Positions 1-64,000 of a stretch of 64,000 bases of DNA are shown piece by piece. The translations under genes were made by a program, and so were the position numbers. How positions within the stretch are numbered: the first letter of the stretch is position 1; the number at the start of each line of letters is the position of its first letter. The stretch comes from Bugula neritina (Eukaryota > Animalia > Bryozoa): the NCBI GenBank assembly GCA_964035545.1, contig OZ037767.1:10488581-10552580 (forward strand), in the 5' to 3' direction. The notes under the pieces were generated by a model. The model made no database searches and was not told where the DNA came from. It saw only the letters and a program-made list of their open reading frames with translations.

Positions 1-3000
1 ATCAATATTTTATTAGTTTGATTTAACAGCAAGAATAATCTTAACCAATGAGAATGGGGGAAAACTTGGATATATGTTTGAATTTGTCAGAAGTTGCACA
101 AATTGTTTCCCAGTTCATAGCCTGAAACAATGACATGGTAATAAATAATACAATAAAAATATAGTCACAGTAAAACAGCAGAAAAATTAAAAAACTGCCA
201 TTGTTTTCTCAAAATGTAAAGGAAGTATAAAGGCATAGATAGAAAGCACAATATAACATTCTGTTAGAGCAGTCATTAACCTCTGACACTTGCTACATGC
301 TAATTGTTGATGCTTTGGGGACTGTAAAGTTGTGAACATAAATTACATAGTGTAATATGCATGCGTGACACCAGGGCATTGGCTAGTTTCAAACACTTTA
401 GTTCATGAGCTATAATATAGTATTTCATCATATCAACTTTCCATGAAAATATTATAATGAACACATTTAAATAATATTATAAATAAATGTAGTGGCAGAG
501 ACACGTCACCAAATAGTGGCTATTGTAAAATAATGACCCATGATGAATGATTTTCATATTGCATTTTGTGTTTCTTTTTTAATTTGTTCAATATTGGGCC
601 AGAGAAATGTGATTTTATCTATTTTCATTATGTATGCAATATAAATATAAAAAAAGAACAAACAAAATAGAGAGGATGAGGCTTTGAGGCTTTATATATT
701 TAACATTTTCATATAATCGATACAAAGTTTCATAGCATCATTACCTCGAATTTTTAATTTTTAGCCAAATGTTTTGCCTTGCATTGGCGAAACCATTCAC
801 TTCTTGATTGCTGAGTTAAGCCTTACATTTGAATCATTGTACATAAAAACTTTTAATATCCATCAAGCTCTAAGCTTTTTTAAAGATAAATCAGACATAA
901 AAATGCTTTTAGACATTCATTCTACGAGTTTCTTACCATAGCCTTTGTGCCAGTTTTAGAGCTCAATGCGCAGCCTCAACCTAGCTTCAATAGTTGGTAT
1001 AGTTGTTAAACCTGAGTCTTTAAGATTAGAAGTCAATGTCGTTTCAAAAGAATCATAAAACATTATAATGTAGCCCTTAAAAAAGCAGTTTAGCCATCTT
1101 AACTTTTAATAAGCTACTATTTGTGCATGACCGTGCATACTTAATGGTTTAAAAGTAACACTAGCATACAAACCACAAGTTAAAAACTTTTAATTTGCAC
1201 TCTTTAGTATATTTGATGTTAATGTATGAAGTTTTTGTATATATATTTCTACACTTGATTTTGCATCATTATAATTGCTGAACACTGAAATCCTTAAGCT
1301 CTTCTTATATAAAATACTTTATATTGGGTATATTTGTTATTTGTTGCCGTTTTCAGAAGGATGACCTTACATTTGGCGTCTTCATATCGATGGCCTTTAA
1401 TACCTACAAACAATGCTTAACTTTCAATTCAAATTGCAAAGAGATCCCTATTAAGATGAATTTATTTTCAGCACAACTTTTCATGCTTGAATGTATATGA
1501 ATATGAATATCTTTATAGTGGTAACATTTGAATCATTGACGGAGCAAAATTTGAAATTACTCTGTGGTTAAGATTGTTGTGAATAGCACCTGTAGCCGGG
1601 CAGTGGCCATTATGGATAGAAAAGATATTATCTTATACTGAGCTGCCTTCAGATTAAGCTTATAAGCAGAGGTATTATTTGCAAAGAAATCTATAAAACA
1701 AGAAACAGCTAAATTTGAGTATTTACGGAAGCACAACCTTAAGTTGCCTTTATACCTTCACAACCTTACAGAACTATTTAAATGCACAGTACTATGTACA
1801 CATAAAGTGGTATCCGCGATGACACATTGTATGGAAAGACTGGATTATTGGTAGCACTTAAATTTAATCTTATAATTAAAACTCTTACAAAGAAATTTAG
1901 TGATTTTGAGAATTCCCTATCACGAAAGTTATTAAGATAACTTTAAACGAGCTTTTTTTGTGGAAACATTCTTGGAGTGTGCAGGCCTTTATTGTGATAT
2001 TTCCTGGTGCTTTTAGTTGTGCTTAGCTTTAAAGGTGATCCAGCCATTTTCACTCTCCATAGAGCTGAAGCATTAAACCCAATTTGTCTTTATCAATGCC
2101 TTGATTCCCAACTTGGTACAGTAATTTAGCAAAGCTTTTCTAGTTACACAAATTGCTAAGTTTAGAAGCCACGCTGTTTTGATCCTATCATATGGTTTAA
2201 AAAATCTACATAGTGCTGGGCAGTCACTAAACATGTTCTCCCAAGATAGAGTATACAGACTTGGAATATTATTTAGATAGGTTAAAGTTAAAATATTTCC
2301 TTACATAACTTGTTATATATGATAGCGACTGAGTAAATCTATAAGCAAGATTGATAAAATATATTTGACCAAAATAGCTACACCTACACCTACTTTTATT
2401 CCCCAAGGATTACCTGCAATTTGTCACATTAAGACCAAAATAGGTTTATGTGGTCTGTAGCAAGTGAGTAGCCAATAGAACGTGTTCTCTAAATGGTCTG
2501 ACAAAACAGAAAAGAGGTGTGGAAAATATTGATTTCAAACACACCTGATTTGTATTGGGCCGAAAGTGATTAAACCCTGGCAAGGATAGCAAACTAGGTG
2601 CAAGTTTTCAATGGTGCGAAAGGATGTATTTTACATTATGATGTTGAAATATGATAGCAAACAAAAAACTATGCCATTATTTCTAGATGTTTTATAGACT
2701 TGCACTCTTTCGTGCATTTTATATAGAAATTTAAAATATTTCAATTTTATAGTTGTTTGTACATCAAGGTATGCTATATTGAATACGGAGGTTATATTGA
2801 TTGTTGTTTTGTCAAACTACTGCTGAAAGATATTAACCCGTATAAAAATAATGACAGTGGAATAATCCACAATACTTGTTCTATGAAGAACAGATGTGAA
2901 GTGTGTTGCAATTTATTTCAAGTGGTACATAACAGCTAACACAATCCAAAATACATTTGTCTAAAGTGATAATGACAAATGAGAAAATTGAAAAAATAAT

Positions 3001-3915
3001 GATTTTGAAGATTGCATTTCAAGTATGAAACTATTGCTATAAAATGAGTTTTCTCTTGACACCTTTAGTGTTCTCATGTATTGTTTTCACTAAGACAATT
3101 TAAATCTAACTCATATGACGCAAGCATTTAAAGTGAAATTCTAATTTATTTGCTGATTATAGCTGTAGGCCACTAACATTGCCAGACTGAAAACATTTTT
3201 CCAAATTATCACTTGCATATATAGATAAATATTTGCAAAAATATCGAACTAGTATGAAATGGATAATGGAATTCACTGGATAGAGATGTACAGTGAAGCC
3301 AAGTCCAAATTATTTTAAGATATAGAGCTGTAAATGTAATTTGTAATATTTTGCACAGTGAGTAAGCGAATAAAACAGAGTATGAAAGGAAGCAAAGCAA
3401 AAGAAAGTTTATTTCCAAGGAACAGTTAACACATCAGTTAAGAATAATTCGCCATATGCTGATATCACAATCTCATCATAATCAATCAGAACATAAATGA
3501 CAAGTAAACATGGAGATAGAACAAATATGAAAAGTTAATTAACAGCAAAAGCAAATTCAAACAAGAGAAACAAATTGACAAGACATCAAGAATTCATCTT
3601 GTCTCCAATATAATAGTTTAAATATATTATCTGAGTAAATACAGTGGGATATAAAGTTTTGCATTACAGAGCACAATATTCAATGACTGGAGAACAACAC
3701 CTTTGCCAGGAAAACAACATGGCTGTCACAGGAACATAAAGCACAAGTGACTAGCAATACAACAGCAATGACTAAGAGTAAACATGCTTTGTTTGGTAAT
3801 CAACTCTATGAAGTGAGTCACATAATGATGAGGAGCATTTAGAAGGTCAGACTGGACATCTACATGCTTTGATTCGTCAGCTTCCATTTCACTTCACAGA
3901 TCAGGAGCTCCAGAT

Positions 3916-6900
3916 TTACTGAGATTTCTGTTTCTTCAAATATGGTACAGCATCTGCCAACCTGAAAACATGTGAGGATAAATTTAAAGTAAACCCAACA
4001 GCTTAGTAATAGAGAGCAGCCTACAGGTAATCTCCCTGTAATGTATTCATCAAATAGTGCACTAAAAAGATGAGAACCCGAAAAATTGGCAGTGAAATTA
4101 ATATATTTTGCTTAACCCATTGATGGAGCATAAAATTAAACAAATTAAACTTACATGAAAGTGGCAGCAGCTTGAAGTGGATATAAAATGAATAACTATT
4201 TGGCTTGAATAAAACATTAAGATAGATTGGGATCACATACTATCTACAGGATGAGCTATAAAAATGGTTAGGAGGCTAGTGATGCCTTGGTGGTGATTTA
4301 GCAAGTGTCATCCCAGATAGACTAAATTTCCCACTTAGACGCTTTCCAGTTAGACGCTATTTATTTATTTTGCTACAATATATATTCTATGTGCAATTTA
4401 TTTGAATATTATTGAAGTATATGTATATTTAAATAAAATTGGATCAATTGCTTGTTATTTAGCACGTATAAATAAATTAACTTCTTGATTTTGCATTTTC
4501 TAAACTTCTTGTTGTTTGAAAAGATATTTTGTTGATAAGTATTCATTAATGATCATATCTATTATTAATGTATTACTGCTTTTTTCCATACACATATCCA
4601 AGAAAATGGGAATATCATCCCAGATAATTTATATTAGCTATTATAGCTATAATAAGCTATAGTTATCTAGTAATCAATGCAACTTTTATATAGATATGTT
4701 ACTATAATATGTAATTGCACCAAAAAAATAGCGTCTAACTGGGAAGCGTCCAAGTGGGAAATTTAGTCTATCGTGTAACTGGGAAGCAGCTATCTGGGAT
4801 GAAACCCTTTAGCACACGTATTGACTGGTAGAACACACCTGCTGTAGCAGTCATCAAACTTGGCCATAGCGACATCAACATACTGGTCAATCTGTACCTT
4901 TTTAACCTCGTAGAACTTCGGGAGAGTAAACATGGCAGCCACAGCTAGTGAATACAGTAAAGACAATACATTAAAATTAGTGACACTAGATTACCCTGTA
5001 CTATAATTAACTAATTTATTATGTAAGCCAATATGCCAATCACAGTGAGGAAGCAATCAAGCAATTCAGGCAATACAATAATGCTAGATTACTAAGTTTC
5101 ATACTGACTAAAATGGAGGCTAATTGCAAGATTAATGAGATACATTGTCAAAGTGTAAACTACAGGTCAACAGCAAACCAGCTAACTAACTATATAGTAA
5201 AGCAAAATAAGCTCACCCAGCGTAAGTATTGTAAGTCCATTAAAACAGGCTCCGACGTAAGTCATGGCAAACAGCACTACAGAAATCTAAAATTCACCAA
5301 AAATATGTAGTCAAGTACGCTTTGTAAAAAAGCTTCTCTGATTTCACACAATTAAATCCTTCGTAAACTAAGCAAACGTGCATATTTGAAGCAAGACAGC
5401 CAGCAACAGTAAAATCTAAACCCAAAAATTACATTGATGTTGCAGCTACAGAATTATTTTGAAATAATGTGCTACTGGCAAACGACTGTTTATATTCGAC
5501 TTTTAGATCAGCCTTTAACCAATTTAAAAATATAGAAACACCAGCAGCACAGGGTGAGATATTTTTTTTATAAAACTACGGAGTACCAGTGGTGCTAAGC
5601 AGTGTCACATTATAGTTATAAAATGGGAAAACACTAAAACAGCAATGAAGCGAAAATAACACTGCATTCCCACAATTTTATTTGGTTCTTTGTTTAGTGA
5701 CTAACTTTCAATAAGCTTCATAAAAAGTGAGATGATTACAATTACATGGAAATTTGTCAATTAAAATTACAATTTTTTTTAACTACAGTTGAAAATTAAT
5801 GTAATTAATTACAATTACTTTCAGTCTCACTCCTGGAGTCCAACTATCTTTGTTCTCAATAGTGATAAATAGGGTGATACAGTACTACGTTGAGTTAATC
5901 TGAAGTTTTCAGTAAACAGTAGGAATAGTATAAAATACTTTTTCAAGATTTAAAAGATTGAAGTAATTGATGTGATTTTAGAGTAATTGTAAAAACCAAC
6001 CTCATTAGATTCGTTATCAATCACAATTACATTTGTACACATCAATTACAAATTACATTTAATTATTTGAAAAAATGTAATTAATGACAACCAATTACAA
6101 TTACTCCAACCCTGATCTCAACACGAGTAAAAAATGTGTTACCTGCCACACGCAACTCATTGTCAGTAGAGAGTAAAAATTTATAACAGTAGTAAAGGCT
6201 GTGTCTTGTCCAGTCTTTGTTGAAGTGAAAAAAGGATGCCAAGGTCGGCAGATTTCCCTACCAGACCATCGGCAGAAAATCAATTCAACCCAAAAATGGG
6301 CCTTTGAGTGCGGACTTCTAATGGATTTCATGCTAATAACATACTGAGTGACAAGCCTGGAAAGCTTGTTCGTCTTTGATCTAATTGGCTGGTTGTCATA
6401 ATTTTATACGTTTTCATACGCGGTTTAATTTCGACCGGGCTGAATAGAGAAACTTTTTTCAATAGCTGGCGCCATTTTTCGATGGCGTATATTTAAAAAA
6501 AATACCTCCCGTAAAGTTAAACGAAAAAAATCATTAGCCAACAAATTTCTTCACCTACAGCCAACTCACGCAGTGTGGCAGGTCATTCTCGCAACGGATT
6601 TTCCAGTGTGACAGGGCGAATCTGTAGTGTCACAACATCAGCTTTTGGTGGTTGAAATTTTAGCCAAGAAGAATAATGGGGCTGCCACACTACAGTCAAA
6701 ACGCGTTTTCGAGGCTAAGCGATGACCTCTGTGACGTCACAACTGTCTGATTTCTGAACGCAACTGTCAGTTTTTAGCGATGCGATGAAAGTTCGACATG
6801 TTGAACTGTCATCGCTGAAGTTGAGCGATCAGCCAATCACTGACTGGCCAGGTAAACCCTGATTGGTTAAATGCTTTTACTTTTTCCACGTGCTACTAGC

Positions 6901-9900
6901 GAGCATTATTATTTGATTTGGTTCTTCGAAAATTATATTATTTTACTTTTAAAATAATTATGATGAAGTTATGTATGAAAGTTTCAATAAATCATGAAAA
7001 TAAGTATTCATTAAATAAATTTTGCTGAATTTTATCTGCATATTTAGTTTTTCTAATTCTGTTGAATTTTATTAGCGTACTATTTAGTTCTTTAGGCTAG
7101 TGAATGAGCTTGAATAAAGCTAAGTAATATCATTAAATAAAGCTAGTAATTTTGAATAATTGAAGCTAGTAAATTAGAATAAAAATAACTAATAAATCTT
7201 ATTATGCTAGTAATTCTCAATATATTGCGCTAAATTTGGTTGTTGGTTACTGTAGATACTGCAGAAACTGAGTTATGGCATTCCTATTGGTTAAACGTTG
7301 GGGGGGGGGCTAGAGACAGTTAGCTTTCATCGTTTGTAGTGAACTGTAGTGTGACCAGCAAAAAGTAGGACGCGAGCAGCTCCAAAATGGCCGCCACAGT
7401 CGAGTTTCGACTGTAGTGTGTCATGGGCATAACAGAAGATTCAGAAAAAGGAAAAACAAGATTAGCTGGTGGAAGCTCGTTCTCGGTTTAAGTACTTGGA
7501 CACAACAATCTACCAAGATGGAGAGTGCCGCAAGGAAAGGTGAAAGGTGACCATTACCTTATCTATAGCCCCTTCCCAAGCTTCCCTATCTCCTTAATTT
7601 ACAGCTTCGAGATAGGAGTGCGATATTTCCATCAGTTGTACTTTAATAGAGATGTGTATTCATCACCAAAGACTGAATTAAAAAGAATGGATGACATACA
7701 CCGGCTTTCCATGTACCGATCTCAGATCGATCTCGCTGAGATCGATCCATGGAAAGACGCCAAAGATCGATCTGTCGATCTGAGCTGGTCGGTCTGTGGA
7801 GCTCGAACTCATGTCAATAAGACCATGGAAAGACGCCAGATCGATCTGAGAAGTAGAAAAAGACTGCTCGCTACAATGTCGTCTGCTAATAAAAATGATA
7901 ACTTATTGATAATTACTAAGCAAAGTATTAAATAATCATGATAGCCACTTTTTCAGATGCCAAAACTTTGACTTTCAGTACAATGATTAAGAAAACTCAA
8001 TTATATGCAGTAGAAGGTAAAAAAATGGGAAAATTTAAATTGAATTTAAATGACTATCAAAACTTAGTTTTATTAGCTATTTTCTTTGTAATTTTAAGCC
8101 TAACAGTCCTGTAAGTTTATTAATAATCTACAAGACAGCCATTAATTTTATATAAGCTGTCAAGCTGAAAATTAAAATTAATTATTTTAAATTGGCCAAA
8201 TTACCATACACTGAAAGCTTTGCTGCGTATATTTTATAGCTGGGATTAAATTTTAGACTACTACTATCTTGTTTTCAACAGTAGTAGCTTTAATCACTCA
8301 AATAGGTGAACAAATTATACTTTTAAAGTATCCTTCACTTAAGAGGAGGCAACTTAGCGAGATCGATCTGACACTCTCATGGAAAAACAATCGATCTGAG
8401 CACATTTCTCAGATCGATCTGAGATTGGTACATGGAAAGCCCGTGAGTGTTGAGTTTATATAGGTCTAAAAACAATAGCTATTTTGTGGTAGCCAAAATA
8501 GCTGCACATGAGCAAATGAAATACAGAAAAAGCATAGGTCATCTAACATAGCAATAAAACTCCCATTAAAGCTATAATAAAATAACAAAAGCTTTCCATG
8601 CTCTTGTAATGTCCAAACATTAGTGAACAAGCAGCCGGTTTCTTCCTGCTGTGGTTCGCTTGATCCCTCTATAACAGAGTATGTTCTCAAATGGTTGTCT
8701 GAGGTATTTTATGTTGTTCGTGTGAATCTCCTCTATGGTTCTTATCAGTGCAACTTCTGCAATAACCTGCTTCATCACAGTAGCGACATCACCTTGTAAC
8801 AATTGTTGTAGGTGAACAGCATACTAGAAAATTCAATTATGAAGTTCACAATGTAGTTTTGTCAAATTTCAACAGTTGATGGTCAAAGTGAATATGCCAC
8901 AGTGGCTGCATAGCAAGGTCAGTTTAGTCATTTTGTCTGCTAAGGCGCTTTGTGACTTGGCTTTCATCTGTGTTTCATATTTTACTCTCGCTGCTAACAT
9001 ACCTGTCATCACCTGCTAGAGTTGAACTATATAAGTGCTGTTAACATGTCCTAGTGCATTGTACCAATCAGGCAGCGATTTGCTCACGATTACCAAATCG
9101 CTCGTGTTCATTATTTCCAAAAAATATAACCTGCCTTTGGATGTTATTGAGAATGTTGTATTACTGATTGTTACTGTATTGTTTTCTTTTGGGAAGTTCA
9201 CCTTTGTCTCTTTTTTTTGGTGGCAGCATAGACTGAGAACATGTTTGTTGGAATTGTCATTTGATGTTGCCATCATCAAAGATAGTAAATTGGGTTGTGC
9301 CTCTGGCTATTGCTAGTTGGCCTGACTGGTGAAAGTCAGCCATTTCAATGTAATGCTTTTCATACTTGAAGTTGTTGCCAAAGCTAACAAAACAATATTT
9401 TCTTGCCCGAAGCCTACATCAGTATTTGTTTGTGCTGGTTATTGCTCTGTGGTGCTGTTTCACAATGGTCTGAAACCACAGGAGCGAAAGCGGTAGTTGC
9501 AACTGCAGTTCCTTTTATATCTTTATTTTTGACCTGGAAAACTGGTTCAACATACCCTTTTTGCAATATTTGCAAAAAAATCAGGGCTTTAAATAACATT
9601 CCTGAGTAAGCCTAGGGCCACACGGTGCGTATTTTCGCATGCGAAAATTGAAATCACAAATAGCAAAGGTGTCCACCGTAGCGTCAGTCGTGACCCTAGG
9701 CTAAGATAATTAGATTTATCATAGGTTAGACATTATTAGCCATTACACGTTTATTTTGTCACGCTACCTTCTTCCCTGCTTTGAATGTCATGAGGGTGGC
9801 CTAAAAACCCACGATGATGCAGTAAAATTGAAGGTGTTAGTTGCTTTGAACTCTGACAGGGTTTGTTGCCAGTCGAGTTAGGTATGAATCAATACAAAAG

Positions 9901-12900
9901 TCGATATCATGTCGGTAATCTTTCCATGATCATAACTATCACTACATTTTCGAGGATATTCCCCCTCCCTGCGATTTGAAATTCTTAGTGCAAAGTAAGT
10001 AGTTTGTAATATCTTCGGCATCAATATAGTAGTGTGCTGTCCATAGAGTCAACACTCTTGGTTTCCCTGTGTTGACACAATGCTCTTTCAGTATTTTGAA
10101 AGCCACCCATAGCATCTATCATCACTAGTTTTGGAGAGTTTCCGTCCAATATTGAGTAAATTAGGCTTATGCTTAGGCATTATTTTGTCCAAATTAGCAG
10201 CGATCCCTTCACCTTTTTCTTTGAGTAGAATGTAAAAAATTAACACGAATCTTGTTTCCCAAATTAGGAAAGAGAAGTCTGTGTTTGAAGGTGCTAGGCC
10301 CATAACCGATTAAACAACTATTAATTGCGGTTAAATTTTGTAGTGTCTATATTGTAGTTACTTAGACTGTTGATGCCTAGATATAATGAGCAATTTGATT
10401 GATTTCTTTGCGTTTATTTATATGGTTAAAAAATACATAGCATGCGATACATGGCAGAAACAAATAAAAAATATCAAAAAAAAAACATAAGTAGAGTTAA
10501 GGAATTTATGACATGTTGCATTTATTAATATATAAACTAAATATATTTTAGCTATCGTCTAAAGCCTGTTTGAGGGTTGGGTGCCCAAACAATTTTGCTT
10601 TACAATAAAATAGAAGTTATACCAATGACCTTTTCGTTTAGTTTTGGAGTCCATGGTATTATAACTTAAACGATCATTGATGATCAACAATAAATTTTAA
10701 AACTGTTCGCTAATGATCACAATGATAATTATACTATCCAGTCTCAAAGATTCAATAATAACGTGTCGTAATTTACTGTTGACAGTTGTGTGGTCATTGC
10801 ACTAAAACTTTATCATACAGATCTAGGCTGTTGTTGCCATTCACTCATTGACTTATTAAGAAATATTAAATGCCGGCTACTGCACTGCTGCTACAAATTA
10901 GTTGCCTCGATTTGATTATCTTTACAATTAATGTTGATGTTGAACTTTTACAAAATATTGTTGTGCTCTAATATTGATCATTGTCATACTAAGTAGTACT
11001 GGTCCAAGTGTTGTTAATTAAAATTGAAGTTTGGCATATTTTGCTTACTCAATTAAAATTTTTAAGGGTTCACAGCACCATTTTTACAGAATCTCATTGT
11101 AGATTTAGTGAAATTTGTGTAATAAATATTTAACATATAGTTTAAAATGTACCACTGTGTGTAGGTGAGTTTTCCACCTGCACATGACAACAAGCAGTTT
11201 GTCCATTCCCTAATAAAACATATTTATAATGGATAAAAAACGATTGAAGTTTTTTAATGAGTTAAATATAATGTGGTCAGTTTAGTTTCTATAAGCATAC
11301 TTAATATTATATTAAAGTTGTAGTCTTGAAAGTTACCACTATTGCTGAATACATTAGTTTATTAATACTAGTGTAGCTATTTATGACAATTTCATGAAGG
11401 CGCATCACTGTATCTTTGTTGAATCAGGATCATTAATTTTATGGTTCATTTTCTACTTAGTTGACTCAGCGCATAATTCTCATCTTAGTTCTTTATTATC
11501 TTCCACAAACTGGCAAAGTAGTTGCACATTATGTTCATCACTTTTCATAATTAGTTTTAAAAATTTAGTGAAACAAAAATAACTAAAACATATTTTTATA
11601 ACTAAATAGCAATAGTAGCTTTGTTTTAATCTGACTCTATTACTATAGTTACTTGTCATCGTGGCCAGTCCAACAACTAGCCTGTGTCCCCTATTGGCCC
11701 TGGTGTAAAAGGTAACTATTAGTAGCATTATGAGGTGTGATGAGTAACTATCAGTATCATTATGATAGAAACAACAAAATGAATTTGATATTCATACTGA
11801 TTAATGGCTTGGATTTTTCAGCCTCCTTTTTCTGAAAAAGTTTCTAAGAATGTCAATAAACATCTGAGGGGTTAGGTTTATTAAACAAGCTATGCGCTCT
11901 AAGTTTTAGGCTTTAATTAAGTGCTATAGATCCTGAATATTACTTTGATTTTTTAATTTCATAACAAGTTGTATACATAACTAAAAAGAAGACAACTCTT
12001 TTCCTGTCATAATATTTTGAATTAGGTTTCAATTGAGTTTTAATACTGTAGCTTCTTAAGCTAATACTTTTTTAAACGCTGTCAATCGTTTTCATATGAA
12101 ACTAATTATTTAGTACAAAGAATATAGAAGTTTACAATCTTTAATTAAAGCAGTTTTAAAATGAAAAAAAACCTAAGTCTCCCCCTTCCTGTAAAAAGTA
12201 ACTTAAGGTTCTAGGAATCAAATTTAATATGCACGGTACCATTCATTATGACTTGTGTCCCCTATTTTCTATGGTTATTACTAATAGTGATATAAGCCAT
12301 AAAACGCTTCTAGTAAAAGTGTATTATAGTGTATAAGGTTTTAAACAAAAATTACTAATTTAAAATTATAGACAGATACAAGTGGAGTAAGCAACTTCCA
12401 AGATAACAGCAGCAAGTTTACTACATCACAGAACACACCATAACTAAAGTAGGCAAAGAAAGGACAACTACTAGATAGAGATTTCTTGGAGTGAGAAATG
12501 AAGCATTTGACTGAAGGTCACTCATCTGATATAAGAGGTCATGACACCCATTGCCAAGATCCCAAAAACTGATTTGTGATGGTATTGTTGACAGAAACTT
12601 AGCCGGCAAATCTTCTTATTAAATTGCTGTGCTTCACAATGTGGGTGTTGAAAGAAGATTGAGATGACACAACTCCCATCACAATGATAGTTGAAGGAAT
12701 GTTAGCTCCAACTAATACTGTTCAGAATGTATTTTAGAAAGTGTTGGATTTCAGTCACTTGTCCAACAAACACTTAACCTGCCACTAAATGTTGGTATAG
12801 ACCTTATGAAAACTAACACACATATAGCAGAGTCATGAGTAGACAAACCTTAAATGAAGCTCCAAATTCTCTAACAAACACCAGGTCCCTGAGCCAGTTG

Positions 12901-15900
12901 AGCAGGTCATTCAACCTCTGCACAACGCTGACAGCGCATTCCTGGACCACGCTGTCGGAGATGGTGATGTCGGCATCCAGCACATCTCTGACAGAAATGA
13001 ACATACAGAGTATAGTATACAGAATGCACAGAGTATAGTATACAGAGTGTACAGAGTGTACAGAGTGTACAGAGTGTACAGAGTGTACAGAGTGTACAGA
13101 GTGTACAGAGTGTACAGAGTGTACAGAGTGTACAGAGTGTACAGAGTGTACAGAGTGTACAGAGTGTACAGAGTGTACAGAGTGTACAGAGTGTACAGAG
13201 TGTACAGAGTGTACAGAGTGTACAGAGTGTACAGAGTATACAGAGTAGAGTATGCAGAGTATACAAAGTAAAGTGTACAGAGTAGAGTGTACAGAGTAGA
13301 GTATACAGAGTAGAGTATACAGAGTATACAGAGTATACAGAGTAGAGTATACAGAGTATACAGAGTAGAGTATATAGAGTATACAGAGTGGAATATACAG
13401 AGTAGAGTATACAGAGTATACAGAGTATACAGAGTATACAGAGTATACAGAGTATACAGAGTATACAGAGTATACAGAGTATACAGAGTAGAGTATATAG
13501 AGTATACAGAGTGGAATATACAGAGTAGAGTATACAGAGTATACAGAGTGGAATATGCAGAGTAGAGTATGCAGAGTATACAAAGTAGAGTGTAACAAAC
13601 TACAAACTATAATGTAGTTGATAGTGAGATCATGCTGATTTGAATTAGCTAGATATTAGATAGAAATGCACTGGATATCCTGCCCTGTATACACATGTGT
13701 ATACGTTTGTATCTAGTGTGAGTTAATCAGTTCCAAAACATGGCTACTAGAATAAGCACTTTGCATAAACAAGTATGTACAGAGTATACAAAAAAGTTAG
13801 TGTCAAAAAGATATAATTTTCACTAGCCATGAAGTACCAACCATTTTACACTTGAAGCTGTGCAACAAGTACAACTACCTTTCTGTATATCAAGCACTAC
13901 TCGAGGTTATCTATATACCATGTACTACTTGAGGTGGATGACCTACAGACTCAAGACTATGACTTGACTATGAGTATTTACTTGAAGGGGTGAGAGTCGT
14001 CTCCCGAGTGCACCTTGGCAACGACAAACTTGACAACTCGAGCAGTGAAGGCGATGATGAGAGAGGTGAGCAGCAGATAGGACACGACTGAGATGATGGA
14101 GTAGGAGGAGATGGAGAGCAGTAGTAGCATCAGCAGAGAGAGGACAACTCCAGTCACTCGAGGGTCTCTCCACAGCAGTACGTCCCACACTGAAACAGAG
14201 TATACATGAGTATAGTAGATATACAGAGTATAGTAGATATACGTGAGTATAGTAGATATACATGAGTATAGTAGATATACAGAGTATAGTAGATATACAG
14301 AGTATAGTAGATATACATGAGTATAGTAGATATACAGAGTATAGTAGATATACAGAGTATAGTAGATAGACAGAGTATAGTAGATATACAGAGTATAGTA
14401 GATATACATGAGTATAGTAGATATACATGGGTATAGTAGATATACAGAGTATAGGAGATATACAGAGTATAGTAGATATACAGAGTATAGTAGATATACA
14501 TGGGTATAGTAGATATACAGAGTATAGTAGATATACAGAGTATAGTAGATATACAGAGTATAGTAGATATACAGAGTATAGTAGATATACATGAGTATAG
14601 TAGATATACAGAGTATAGTAGATATACAGAGTATAGTAGATATACAGAGTATAGTAGATATATATGAGTATAGCAGATATACATGAGTATAGTAAATATA
14701 CATGGGATTGCATCAAACTATGTGTACTGACTACTCCATAATGCATGATTTATAGTTAGTAGCTAGTAGTGAGTATAGAGTAGTGAGTATAGAGTAGTGA
14801 GTATAGAGTAGCTAGTAGTGAGTATATAGTAGTGAGTATATAGTAGTGAGTATAGAGCAGTAAGTATAGACTAGGTGGTATAGGGTAGTTAGGAGGTCAT
14901 ATAACTTTATTAGGTCAATAGAGTTAGATTGTATAGGCTATAAAAGCTTCCAGAAAGCTCACAGGCAGATGATGACTGGATGCGATGCACTCACTGTGCT
15001 CGTGATTGCATTGGAATACCATCATAATCACAAGAATAGATAGAAATCCGCTGATGGCAGCAGCACTGAGTGAGTCATCAATCATTCAAGGCAGCATTAC
15101 CGGACACGCGGCACTGCTAGCTTGCGAGTTTATAGCTGTGAGAAACAATTATTATTATTGACTTGTGAGCCACAGCTAGTGTAGTAATAACCTAAGATCT
15201 GCGCATCAAAAGGGGACTATACCCCAGCCCCCACTTAGATGCTGTCATATGTACACTAGACATACAGGACATGTGCCGAGTACATCTATAATATAAACTG
15301 TGCTTCAGTGAGCAAATCCCTCAGGACTCCTTCTTTCAACAGGCCTACTTTTAGTAAACTGGTTTTATAAAAATCAATATATGAATCAAATAATTCAAAC
15401 ATTGAGCACAAATCTAGAGTTTTCAAGTAGCACATGCGACTATCTTTATAACCCAGTGCTAAAGTATTGAGTACATCCACTGCATTTAGCAGCAGCAGTG
15501 ACCTAGATCTGGTACTACAATCACACACACTGCAAGTGGCAGGAATAACTGGCTTTCAGATCTTGAGGATTGGTGAACCACCTTATCTACATACTGCTAT
15601 AATGCACCCCACCCCATAAAATTAGCATAACACACTACTTATTTGTGGTAGTTAAAACATCTACTTTTGAAAGACTGAATTTGTACAGTGAAGGGGTGGC
15701 ATTGCAGCTATATACCAGTATGTATGTATTATATGCTAGCCAATTATATAAGCAGTATATCTATCCAATAAGTTGTATACATCAGCTAGACAAACATTGC
15801 ATGTATTTTATCCTCCTTCCCTAAGTACTGTGTAGTGTAATATATACTACACGTGATATAAGTGATATATTACTGCTGTACAGTGTACACCCGTGTTAAA

Positions 15901-18391
15901 TCTGACCTAGTCGCGTGAGTGTCTATATATATCACGTAGGCACATCTGGTTTCAATTTGACTATAATATACGGAGTTGGTTATTTGCAGGAAACAGTTTC
16001 CTATTGGTTAGAAGAGAAAACAAATATAATTTGCAGAGGCAGGGGTACCAGATAAGATTATAAATGCTTCATAGGCTCGTCAGTAAAGTCTCTGACTGTC
16101 ATAAACCGCTGCCTCTCTGACCGTAGAGAATATGACAGTTCACAGTTAGATCACTGAAATCAATGTGAAGGCCAAGTGAAGCTAGTGTGTGCATACTGTG
16201 TTGAAGGTGTGGTTGACCAATGACATTAATTACAGGCATTAGCTGCAAGGTGAAGTGAACCTTTCAATATGTAGAAAGTATCTGCAGCAACATGTACCAC
16301 ACGAGTGTGAGGGTAGGAGTAGAGGGCATCGGAGTAGAGGGGCAGGAGAGAAGGGTAGAGGGGCAATAGGGTAGGGTAGAGGGGTAGAAGGGTAGTGGAG
16401 TAGAGGGGTAGGGTAGAAGGGTGGAGGGTTAGAAGTTCGTCATGTTGATATGACATAAATTAGCCTACATACCCTTTGGGTCAAGTTGCTTCATCCAAGT
16501 TACAAAGCATGCTGTAACAGAACAAGTATCGCATGTATATTTTAGCCATAGCTTGAAAAGGTAGCAACTAGCTATGGCATTTCTCATCTCCGCCAAAAAC
16601 AACAAATAATGTAACATTATCCACAGTTTAGCAAAGACAAGTCTGGTAAACAGTAGAAGCCGGTGAAAGAGTTCCTAGTTGGTCGGCAGCTGCGAACTTA
16701 AAACTAATGCAACCATTTGCCTACACAATAACCAGTAGTGACCTGCATTCAGCTGCCAGTCTTTAGTTGCAACACATTTTTAATGTGTGAATCAAATCCC
16801 ACTTGCTTTCAACATTAGACTACACTCGCATATATACTAGTTTGCTCCAGCTGTATCTGAAAATATTTCCCCAAGACCTAATTGATCCAGGCTAAACCAT
16901 TAAGAATCATGAAAAGTTGTTAATTGCGAATTTTTGCCAATGGTTAGAACACCCCAGACAAATTCTCCTAATGCCTAACCTAAAAACTGAAGCACTGGAA
17001 AAAAACAGTGCAACATAACATATCAACTGCTGAAGTAAAATCCAGTTTTTAACAAATACAGCTTTGAATTGTAGAAACACAAAGAAAAATCTTTTGACAG
17101 GTGCACCCAACTAAAATAACACAATCGAAAACATGCAAAAAACATTGACTTGCAAAAATTGTCTTGAAGGTATTATGCCAAATGCAACTTTAATATGGGT
17201 TGGACTAACACTATACATATAATGTAACACTTTGCAGAAACAAACCAGGCCATGAATTAAATTTAAACAAAAGTTATAAGACACCAATGAACTGGTACAG
17301 CATATAAAAATGTGAATGAAATCAGGAAGTGAAAGCTGCATATGAATGTGGCACCAACTGATAATATTATATGTGGCTCTAATGCAGCATTCGCACAAAG
17401 AATTATTCACTATTGAATTGTCTAACTAATCATAGCATAGCATCAATTATGAATTCTATAAAATTTTACCTGCTGAGTTTGAGCTAGAGCATCTAGCTGG
17501 TGTAGGAGCAGACTTGGTAGGCGTAGCAATGGTAGTTGCTTTGGGCATCTTAACTGGTTTATCATCAGATAATAGTGTTGGGCTGTCGGCTGCCACTCCA
17601 GCTGATTTTGGCATGCTGCTAAACTGACTTTCAGGTTTTAAAACATCAGCATGAGTAGATTCTGGCTCCATTGTGATTCCATCAAGCAGAGGTTTCTCAT
17701 TGTTTAACAGCAGAACATCTTCGTTTATGTTGGTGCTGTCCCCTCCAGCAAAAACATCAGAATTTGGTGTTTCAGGATCAAGTTCACGAAAAACACTTTC
17801 TGGAGCGAATGATTGGTCTTTTTCGACTGACACATCAAGACCAGATATTAACGGAGAGTTATCATTAGATAAAGCATTGTCATCATTAGTATTCGAGAAA
17901 CTTACAATTGCATCATTATCTACACAACCCTCAGTAGCAAGTCCAGGTGGTGAGTGTAAATTAAAATTAGCTGCAGCATCTAGATCAAACTGACCAATGT
18001 TGGTCGAATGTAAGTTTAAAACCTGTTGATGCTCATCTTGACCGACATCTATCAGTCCCATGGTACTGTCTCCGTTTCCCACTTCTAGTACGTCAGACTG
18101 ACCGTGGGCTTCATTTTCAAAATCAAGCAAAGTTTCGGCTTCACGTTCAGCTTTTGATAACTGTGAAATTTCTTTAAATTGAAATTCGTCATCGAATGTT
18201 TCCGTATTAGTAGTACTGTCTGCAGTTGCTAATGAATGATTGTCAATTTCACCATCTTTTAAATTTTCGCTTTCAAATTCATGTTGAGTACCAATTTGAA
18301 TTTGTCCATGTTCATGTTGCTTCAAGTTCTCAGCTACATAGTCAGAGTCCATAATATTAGAGCTTTCATCAACTCCAACAATATCAGCCAT
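3916..18391 (-). CDS. RTN: Reticulon (RTN/Rtnl1-like), long isoform about 509 aa; exons 17470-18391, 16473-16511, 13982-14189, 12849-12987, 5217-5286, 4839-4944, 3916-3961
   Basis: The spliced translation gives a long acidic N-terminus followed by a reticulon homology domain (WMKQLDPK-VWDVLLWRDPRVTGVV...HPFK-DVLDADITIS...LRDLVFVREFGASFK-ISVVLFAMTYVGACFNGLTILTL-AVAAMFTLPKFYEVKKVQIDQYVDVA...KKQKSQ*). All introns are GT-AG and phases are consistent. RHD exon sizes 208/139/70/106 (=47+59) nt match the conserved metazoan reticulon layout. Confidence 0.93.
4304..4807. mobile_element. Non-autonomous TIR element (Mutator/foldback-like MITE) in a reticulon intron
   Basis: Inverted termini TCATCCCAGATAG...ACTAAATTTCCCACTT(A/G)GACGCTT(T/C)CCAGTTAGACGCTATTT with internal short tandem units. 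Flanking direct repeat TTTAGCA at 4297-4303 and 4808-4814. Confidence 0.75.
5725..6114. mobile_element. Degenerate hAT-like MITE end(s)
   Basis: Clustered AATTACAATTAC motifs ending in ...ATTACTCCAACCCTG (reverse complement CAGGGTTGGAGTAAT), resembling hAT termini. The other end was not found. Confidence 0.4.
6677..7429. mobile_element. PIF/Harbinger-type MITE (about 750 bp)
   Basis: Imperfect TIRs TGGGGCTGCCACACTACAGTC / GACTGTAGTGTGTCATGGGCA, flanked by a TAA target-site duplication (6674-6676 and 7430-7432). Confidence 0.75.
7701..8443. mobile_element. MITE with about 33-bp TIRs (probably Harbinger-type) inserted in the copia relic
   Basis: Left CCGGCTTTCCATGTACCGATCTCAGATCGATCT matches the right-end reverse complement CGGGCTTTCCATGTACCAATCTCAGATCGATCT. 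Repeated AGATCGATC subterminal motifs. TSD not clear. Confidence 0.75.
9610..9701. mobile_element. 92-bp internally deleted Harbinger MITE (same family as 20775-21117)
   Basis: Termini GCCTAGGGCCACAC ... GTGACCCTAGGC with a TAA TSD on both sides. The first ~78 bp are near-identical to 20775-20852. Confidence 0.85.
13004..13594. repeat. Minisatellite, 9-bp unit ACAGAGTGT/ACAGAGTAT with 14-bp variants
   Basis: Directly visible tandem array abutting the acceptor of reticulon exon 12849-12987. Confidence 0.97.
14195..14703. repeat. Minisatellite, 18/19-bp unit ATACAGAGTATAGTAGAT / ATACATGAGTATAGTAGAT
   Basis: Directly visible tandem array abutting the acceptor of reticulon exon 13982-14189. Confidence 0.97.
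14757..14870. repeat. Short tandem array, ~14-bp unit AGTGAGTATAGAGT
   Basis: About 6-7 imperfect copies visible. Confidence 0.8.
14995..15085 (-). CDS. RTN: Probable alternative first coding exon of the reticulon (MIDDSLSAAAISGFLSILVIMMVFQCNHEH)
   Basis: ATG at 15085 is immediately preceded by an in-frame TGA. The exon is 91 nt and open, with a perfect GTGAGT donor in phase 1, compatible with the RHD exon starting at 14189. Confidence 0.55.
16309..16430 (+). repeat. G-rich purine low-complexity tract (GGGTAGAGG-like units)
   Basis: Numerous GGG/GGGG runs separated by short linkers. Confidence 0.8.
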
Positions 18392-19563
18392 GTCTAACTT
18401 TTTAAACACAAGCAGTAAATTGTCACATAAAAATTACCTACAGTGTCTAACTACTAAACAACTACAATCGCAAAGACGGCGAAGTCTATTATATTAGTAT
18501 TACTGTTGCTACAAGTACAAGCTTCAACTTTTGAATTTAAAAAAGTTATTGGAACCTTGACCTTAAATTAGAATCGGCGAAGACACAATTCGACGTTCAA
18601 AAAACACTTTTAAAATGAAACATAATAAACAAATAATAAAATTTATCAAAATAAATTTATTAAACAAATAAATGATTAATAATTTTAAAAAGCAAAGCAC
18701 AAAAACATCACGCACTAAAATTGTAGAACTAAATCTTTTTAGCAGACGTTGTTGTTCCGGCAGTCGTGAGATTTAAGGATAAAACTGGAAGCTCCTAGTC
18801 CTACTCTTAGCCTAAAAGTAAAAATAAATCTTTCTTTAAGCTTTATCCATTATTTTGCTCGCTCAGAGTAAATAATAAATATACTACAAATAAATTCACA
18901 ACGGTAGACTTTTAAATAATTATTGCAGTTTAATAGTAAAAACCGGTGAAATAGTCTTAGTCTTAGTAATAGTTTTTAGTTTACCTATGGCTATAAGTAT
19001 AACTAATAACTATAAGTATAAGTATACTGATACTCATAATCATAATCACTTTATCATAATGATATAAAATTAAATATTCATATTGAATTATGAACTGTAT
19101 ATTAATGTATAAATATTTATTAATTAAAAATATACTATTAGTATTACATTTACTGTCTATTAGTATTAGTGATACTGATACACTAAATCTAATACTACTA
19201 GTACTACTAGTACTACTACTAGTAGTAGTAGTAGTATAATTTCTTGATTGATAATCATTTAAAGTTAATCAAGTAATCACTATTAGTATTACTAGTCAGT
19301 AGACTAGTGTTAGTGTATAAGTATTATTATACGTGCTACCATCAGTGTTACAGTTACTATTAGTAAAAGTATTGGTTATACTAAAAGTAGTTAAATCACT
19401 ATTAGTAGTATTAACTAGTTATTTATAAGTATAAAGGCATAATGGTAATGGTTATAATTGCAGTGGTATTTATAGTGGTAATTGCCAATGGTAAATTAGT
19501 AGTTGTGGTACTACTAGTAACAGTTGACTGCATAGCACACTCATACTTCACTAATACTCCTTG

Positions 19564-19652
19564 GTCAACGTTACGGTGCTGAGTGGTTTAAGGCGCTGTG
19601 TTCAGGTCGCATTCTACTCTTGTAGGCGTGGGTTCAAATCCCACCTCTGACA
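19564..19652 (+). pseudogene. tRNA-Leu(CAG)-derived pseudogene
   Basis: GAGTGGTTTAAGGCGCTGTGTTCAGGTCGCATTCT...GGCGTGGGTTCAAATCCCACCTCTGACA matches eukaryotic tRNA-Leu(CAG), including the long variable arm and B box. The 5' acceptor strand/D-arm entry is disrupted (GTCAACGTTACGGTGCT) and the anticodon stem has a mismatch. Confidence 0.8.
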
Positions 19653-20774
19653 AAATTTTAATATCTGGTAATGGTAGATAGGTCAAGTTCATAATGACTT
19701 AAATTTTTTACAGGGTGTCAAATACATAACAATATTTTAGATTGTTTTAAAATAAATAGTTGACCATTTAGCCCGCAATTTTTTGCGATGCCAAAACACA
19801 CTGAACTGAAAATTTTGCTGATGACATCTTCTTGCAAGTCAAGTAGACAGTGCTAAACATGAGTGATTACATGTCCCTAGTTTGATGTCATGGCTTTTTT
19901 ATAATCTTTCAAATTTAAAATTTCTAATTTAATTGTTATTTATAAGCTTATCAACATGTCAAAAATTCTATGATTTATTGATAAATCTATTGAAGCTACT
20001 GAAAAAAGTGTGGTTATAGTGATACAGTTTAACTGCTTAGCTCAACATACTACCATAAACAAAAATACAGGCCATTGAAGATGCAAAAACAAAATGTGTG
20101 TTATACTTTTGCTATTCAACAACATTGGAAAATTTGAGAAACCCAAAAAAGCGTTGGCAAGACTGCCAAACAAAGAATAAAAATATAAAACAAGTTTAAA
20201 GGCTAGCAACAGTGCCAAAAGCTGCTGGTCAAAAACTTATAAATCTCCATACAAAAGTAGCTCAAGTGTTATTTTATATAGTATTAGTGAAGATAAAATT
20301 AAGCCCCCCATAATTCAACACTAAAATTGTGGAAAAAAGAATACTTTTAATGGAACAAAAGAGATATTTTGTTTCATTTGACTAATAACTAATGTCATTG
20401 GAAACCTTTGCCTCTTAATTAACTAAAATTTTATAAGAAACCAATAAAATAGCAGTTCCTCGAAATAAAAAACCCATTGTTTAGCACTGATAATATGCAA
20501 TAAAAATAAGCCTATGTAATATGTATAAGAATTCGAATAAATTACAAACTTTAACCAGCTAATAAACATAAAAAAAAACAATATGACACTGAATATCAGA
20601 TTTAGGACAGCAAAATTCAAAGTAAGATTGAGTGTGTTCACAAAAATAGCTGGGTCTATCAATGCTAAAAGATATGCTACAGCATTTCAAGATGCAAAGA
20701 AAATTTATTAAAAAGGGAAACATAGAGATAGTATCAATTTCTTAAAAATTTTTCTATACATTATACTTTACTTA

Positions 20775-21117
20775 GCCTAGGGCCACACTGTGCGTATTTT
20801 CGCATGCGAAAATTAAAATCACGGGTAGCAAAGGTGTCCACTGTAGCGTCAGTGATGCGTGATAAATAAAGCTTTCATTTTTAAATCGCACTCGCTTTCA
20901 ATAAAACGCAATTTACTGGAATATAGCACTAAATAAAGAAATTGGGCTCGCTGAATAACTACCAGCCAATTAGGTGACGACGACAGAGACGATTCGCACT
21001 TGCGTTGAAAATGCAGAGCGACAAGTGCGAAGGTTTTCTCAACGCGCACAGTGGACACCTTTGCTACTTGTGATTTCAATGTTCGCATGCGAAAATACGC
21101 ACCATGTGGCCCTAGGC
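20775..21117. mobile_element. PIF/Harbinger MITE, 343 bp
   Basis: About 70-bp TIRs starting GCCTAGGGCCACA..GTGCGTATTTTCGCATGCGAA, with a TTA TSD on both sides (20772-20774 and 21118-21120). Confidence 0.9.
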
Positions 21118-21515
21118 TTACTCGACTAGCTGCAGTGCTATTGTGCCATATGGCCTTGTCAATAATGATTCCGCTTTACTCTATGCTTCTTTTGCTGTGT
21201 CTTAATCTAGTAAAGCTAACATGTGATGAAGTTTAAAATAGAGTTTGATTTACATGTGTTATTTTAGAACTGTCGAAATAAGATTTTTAATTAATTAATA
21301 ATTAGCTTAATTTTTAGCAATCACCTTTATGATTGTATGACCTCTTACAAATGTAGATAAGCTTGCCTTTACATAATTACTTATGACATTTTCGACATAA
21401 TTAATTGTTTTCAAATTCATTTGTCTTATCATTTCTAAATGTTCTATTTATATATTTTACTGTGTTAAAAATCATATGAAACTAGAAAATTTGATTACTG
21501 CTATGTTGTAGTGTT

Positions 21516-23371
21516 ATGAAAGATAGCTCTATTCATGTGGTGCCATGCACCCCTCAGTTAAGTTGTCTTCATTCGACACCTTTGTCTGCAGTGTCTTCCT
21601 ACAGGTTCTACAACTCTGTATCTCCAAGGACACCATCTTCTATCTTTAGAAGAGATGGTAGAACGACAGAAACCAATCAGAGGCTAGCCTGTACGTGACA
21701 ATAATTTGCAACAGCCTGCCATTATCAATTGAAAATTAAATCGCATGTTTTGCATACCTGTTGAAATGCTGGATAAATGCAAATAAAGTTAGTTTTAAAT
21801 TTGGTCTATTATTGTGGATCCTTCACGGCTTGTGCTTATTTAACATAAAAAATTCATGCATTATACTACAGTTTGCCATTATCAATTGAAAATTGAATCA
21901 TGTGTATTGCATATTCCTGTAAATGCTGGATAAATGCAAATAAAATTTATTTTAAATTTGGTCTATTATCATAGATCATTCCCAAACCTATGCTTTCATT
22001 CAGAAGTTTCTTGAATGGGAGTGGACAGTTAATAGAATTTTGTTTGAGTATACCGTCCTGAACTTATAATTTTCTTGTTGGTTAATGGTAGTATGTGTAT
22101 AAAGTAACTGTACTTATGTGTGTACTTCCGAAGGCTTCTGTATATGTATATATATTAATTATGTGTGCTTTTAAACCTCATATGCTTTCAAAATCATGCA
22201 TGTAAAATAACATGGTTCTAGTCGGTCATGTGCATGCATTGTTTGCAAATAAGATTTTTCCACATTTCCTGTATGCTTGTCCACAGCTTCCGGTGATACT
22301 CCATCTACTTCAAGTCTCACCCCCATAATGAGGGTCAACAGACGACAGCTAGTTTCTTTTCCAATTGGTACAACACCTGTCCAACTTCGGCCATCATTTA
22401 CACCAATTTGGAGGCTAGAAAAAGGGCGATCCAAGGCAAATATAAGTGGTAAGCATTTATTTAAGAAAAGAAATCATCTGTATTAAAAGACTAAGAACAA
22501 CTGTTTTTGTAAGAAAACCTGCAGCGTTTGGGGTTGTGGGATTTGTCTTTCCAATCAATGCTCGTACTTGTTTATATCTCAATTTTGAACAAAATGTGAT
22601 AGTAATTGTCATGCGCTGATTTAACATTGTCTTCAACTATGGTGTATACTAAATTTTCTGTCAACTTCTCTTGGTGATATTGTGTCAGGTTTTCTAGAAG
22701 TCAATATCAATCCATGAGTAGTATATATATATACATATACATACACACACGCATGAGCGCACGGATGTGTGTGCGTTCGAGTTTGTGCATGTGTGCGTAT
22801 GCGTTTCTACGTATGCGCGTGTGCATATGTGTGTTCGTGCGTGTGTGTTACATTATGTTTATTTATTATTTATGGATATGTATTATACTATGATACCATA
22901 TTAAAATGTTTTATATTTAAACATTTTACAGCATCTCAGAATCAAGTAGTTCCTGGTACTCCTCAAAATATTACAGAAAATAAATTCAATTCTTCTAAAA
23001 CCAAGATCAAACCTCGTGGATTCAAGCTGAACAGCCATAGCCCTGGGGCACCTTACAACACATTGCCAGTAAGTTTTTATTTGATTTAAATTATTTTTAA
23101 TACTATTTTATATTAGGTTGTACTGTATGTTACCCATTGTTATACTGTGTGTTTCACACCACTATACCATGTATTATTATACTGTATATTATACACTGCT
23201 GTATCGTATGCTTTATGCTAGTATACTGTATATCATGCTATACATATACTTATTATATTTTTGCAGAACAGTCACTCCAGGCCATACTTCACTGCAGATG
23301 ATGACATCTTTCTGGATGAAACAGAGGAGGGTGTCCATGGCGATGAGTCAGAGCATATATTTGACTTGTAG
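21516..23371 (+). CDS. Uncharacterised S/T-P-rich protein with acidic C-terminus, about 192 aa; exons 21516-21690, 22287-22448, 22932-23068, 23267-23371 (upstream exons possible)
   Basis: Four exons with good acceptors/donors and consistent phases (1, 1, 0). The C-terminus is FTADDDIFLDETEEGVHGDESEHIFDL*. A further intron follows in the 3' UTR (23385-24069), with AATAAA at 24224-24229. Confidence 0.7.
21710..21981 (+). repeat. Two imperfect direct copies of a ~115-bp segment (period about 157 bp) in an intron
   Basis: TGCCATTATCAATTGAAAATT...AAATGCTGGATAAATGCAAATAAA...TTTTAAATTTGGTCTATTAT occurs twice. Confidence 0.85.
22722..22848. repeat. Compound TA/CA/GT microsatellite
   Basis: Visible dinucleotide runs. 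Confidence 0.8.
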
Positions 23372-23387
23372 ACTCTGACAGACAGTA

Positions 23388-23550
23388 AGTATGTATACAC
23401 ACATCTGCATGTATACACACATCTGCATGTATACACACATCTGCATGTATACACACGTCTGCATGTATGCACACGTCTGCATGTATGCACACGTCTGCAT
23501 GTATGCACACATCTGCATGTATGCACACGTCTGCATGTATGCATGCATGT
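23388..23550. repeat. Minisatellite, 18-bp unit GTAT(A/G)CACAC(A/G)TCTGCAT (about 8-9 copies)
   Basis: Tandem array beginning at the GTAAGT donor at 23385. Confidence 0.95.
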
Positions 23551-25072
23551 GGTTTGTATAATATATGCACACTTTTTGCTCTGAAGTGTCATAGCGATGT
23601 AAGAATGGTGCTAGTGAATTGTTATGACTAAATTCAATCTTGTATATTATTGCATATATTGCATTATGTATTCTCATAATATATTTATATTATTATAATA
23701 TTTCAAATTCGCATACTAAATAGTTCTAATATATTAGTATTGTTTTTTTATAAATTCACATATTCCCTTTATTTATTATATATCAACATGAAGTAGCTGT
23801 CAAAATAATTAGTTAATTATTATTAGCAAGCTGATAGGCTGCTGTAGGCTTTCACAGCACTAGTTTCCATTTTGTCATGGATATAAGGAGTTGTCCTTCT
23901 AGCTTTTCATGTGCTAAGACTTGTTGCAAGCAGTTGCCAATAACCTAAGATAGGGCCAACAGTTTTGTGTTGAAATCTATTTCCGATTATATATTTTTTT
24001 AGTTTTTATTACACACTATTTATCATCTTGTTTCATTGAATAGTATGTATAATTGGTAGCGATTTTTAGGAGACCATGGATACTGATGCTGTTATAAAGA
24101 ATGAGCTGACTAAGAATGTTTGAAGAATACTTTTGTTGCTGAAAAGTTAGCATTACACTATCCTGTAATACAAACTGTGCCCATTCTGTTTATTATGCTG
24201 TATCTAGTTTTCTACACAACTTGAATAAATTTACATCTTATCTACTGCAATTCATAGTTTTATTACTATTAGATTACAATTTTATTCATTTTATTTGGTT
24301 GCTAGAGATTTACAAATATGAAAAAAAAACTGAACTCCTATCATAAATATATCATCAGACAGATTAAAAGATGGATGTCTTCTCACCAACTATTAGGATG
24401 TCTCCATGACAACTTAAAATAATATTGTATAAAAATATTACAAGCTAAAAATAATATAATCTCAAAATTAAAAATGAACATTTATTAAGAAGCAACGAGC
24501 ATTATTGTAGCGGGCAATGCCTAATGCAATAACAAAACCGATTAACTCAAAGTGCTGCACATGGCATTTAGCAATTAGCGTAATAATAACTTTACAACAT
24601 ATATAATGATATATACATTTTATTACATCAATTCAATTTAAACTATATACAGTCGAGCTACAATGCAAGCGGCCATTTCACTAAGTTCAATATGGTTTTT
24701 AGTATTTATAATAGCATTATGGCCCCATGCAATATTTTATTTTGTTATAGGTTCAAATTACAAAAATAAATTATATAGTGCTAAAATATAAGTTTAGTTA
24801 AATGCTAACAACATTTTAAAAAAATTGTGTGCTTATACACAACTTGCTCAATCATAGAACCACATAATTTCTACAAATCTGTTTTACAGACTTGAATTTC
24901 TAAACTTTGAAAGCCATAAACTTGCAAGAAAATGCCTATTCATAAAATTTAACATGTGTTTAGGCTAAAGGGGAACATATGGCTAGAAATGGCAGTGAAA
25001 TACTTTGTGATACATTTGTTTGTAATAAATAAACAATGAAACTGTGTATTACGCATTACTTCAGGCAAAAAT

Positions 25073-28000
25073 CTAGCTTTTATATGGATTGAAACGCACA
25101 GAGTTCGTTCGAGGAATATTGCTGTGCGTTGAAAGTGCTTTATGCATACCATTGACAGCACACTGATTATTTGATAGCCTATCGAAATACAGCTTGAGAA
25201 AATCTTTGGACATTTGTTCTGGAGTTGGCATCATGCTTTGATGCTGTTGCATAGGCAGCAGTGGTGGGTACTTGCAGACAAATCCAGCTAAAATATTATC
25301 AAGAAATATTATTAAGAATACGCAGAAGCAATTTGAATGCAACTTAAATGTTGAGTGACCTAATTACTTTCTGATCTGACTTGTATGAATGTCTGTAAAG
25401 TTAGCTAAAGAAGATTTACAATTGTTAGTTATGTATGCGGATAAAACACCATACTTATTGAAAAAGTTATATAAAGTACTATGAGCTACTTACATGGCAT
25501 TAATGGAAGCGGATTCTGTGGCAATTGTGTCAAGAGAGCATGACTCATAGGGTTGGGCACGGCTGGATAACCTTGTCTAGAAGCTTTTATTAGCAAGTCG
25601 ACACTTTCTCTGTCAATCTGGGTGATTCTGGCAGAGTCTCTAAAACCTTTTGCAAAAGGATTGCTGTCTATCTTTAGCTTTGTGATCTAAAATAAAAACA
25701 TATTATCATAATTACTCACTTTGATAAAAAAGAAATTTGATAGAACTCATTCAACGTTGCCATTAGTTAGCAATTGCAACAGCTCTAATGCAGTTGTGTT
25801 TTGTGGTACTTGCCAGCTGATTTTGATAAGCTGTCACTCCTATGAATTGTGTCTCTTCAAAAGTAAACACTTTCCTGTCGTGAGTTTCAAGATCTGAGAG
25901 GAAACTAGCTTTTGGAACTTTGTCTTCGTATTTCACAAGATGCACTCTTGGAAGGTATTTATGCATCGAATTTAAAACTATCTGTAAAGAAATAAATGAA
26001 GTTACACAATTAAAGCAACACGCAGCAAAAAGTTTGCAAACTTGTCTAACTGTATAATAGTAATATTATAATAACAACAATTTATTTTATGGCAATATTA
26101 TTATAATAATAATACCGAAATACCATCATAGCAGCATTAACATTATGGTATTAATAATACATTATTATGGTATCAATAATATTATAGTGTGAATATTATA
26201 ATATTAAAATCATAACATTAAAAATATGAAATTATTATAATATTGATATTAATAATATCAATGTTAAAAATTCAGTACTGTTAAAGCCTTTTACTAGTTT
26301 ATGGTGCTACTATAAAATGTATAAAACTCGTATAAAATATATCACAGTGTAACATTATATTTGGACTACTACATTTTTAATATTTCGAGTTATTTTTATT
26401 GCTCTAGCATTTATAGGTTGCATTAATAAACCTATTGAGCAAAACATTTTAGATAATGTATTAATATAATAGTTATAACTTACATATCCCCACTTATCAT
26501 GTAAATTGTTGGTCAATTTCACTTTCTCAAAAGATATTGACTGTTTCATCAGTGAATCTCCTCTGAATGGACCATCTGGATGTGTGTAGACTCTACAGTA
26601 ACACCACTAATACTATAACTACTGTACATACCCTACAGTATCACTAATACTAAAAATACTGTATATACTCTACAGTATCACTAATACTAAAAATACTGTA
26701 TAAATTATATGCGTAAACATGTATGTATACACTTACAGTATTACTACTATAACATATGCTAATTAATAGAAAAACAAAATAATATATTACAACAATGCTA
26801 AAGTGTATTAAAAATGAAAAACATGCTAGCAGTAGGAGGGGATGTCAACATATAAATCTGTACTTATATAATTCCATTTTGCATCCAGAAATTTTCATGT
26901 ACCTATATTTTCACTTTTCTCATATCAACAACAAAATCATAGCTTAGTGTGCAACTTACTTGCGGGGTATTGGAGGGTCGGCCCGACCTGCTACCAACCA
27001 GCAGCTCCTGTGGTAAGCGTATCTGTACCTCTTGCTGTCAACAGCCACTATGTCAAAGAAAACTTGATAGTTAGCTTTGGGATCCAAATTAGAGAAAGAT
27101 ACTCTCATAGATGGAAACATCCTCCTGCAAATTATTAATATTTTCATCAGCTTGACTAGCAAAATTAGGTTTTCAATCACTTACCATCTTATTGGGTAGA
27201 TAACTCCATATAAACACGAGCAATATAGAAATAAATAATATTATGCTTTTCCTAAAAGGTGACAGAAAATGTATTTCTAATTGCTTTATGTTTCAGAAGA
27301 GCTACAAAGTTATTCATGACAGAATATAGGAAACTTTTGTGATAAAATCTTGTTTGGCTGGATTAGCTTTGATGTTGATTAAAATTATTGTAAAACTGTC
27401 AGAATGACATCCTCAGTTGCATCCTCTACTTTATGTGCACAGGTTAAATGTCAGATACCACTGTGTGATTGTGCTGCTGTGATTCAAAATGTCCAATAAT
27501 AATCAACTTTAAAGAATGTTTTAGAGCATATGTGATATACCTGTGTAGTGTGATTACCTCTATATTTATTTATATATCAAGCGGTAGCTTGGTAGATTCA
27601 TTAAATTAGATTCTCATCAAAGATTAAATATGATTGTACATGCTCATAATTACTGTGTTTGTCACACCAAGTCAATATTACATCACAATACAGGCATACA
27701 GTGTTGCATGGTAACATTACATTACTTTTAACATTGTAACTCATTTCTATATGCATACATTTTAGGAATATTTTAATTCTCTGTAGCAGTTTCTTTCCAC
27801 TTCTCTGTTGGTGCATAGAAATGATTTGTATCTATTACAATAACAGCTTTTCAACACAGCTATAAGCCTCTACTTTCATACCATTTGCCAATTTGTTGTA
27901 TTTTCAGATTGTAAAACATAAACATTGTCTAATTAATCACATTATGTATGACCTGCCTTACCAATACCTAAGTCTGCTAACTAGGTTTATATTGTGCTTA

Positions 28001-31000
28001 GCAATCTTTTAATTTACACTAAATAGCCAATTACTTCGAGTTACTATTCCCTTTACCAATAAACTAAGAATTTAATTGCTGATAAATTCTAGTTTATCCA
28101 TTCTTTATGACCAAAGGATGGGCTGAAGAGAAACGTTCTGTTCGCAATGTATGATATCTGGTTGGCATTGTGTGACTGCGAAGATTGGATTATAACCCTC
28201 AACTAATCAGTATGTTTAAATGGCAAGCATTTTGTTATCCAATTAAAGCAAGAAGATATTCTTCTGGAAAATGTAATTCACAATATGCTTTGGCGCTGAG
28301 CTTCAGAACTGGCACTAAATTAATTTATGGCTGATGTTTTAACTTGTTGTTTAAAGTTTGCATTATCACTGCACGTTGCAAATCAAATCTCAACTATCCA
28401 TGACAAGAAAATAGACCATCAAACTAATCACTTCACGCTATTTTCAGATTCAAATCTTAAAAATGGTAATGACCTTGTTGTAAATTAGCACAATAGCACG
28501 TGGTATAGACTGCATTCCATAGACCATCTTGCTATTTATAAACAGCAAATTTTCTCTCAGTGGTCCTCACAATATCAACAACATACTGGTGTCAAGGGTG
28601 CAGTTTGGCTTACCAAGTCGACCTATTATTATGAATGAAAATGCAATGTGTTTGTAAGAGCATTTGACACATGTGAAAGATAACATCTACGATAGGAAGC
28701 TTCCGTAATTTCTCAACCCATTTTAGTTTAAATGAGTACAATTTTGCGATGAGCTCTCGATGAAACGCATTTGTTGAAAATATGCCTATGTTAAAATTTT
28801 TTTAATATGCTATTTTGTCAGTTTTTACTGCTTCAGTGAAATAGTGAAATATTTTTTACATTGTCTGAGAGCTGTATGTAATGATTACTTATTTTCAAGC
28901 AAACTAAAAGTTGCCTACACTTATTAATTATAAATATTTGTAACAAATATAGACAAAGTATTAAAAAAGTAAAAATAAAAAAAATTCATAAGATGTACTT
29001 CAAAGTTGCATCTTGAGCATTTAATTGCATAATTATACTCTGCATTTTAGTAATAAAACATATACCAATTATGTAATAATAATAAAATGTATAATGATAC
29101 AATATATTATGTTAATTACTATGTTGTGCCAATTCAAATCTCACATTGTTCATGGTATGAAACTATTGATCATGTAAACAAACATGTCACTTAAAGCCCT
29201 TGTTTGACAGCAAAAACAGGTTGTTGATGATTCTTACCTCCCAGATTTGGTTATAATCATTTCAGTTCCTAGATCATGAAACTTTTTCCAAAGTTCTTTC
29301 ATCTCCAGAGAGCAGCAACTTCTGCCAAGACTCTCTGAAGTTCTACACTTCTCTTCTGTAATTAAATCTACAAAAATACTTAGAAAATAAGTCTCTATTC
29401 AAATATTCGCATTGATATATGAAAGTTATATTTGCATTGATAATATTTATGCTTCTTTTTGTGATACGCCTACACAGTTTTGAACTATTTTCGAAGTAAT
29501 TTACTGTAGTGTTGAGGGGCAATCACAACACTGCCTTTGCTTAAATATTTTACCATGTATCAAGTAATTTTTTCAACTTTTGATGTCAATAAACAGTTTG
29601 TTTGTGTTGTTTATAAATGAAATTACTAGTTTTCAACACCTGCTCTGTAATTTGAAATTATATTTTCCACATGTTACTCACATCTACATTAATAAAACAA
29701 GGCTCTAAAACACATAATGCTGAGCAAATTGTATTATCTAATTCATGGCTCATCTCACCTCAATGCATTGCATACCAATACTCTCACGAAGCATAAAACA
29801 CTGTACTGTAATTAAAATAACATCATCAGCTGAGACCAGAACAGAATGCTGCAGAAATAGCCTACACCACGCTGGTTGCAGGTAAGAAACATTTAGACCA
29901 CAAGGATTGTTGTGAATCAACCTGCACATTGGCTATAGCCTAGATAATTGAATATCTATTGTTGTTTAACAAAGCAATTAGCTTCGGTAATGACCATAAA
30001 AGTTATTTAATTAAAAAATAGTCACCCAAGCTAGGGAATGTGTTAATAATATATATACATACATGTCAATGTGTCACTATATATTTGTAAAGGCTTAAAC
30101 AGTGGTAACATTTGGCTCCAGCAGACACAGAAATAGCATGAGAAATTTCAAGCTAGTCTAAGTGTCAAAAATTTACAAATACATAAAAAGCCAGTAGTGA
30201 CACATTTAGGCATTTTTTGAGCTACACTATTGATGCTGCATTCCTTAAACCTTTGAAACATACTCACATAGACAAATTAGAATGTATCAAATATTATATA
30301 CAATTTATGTTTTAAAACTCGTGTTGCTTAAATATACATGCAAAAGCATAAGAAATGCCAGCAATTTTAATATTCATTTTAATTTTAATTTTTTTTCAAA
30401 TAACTTAATTGAATATAACAAAGAATGAAGTTGATTTCTTATGAAGATGAAATATGCAATTCTATCTGACTTTACAATACAATATATTGGTGGAAGTATG
30501 TAATATAAATATAAAACTTTTGTAAAAAGACTACACAGATCTAACATTAACCTTTCACTTTTTCCCTGAAAATCTTCAGGTTTTATAGGTTATTTAAAGT
30601 TATAACAAGAATTCCATAAAGTTTTTACTTTATTCAAGTTAATTGCATTTTAGCAAATATTCTACTATGGCAAAAATATTCATATTATACACATAATATT
30701 ACATAAATATATTATACTGTTTAAATTACAATACAATATTCTATAATATAATAGAAAATAAATAATTCATACACCCATACTTACATAAATTTTGGCAAAT
30801 TACTGACACAGTTGTACAGCAGTGTTAACAAGTGCTAATTTTCTGTATAGCCTATTGTCAGAACATTATATTATTTATATTATATTATATTATATTATGT
30901 CATATAATATCATATTGCATGATATTATATTATAATTCATTACACTAGATCATTATATTTTTCTTTATAAAAGTAAAAGTAATTAAAGGTTGTATGCTAT

Positions 31001-33292
31001 ATATTAGAACAAAATTATAACAATGTGTCGTATTTTATGCTGTGAACAAAGACAATTGGATTAAAATGAAAACTCTTTGCCAACCTTTACTCCCTGATTA
31101 TAGCCGATGATTCTTTATTCTCAAACTCAAAGATGTTGTGAGAGGTTGATTTGTTTATTTATTTAAAGGCAGCATCTGACACTGAGCTCTAATCATCGAG
31201 ATGTGTGTTTAATTTTTATTTGTGTATAATATACAATGTTTGAGCACTAGACATTTCCATGTAGCAACTCATTAAATAAACTTCATTCACAAACTAATGA
31301 GGGTGTCAATTTGAATCTATTTTCTGTAGCAGCTCATTACATCGATGCATTTAGGGCAGCATATACTGGCAGCAGAGTTCACCTTTATCCAATCTTACAC
31401 CAGATACTTAACTTGTCTAGCTCTACGTGTTATAATTTACTGTAACATTACAGCTGCAGACTTTTTGGTGGCAAGAATAATCTATTATAGCTTTTCATGG
31501 CGGGACAGTTCTATATTATACGCTGCAGTTGTGAGAAATGTATACACATGGCATATATGCACGCTACACATCAGTCGCTGTAATATAGGAAGCTGGCTCG
31601 TGCTGCAGAGCTGCTGTTTAACTTATCGTCTCGGCATAAACTAGTTGCTTATAAACATTTTCTAGACTGTGAAATATTATCAATAGACTCAGAACCTAAT
31701 TGTTTCAAAAGCAAGCACAGGCAGGCTACTAGCCCACCCTGACATATGTTATTAAAGTTTTTATAAACACAGCTAAGAGATAGATTTTCATGAGACTGAG
31801 TTGACAGGCTTGATCACAGCTAGCGACACTAAGTGTAAACATTAGGATGGGAATATATATCATGTTCTCGTGTTATTAGTGCAGTGTTAATAATTGTTTT
31901 ATGTTGACTTCCCTTCATCTATGCGGTCACACATTACAGAGGGATAAATAACATTAGCAGTATCTGTCAGCATTTATTATCACTGTAGCTATAAAAATTC
32001 AACAACCACAAAAGAGGGCATTACAAAAATATGCCAAAACATGCAATGAGTCTGATTGCTAAAGTTCGAAAGCAAATTTAAACTTATAGTATAATAAAAT
32101 ACTGGTACCACTATAGCTTATTAGCCAGGGTGCAGATAAATACAACATACTTTTGCTTTAATTTTTTTTATTAAATAAGTCATGACTTAGTAGCAGTATA
32201 GTCATACTGTACTGTGTAACTTTTATAGTACTATCCTTATTCTATAGCTCAGTCGTTATGGTTATTTAAAACAGCAATTAATATTTTATTATATTATTAT
32301 TATATAATTATTGCATTTTATCTAGTCTGCAGAATTTAGAAAGTATGTGATTATGTCACAGATTTATCTGAATCCAATAACAAATAATCAATAGTCAATA
32401 ATATGAACATAAACCGACTAAAATCCTGATTGGTCTATCAAAAATATTTATGAAACTGCAAATTAATTTAAATACTTACTGAATAACACTGAATACAACT
32501 AATACATAAATAAACATATGTATGTCTTGCACACGGCATGTATATATTGTAATACTACATAACTATGTTAGATGTGCTTAAGGAGAATAAATTAGTATGG
32601 TAAACCATAGTTGGAAATTTTCTGCCATAATCTATAATTATATTAAAATATGCAATAATTTATGATGCTTTATATATTATTATTTGTTAAAATATTGCTT
32701 GCCATGTTATGTTTTACAGCAATGCTATTCGAGCCACCCCTACTGAGCCACCCCTATCAAACCATCTCTACGGGCCAGCCCAGTGCATATTTATTTCTGG
32801 ATTTTAACACACACAGCGGAGCTTAGAAGTAAAGCTAGAATATGTTACCATATAGATAGAAAAACAGTGTTCCCATGTGTTTAGTAAATGTAAGCCATAC
32901 CTTCAGTGATTGGGGGTGAAGGGAGGGGTGTCTCTGAACTCAAAGATCTAGGGCTAGACCGGCTGTCTTGTTCAACTTTTTCTCCTTCTGCATCGCCCAG
33001 TCCTTTGACCTAAAAACATGACACTAACAGTACAACTGCGACGTGAAGAATGCTATGATGTGTGTACATATAGAAATTATGCTTTAATTATATGGTTGCA
33101 TTTATACTCCTTGTCCTATGAATTGTTAAACAGGATGCAGTGTATAGAGTTTACCTCATCCCCGTCTTCACTAGCAGAATCTGCTGGAGAAAGCAGAGCT
33201 TGTATTGAAAAAGCTCGAGCTTTTCTCGACATTGGAGAAGCTTTCATTGAGAAGTCACTAGTTGGAGTAAATTCATTCATTACTTCTTCCAT
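25073..33292 (-). CDS. TBX20: T-box transcription factor Tbx20 (H15/midline subfamily), about 408 aa; exons 33155-33292, 32901-33009, 29238-29367, 26960-27124, 26484-26592, 25814-25981, 25494-25686, 25073-25287; probable 5' UTR exon with donor near 33799
   Basis: N-terminal eh1 motif [14 protein letters not shown]-box [28 protein letters not shown]...[21 protein letters not shown]...[10 protein letters not shown]...LNSMHKY...[26 protein letters not shown], followed by the Tbx20-typical [20 protein letters not shown] and YQNQL are diagnostic of Tbx20. All phases are consistent (one GC donor). Confidence 0.93.
26593..26701. repeat. Three ~38-bp tandem copies that include the Tbx20 acceptor sequence (TACTGTAG on the minus strand)
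   Basis: CTACAGTA..CACTAATACTA.AA.TACTGTA repeated three times. Confidence 0.75.
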
Positions 33293-34083
33293 TTTCAATT
33301 TTCTCTAAAATTGGAAAAGTATTGGTAAAATATTTGATAACATTTCAAATGTAAAATATTTGATGGGTCTTAAAACAAACTCGAATTTGAGTTTTAGTTG
33401 TACAGTTTAAAAATAAGAAAAAAAAATTAATTTGTATATTGGAATATTTTTCATGTGCACAATGTTAGCTAAGCAATTAGCAAAATAATGAGATATAATT
33501 CTAACATATTTTACACCGCTGTTTGGAAAAATAAGTTATTGCATAACCTACTTAAAGTGATTACCACTATTGGGGGGGGGGGGAGGGATACAAAAAGCTC
33601 AAAGAAGCCAAGAGCATTTAGATTATTATTGGTTAGATTAAAATATGTAATAACATTGTAACCTGTCAGTTATAAATTATACTGAATACTGCATTTAGAT
33701 TTAGCAGCAATGTAATATAAATACCTTCATATATTAATACTTATTCTAACCAATGATTACTGATAAAATGGTGTAGAGATATGATGAAAATAATCTTACC
33801 TGTTACCTGAGCAATATATCTGTTGAGTTGTGCAGAACAATCTGGTATCTTCAACTGACGTGCAACCTTGAAGACGAGTGCTGTGACAGTGTGCCACACT
33901 CTTGAACTTGACTTATTAAACCCCCTGCAGGACCCACAAGTAGTGGTTAGCAGCTACCTGAAGTGATAAGTTGTGTTGATGGTGTGAATAACTGAGATAA
34001 AGCCTGCTACCTTCATACATGCACATAGCCTGAGGCCAGGCCAGGTATAGACAAGTTATTGAACTATCTGTTGCAGCTTCCAG

Positions 34084-34132
34084 CTGATTGGTCAATTAAT
34101 TTCTAGTAAACTGGGAGGTCTTGTCCTATTGG
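34084..34132 (-). promoter_or_regulatory. Pair of CCAAT boxes upstream of the putative Tbx20 first exon
   Basis: CCAATCAG (34091-34084) and CCAAT (34132-34128), about 300 bp upstream of the first-exon donor. The TSS is not mapped. Confidence 0.3.
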
Positions 34133-36113
34133 CTGTCTTAGCTAACTAACTTTTCATTAATAGTGACAAAACAATTGTTGTGTCTTTTTATTGTCAAGTT
34201 TTAATTGAACTTTTCAGATCAGAAAGTTTTAAAGATACAAAAATAGTGTTTAATTAGCCAAGTTATAATATAGCTAGAGTAAAAATTTTACCTTTGTGTG
34301 GGAGGAGAGGAGGGGGGATTTCTAATAAACTTATAGCAGATGTTGCAGTCATCTTTGATTACATTGTTTTAATAGAGTTTATGCCTTGATTCGATGACTG
34401 GTGGTTTGATTGGTAGACTAGCGTCATGCTTAATTGTGTGCAAGAAAAATAGTCATTTCTACAAATACCAGAAACATTGCATGTCAAGATTATCAACACA
34501 AATAGAATGGTGACAGATTTTAGCTAAATAAACTGCCTATCTACACTTTAACCCCAACAATGTAATCAAATACACTAGCACCTGCCTACAAAAACTAGTG
34601 TTTTTCTTAACTATCCTCTTCATTAGGATGTTCCACTGCCAAGCCTCCAATTAACAATTAACTCGTTAACATTTATGCTTTAGAATCTGAAGGTATAATA
34701 TTGTGTCATTGAATGTTTATTGTTATTAATTTTTTAGAATAAGTTTGACAATGATGATGGTAACAGATTAACTATCCCAAAATATTTACTGTATAATACT
34801 TAGCTACTTGATGGTTATCAGATCACAAAAATGTGCTATTTTTTAAAAAATGACTAATGAGTGAGATTGTACATAATATAATGTAGATTTTAAACTATGA
34901 TATATTAATATAATCATCAATAATATGAGGATATGATATAATGTAACTATAAATAATACAATAATATAATATAAAAACAAATTGTTATTTGCCTTAGTTC
35001 AAAGCTCAAACCTTTCAAACTTTTTTGAGGAACCTTTACTTCTTAGTTCGAAGCTATTTAAACAGTTGCATTGGTAAAACTTAGTTGATCTGAATTTAAA
35101 TTAAAAGTATTTTAATAAATATGAGACCTATAATAGTCATCTAAGTATTCTTAATTTCTACCCAAAATAATAAAATACATATGAAAGGCCGTATGAAAGG
35201 CCCTATGGAAGGCGTAGGTTGTTACCAACTGGTGATGACAGGTTTGGTCAGCAATTAAACTATTTTTCAAGCAGCGTTGGTTCACCAATTGGCCTGCAGT
35301 GGTATGTTGGTAGTCCTTATTTGTATGGGTGTGCTCAAGATAGTACCAATGCCCTTTAACCCTCAAACATAATTTAGTTGTTTCTCTTTAGAGGTTGACA
35401 AATTACCCCATTATTTGATAGTTAAAATTTTGCTGACCACAAATTGAGTGTGATAGAGACAGTAGGCAAAGTGTTGACTGGGCTAATTCTTGAATCACAG
35501 TGTTCCTACAACAACTGGTATATTTTACTCTAATTACGCACAAATAAACAATTACCTTTTAAACTGACAACAATGTGACAAATCTATTTATTTGACAATT
35601 ACAATCAATTGAGCTTTATTAAAACCACAAATTGAAATATTTGACTAGACAGTGAAATTTTCAAGGCAAGCTTCTTGAAATTACTTGACTCTAGGCTATC
35701 CACTTAGAAATTAAACGATTATAGAACACTTTACTGCTACGTAGGTTTTTGCTTTAAGCAGTTTTCAAATGTGTGCATCAATTATATTCATTAGCATGGA
35801 TCAGTTTATTTTCTTTATATTTGGTTCAAAGCAAAAAATATTCTAAACAAGCACTTGTTACTTCATGTTAAAGAGAATTAGCTAATTGCTGCTATAGCAT
35901 ATATAGCATAATATACGGTATAAAATACATATTATATAATATATAAAATAATACACTATGTATGATATATAAAACATAATATGCAATAAGTACGATATAA
36001 TATAGTATATGCATACACAGAATATGTTATATATTGTATTATAATAAATAACATATTATGTATAGTACACTATATGTAATTTAAATATATCTTCACGGGC
36101 TAGCAATTTAATA

Positions 36114-36286
36114 AAAAAATAGGTAAACGAGAAACGTTCTATTTTTACTACCTACTTTATTAATCAAAGTAAGCTGACATTTTCTACACCGCATGCAGTG
36201 TCCATCTTCAGAGTTGTGAAATAAAATAAGTTTACTTTAAGTAATACAGTAATAAGAATAAAATGTTTCTCGTTTGCCTATTTCTA
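36114..36286 (-). mobile_element. Penelope-like pLTR fragment with inverted tail and a degenerate minimal hammerhead ribozyme (36173-36213)
   Basis: Inverted repeat AAATAGGTAAACGAGAAACGTTCTATT / AATAAAATGTTTCTCGTTTGCCTATTT. The minus strand reads CTGAAGA-TG-GACACTGCATGCGGTGT-AGAAAATGTC-AGC, followed by AATAAA. Confidence 0.55.
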
Positions 36287-37365
36287 ACTACATGTAATAT
36301 ATTACACAAATACAGTAATTCTCTCATTCATAGACATTCACTGCAATCTATGATCTGATGCAGGGTCTGCCCCTTTTGATACATGCTCCAACCTTTCTAA
36401 AATACGCAACATTATCAAACTATTATCTTAGTCATTCTTAAATATAAAACTGTACTTATTAACTGTAATAGTATGTTTAACTTATTTTATCTCATTCAAA
36501 CAATGTATACTATCAATTAGTTATTCCTTCAGCCAGTTTTTAACAAAGTTTGCACTTGGCCTGGACTCACAGCCACTGAGTAAGAGGTGCTAGGAGAAAA
36601 TCTTAGTGCCATAATGCTACGAAATAGTTGATACAATTGGAGTAAGAGCACACATTTGTTTATGTATCTGTTTTAGTACAAGGCGCCAACTCGACACTAT
36701 GTTTAAAACGAAACTGGCAGACCAGTGTTTGATGAGTGAGCGGTAGTTGTACTTGTGTTATTACTGCAGTGGCTACTCTCCTGTATACACTTTCATTAAA
36801 CAAAGTTTACAGCCTTCCAAGCTACTTACTGGTGGTAAAAAACAATGCACAATAAAATAGATGCTAAAAAGGCTTATGTTTTTATCTTTAGAAATTTAAC
36901 AAAAACCTAAATATTTCGATGCAGTAATATTTCATTGTTCAAACAAAGGCTAGCGGAACCTGTATGCTGCTATAATGAGACAATTTAGAGTATGTTAGCA
37001 GCTAATTGCGAATCATAAGAATGTGGATGTAGTCTAAATAAATACATTTGATTGTAAAAGATAGATTGTATGTTTTATTTATTAATCATTTAAACCAGAA
37101 ATAGTACAAATATTTTTGCCAAAGCTGTTATAAAAAAATGTGTTGAAATACAGCAAATACAACAATACAACAAATACAACAAATACATATTCTATAGCTT
37201 ACTACCACATGTAGTTATTGGGAACTATGCACCTATTATTATACTATACAATGCATTATATTACAAAGTTATATGACACAGTGCATTATATTATATTGTT
37301 ATGTCACACAACGCATTACATCATACTATTATATGCTACAATGTATTTGGTTATATCATTAATGT

Positions 37366-37368
<3 letters not shown>

Positions 37369-37404
<36 letters not shown>
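37369..37404. repeat. (TA)n microsatellite
   Basis: About 18 perfect TA units. Confidence 0.95.
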
Positions 37405-37407
<3 letters not shown>

Positions 37408-37899
37408 CAGGCTGACTGTATGTCTATCTCAATATTATTAAACATTTGAATATGTTAATAAACACTTCAGAAAACAAGTTTTTTATTTCTACTTCTCAAA
37501 AAAAGAAATAGTTCTGGTCAAATAGATTGGTTACCATTTTACTTCCAATTTCTAAAATAGAATATGAAGGATTATTACTATTTTCATGTTACAGCGAATG
37601 TATAGGTTTTTACATCCATCTATATATCTATATAGTTTATTATAGACCCTGGTTTCAACATACAGCTAAAACTGCAACAATTAATATTAGGTTTTACTGT
37701 AGGAAAACACAAATGCATTTTTTTATTTTGAAACTTTTGTGAAATCTCTATAATGTCTAATATAAACTTTAAATTGGTTGTAGTATTATAAAATTTGAAA
37801 AGGTTATAACATTAAATTTCAAATATAATTTAATAAAAATATAATCATAGGAATTTAAATATTTGCACATGACACCCCTATCAGCTTTTGATTTCGAAG

Positions 37900-39852
37900 T
37901 TACAGGGCAGAGCTAGGTGTGGGAACAGATGGAGAGATGGAAGAAGCTGTAGAAAGAGATTCCTGTGATTGATTGTAAATGGCGTCTGGTGTATGTTTAT
38001 TTTGATATTGATGATTCTGTGATAACAAACTAATGACCGTGGAAAGTATTTGTTGATTTGATGACTGAATTCTCTTCATTGCTTCGTCTAAGTACAATTT
38101 CATATCTTGATAGCATTGCTGTTGCATTTCACAATAATAAACAAACTGTGACAATTGATTATAAGGAATGCTGTCAGTCGTGTAGGTGAGAGGGTGAGAA
38201 GAGCTGCCACCAAATGGATCTCGTCCTGGTGTGTCTGGTCCTGTAAAACATAGCATAAATGCTAATAAATTATTCACATAATGCCAATACCTACTAATCA
38301 GAAACTCCTGGTGCTAGTGGAAAAGAGACAAGTTCTTTTACACCAAGGCAATACAATGGAGATGAAAGAAGTAAAATAATTAGTTTATGTTTTGTTTATG
38401 TCAATAAATCAAACAATAATAAACATACTGCTTTGTTTGATGTTTAAGTAACTGATGATTTTAATTACTTGGTTATTTGACAGGATGTTGATTCAGATGG
38501 GTGGGAGCTACTAGCTGTTATAGTTGGTTTCAAACCCAGTGCCAGCAAGAATTTTTTAAAGTTTTATTGAAATAAATATTTTCTATATTCCACTTTACTG
38601 AAGTGTTCGTTGACAAAAAGGCTATATTTTGTTACTTAGACTCTAAGTGCAATGTGCTGAAATTTGTATACTTGGCATGTAGTTCACATGAACTAGTTTT
38701 ATATAAACAAACAATAGCACATTGTAACAAATGACTTCCGGCTCAAAGTACAGAAAAATAAGAATACAACTCCTCAAATTGATGCTCACCCAAATAGTAA
38801 AAGCTTGGAGGAGATAACTCTTCTTGAAAATAAGTTGACTCTCCATTGATCCCTGCAGAGTTCTACAACAAAAAGCCTATTGTGTAATTTTACTAGACAT
38901 CATTATTATAACATACAAATGGGGCTGATGTGCAGATATCCAGATACCAGAGAAAATAATTTCTCTTCAACTTATAAAGGACAGACAACTCCTAAAGTAA
39001 TAAAAATATTATTTGTCAGATTGTTAAAATTTACATTGTGAATTCGCTAAACAATGCAATAAAACACGGATTACTAAAAGGATAGCGAAAAAATTCTGTT
39101 GTCAAACTAGTAAAAAGGACAATGATATATCTAGGAATAATTGGAGTTACTGTTATTTGGAAAGACAACTACTAACATGAAGGTTATTTTATTAGAATTT
39201 GACAGTTAAGAAGGAGGCTAAACTCAGCTCTCAGACATGGTATCAAAAGTAAAAATAATTATATAAAAATATGTCTATATTTTACTACTAAAATTGCTAT
39301 AGCTTTACAAAAGATGTAATTATGAAAAATGAAAAGCACTCTTTAAAAAATATTCTTTCTTATTCTTTAGTAAATTACAAGCTGGTTGTTTTTATATTCT
39401 AAAAATTCTAAACGGTACAGTTACAGGAGCAAATCAGAACAAAGGAGAGCATCAAAATATAACTTTCCTGCTTCTTAGAATTGATATTAAACTGTAACTT
39501 AGAATTAGCAGCTAGGAGACCGACAGCTTTGACTTGAAAAAAATTTGTTATAATGTTTAGTTCTAATGTAGCCACTTTAGTTTAATACCTCAGTTATATT
39601 GCAGCTGTTGCTGTATTGCTGACGTACATGTATACTGCTGACACTGTCACTGCTGCCTTTGTGCTTGCAACTGTTTCTATGGCTGTCTGGAGACAGCAAC
39701 GCATCTATAGAGAAAGCAGTAGCGTTGACTGATAGCCCCAGGTCATGCTTAGTCTCCTGGGTTGAGCTGAGGGACGCGTCTCTCTTCTCCTGCTTTCGTT
39801 GTTTCTTGGAGCTGACAACTCCAGATGATAGTTTTCTTTTCATTTGCTGCAT
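37900..39852 (-). CDS. T-box-less eh1-motif protein, about 225 aa (probable truncated Tbx20 tandem paralog); exons 39589-39852, 38790-38862, 37900-38240; 5' UTR exon with donor at about 41320
   Basis: Exon 1 has a basic NLS-like stretch KRKLSSGVVSSKKQRKQEKR and LSVNATAFSIDALLSP (eh1). It is followed by a 73-nt phase 0-to-1 exon (tag|AAC...TTGG|gtgagc) and a phase-1 terminal exon open for 112 codons to TAA, with a possible coiled coil (YQDMKLYLDEAMKRIQSSNQQILSTVISLL). No T-box exons were seen between 34000 and 39600. Confidence 0.65.
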
Positions 39853-40910
39853 TCTACAATCAAACAACATTTAGAAAGTAGATCTAAACTATAGTACACA
39901 TACTTAATTTGGAATAAAATATAAACTAATACATAATATTTACTTATATTAAGCTATAGCCGCTTAATAATGTTGGTATGGGAAGAATTAGGATATGTTA
40001 AATCATTTGGCTCAAGCTATTGCAGCTGCTAACTGTGAGACAAGCATTTATTGATTGACACCAAATCAATAAATAATAATATATTAATATATTAATTTTT
40101 TTTAGATCCCTGTTATAAGATCAGTAAAGTTTGCCAAAGGTACCGTATCTCACAGGCCTACAGGCAAATGAATCACACAAAGACATGGTAATAATAAGCA
40201 GGTGTGAAATAGTTTTGGCAAGAAATCACAACAAATAAGATAACCTAAATTCTTATTAATTATAAATTGATTCAATTATTTTAAACATCACATTAAAAAA
40301 TGTAGCTAATTTTAGGATAAAATATAGCCAAATATATGTTATAAACATTTATATTATGGCCAAAATGGGTCTCATTGATGATTTCCAGTGAAATGCCAGA
40401 TGAAAAAGCAAAATTTAAATTTATTATACAATATTGCAAAGGTAATGAAATTAGCTTCATCATAAAGGGATTTAAATTATTTATTTGTAGAAACTATACT
40501 ATTTAATAAACAAAAGTGCATTACTATACTATTAAAAAGCTTTAATGATATATAGTATTACTTGAACATCGTGTAGTATTACTCTGATATAAAACCATAT
40601 TATTCTGATGCTATTATATACAGTATTACACGAATAATACAAAGCATTTTCTTCTAATGCTTATTTGTTAAAACTGTAGCTCAAGATAGTCAAGTGAAAC
40701 TTTAGCTGCTGACCAAGTTGTTGATTCAAACTGATATAATATCATTCATGTACTTTCCTTTACTTACTCCATAGTAGATATATTATATAACAAACTCTCT
40801 AGAATATATTGATCTATGTACACGTTATTGACAGCATACTCTACACAATACCTACAGTATGATCTATAAATACATTTTATATACAGCATTTCATACATAA
40901 ATTCTCTCTA

Positions 40911-41272
40911 ATATGCTCTACACTTTATCTACAATATATTCTACACTTCATCTACGATATATTCTACACTTTATTTACAATATATTCTACACTTTATCTA
41001 CAGTATATTCTACACTTCATCTACAATATATTCTACACTTCATCTACAGTATATTCTACACTTTATCTACAATATATTCTACACTTTATCTACAATATAT
41101 TCTACACTTTATCTACAGTATATTCTACACTTTATCTACAGTATATTCTACACTTTATCTACAATATATTCTACACTTTATCTATAGTATATTCTACACT
41201 TTATCTACAGTATATTCTACACTTTATCTATAGTATATTCTGCACTTTATCTACAGTATATTCTGCACTTTA
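40911..41272. repeat. Minisatellite, 23-bp unit ATATTCTACACTTTATCTACA(G/A)T (about 15 copies)
   Basis: Directly visible tandem array about 50 bp inside the intron from the 41320 donor. Confidence 0.95.
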
Positions 41273-41546
41273 TAATCTACCACATAGACTAATAATAACA
41301 TCACACACTAACTTCCTTACCTGTCATCAGATTTAGTTGCATTAATGAACAGCTCTCTAAACGCCACACTAACTTATATCCCGGAAGAGGCAGCACCTTT
41401 CATCATCTGGCTTCATCAGCCAATAATATTGTGAGCTGACCTCTCTTCAGCTCTCTTCATATGAGAATAAATATTAACCATTAGTAATTTCAACTGCCTG
41501 CAATGTTTTAAGAATCTTTTAATTTAATTCTACCTCAAGCTGTATG

Positions 41547-41580
41547 CTGATTGGTTGTTGGTACCTGAAAGGTGATTGGC
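41547..41580 (-). promoter_or_regulatory. Pair of CCAAT boxes upstream of the eh1 gene first exon
   Basis: CCAATCAG (41554-41547) and GCCAATCAC (41580-41572), about 230-260 bp upstream of the first-exon donor. Confidence 0.3.
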
Positions 41581-43454
41581 TGCTCTGGATAGTGTTGGCT
41601 TCAATGGATAGCATACTTATGAGCTTTATCAAAGCTTATGAAAATAATATATGTAATACTAGTTCAACATAACTGATAAGTGTATAAATATTTAGATGAT
41701 GTTATCGTTATACTAATTTATGTGACATAAAACTGTCCTTGAAAATAGGCTTCAGAATCTGAGAAATATTATGCTTACCTGAGGTGAGATTAAACAAGCT
41801 CTGAGCCCTGAGGTATAATTACTTTCAGCACTGCAATTTTGTAGCATCGAAATGTTACTATTCAAAATTAATTCCTGGTATGGTAGCTAAACAGCACACT
41901 ACAGATATGAATTATCATACTTTCTAAGATTAACAATTTCCGAGTGCGAATATACTCACAGAACTGTTTCCTGTTACTGCTACTGCACTTTAGCTCATTT
42001 GTGTCGTTGTTAAGATTGCAATCGCTACTAGCTGCTATTGTACCTATATCTAAACAGACAGCATGTTGTAAACAGACATGCTTATTTTGTTGTTGTAGCA
42101 CTTTTGTTTTGGACGCAGTAGCTAGGATCTGACTTTTTATCCTCAACTGGTGCCAGGTTGTTTAATATTTGAAAGGAGGCACTTATGTATTTGAATGAGG
42201 CAGTCATGTTGTGCAGTTAGCTTTGAGAAGAATTGATGAAGTACCAGAGCACCTTGCAGAAACCTGTAGAATGTATTCGAGAGGTGTCATGTTATGATTG
42301 TACTCTACAGTGCAAGTAAATATAACATCATCACTTATGCTATTCACTAAATTAATTTTAAAAATCACATTTATTTTTAGCATTTTTTAGTCTTTTTCAT
42401 TCTAGTTATATTATGTTTAAATATTATATTATGGTATACTATAATATATTTTATTATGTTATACTATGTATTGCATTATGTTATATTATCTTATGTTATA
42501 TTATATTATATATGATTTCTATGACACATTATATTATATATGATTTCTATGATACATATAGCTTATACCCTGGGTTGACTGACAGCATTGTACTGTATGA
42601 TTTAGTTTCATATATTAAAATATAATTTATGGCACAATGCCATTGAGCATAGGTTGAAATAAAATATTTCATTTTACCAAATTGGACATATCTTTTGGAG
42701 TATAACAGTAATTATGTGTATTTACATGCAGCAGAATATTAAAATTAACCACAAATTAATATGTAACAAGGCCACACGAGTGAATAAATGTATTTGAGGT
42801 TAGAAAGGGATCCCTAAAAGTCTAGCCTACTTCACAATCATTCAAGAAGCTTCTTTAGAAAAGTTAGCAACAAATACTTCTAATTAAGGCAATTATATAG
42901 ATTGATTTGCTGGTCTTTACAATTCACTGCGCAGTCTGACTCTCAGTTTCAACCACTAATTCACCATTTACCTTGAAATACTTGACTTCAAGGCATTTCA
43001 ATTTCTAGCTTTAACACAAGCAGTGGTAAGTTTTACAATACTTTAAACAATGGAATTTCTGTAATCATATAACACAATTATATACTTGAAGTTTAATCGT
43101 TTGTGAACAGATATTTTTTGTACAACTTAATTGGATAGTGTAGTCTCTGCATTTCGCATTAATAGACTTAAGTTTAAAACCAGTCAATTTTCCTGCGTTT
43201 AAGAATTTTTACTTTTAGAGTAATTATATTATTTTAATTGCTGCGGAATGAAAACAAAACACGTGAAAAGCTACATTTTGCAAACAAATTTTCATAGTAA
43301 GCTTTATAGTGGTTCTGTTACTTTTCACAAACTTAACTGAATAGTAGCCTATACATACTAAATAAAACTTTTTAGTTTAAATTTTATAACTTTTGTATGC
43401 AATGGCAGTTCAGGAGTAATGTTTCAACAGAAAATGTAAGTTGATGCTGTAATA

Positions 43455-43800
43455 CAGGGCTGTCCAGCAGGCAGTTTCAGTTTCAGAGCCAGATGTGGCC
43501 TCCAGCCTACATGTATGTGGCCCCTAAAGGCATTACAAACAAAAAAAGTTAGTACAAAGATATGATTTAGAGTTAAAAACCCTCTTTTAAATGTCTTATT
43601 TATATGCAGGCTACAAAATATGTAGCCTGCAGTAATTATTGCAGGACTTCATTGTGTAATGATACATAGAAATTTGGAACAAAGTAAATTCAAAAATACT
43701 GATGCGGTAGCCCCAGCTCAAGCTAAATCTCTCAAAGTGGCTCTCGCCACGGAACATTCCATCTTAGTGGATCTCGCTCTAAAAAAGTTGGACATCCCTG
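43455..43800. mobile_element. hAT (Charlie/MER58-like) MITE
   Basis: TIRs CAGGGCTGTCCA / TGGACATCCCTG, subterminal GTGGCC/GTGGCT motifs, and an imperfect 8-bp TSD CTGTAATA vs CTATAAAA. Confidence 0.75.
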
Positions 43801-45221
43801 CTATAAAAAGTCTCCAGTATCAGTCAAGCTCAAAAGGGATACACTTAGGAAGTTCAAGTTTTAATTAAGTAGCTTCAAATTTAGTGGACAAGCAAATTTA
43901 TAAAAATATACTAGAAGTTGGAAAGGAAAACAGGTCTTGGGTTTTGATTGTTTCATCTCTTCTTTCCATTAAATGTTGCAAATAAATACAATGCTCCCTC
44001 CATATCTCACTGATCCCTGTCTCATGAAATCCCATAGATCACAAGAAGGTTTTATACCCCTGCTTTGTGGCTTGTGTGTGTGTATACAGAGACATAGTGG
44101 CCAAATTTAACATAGGACACAGCAGCACATTATTGGTTGATTAAACACAGAGATGGCACTATTTTGATAATAAACAACCACATTAAAAAATGTCTAGTCC
44201 ATGAAAACTTTGTCTTCTAAAATTAAAAAAAAAAACAACTGCAAGCAACTTCCAAGCCTGTGTTTTATGTATATCTATGGTTTCTAGAATTTCATAAGAC
44301 AGTTAATGCTCATGCAAGTGCCATTTTCTTTTTGTTTTAAAACCATACTGATTAACTTAGTAGTGACGGAAATGAGCAAAGGTTTCAATCTTTAATCATT
44401 TTTCAGTTTTGTAGCAATGCAAAGCTTCGAAAGCTAGAAACCTGGGTAGAAAAGGGTTTTCAAGCAAGCTAGCCATGCTTTCTATTGTGGCAATGGAGCA
44501 ATTGTGACCTAATTACATGCTTAACTGCATCACCAGTGACCTTTACTAAAATTTGAAATTCTCATCTTATGTTTGCTAATTAATCAGTGCTCTAACTTTT
44601 AGAATTTAGACTATAGCTGCAGTATAATAATTCTGCAGTAAATGTATTATTGTAAGTATTTTGTTAGTTGTATTGTGTTGCTTATAGTGCAGTAAAAACG
44701 AACACTTTACATGACAACCCATAAACTTGATGGTCAAATCTGCCAAAAAAATCTGACTATATATAGCCAAATATATAATATATATCCTTTTGTATTACTA
44801 TATTTTAATTGCTGCATGTCCTATTGTTATATATATTATATTTGAAGTACATTGAAAACTGGCATTGCTTTTAGTCTGGAAAAGATTAGGTGATGATTAG
44901 TCATCGCTAATTGCAGAACGGAAAATACTTAGCTAATAAAAAATTGTTTCTTTCAGCTTTATTTGGATGAGTATAATCCTGATTCTACTTAATGTTTTGG
45001 CAATATTTTTAAAACTTTTGTTATCATTTTGTTGTGATACATAATAATTGTCTATAAAATTACTGCTTAACTTCATGTTATTGATTTATATCGCATAGGA
45101 AAGGTTAAATGTAGATGCAGGTCCATGATTAACTATACTCACATAACTGTTATAACACAATAATATCCGTATATTAAGTAATGCAGTTGCTATGTAGGGG
45201 GGGGGGGGAGGGGTATTTTAG

Positions 45222-45325
45222 AAGAGTGTAGCTGATAAGTGTATAAAAGGAGTTGTAGCTGGGAGCTTAGCTGGGGTGTAACTGAAGGGGTTTAGCTGAA
45301 GAGTGTAGCTGAAGGGGTGTAGCTC
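45222..45325. repeat. Degenerate ~15-bp tandem repeat GAAG(G/A)GTGTAGCT
   Basis: Several imperfect copies visible. Confidence 0.65.
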
Positions 45326-45974
45326 ATATATGAGTCGAAATTACAATTTTGTCAAATAATACTAATTCTTGCATCACCATCTCAACATAAGAAGTTGTTT
45401 GATATAAGCCCTACTTAAGTAAGAGTCTACATTACCACAGCTAGAGTGATAGATTATCCAAGCAAGATGACTAAATCAATATTGCTAGCAACAATTGCTA
45501 ATTTCCTTTAATTAACACCTTCCTTATTCTAATCACAAAAAAACGACACAGATATGATAAAATTTGAATTTTAAAATAAAAATAGTTTTTAATGTTAGAC
45601 TAAATTGTTCAGAGTTGTCTTCACTTCTTCACAAAACAAAAGTAAAGCAACTTTACATAGATGGCCGAGAGATGCCTAACATGTGTTTAGATTCAGAAGC
45701 TTGATAGTTAAGCAAGCAGCAGGTGAACAACACAAACAGTATTAGTTATAGAACTGAAAAAAATAAACTATGCTTTTTGTGCCTAAATTTAAATATATTA
45801 AAGCGTAACACTATAATACACATAATACTAATATACACTTTTTATGTCATCCAATTTTATCATAATTATAAAATTAATTTGATAACCATAAAGTTTTTTG
45901 CTTTTGAATGCCATTGTCTAGACTCTAGACTCTAAGCTATATTGAGCATGCACGCATGCACTAGACATACTGGT

Positions 45975-46331
45975 TGCTTTGTGTTAACTTCAGCTAGATA
46001 AGCCTGATTAAACTAGTGCGAATTTCTTGATGATGATTTCTTGATTTTACTTTGTGTCTATTAAACACTGTTTGATTAACTAAAATAGTTTCAACTTTGC
46101 TTGCAGTGCACTTTGACTCAATTTACAAAATTGAAGGTTGCAGAGTATAATAAATAGCATAGAAAAAGTACAGGGTAGAGTATGTATTTTTGCGTTGAAT
46201 TGGTTTCGAGTGCACAATTTCTGTACAGATGTTCTGTATTTTGATTTGTTACGTTTTTGTGTCTGGCTTAGATTACAGTTTAGAAGATGTCAAACTTTAT
46301 TTAAAACATCTCCTAAGACTAAAGCTTAGTA
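45975..46331 (+). pseudogene. Inverted partial duplicate of an intron plus exon start of the Sec14-domain gene
   Basis: TTAGATTACAGTTTAGAAGATGTCAAACTTTATTTAAAACATCTCCTAAGACTAA (DYSLEDVKLYLKHLLRLK) and the preceding intron-like sequence match the reverse complement of about 51082-51465. Confidence 0.8.
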
Positions 46332-46594
46332 CAAAGGCATACAGCTAGTGTATGGAAGACCACAGCACTAAAGATGGCTATTTGATGCATAAGACTTCAT
46401 GAATAATGTGAACCACCTTTTGGCTATTTATAGCATTATGTTTTTATAGGCAGTTTTTTGTTGGATGAAAAAATAATATAATTTAATTGCATATAATATG
46501 ACATATTGATGTTTTTCTAATTACAATGAGGAATATATAAGTTATATGAATTAACATATTGCAGATCCAATTGGCTTCTAACTTGATTCTCCTA

Positions 46595-47583
46595 ATATGA
46601 ACTATGCAGTCAGGAGGAGACAATATGTGTAGCACTAGTATGAGTTTGGCAATATGAGCACCATAAATATAGCAGCACCAGCAAAAGGGGTGATAACAAA
46701 AACAACAAAGTGTTTCTTTACACTTATACAAATTACCTGCAAAGGCAAATGACATAATAATGCTCCAATATGATGGTACGAATTTGCATCCACATCACTC
46801 TGCTTTCTAACTTTTGATTGCATGGAATTTTTAACTGGATTATTTATCTTCTCTTGCTATTGCATGCATAAAGAGGGCACAACTCTATTTAAGTAAATCT
46901 AGCTGCATAAATATTGTAAATATTATAATGCATTCTTAAGTACAAAAAAAGTATGCATGTGAGAGAAAGAGTGAATTGTTCTGATCAGCATATGGAACTT
47001 TTGTATATGGATATATAGAAAAAGCTTGATAGAATGTGTTAGGGTGTGCTAGCCCAGGATCTTAAACGACAGAGCACCACCAAACAAATACCCTAACCCG
47101 GAGTCCTAACTTTCCACTACAGATTGACAGGAGCTAGAGTTATCTCGCATATAGGCCAAGCAACCCGTCTCAAAGGACCAACCCCGTCCAGCTAACTTAT
47201 AAGCTGCAGCATAAAATTATTCGGTAAGCTCAGAATTAACTCTAAAACTGCGATTTCAATATAACACTTTTAGTTCATACTTGCTGTGACACATCTGCGA
47301 ATCTGAAAATATTTGCAACATGCAAATATATTCGGTTATGGTTCGGCTCATTCTAATACGTCAATGATACATTATTCTATTATAAGTTACTTGTACTGTT
47401 TTAGCAAGTTTTTAATAACTTATGGCCTTCATTTGCTTTATTTTTGTCAAAATAGTGTATTTACTATATGACAGCAACATATACTAACAGTTATATCTAT
47501 TTTTATTCCTGTAACGGGTGCTGCTATAGCTATATAAGCTCTTATTGCTATACAAATTATCTCCTCCTGACTGAATAGTCCAC
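46595..47583. mobile_element. Old element bounded by degenerate ~80-bp inverted repeats
   Basis: ACTATGCAGTCAGGAGGAGACAATATGTGTAGCA...TATAGCAGCACC (about 46600-46679) matches the reverse complement of about 47517-47579 (ACTATTCAGTCAGGAGGAGATAATTTGTATAGCA...TATAGCAGCACC). Confidence 0.5.
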
Positions 47584-48567
47584 AATCTTGGACAGCTTTT
47601 TCAACACATTTTTACCTTCAATTGATTTGCCTACTTGACCCCAATCATAACTTTTATTAAACTTTTTAGCGAGTTTAAATCAGTGAAGAAAAAATATGAA
47701 AGACTCAGAGTGGCTTCCATGTTTAGCATTTTCAGCAGGAAATGACATCATCAAATTTCTTGCAAGTCCTGCATGTTGTATTATATTGTTTTTATTATAC
47801 ACGTTATCACTACATGTCAAAAGAATTATAACCAACTTCTTATTAGCAGACATAAAGTTTGCGGTTTCTAAAAATAAAACACCATATATCAAATAAAAGT
47901 GTTGGAAGTTACTTTATCAAAAAACTTGGATACTTTTTTATATAACATACTTTCAATAAGACTAGGTATATATATTATTTACTTGGGATAACTAAATAAA
48001 GCAATATTTGGATTTACAATGATTTGCTTCATGTACTTAATATATTGCGCTCTTGCTGTAACTGATCCAGTTCTAATACATATTTTTAAAAGTTAAACCA
48101 AAAAGAAAGACGCCCTGGAGTTGAAACTATTGATGACATTGCCATCGTCATCTTCTTCTATTTTATACACATGGTTCAGTCTTTCCTCCATAGTACTAGC
48201 TATCCCAGCTTTAAACTTCACTGTGCGTTTATGTCTAGCACCATTACTGGTGAAAGCCATGCTATCTACAAGTAAATCAACTTGTATTAACATACAGTCT
48301 CTTGCTTTATGCTTGCGTTTTAGCAGATAAAATGGGAATACAATTTAAATATATCTTTACCGGCTAGCAATTCAATTGTGAATAAGTATACAAGAAACAT
48401 TTTGTTTTTATTACTTTATTAAACAAAGTAAACTACTATTAATACAATTTAACATTCAACTTGGCCGATCTATCCTAGCCAGAATAATTTCAAGATATAT
48501 CTAACTTTGTACTCATAGCATTTGAATTTTTAACTGTTACAATATGATATCAAAAGATCAGCTCACA

Positions 48568-51500
48568 CTAGTATATGTAAACACTATTTAGCATACACTG
48601 CAGACTAGCATATGTTGCATCATCATTCCAGAAAAGTAGGACTGTTGAAATATATTATATTTTGTTGACAGTTTATCTCTGATAGTAAACTAAGTACTCA
48701 CAAGTTCCAGGCTTAGAAGCATCAACAAAGTTGAAGTAATAGTGATCAATTTCACTGATAAAAATCAACACTGTTTTGTTTATGATATCTTTTGTGTTGG
48801 GAGGTAAGTAATAGAGTTCAAAATCTATTAATCCATCAGGCATAAATTCACAGCTGGAATAAAAAAGTCAACATGCATAAATTCAATTTAAAAGAAAAAT
48901 TATCAACTTATATGTTTATAGACCTATATTGCATTAAAAATACATCATCATAACTTTTGTACTACAACTGTAGTATTAAGTTATTGGATTATCACTGCAT
49001 TATTGTATTTTATTATTGTATTTCATTATTGTATGGTATAACTAGAGCGGCACTCACTAGAACTTGGCGCCAACTGTTTGAACATTTTGTTGGTAACTTT
49101 GAATGTCGGAATTAAGATCATCAAGCTTTATGGTAGTCGACAGTGCAGCATTTTCCTTCTTTTCCAAATCCTTAAAAAGCACAAAAACAGCTCAGGTTTT
49201 GGAAAACAAGTTTGGATGAGATATAGCTTTGAAAAAATTGGCTAAAAAATTTATAAATTGTAATTCAATGTTTGTTACTCGTACTTCCTGATAAAAAAAA
49301 TTGAAGTTGCAATTTGTTTAACACTACAAGACTTTTGTGGGTTTCTATGAGAACATCTGATAGAAAAGATCTTTTAAGCAAGCAAAGGACCTGTTTTTAT
49401 TGTAGCAAATTATCAACGATGACTGAATTCCCTTTCTAACACCGCTTTTACCAGGAGAAAACCATTGATTTCATGTTTACTAAGCCAGTGCTATAACCAC
49501 TAGACCACTGTTGCTCTTTTTTGCAAGCAATTACAAAAATAGTCAATTTTACTACAGTGTCTATACTCTATAGTAACATACTTGTGCTATATGAAAAATA
49601 GTAATGTTCAAAACACATGTATGCAGGTCAGAAATATTTATTTCCCAATAGTCTATAAACAGCGACTCACCTTTAGATAAAAATGAGGTGGCACTGGTAC
49701 CAACATGTTCATACCAGAGTAGATATTGTATGTTCCGTAGAGAGAAGGGGGAAGATATTGTTTGTCTATCACACTATGCAGTATATCTTGCCAGTCATCT
49801 CTATCTAAGTGCTGAGTGTGAAATCCTTTACGGTTCTCAAAGAGAGGCAGATAATATCGATCCAGCATCTTTTTACATCTACCACCTAACAGCACAGCAA
49901 TAAATATATACTGTATACATGGCCACAGCACACTCAGCTGTGTCTATAGCAACAATATCTATATTAATAATGTGTCTATAGCAACAAAACCTATATTAAT
50001 AATGTGTCCATAGCAACAATATCAAAAACAACACTGTGTCCATAGCAACAGTATCTATAACAATACTGTGGCTATGACAACAATATATTCTAGTAATTTA
50101 CCCATTTTAACAGTGTATACAAATTTATCTATAGTCAGAGCATACACAAACATAATTTATATGTAGCAACACATATATATGCACAGGTGCAAACATTACA
50201 TTATATTGAACCATATCAACAGTGCAAATATGTGCTCTTTGGACTTAATAAAACTTTCTTTGCTTACAAGCTAAACTTTCACTGTACATTCCTAGTTTTA
50301 TATCATAAAATATAAGATTTGATGACAACCTGAATGCTTCAATATACTTTATATCACAATGTAGCTGGTGTACTTTTAGCATGTACACTATAAAACACCA
50401 GACAAACTTGATATACACACCATGTATAATGTAGACATTCTTGAACAGGCAGGGATAATTCCTACATAACAGCAGGAGAGAGGCATGAAACCAGCCCAGA
50501 CCTTGCACAGCTTTAGATTCGAGGTGGTTTAAAAACTGGCTACAGTCTATAACAAGGATGGAGCTGTACCCTCCCTATATTTAAACAGAACAATACACAA
50601 ATACAGTTAACACCTGTTCAAAGCTAAAAGCTCAACATTTAAGCAAAAATAAAAGACTTTTTTTAACTCTAAACATAATAAAGCCTTATAAGTTCAATAT
50701 TAAAAAAGTAAACTTTTAATATCTCTTTACCTCCTTAGACAAGTGCTCTACCATTTCAAAAAGATACACCATATGCAGCATAAACTGGGAACCAGTACAG
50801 CTCTTTGCTAAGCCATTGAAATCTATTTTATCAAACTGACAAACAAATGTGGGGTTATCAGCCCGATCAGCACCTGTACACTCGATGATGTTTCCATGCT
50901 GCAACATAATAACACTCAATATACACTCAATATAATATTTCCATGCCACAAGATAATTTAATATAAATGCGCTGAATAAAACTTAGGTGAAGATCATGCA
51001 AGGTAGATCTTGTAAGCAGGCACATACCTTCAAGAGAACTTCTTGAGGAGCATACCTCTGGTACAACGTCCATGCCTCTATACTAGACCTTAGTCTTAGG
51101 GAATGTTTTAAATAAAGTTTGGCATCTTCCAAACTGTAATCTAAACCAATTAACACAAAATGTAGCAAATCAAAATGCAAAACATTAATACACAAAGAAC
51201 AAACCAAAATTATTTCCAATTCAAGTGAAACATACATGTTCAACTGATTAACTCTGCACTAATGTCTACATATTTTACTCTAAAGTCTAATACAACCTTT
51301 TGAATTTGTAAGTGATCAAAATACACTGCTGCAAAACTAAAACCAGTTGTAATCGAATATTGTTTGATAGGAACCAATTACAATAAAATCAGCCACAAAT
51401 TATTATTTACACATGCTCAAAAGCTCAATCAGTTATTTTCAGCTGAGGGTAAAACAAAGCAATGAATATATTTTTTACGAAATCTATTTTAATTTGTACT

Positions 51501-54500
51501 AAGCGTAGGGCCACACAATGCGTTTTGCTCGAGCATGACGTGAGAGAAAACCCATTAAGCCCAAAAATTGGACGTTGTGTGCAGATTTTCAAACGTCTAA
51601 CATGCTGAGCGAAAAGTGCGTCATGCTCGTGCGTTTTTGATCTAATTGGCTTATTACCATAAAATATTTAGCAAGCACACTTTTTTATTTTGATTTATGA
51701 TTTAACTTCTAGAGAGCTGAATTAAAACAAATTGATATAGTTTGCATTTCCACTTTTATAATATCCAAGTCACTTTGCTGATGACGTAGTTTTAAAACAG
51801 TTAAAAACAAACGTCTGTAGGCGAGCAGTAAAGTTTAACGCTAACATCATTAGCTAAAAAATTTCTGCACTCGCAATACACGCATTGTGTGTGGCATGTC
51901 CAAACGGGTTTTCTCGCACGTCATGGCCCTACGCTAATGACTCAACAAGCAGGCAAGAGAACTTAACTCTATATAGGTCTTGTATTCGAGTTATGAACCT
52001 TGTCACACTAACCATATCCTATTTCTGTATTATCAAAACTCACCCTTAATCCATCTAGAAATGTAAGCTGATGTCCATCCAGCCCTGATCATCAAGCTAC
52101 ATTCATTCAACAAGGAACTAGCTAATGCCTGTTCAGTAGGGTTGATTACTTTTCCATTTACTATTGTATCTGGATCAATCTCTGTAATAGGATCTTTTTC
52201 ACTGCTTTCCTGTCTCCTACCCTACAATTAAATGCATCTAAGGATACTCACTCTACTTGAATGTAATGTTGATTGCAGAGATCTTGTGAGCTTCTAGACT
52301 GAAATGAAGCAAGCTGCCAGCTTGATCTCTACGTCATTATGCTCGATTCCTGTGACTCACTGTATTGTCTGTAGACTAAAGAACATGAAAATAGAAGCGC
52401 AAACCTTGAACTCCGTCAAAGCTTTTTCTAAGTCTCCACCATTGTCTTTGAAATTTACTGTTGATTCGTTAACTATTAATAGAACCTAAAAATACCACCA
52501 ACATATAATAACATCTGTGCATTCTTGAAAATAAAACATGAGGTAGGACACTGTATGTAATGTTGAGTTTACTCAGTGGTCCCTCTGGTATAATGGCTAG
52601 TGCGCCTGCTTGTAAGCCCAAGGTCTCAGGTTTGAATCCCAGCTGGGCAAAAGTTTTTTGCCTAAAACACTGTTTATTACTCATCATAACCGCAACTAAT
52701 GCCCTATGCTAAAACTTCAATAGCTCTATTGCTGTAGATCAATAGTTATTAAATCAGATCAAATGCAGGTTAACATAAGACACACAAGTCATTCACAACT
52801 CACTAAACAACTCAAGGATGACCAAATTCATCAAATCAACAAAATAAACTACAGGTTGATTCGGTAAGACTCAACCAACATAACTCATCTATGACTCAAT
52901 ACATGCTACACCTATGATTCATGCCATGGAACTCATGAAATGACCCATGCTATGATGAACTCATGTTATGACTCATGCAACACGACTCATCTATGACCCA
53001 TGACTGACTCACCCATTTTAGAATGACTGCGAGAGTCATTTGCTCATTACTACTCTCCTCATCTATGTTAATAAGACTAAGATATGGGTCACACAGATAT
53101 CTAGCTTCTATTATATTCAACATGTTTGATATGGCTGGTGAGTAATTTTTAGCTTGTGCTAGAAGGTTTGTCACTCGGTTATAGCCAGACACCTCATTTC
53201 GAATATCCCACCATCGCTAGAAGAACAAACATATTTTTAAAGTATGAACAAAAAGAATGTTCTAGTTAATATGGCTCATCTAATCCAACAAAGATAAATG
53301 AAGCGGTGACACGAAATTTCGAAAATGACAATTGGAAAACGCCTATTTGGAAAATGGACAATTAGAAAATGGACAATTGGAAAATAAATATTTGAAAAAT
53401 GACATTTGAAAAATGAAAAATATTTAACATGGTCTGGTCCTGAGGGGTTGTCCGGCATCTGGTCAATTCCAAAATAGTTTTTAAAAATAAATACAATGGC
53501 TAAATCAGTTAGGTTATCATGGAAGTAGAATTAGTTACCGAGTAGTTCTAATTTAAAATTTTTCACATTTACAAAAAGCTTTTTGATCGTGACCAGATAC
53601 TAAACGCCTCCTCTGAACTAGGCCATAATGAATATTCTTCATTTTCCAAATGATATTTCCAAATGTCTATTTTCCAATAGGTGTTTGTCAATTGTCATTT
53701 CCAAAATGTCGCGGATTCGAATGAAGCACCAAATAAAAAACAACTATAACAATATTTGGTAAATGATAAAACAGTGATCAAAAGTTCCATAATGTATTTT
53801 GATAGCTAATTAAGTTACAACTAAAGGTCTTTTGTTATTTTGTTTCATTGGAAAACTTGAGCTCACTATTTTCTAACCAACGTCAAATATTGTATGTTAG
53901 GAAGACCAATACAACAATGAAATATGTTCATCAATCAATATAATGTAAGTTATATTTCCTATGTACATATTCTTATACCAAGCACATTAGGCGAATGAAA
54001 AGTTTTTAAATGAGAGAATCTATATGGTGACATGCTTAGCAAACCTGTAGGGTGAGATGATCTTTTTGCAGTACAAGGAGAAACGCTTTCAGTATATCAA
54101 ACACCTTGAGAGGCACTATTGTGTATTTGTAGAAACCCACAATGTCTACTGGATTGATTTCAACTAACTAGAAACAAAAACAGCCAAGTATTATACTGTT
54201 ATTTAACCTAACCAGTTTGAAGTTCCAAGTTGAAGTCATTAACAACTTATGTGAAATGATGATAATATATTTACGCCGAGTTTGATCTTCTCAATACTGG
54301 CGAGGAAAGCATTTAATTCAGCTGCACTGTCCATCAGTTTTTTCAGCTTGTCATGAAGTAGAGATAAAGGAGCGGCAAATGCAGGCGCCATTGATCTCTT
54401 CAGTGTCTTTAAACTGTGCATAGCAACTTCTAAATTTCTTATATGCATCGCAACTTTTGGGTGTTTCTCCATTATTGTCATTTCTATTTCTGCAAACCAG

Positions 54501-57500
54501 AAAGAATTTAGTAACTGTTAACATTATGTTGGTAAATTAAATTATAGCATGAGACTAAATAGTTAATAGTCATTGTCTAACAGAAATACAATGGTAAATG
54601 AAAGCTCAGCACAAACCAGGTGCAGGTTCTTGCAAGTCTGATATAATTGAAAACATAGACTACAGGTAAAAATTTATAGTAAGCATTAATTTCTGGAAGC
54701 TTGAATTCAGACACATTGACTCATTAAATATTATGACTGCTTACATTGAGTTAGAACTATGCTGTGACAAAAAATCAATCAGCTGTATTATAACAGCACA
54801 AGCACACTGTTTGTGTTGAGTCTAAGTCTAAAGACCTTTTATTCCTAAAAATGCAAACTAATAATATGCAAGGCTGAGAGAAATGAAAAGAGAGCTTTTT
54901 AACATACAACAAGTCTTTAATAGTTGAATTTAAGGATTTCTAGCTAGTACTAAATGAACTATTTCTAGTTGTAGACAAGTAAAAATAATCAAATTATATA
55001 TAATGAAAACATGTGTTTATGTAAAGGTAAACATATTGGTGCCTAATATGATCTAATTAAAGAAGGCATTGTATAGCATGACATATAAACACAATATGAC
55101 ATATATACAGCAACTCTTACCAGCCTTGATGGTTAGATACTTTCCACAGATGACAGACAAAGCTGAATACTGATCTCGAGCTTTGCTGTCTAAGGCAGAG
55201 TTTGAGACATCTTCTTCCATAAGAGCTATTCTCACATAATCCTCTTTAGATAAATGCTGTTACATCCAATACATAAACAGATTTATAAGATAAATTCACA
55301 TTTCATGTATGAAATATAATAGCACTAGGTTGCAATAGTTTTCACATTACCTACTATAAAGTCGAAAATAGAAATAAAGCACTAGCAAAAAACTGTTCAA
55401 GCAAAAACTTTATGTTACATCTCTGACCAATTACAATACAATACATTTTTATTTTATTAAACAACCACATAATGAGTTTTTCGAATATCCACTTGCACCT
55501 TTCGACGATACTAGTATGTGTGAAATTAACTGAATCGCAGTTCTTTTTTTCAGCAATGATCTAAATACACCATAAAATACAGAGACCAACTTTGAAGAAG
55601 TTAGTAGCATTACACTGACTTTTATAAAACTAATTTGCATAATCTGAGCGACTAGAGACAATGCAGCTTTGTATGCTCCATCTTTATCTGGAAATTCCAG
55701 CTCTTCAAATCTTTTTGTTAATTCAAGCAGATGCATGATGTTCTGGGTCTCTTCCGCTTCAGCAATAGCGTACCGCAACTCCTCACATATGTTCTGGTAG
55801 CCCACAACTGAGTAACAGAAAATCACATGGTGAACTGACACTAAAATAGCCAGTGACTAAAGCACTAAACCAAAAGTCAGACTAAGCCCCTTTAGTACTC
55901 CCTGTAGTACCAAAAATGATTACAAGAGTATTCAATTTGCCGACTTTGATGCAATTTTTCTCGATGAGCTACGTTTGTTTCTTAGGAATTAATCTAATCT
56001 AAATATAGTTGAATACTATTTCGATTTTTTTTCAAAACCAGTACAGCTTTAATGAAAACTACATTTAAAAAAAGAAGGCATTAGGAAAAGTTTAAACCTA
56101 TTAGATGAACTGCTATAAAGAAATTAAAGTACAGTTTCAAACAAATGACAGTGGTACACAAATACTATACTCAGCAGTGACAGTAGTAGAGCTGCAACAG
56201 TTTGAAACCAAAGTGAGTAGAACGTACTATTCTGATGCATGTTTGAGTTCATTTTAGTTATCTGAGAGCTCAGTTCTTTGTTGTACTTATCAATTAATTG
56301 TATAAACTCCAGTTTTTGAGGGTGAGGCAATGGTTTGAAAAAGTCACGCAAACTATAAGTAAAAACAAACAGAATTACCAAATCTACAGACACTAAGGAA
56401 ATGCATACCTACAAGTTGATTATTGACTGAAGTTCTACAAACAGTTTTTGTTGTTATATGTCATATTATATTATATAAATTGCTATACTATTACTAGATG
56501 AAGCAACACAAGTTTTTACGATAAAACCATTTTTTGATGAAAGAATTTTATTAGTATAATGTGTCTCATAACTTTATTCACGAAAATCGAAGTATTTAGC
56601 TAAGAATAAAAAAATGTCTAGATCAAGCATTTTTATGCAGTAAAGATAACTACTTTCTTATAGCAAAATGTAATATAAACAACTCACTCCTTCAAACCAG
56701 ACAAATCTCGCTTGCTCTTTGCCTCTTCGATCTCTCCTCTCGCCAACTCCATGAACTTGTCGTCTGCCTTTGGAAGAAGTTCGTCTGCATCAACAATTGC
56801 GAACTGCTTGACACAATCCTGGGCACTCTTGATTTTGCTCCATAATGGCTGGATAACAAAAGAGCAATATTGTTCAATAGCTTCATGCGGAATTGATTGA
56901 AAGAAGACAATAGTTCCTAAAATATGGAAACTTACCCGACACTCTTTGCCATAATCCAATATCTCCCTTAAGGGACTGAATGTCATGTCATACAACTTTT
57001 TTTCAGCCGTCTTTATCACATCTCCAGGATCATCAATACCAACTCTACTAAACTCTATCCGAGCACCAATAATGGCAGCAGACAGTTGCTGCGGAGCTAC
57101 ATTTGAGTCACCTAATAGTCTGGTAAGAAAAGGTACGAGTTGTTGGTATAGAAGAGCTTTTCCAGTTTCTTCCAACTCTAAAAATATGCCGATGCAATAG
57201 AAAATTAAAAATCAAAAAAATGTAAATAATAGTTAGGTATATGTATTGTCGTTTAAAAAAGCTTAGCATATAGTATGTCATAGAATATGTGTATATAAAA
57301 TAAAGCACTGGCTCCAGTTACTACTATTGGACGTTATGTCACCACTACCAAGGGACATTAACTTAGTCTACTCCACTTAATAATTATGAATATTCAATAA
57401 CTACTTGTAACAGAATCCCTGAACAAACAGACTGACTTACTTCTCAGGTCATTTGTTATTTTGTACTGCTTTTTGCTAAGATTAAAAGCTGTCAGAATGG

Positions 57501-60500
57501 CAGCCAGATCTCGAGGTTGTGCCTTGTTTTTGATGGCTGCTTGCAATTGCTTGGATATTTCATCATACAGCTTCTAAGAATACAAAGCAAAATTATATAT
57601 CTAAACATGTTATGACAAAGAAAATAAATATGAAAGTGATTAGAATGGCTTTCTGATGATAAAAGAAGATGCTTAAATTATAATACACATATCTCAGCAG
57701 ACTATATTAAATACATTACTTAACAATATAACAAGACTAAAAACTGAGTCCTTCATAATGTGAGTTTTTAAATTAAAATTATGAAATACAAGTACATTGC
57801 TCTTTCCGTATCTCACTAAGCTGCCGATCTGGATACCTCAATTTGTGACATAGTAGAATACCAGATTTAATTGTGTCCCTATACACACACATATAAGCCA
57901 CAAAACCAGAAGCCTATATACTATGTGGTAAATATCATCATGAGTATTTTGGAGTTACCTTCTCTGCACGGGGCATCACGCTATCCATGTCTTTCAGTCC
58001 ATGGTTATCTAAACTGCTTCTTAATTGAATTATAATGTTATGAATGTCTTGGGCTGTATGTGCTTTCTCCAGAGAGTTAGCTAGTGGTAGTATCACAATG
58101 TTGTATAGGTTTCTGTTGGCTTTATCAAGGAACCCTGACACATCCTGCATCGTAAGTAAAGTCACGAGTTTTATGATATTAATGATTAGTCAAATTGCAT
58201 ACTGGGGTGCAATGTATTCAGAGACACACTCATATGCTTAATTAGAATAAATCTAATTATCGAAAAGTTTCTTTTGCAAGTTGTTGAACGTAATCTGCTT
58301 GTTAATAACTACATAACAATTTATTTAGTCAAATGAAAGTATTAAAAACACTTTGTTTAACAAATTATCAAATTTAATTGCTTTTTTATTAAAACCCGAT
58401 AGACGTTTCACCCAAACCTATGGACGCTAAAACATTTACCGCTACTCCATAGAAAGCAAACTTGTTGATGGCGTTTCGTATTTTAATAGAATCTTTCCTT
58501 TTCATTTCTTCTGCTAGCCCTTCTTTCAAAATCTTATAAAGCTGAGTCTTTGCTGTCTTAATAAGACCTTCATAGTCTGTGATGTTATGGAACTCCAAGT
58601 CTCTCTCCGCCTCTGTTATGACATCCCGTAGCAGCTGAGCTGTAGGTTGTTTGGTAGCCTTTTTTAACTTAGCTGTCACTTTATCTGGAAAAAATAGCAA
58701 AGCCCATTTAAGAGCTTTTGTGTAAACACTAAATATATTATACGTTTGTTACCTCTTTCACCATGACTGCAAAGCAGTGAATTGTCTAGATTGATTGTGT
58801 AATGTGTTTAATGCTATTGATATGTTTTAGCTCAAAGTAAAGACAGAGGGCATAGTTGCAGTCCAAAACTGTCAACATTTACAAAGACGGCAGTCAACCA
58901 ATCAAATTAGTTGACTCATTTTTTATACATATAAAAAATCCAACTAGATGATAATGCACTGTATGAACTAGAAATTAGTAATGTAGAACGTAAAAGTTAT
59001 TCGGGTTAAATTGTCTTTACTTACCAGTATTCTATATAATAATCATATAACTATTGTATACGTACTGATAACACAATATTAGATAAATTAATGTACTCAC
59101 TATATATTGCAGTCTCAGCTTTCTTTAAAAAATCCATTTTGTCAGGTATTTCATACTTCTTAAACTCTTGGGATGCAAAATGAATTTCCCACAAATCTCC
59201 TCTTCTCAATGACTAAAATTTTTGCACCCAAAACTACAGGAAGGCTGCCTGACACATTGTATAAAATGCAAATCAGCTGATGGCACATCATTGAAATAAA
59301 GATAAACTTGAAATAAATGCTACAATGACAGATATAAAACTTTGACAGTTTCTACATTTCTACAAACTATTTAAAAACTCAACCTAATAGTTCAATGAGA
59401 AACTATGTATAATAAACTAACCCTGAGCAGTTGTTTAGTGAGAAGTTTAGCTAAGTTGTCAGTAGCTTGCTTGATCAAAGGGTTAGCATCAGCCGTGTCT
59501 TCAGGCATAAAATGATTGTAGTTCTCTAGAGCCTCCGCCACATCTTTATAGTTCTAAAGCAGATAAGGTTCTAGAGTGATATCAGTAAAGCACAAAGACA
59601 AGAAATAACCCCAAATTAAACTGATGATGTTTTTTCGTAAAAGAAATACTCGAAAAGTTAACAGGAAATAGTAAGCAGAAAATTTAGTTATTTTACAAGT
59701 AAATGCGGGCAATTTTAAGTAACAGCAAAAAATTAATCTAAATATAATTAAAGCATAAAAAACACTAATTAATATAAAACTTTTAAAACTGTCAATGTGA
59801 GTCATATTTCATGGCAAAACATTTCATACAATGAGTTCCCTTGCCAGAGATATTCACTCACATTACTGTTGATAGCATCTAGCAGCTGGAGAACAGCCAT
59901 TGCCTTCTTGGCCAGTATTTGCTTAGCTTTATCCATCAAATTCGTTTTATCGGGATCAGCAAACATGTCATGCTTTGTCATTTCCTGTTAATTGTGAATG
60001 AAAATAAGCCATTTATTAGTGTACACTACTAACAGTGCTACATATTTTATAGTAACTAGATTTAAATAGTTTCTTTTAATATCATAAAAACTGTTATATT
60101 AAAAAAATATTTAGTACAGCTTACTGCAACCGTGATGCCCATTCCACGAATATCGTGCTCGTTAATTTGTTTTTCCAATTTTTTCTTTAAAATATCCTTC
60201 AAAGCCTCCTGAACGAGTGATTAAGAAGTTAACTATAAATAGCTACTGAGTAAAGAAACATTTTCACAGACACAAATCTTAAGAGCTATTGAATAGTGGT
60301 CAATATGCAATCGTTTGATAAACCACAAGTGAATTACAGCAAGTTGAATTATTATTATATTATAAGTTATAAATTATATTATTGTAATATGTAGGGGTAA
60401 CGGGTAACTCTCAGAATAATGAAATTTTCATGACGAAAAATTCTGCCCATTGTGCCCCGGTACCGGGGTACAATAGGCCACTGGGTGGAACACAACAAAT

Positions 60501-63500
60501 ATATTGACAATTTGTTGATTTGGTTGCCTCCGATCTTAATTTCATTAATATACACAAATAAATAAAAATACTCTTTCAGATCTACAGCAAAAATCATGTT
60601 TTAGCTGTATATTTTGTACCACCGCAGATAACAAGGGGAGGCAAAATCAAATGCACATCACTCGTTTCCACAGTACCATTTCCATTATTGTTGGAACTAA
60701 AAATTTTTTTCTATTTCTAATTCACAGGAACTTTCATCAGAAAAACTTTAGTAACATGTACTACAAAATTCTGAGTGGACTTTTTTCTATAAACTGTAGC
60801 CAAGGTGCATGGCTTCGGTTTGTGACTGGAATGTGGAAGGGGAGGGGGGAAGAAATGTGCAAATCAGAATTTATTTCAGTCAAATACATGTATAATCCCT
60901 CAATGATATAATGTATAATGAATATCATGACTATATGCAGATGATTCCTTGTTGTACAAACCAATCACAACACCTGCTGATTCTAGTTTATTTCAGAATG
61001 ACTTAGACCATCTTATAACTTGGGCAGACAGTTCTCAGATGAAGTTCAATATAAATAAATGTGAGCATATGACAATTCAACGCTCCACTGTAAATCCTCT
61101 AGTGTCTCAATACAGCATGAATAATGACCCCTTACAATGTGTTGACAAAGTATTATACCTTGGTGTCACGATTGATAATAAACCGTCATTCGATCAACAT
61201 ATAATAAACATTTGCTCAAAAGCTAATAAATTATTACACATGCTGATGCGCTGTCTAAAAAAGGCTAAAAGTAAAACCAGAGCCATAACTTATAAAACAG
61301 TCTGTTGCCCTATACTAGAATTTGCGACCCACACCTGGTCTCCTTTTAAATTGAAAAACATCAACATCATAGAAGGTATAAATAGAAAAGCCTTCAGGTG
61401 GACATTCTGTAAGAGAAAACGAGATCATATAACTGAGCTCATGACAAATTCTAATTGGAATAGCCTTGCACAAAGACGTGACAATGCAGACCAAAAAATG
61501 TACTTTTGTATGCTTTCTGGTAGTGCTGCTATAGACCAAGACCGGTTCTCCCTTCATTTTGCAGAGTCTCACAATACCAGACATGGTGCTATTAAGGGCA
61601 ATATCAATACCAAAACTGTCAAACATTCATATAAACATCGCATCCATAAACTTTTCTAATGATTCTAGCTGCTTTGCCTAACTGATTATAAGCACTTAAC
61701 ACCGACTCTGCTTTATATCATCTGAAGCTGTGCGGTGTATATTTATTTATTTATTTACTTTTTTTTTCCCTTCTGGCAGTAGCTAGCTATTGAGCTTTGA
61801 ATCAAAGCATAATTAACTATATTCTTATCTCGTAGACAAAATGGTTTTCTTCCTTACTACTGATAATCTAAACAATTGTTCATACACCACTGCATCTCGA
61901 TAAAGGAGCCAAAGCGCTCCGAGTGAGATTAATTAGATGAGAGATGAGAGATGAGAGATGAGAGATGACTATCCATTAGTAGCAACAGCAGAGTTTTTTG
62001 TATATTTTATAAAACGGCAATTAGCTATAACCTCACCAAATGTATATAGGCCTATTAGCGGAGCTTCACCTTGTAGTTTGGTAGTCTTACCATGATGTTT
62101 TTAATACTTTACAAAAAGGTCAGAAATGGCTATATCTATAGATTGTATCAACATTTCATCTAACTTTTTGGGCAAACAAGCTAATAACAGTGATCAGTGT
62201 GCAAGGATCAAGTGGTACATTGTGCCCCGCGTGGCTAAGTTGAAAATAAATGTGGTTCAAGAAAAGTTTATTTTAGAGTTTGTTGTTATACTAGTTAAGC
62301 AATGTAAAGACAAGCAATAGCAACAATATCAGTAAAATCTAGGCTTGTTACCTTTGAGTGTAAAAAGTTATAAAGCTTTAACAACATCATAAAAAATTCA
62401 CAAAAAGTAGGTAAAAACAGTTTTTGACTTGCCTCTTCAACATGTATGCTCCGTAAGTGTTGAAACTACAATAGCTGAAAAATTATGTCAATACCTTTTT
62501 ATTAAAAAAAATCACAACTCTAAGTCAATAAGTTCTCTCACAATTTGACTGCCTTTTTGTACCGCTATGACCTTTGTGCCCCCGTTACCCCTATTATACT
62601 ATACTCTTTTTCCACTTCGCTCAAACTGATATTCTAGTTAGAATAATTAAACCAGTACATCTAAACCCATTTGACGACACAACAACATTATTTAAGCAGA
62701 ACTAGAAACTCTATAAACTCAAAGCACCTTATAAATAATATAGCATGGTGCAGATAAAATATGCAGACATAAATTGCAGTGAAGGTGCTTTGAATTAAAT
62801 AAAATTAAAACCGCACCAGTATACATGCTATCAGTGACCGCGTAAAAATATCTAATCAAACCTTATCAGTAAAAGATATCTTAGTCTCTGGAACTTCCGA
62901 ATTTGGTTTAGTAAACTGAGTTTTAGTCAACGCCTGTGAAATCATAGCGTGATTTTCTGTATAAATGGCATCTAAGAGGGTTTTCTTAAGGGAGGCTTGA
63001 GATGCTGTGTAAAACATAGACATACAAACATATATCCGCAAGTAAAACTAATATTCTATCAGAAAGGTGGCTATACTTACCCATGTCTGCAAGTCGACCA
63101 ACAGAAAGAATCTTTTGTATTGTTGGACTTTCTTTACGATGCAGCAAAGCTAACCAGTAATATCTGGTCTTCCAAAAGTAGAACAAGATAATGTACATGG
63201 TCATCACTAGCATTGTGCCCTACAAAAACATTAGACTGGTGCAGTGAGATGACTCGCCATACGCACATAATGAATTGGGTCTAGTAAAATAAGTCCAGTT
63301 ACTCACCAACAACACAGCATAGTCTTGGCGACCAATCTTGTATCCAAAAACTCTTACAACGAACTGAAACTCAAACCTACAGTTGGTGGTAGGATCAACC
63401 TCTCTATCAAAATACAAGCCACAAACTTTAGTATATTAGTAACATCTAACTATTTCGTTGGTATACAATTATGATCAACATTGATTCAATAAAAAGTGCG

Positions 63501-63823
63501 ATAAACTAGAGTTACAATAATTCCTCTTGTCAAGTATGCTGTTAGCTTTGTATGATCCATAGTTCTAGAAAATTACAGCTTACTTGGCAATTAGCCAATT
63601 ATTGAGTAACTATGTAGCAACTTACAAATTGGAAAACTCCAACAGGAAGAAGTATTCTGGAATGCCGTCTTCTGAAGGAGGTGGATAATAACAGTCACTT
63701 TTCTTGTCACAATGCCAGTTTATGGCATTATTGCTAAAATCATAGACTGGGTAGCCATCATAAGTTTCACGAGGAAAATATTCTTTAGGGGCGATCATTA
63801 GAGAATCTGGTTGCTTTCCATCA
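48568..63823 (-). CDS. Large multidomain protein, 5'-partial, at least about 1400 aa: TM helix, helical repeats, dynein-MTBD-like segment, CRAL-TRIO/Sec14, GOLD. Exons approx. 63626-63823, 63307-63376, 63081-63219, 62862-63004, 59862-59984, 59422-59553, 59101-59212, 58440-58684, 57959-58144, 57441-57573, 56688-57177, 56228-56352, 55620-55807, 55121-55256, 54275-54489, 54045-54167, 53013-53216, 52405-52485, 52044-52221, 51028-51140, 50731-50898, 50421-50574, 49671-49885, 49058-49170, 48702-48853, 48568-48641
   Basis: A chain of GT-AG exons with compatible phases runs to TAG at 48568, with AATAAA at about 48415-48420. Sec14 motifs: YISRWIK-DYSLEDAKLYLKHSLRLR, TGADRADNP, LVIDCS, NYPCLFKNVYIIH, DWQDILHSVIDKQYLPPSLYGT, VPPHFYLK. 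GOLD-like tail FYCEFMPDGLIDFELY...KPGTFLLFWND. A few junctions (63626/63376, 55620/55256, 52405/52221) have alternative solutions. Confidence 0.72.
49440..49516 (-). mobile_element. Degenerate tRNA-derived SINE head
   Basis: The minus strand reads GAGCAACAGTGGTCTAGTGGTTATAGCACTGGCTTAGTAAAC (A box and anticodon-arm-like sequence). The B box is decayed. Confidence 0.4.
49939..50088. repeat. Imperfect ~32-bp tandem repeat TGTGTC(C/T)ATAGCAACAA...
   Basis: About 5 copies visible near the acceptor at 49885. Confidence 0.8.
51503..51934. mobile_element. PIF/Harbinger MITE, 432 bp
   Basis: Termini GCGTAGGGCCA ... TGGCCCTACGC with subterminal inverted match CATGACGTG.GAGAAAACCC. TAA TSD on both sides (51500-51502 and 51935-51937). 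Confidence 0.85.
52578..52650 (+). pseudogene. tRNA-Thr(TGT)-like pseudogene or tRNA-derived SINE head
   Basis: A box TGGTATAATGG, anticodon-loop-like CTTGTAA and B box GGTTTGAATCC. The stems pair poorly. Confidence 0.55.
52865..53012. repeat. Low-complexity ATGACTC/ATGACCC repeat adjoining the donor at 53012
   Basis: Repeated GAGTCAT-like words on the sense (minus) strand directly after GTGAGTCA. Confidence 0.65.
53305..53718. mobile_element. Mutator/foldback-like non-autonomous element
   Basis: About 150-170-bp degenerate TIRs built from GGAAAATG(G)ACAATT tandem units. Flanking direct repeat (A/G)AATGAAGC at 53296-53304 and 53719-53727, consistent with an 8-9-bp TSD. Confidence 0.75.
60394..62591. 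mobile_element. Tc1/mariner(pogo)-like non-autonomous DNA element hosting a nested LINE
   Basis: TA|GGGGTAACGGG ... CCCGTTACCCC|TA, i.e. TIRs with a TA TSD. The motif TTGTGCCCC recurs at about 60450, 62220 and 62575. Confidence 0.65.
60935..61964 (+). mobile_element. 5'-truncated CR1/L2-clade non-LTR retrotransposon (RT C-terminal half; open frame to 61659)
   Basis: LYADDSLLY...FQNDLDHLITWADSSQMKFNINKC...YLGVTID...YKTVCCPILEFATHTWSP. It has a 3' microsatellite tail (GAGATGA)n at about 61935-61968 and a flanking direct repeat ATGACTAT at 60927-60934 and 61965-61972. Confidence 0.9.
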
Positions 63824-63841
63824 CTAAAAACACAGACAGAC

Positions 63842-63950
63842 AAAAAAAAGAAAGAAGGAGAAAGAAATAAAAAGAGGTAAAAAAAGAGGTAAAAAGAGAG
63901 GTAAAAAAAGAGGTAAAAAAAGAGGTAAAAAGAGAGGTAAAAAGAGAGGT

Positions 63951-64000
<50 letters not shown>
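63842..64000. repeat. Purine tract: ~12-13-bp AAAAA(A/G)AGAGGT repeat followed by (AG)n
   Basis: Directly visible. It forms a long polypyrimidine tract on the minus strand upstream of the acceptor at 63824. Confidence 0.95.

Follow-up and report, generated by a model that had tools for sequence, protein, structure and literature searches.

A small expressed gene with an eh1-type motif and no T-box, located upstream of a T-box gene in Bugula neritina

A four-exon gene on the minus strand of a 64-kb window of the Bugula neritina genome (the window being the whole stretch of 64,000 nucleotides analysed here) encodes a 225-residue protein that carries an eh1-type motif and lacks the T-box domain (PF00907). 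It lies upstream of a T-box gene, in the same orientation and at a distance of 4.4 kb, close to the 4 kb given in the initial annotation of this region. Genomic and RNA data support an independent, spliced and expressed gene that has a conserved promoter and a 3' end of its own. That this separate gene arose by local duplication of an eh1-bearing exon, and that its product would work as a nuclear, DNA-binding-free Groucho adaptor or, less likely, as a competitor, is a reading to which we give an even chance.

The gene (37900-41441, minus strand) comprises one 5' non-coding exon and three coding exons. Exon 1 (41321-41441) is untranslated and ends with the donor GACAG/GTAAGG; exon 2 (39589-39853), supported by contigs, contains the ATG at 39852 and 88 codons, ends in phase 0, and encodes both a nuclear localization signal (NLS)-like stretch and the eh1 motif; exon 3 (38790-38862, 73 nt, end phase 1) encodes a fast-evolving linker; and the coding part of exon 4 (37900-38240), defined by translation and contigs, closes with a stop codon at 37902-37900. 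The coding segments (39852-39589, 38862-38790 and 38240-37900) have AG/GT borders throughout and form an uninterrupted frame of 225 codons, the intact open reading frame of three coding exons and about 225 residues that had been proposed. A promoter region (41442-41620), in which two CCAAT boxes and an inverted one occur, abuts the position 41441 at which spliced contigs start in two RNA runs (X3 and X4), and a 3' untranslated region (37677-37899) contains an AATAAA signal at 37727-37722. The 64-kb window as a whole is AT-rich, with 33% G+C.

Spliced contigs of 797-864 nt were recovered at a k-mer depth of 157-188 from four public runs, belonging to two studies of one organism. Both junctions of exon 3 are present in these contigs, at 38239/38789 (equally 38240/38790) and 38862/39589, and the 864-nt contigs of X3 and X4 also join exon 1 to exon 2, by a 39855/41327 joint with four bridging letters, which is equivalent to the predicted 41321/39853 junction once the sequence of a sibling lineage near the donor is read. 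All three junctions named by the initial annotation (41321/39853, 39589/38862 and 38790/38240) are thus found in spliced contigs. A 3' end was also found after the AATAAA signal, about 45 bases beyond it, at 37677-37683, slightly outside the interval 37700-37850 in which it had been predicted. As exons 2 and 4 match only themselves in the 216,009,554-base assembly, with no paralogue in their own genome, the gene occupies a single locus, and the intron-less contigs must therefore derive from mRNA; a retrocopy, considered as another source of such contigs, was ruled out on the same ground. The RNA contigs display at least two divergent expressed alleles.

In the neighbouring T-box gene, the first coding exon (33155-33292, minus strand, ATG at 33292, with a possible alternative end at 33172) contains an eh1 motif at 33214-33185, and is followed by T-box exons at about 29.3, 27.1, 26.5 and 25.9 kb on the same strand. 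Its closest solved relative in a sequence search of the PDB is TBX1, and neither a word search with a T-box exon nor a cluster look-up provided a name for the gene. Sequence comparison hence identifies the neighbour as a T-box gene of the Tbx1 subfamily with an N-terminal eh1 motif, in line with part of the initial annotation; the name Tbx20 given there was not confirmed by these tools, and the gene is presumably of Tbx20 type, judging from signature residues. Among T-box proteins, an N-terminal eh1 is present in TBX18/20/22 and in the TBX20 homologues mid and H15, marginal in TBX2/3, and absent from TBX1/10 (PMC1310626). The B. neritina genome contains six T-box loci, none of them within the small gene.

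Could the exons described here simply belong to the T-box gene, as alternative 5' exons? In such a scenario, a long T-box isoform starting from the upstream promoter would carry an additional leader with NLS and eh1, and the 225 residues would be those of a truncated isoform with an alternative last exon. Their location on the same strand, 4.4 kb upstream, is compatible with this idea, and by our own reading exon 3 ends in phase 1, as does the first exon of the T-box gene at the one donor that keeps it in frame with the first T-box exon, so that a splice from exon 3 to that T-box exon would stay in frame; a matching phase is, however, expected by chance in one case out of three. Moreover, every spliced contig joins exon 3 to exon 4 and ends past the poly(A) signal, and no contig, or loose end at the donors of exons 2 and 3, leads toward the T-box exons in the contigs of the four runs (rarer isoforms could escape contigs), so that the transcripts running on into the T-box gene that the initial annotation had envisaged as contrary evidence were not seen. 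Since the helix encoded by exon 4 is strongly constrained (see below), the short product is no by-product, and we consider alternative 5' exons very unlikely.

The eh1-type motif of the separate gene, AFSIDALLSP (residues 46-55; 39688-39717, minus strand), was recognized by pattern matching and lies in a segment (residues 32-62) without any amino-acid change in the sibling lineage, in which the motif is identical. Its core F47-S-I49-D-A-L52-L53 fits the consensus F-x-I-x-x-[IL]-L, and reads FSIDALL at 39714-39694, against FSIQALL at 33211-33191 (minus strand) in the T-box gene, both at the coordinates initially reported. The close parallel noted there is borne out: the motifs of the two genes agree at 9 of 10 positions, and exon 2 shares 18 of 36 residues with the first exon of the T-box gene (E = 8e-6, in a single pairwise comparison), which is also the top non-self match obtained when all six frames of the window are searched with exon 2 (E = 0.006). 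The pattern A-F-S-I-x-A-L-L-[S/T]-P, searched as degenerate DNA, was located at three sites of the 216-Mb genome, and its reversed control at no site; by our estimate well under one would be expected genome-wide by chance. Two of the three, in exon 2 and in the first exon of the T-box gene, are located 6.5 kb apart on the same strand, an arrangement very hard to explain without a local duplication. The third, on another chromosome (contig C2), was rejected as a chance hit, in a hydrophobic and non-coding-looking context. Four of the nine shared motif residues are encoded by different synonymous codons in the two genes; the motif copies must therefore be old and kept at the protein level, with no recent conversion.

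Given a near-identical motif at a distance of 6.5 kb on the same strand, and hardly any other in the genome, a local partial duplication of the first exon of the T-box gene is, from sequence comparison, a likely and well-supported origin, and the most economical one. In this process, the first coding exon of the T-box gene, with its eh1 motif, would have been duplicated locally, and the copy would have captured unrelated downstream sequence. The two genes nevertheless share sequence over only about 16 residues, and convergence of eh1 motifs is a known phenomenon (PMC1310626), so that duplication is likely and unproven; regarding the partial tandem duplicate initially proposed, motif identity and adjacency speak in its favour, and the shortness of the homology against it. 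Alternatively, this could be an unrelated young gene whose eh1-like motif is convergent, or does not bind Groucho, and whose conserved blocks serve another function. Such motifs are indeed short and recurrently convergent (PMC1310626), similarity to the T-box gene is undetectable beyond about 16 residues, and the C-terminal exon is an orphan. Convergence would nonetheless have to produce agreement at 9 of 10 positions with a motif 6.5 kb away on the same strand, the sole other match in 216 Mb having a non-coding appearance, and we estimate the chance of such adjacency for an independent gene at about 1e-4 per eh1 gene. We therefore regard this alternative as improbable.

What constraint acts on the small gene can be evaluated by comparison with a sibling lineage. 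A word search with exon 2 returned one protein (P0001), 91% identical and encoded on genomic contigs from other samples (L005-L009), which probably belong to the B. neritina complex. Contig L006 aligns with positions 40952-37573 of the window at 84% identity overall, and all splice sites are kept in it. Exons 2, 3 and 4 are 93.2%, 94.5% and 95.3% identical, with no gap column, the introns 76.4%, 77.8% and 87.2% identical, with 107, 73 and 19 gap columns, and the 3' untranslated region 92.4% identical. The promoter CCAAT region is 91-94% identical in contig L005, where most non-coding flanks reach 51-88%, and this contig does not preserve the upstream ATGs present in exon 1. For the whole coding frame, which is gap-free in L006, the dN/dS ratio is 0.43 (p = 0.016, Nei-Gojobori counts), and not near 1, a value that the initial annotation held to speak against its reading; for exon 2 it is 0.19 (p = 0.001), this selection test being based on one sibling lineage, and conservation being otherwise assessed from RNA alleles.

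Substitutions are distributed along the protein as a mosaic. Relative to L006, the basic stretch (residues 1-24) displays no amino-acid change and two silent ones, the eh1 block (residues 32-62) none and seven, and the helical block (residues 135-203) none and three, the p-values of the latter two (4e-5 and 0.005) being optimistic as the blocks were picked after the data had been seen; pooled, the three blocks have no amino-acid change for 12 silent ones. The linkers and the C-terminal tail, by comparison, accumulate 23 amino-acid changes for two silent ones, and all four differences in exon 3 change an amino acid. The same mosaic pattern is observed for substitutions among the RNA contigs. 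In the sibling lineage the stop codon has changed from TAA to CAA, extending the protein by 15 codons, and the extreme C-terminus must therefore be unconstrained and free to vary. These comparisons support purifying selection on the predicted eh1 block, basic N-terminus and C-terminal helix.

The basic N-terminus claimed initially is present as the stretch KRKLSSGVVSSKKQRK (residues 5-20; 39793-39840, minus strand), which, by our reading, fits the consensus of a classical bipartite NLS and would allow nuclear import. The product of exon 2 is predicted to be disordered by a single-sequence model, apart from a short helix of one turn at residues 49-53, on the I-D-A-L-L of the motif, a state that would be expected of a short docking motif. 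For exon 4, a single-sequence AlphaFold model predicts one helix of 56 residues (139-194), with pLDDT values reaching 93, and a shorter helix after it; the invariant block that comprises it (residues 135-203; 37969-38175, minus strand) was delimited from the comparison with L006. In a heptad register, hydrophobic residues occupy 12 of 16 a/d positions, as many being reached in 205 of 20,000 shuffles. The possible coiled coil suggested initially thus stands as a predicted, heptad-patterned helix, the model and the shuffle test being consistent with a coiled coil, or with another helix-helix interface, without proving either.

Searches for relatives or known domains were made exon by exon, with exons 2 and 4. 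Pfam recognizes no domain in them, other than a sub-threshold match to Flagellar_rod (E = 0.033), and tblastn with the T-box exons detects no T-box remnant in 33400-48000 (best E 1.1), in accordance with the absence of a T-box initially described; the domains that usually accompany eh1 (homeobox, forkhead, T-box, zinc finger) are thus missing within these searches. Exon 4 has no relative in a word-index search (among proteins of 62-196 residues), in a scan of metagenome contigs or in a sequence search of the PDB, and no neighbour in the ESM Atlas. A full HMMER search of 1.84 billion representatives likewise returned no hit for this exon, in a library that does not include the protein itself and tells little about other bryozoans.

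A protein of such composition could be a pure Groucho decoy, titrating Groucho/TLE away from eh1 factors, its helix providing stability or oligomerization. It does combine an eh1 motif and an NLS-like stretch without a DNA-binding domain, and its transcript reaches a high depth in the RNA runs. A decoy would, however, need the motif alone, yet a distant block of 69 residues has undergone silent changes only, without any variation in amino acids, and this indicates a second, specific interaction. The constraint on the helix equals that on the motif; a pure decoy hence appears less likely, and we judge it unlikely overall. In the preferred reading of an adaptor, three constrained modules (the NLS-like stretch, the eh1 motif embedded in disorder and the amphipathic helix) are separated by fast-evolving linkers in the 225-residue protein. 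The protein would enter the nucleus, its eh1 motif would dock into the WD40 domain of Groucho/TLE, as does that of Tbx20, and the conserved helix would pair with itself or with another partner, so that an adaptor without DNA binding may bring Groucho to this helix partner. Less likely, it would act as a competitor titrating Groucho off eh1 factors such as its neighbour. The genome does contain exons matching the Groucho/TLE N-terminal domain family.

Some known systems come close to this protein. The N-terminal eh1 region of Tbx20/midline/H15/mab-9 resembles the protein in having a near-identical motif close to the N-terminus, in a disordered region; in contrast to these factors, the small protein has no T-box or other DNA-binding domain, and adds an NLS-like stretch of its own as well as a helical C-terminus that is unrelated. 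Mouse TBX20 binds TLE via F18/S19 of its eh1 motif, a contact that is essential in vivo (bioRxiv 10.1101/2022.09.27.509637), and F47/S48 are the corresponding residues here. Groucho binding by the small protein, in an adaptor or decoy role, is plausible.

The vertebrate Groucho adaptors Ripply1/2/3, which serve T-box proteins, are small, nuclear and devoid of a DNA-binding domain, and connect Groucho/TLE with a partner transcription factor (PMC4178057). The bryozoan protein is likewise small and devoid of a DNA-binding domain, and would share with them an adaptor role and a nuclear location. Unlike Ripply, it has neither a WRPW motif (absent from the 225-residue translation) nor a Ripply homology domain (no Pfam match at E <= 1 on exons 2 and 4), and no sequence similarity to these proteins. 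A further example is Drosophila Hairless, an adaptor that does not bind DNA, recruits Groucho by an eh1-like motif and uses another module to bind a DNA-bound partner; it is, however, much larger, also binds CtBP, has Su(H) as its partner, and is unrelated in sequence to the small protein. MicroProteins such as Id and LITTLE ZIPPER, as well as AES/Grg5, derive from regulators in shortened form: they retain an interaction module, have no effector or DNA-binding part, and act by competition. In the present case, the retained module is a co-repressor docking motif and not a dimerization domain, and 225 residues is larger than typical; a derivation of microProtein type is suggested by motif identity and adjacency, for a shared sequence of only about 16 residues.

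A more specific proposal is that the T-box gene spawned a linked regulator, which would combine the docking motif of its parent with a new coiled-coil partner module and modulate Groucho repression by the parent or other eh1 factors, as an independent, T-box-derived bryozoan counterpart of Ripply or of a microProtein; we put it forward tentatively, and consider it rather unlikely. Proteins such as Ripply and Hairless, co-repressor adaptors that do not bind DNA, determine whether a transcription factor works as an activator or as a repressor. To our knowledge such adaptors are few, and all of them came out of genetic work in model animals; the present candidate, from an understudied phylum, is indicated by sequence alone. 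Its origin also appears readable, as a docking motif taken over from the adjacent T-box gene and joined to a helical module that is new. If true, this would clearly exemplify how a developmental regulator can generate its own modulator, and would provide a handle on the use of Groucho in bryozoan development. Should Groucho binding fail, there would still be a well-supported, constrained and lineage-restricted gene, seen so far only in the Bugula-type lineage.

Upstream of the small gene, a minus-strand four-exon gene (37900-41441) encoding a 225-residue protein with an eh1 motif and without a T-box, a non-coding block of about 500 bp (42613-43112) is 92-99% identical to L005, a genomic contig of a sibling lineage probably belonging to the Bugula neritina complex, whereas the non-coding DNA around it reaches only 51-88% identity to the same contig. 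No ORF of at least 30 aa was found in this block, and an Rfam search of the same interval returned no match. The block is probably a conserved regulatory element; it precedes the small gene by 1.2-1.7 kb and the neighbouring Tbx20-type T-box gene by about 9.5 kb.

Within the small gene itself, the TAA stop codon (37902-37900) is replaced by CAA in two other sibling contigs (L006 and L007), which lengthens the reading frame by 15 codons. Intron 1 harbors a tandem array (~40930-41290) of TAGATAAAGTGTAGAATATACTG-like units of about 23 bp, to which the sibling contigs align in several registers. The same intron contains, at 40200, an exact T-box half-site (AGGTGTGA), one of only two in the 64-kb window, and this occurrence may be due to chance.

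For the first exon of the T-box gene, the best-looking donor (GAG|GTAAAC, phase 0; region 33154-33175) does not match in frame either of the two acceptors considered for the exon that opens the T-box (29345-29365), while a weaker phase-1 donor (GCTA|GTGAAG) agrees in frame with that exon. The first exon may end at this weaker donor, or the gene may have an extra small exon.

Elsewhere on the minus strand, and visible in the ORF list only, long open frames of short tandem repeats of YSV/LCT type (12813-14746) continue into a segment (WRDPRVTGVVLSLLMLLLL...) that looks like the beginning of a reticulon-type membrane domain. Between this reticulon-like stretch and the T-box gene, the list also shows an acidic and serine-rich open frame of 317 residues (17456-18409, minus strand) with no obvious domain.

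Follow-up and report, generated by a model that had tools for sequence, protein, structure and literature searches.

A bryozoan CatSper-gamma gene with an apparently long cytoplasmic extension and its possible role in anchoring or regulating the sperm-tail channel

What protein is encoded by a locus that appears to join a membrane helix, a long helical rod, a dynein-like segment and a lipid-binding module, and does it represent one gene or two? This question arises from a 64,000-nucleotide stretch of the Bugula neritina genome (G000:C3:10488581-10552580), which we refer to as the window and to which all positions refer unless a contig is named. A sequence-only reading had placed these parts in one gene on the minus strand, between 63823 and 48568, and proposed that its product is a membrane-anchored lipid-transfer tether. 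We asked what the gene encodes, where it begins and ends, and what its different parts may do.

The earlier exon chain, about 26 exons said to read continuously, was largely sound in its course and incorrect at both ends. In a coordinate test, 28 minus-strand exons from 63823 to 48568, the earlier last exon included, had GT-AG ends, matching phases and one 1,410-codon open frame. Continuity holds for the 27 exons between 63823 and 48702, which have GT-AG ends and compatible phases throughout and contain no stop, but these form only the 3′ part of the gene. The exon starting at 63823 (x21), regarded earlier as the N-terminus, is an internal phase-2 exon, with 20 exons and a signal peptide further upstream. 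These exons (x1-x20), carrying the signal peptide and the remaining ectodomain, lie beyond the window end at G000:C3:10552779-10563057 and were found by aligning the upstream DNA of four copies of the gene and reading the sequence. The first of them, with a signal-peptide-like stretch, is located 11 kb past the window end, and two ectodomain junctions outside the window, x5/x6 and x8/x9, are uncertain by at most about 20 aa. At the other end, the proposed last exon (48568..48641) has no match in the three paralogs and contains a stop in the tandem paralog; it is not conserved and is probably intronic. The likely last exon is instead x48 (48093..48265): its phase fits, the four copies share 87-96% identity over it, and the same hydrophobic residues close it in each. 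This C-terminus, identical in the four copies, bears what we take to be a resemblance to a putative PDZ-binding end. The whole gene comprises 48 exons and encodes about 2,445 aa (2,446 aa with the corrected last exon). The joined 48-exon model was used for the frame, hydropathy, dN/dS and self-comparison, while database and folding queries were run on single exons, which lowers the sensitivity of every domain call.

The N-terminal half of the protein is that of a CatSper-gamma. Exon x20 matches the Pfam family CATSPERG_C (PF22846) with 40.3 bits against a cut-off of 27.6 (E 4e-10), and x21 (63626..63823), a Cys-containing exon of this C-terminal or stem domain, continues the same profile at positions 94-133 (E 0.029). 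The orthologue in a distant relative, on ENA contig L016, also matches PF22846 (E 3e-8). The CATSPERG Ig-like family (PF22851) is matched collinearly by x16 (E 3e-4, profile 2-28) and x18 (E 0.08, profile 80-113), each below the cut-off singly. The only PDB match of x20 is mouse CatSper-gamma (7EEB_F and 9UBW_F, E 6e-7). The beta-propeller (PF15064) and N-terminal domain gave no match in the genome search, which was uninformative, or with single exons; the length of the ectodomain fits. This ectodomain, about 1,100 aa long, Cys-containing and preceded by a signal peptide identified by eye, is conserved in the four copies. Its layout of a putative Ig-like domain, then a stem domain, then one membrane helix is that of CatSper-gamma, which has been described with a single TM (PMC8004680).

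Consistent with the earlier prediction of a single TM helix followed by basic residues, hydropathy revealed one strong hydrophobic helix across the 63307/63219 junction (Kyte-Doolittle 19-mer 2.17). Its start lies with the ectodomain end in x22 (63307..63403, 77% identical in L016), and its remainder is followed by a basic cytoplasmic juxtamembrane segment in x23 (63081..63219, 52% identical in L016). Across the genome, CATSPERG_C has four matches, all copies of the window gene. Genes for auxiliary partner subunits are also present: CatSper beta (G000:C7:929799-931362), two delta/epsilon-type loci (G000:C3:1662521-1663204 and C2:25467697-25468849) and TMEM249 (G000:C1:10746861-10748484). We conclude that the gene, as judged by these profile and PDB matches, encodes a CatSper-gamma subunit with ectodomain and TM helix, and this identity replaces that of a free-standing lipid-transfer tether. 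Beyond the helix, the Bugula protein differs from its mouse counterpart. Its cytoplasmic part appears to be about 1,330 aa long, whereas the mouse chain (1,145 aa), judged by the offset of the x20 PDB match, would continue for about 60 aa past the equivalent TM position; in addition, Bugula has four paralogs.

The cytoplasmic extension begins with x24 (62862..63004) and continues into a rod of about 690 aa encoded by 13 exons (x25-x37, 54275..60208). These lie at 60208-60125, 59984-59862, 59553-59422, 59212-59101 and 58684-58440 (x25-x29), at 58144-57959, 57573-57441, 57177-56936, 56848-56688 and 56352-56228 (x30-x34), and at 55807-55620, 55256-55121 and 54489-54275 (x35-x37). Of the long helical repeat region proposed earlier, the helical character was borne out for x32, the one rod exon so tested, which was modelled as three helices with a pLDDT of 88; the repeats were not, as BLAST self-comparison detected no internal sequence repeats. 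The x32 model had no specific structural match, and the ESM Atlas returned nothing. Apart from the four copies, searches of the genome gave no paralog of the rod or of the MTBD-like part. A helical rod of about 700 residues could bridge the membrane-to-doublet gap in a simple flagellum. The 2,653-nt intron between x24 and x25 holds a LINE-type reverse transcriptase fragment on the plus strand (60931-61659; RVT_1, E 4e-4), which looks to have been inserted in the window copy, because the corresponding introns of the paralogs are only 339-712 nt long.

The rod is followed by the segment that had been likened to the dynein microtubule-binding domain (MTBD). We compared the 48 exons with a 700-column dynein profile built from the same assembly, and x38 (54045..54167) was the best of them (E 7e-4), matching columns 283-317, which correspond to MTBD helices H1-H2. 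Its L016 orthologue matched the profile with an iE of 2e-4 among 216 peptides. The likeness did not extend further: x39 (53013..53216), a putative equivalent of H3-H6, and x40 (52405..52485), the end of the MTBD-like segment, had no match to this profile, single-exon Pfam and PDB searches for an MTBD were negative, and PF12777 had no hit at the locus. The single-exon model of x39 was unusable (pLDDT 48). By eye, x39 has a Trp at both ends, at H3-like and H6-like positions as in dynein, and the stalk prolines are not evident. The net charge of x38-x40 is -4 in both the window copy and L016, compared with +7 and +8 for two dynein cores, and the Bugula protein has no motor. The dynein likeness of the predicted segment is thus real but partial, being limited to H1-H2. 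Since the likeness is so limited and the segment is acidic, direct microtubule binding by this predicted segment is doubtful. Dynein and Sec14 genes also occur elsewhere in the assembly, on contigs C125, C193, C188, C86, C255 and C154 of G000, where they are intronless and contain in-frame TAA/TAG. Four of these genes, when translated, are open with the ciliate code, and the assembly appears to hold ciliate contigs.

SEC14L2/3/4-type proteins have the domain order CRAL-TRIO-N, CRAL-TRIO, GOLD. The last eight exons of the Bugula gene would follow this order, with a linker and CRAL-TRIO-N-like helices in x41 (52044..52221), a divergent Sec14/CRAL-TRIO domain in x42-x45 (51140-51028, 50898-50731, 50574-50421 and 49885-49671), and a GOLD-like segment in x46-x47 (49170-49058 and 48853-48702) that ends in x48. 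The CRAL_TRIO, GOLD and microtubule profile matches expected earlier did not materialize at Pfam cut-offs in single-exon searches; the best of these was CRAL_TRIO_2 (PF13716, E 0.037). We also built exon-profile templates from SEC14-like genes of the same genome. Of the six Sec14 templates, four gave x41, x43, x44 and x45 as their top-ranking exon among the 48, following the order expected; only x44 (E 4.6e-4) and x41 (E 0.005) were clear singly, the others being weak. Five introns, matched by eye, lie at equivalent positions and in the same phase as those of the SEC14L2-type genes L047 and L049, two of them in the GOLD part. A predicted divergent Sec14/CRAL-TRIO domain is therefore supported by collinear exon matches and common intron positions. 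The GOLD domain at x46-x48 is likely from its position and intron phases, but the profile test was negative: the three own-genome GOLD templates did not pick these exons, and no Pfam or PDB match was obtained with single exons. Compared with SEC14L2/3/4-type proteins, the Bugula module is far more divergent (below Pfam cut-offs per exon), lacks its own start codon and forms the end of a membrane protein. The chances that the predicted Sec14 pocket still binds a ligand appear evenly balanced. A stray inverted copy of part of x42 (67% identity over 24 aa) is present on the plus strand at 46274-46345, about 2 kb past the gene end.

Are the two halves parts of one gene? Every exon recurs, in the same order, in the three paralogs, one of which is a tandem copy some 25 kb distant and the other two a convergent pair at C3:2.24-2.28 Mb; with projected boundaries these copies give open frames of 2,443-2,447 aa. 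The dN/dS values relative to the window copy are 0.16-0.20 for the ectodomain, 0.15-0.21 for the rod, 0.07-0.23 for the MTBD-like part, 0.09-0.10 for the Sec14 part and 0.15-0.21 for the GOLD-like part. The whole tail falls within 0.07-0.23, values which indicate that it is under purifying selection in all four genomic CATSPERG copies. A search with a rod open reading frame also returned relatives from other samples at 44-62% identity. Every protein match was a gene call of a single exon, made on a metagenome or read assembly, and no full-length relative was returned. One relative lies on two ENA contigs, L016 and L023, where x18-x41 follow one another in order; splice phases agree at every exon checked, identity is about 30-75% per exon, and the order CatSper-gamma, TM, rod, MTBD-like segment, first Sec14 exon is preserved. 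The expectation of the same domain order in a related genome was thereby confirmed as far as that exon; the contigs stop after x41, and the remaining Sec14 and GOLD parts are known from the Bugula copies only. In L016, x27 and x28 form one exon (L016:6433-6678), and x29 and x32 each contain an additional intron.

The critical junction is the x40/x41 intron (52222..52404). The earlier reading had noted that less than 200 bp separates the MTBD-like exon (52405) from the first Sec14 exon (52221) and that in-frame routes cross this gap, and both observations were upheld. The intron is 183 nt long (170-254 nt in the paralogs), and the phase-0 x40 donor and its matching acceptor before x41 are conserved in the four copies and in L016. 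In L016 the x40 donor is followed after 218 nt by a phase-0/phase-1 exon whose alignment with x41 shows 27% identity and which ends in the same CRAL-TRIO-N-like motif. Micro-exons and alternative donors considered within the 183-nt intron are either not conserved or leave introns of about 30 nt. Sequencing run X1 is DNA-like, with even depth through introns and no GT-AG joints; a contig of its reads spans the x40-x41 junction, and therefore the assembly is sound there. Two intronic high-copy repeats in this region, at 51546-51939 and 53319-53712, have a read depth of 10,000-26,000, compared with about 130.

The locus might alternatively hold two tightly linked genes, one for CatSper-gamma with rod and MTBD-like segment and one for Sec14-GOLD, or transcripts of its main isoform might run past the x40 donor and be polyadenylated within the x40-x41 intron. 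A frame read through that donor would hit a stop within about 20 codons; an AATAAA lies in this intron in two paralogs (the window copy lacks it), and in L016 the intron contains a single ATG with a weak donor downstream of it. Against this stand the shared donor and acceptor, with conservation dropping right past the donor, a gap that stays short in every copy, and x41 itself, which has no Met ahead of its CRAL-TRIO-N helices; moreover, none of the four copies has an ATG-plus-donor candidate for a start exon in the intron. Both forms of this alternative are distinctly improbable, and a single gene with a single transcript across the two halves is very probably what the locus encodes. The proposal of one gene with TM helix, rod, MTBD-like segment and Sec14(-GOLD) module is thus supported by four paralogs and a distant species.

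How, then, might such a protein work? We consider it fairly probable that this one gene encodes a CatSper-gamma whose additional 1,330 or so cytoplasmic residues serve as a built-in channel scaffold. In the sperm CatSper channel, the ectodomain would become part of the beta/delta/epsilon canopy, and the helical rod would extend inward from the flagellar membrane. The MTBD-like module would dock on the axoneme or an axoneme-associated partner, fixing the channel rows. The terminal Sec14(-GOLD) module, which may have been captured from a SEC14L2-type gene, would bind a lipid or other hydrophobic ligand; it could sense or supply lipid near the channel and couple the lipid state of the membrane to where the channel is placed or how it is gated. 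Taken separately, these elements differ in strength. That the protein works within CatSper in sperm is likely, and the balance tips slightly towards the tail being a scaffold or anchor. The most specific version, in which a dynein-derived MTBD in gamma ties CatSper directly to axonemal doublets and a lipid ligand positions or gates the channel through Sec14-GOLD, is unlikely.

Other roles for a single protein have to be weighed against this scaffold. It could work as a lipid-transfer tether anchored in the membrane, either at the base of the cilium or at a contact site, possibly in spermiogenesis and apart from gating, and the TM anchor, long rod and terminal Sec14 module would suit such a layout, as would the strongest constraint falling on the Sec14 exons (dN/dS about 0.09). 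However, the Sec14 domain is so divergent that its transfer activity is no more than putative, and the intact ectodomain and the partner subunit genes favour a channel complex. Because the protein is CatSper-gamma with a 1,100-aa ectodomain, contact-site lipid transfer is less likely than a flagellar channel-associated scaffold, and we regard the tether as rather improbable. The four constrained paralogs would accord with a protein repurposed for cells other than sperm, such as a scaffold or receptor in the motile cilia of larva or lophophore, in which case the fourfold duplication would reflect new roles. This is improbable given that the genome has kept other CatSper auxiliary genes and that CatSper has been described as sperm-specific in the animals studied (PMC6660944).

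A built-in scaffold would have a functional parallel in mammals. In mammalian sperm, CatSper rows keep set positions close to certain doublets, and adjacent channels are linked by intracellular partners (PMC9205950). EFCAB9-CatSper-zeta, C2CD6 and TRIM69 provide a cytoplasmic mass under the channel that organizes the rows (PMC9205950). In mammals these are separate proteins, unrelated in sequence to the Bugula tail as far as seen, whereas the Bugula mass would reside in the gamma chain itself. A gamma subunit with its own rod, MTBD-like and Sec14 modules would be a natural fusion suggesting that anchoring to the cytoskeleton and sensing of lipids are functions coupled to the channel; the tail modules are testable one by one. 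To our knowledge, how CatSper rows are held at the doublets is not settled. In the literature searched, in which subscription papers were mostly outside coverage, queries on CatSper and bryozoa, CATSPERG and CRAL-TRIO, and Bugula and CatSper gave nothing relevant, and we found a CatSper-gamma with a rod, MTBD-like and Sec14 tail described nowhere. CatSper has been reported in brachiopods and as absent from molluscs (PMC6660944). The present locus adds a lophotrochozoan group, one on which we found no relevant papers, to those with CatSper subunit genes, and reveals an unusual fourfold duplication of gamma. Two of the paralogs (G000:C3:2238000-2283000) are arranged tail to tail with about 1.6 kb between them and have many substitutions in common in their 3′ exons, which suggests a recent inverted duplication or gene conversion.
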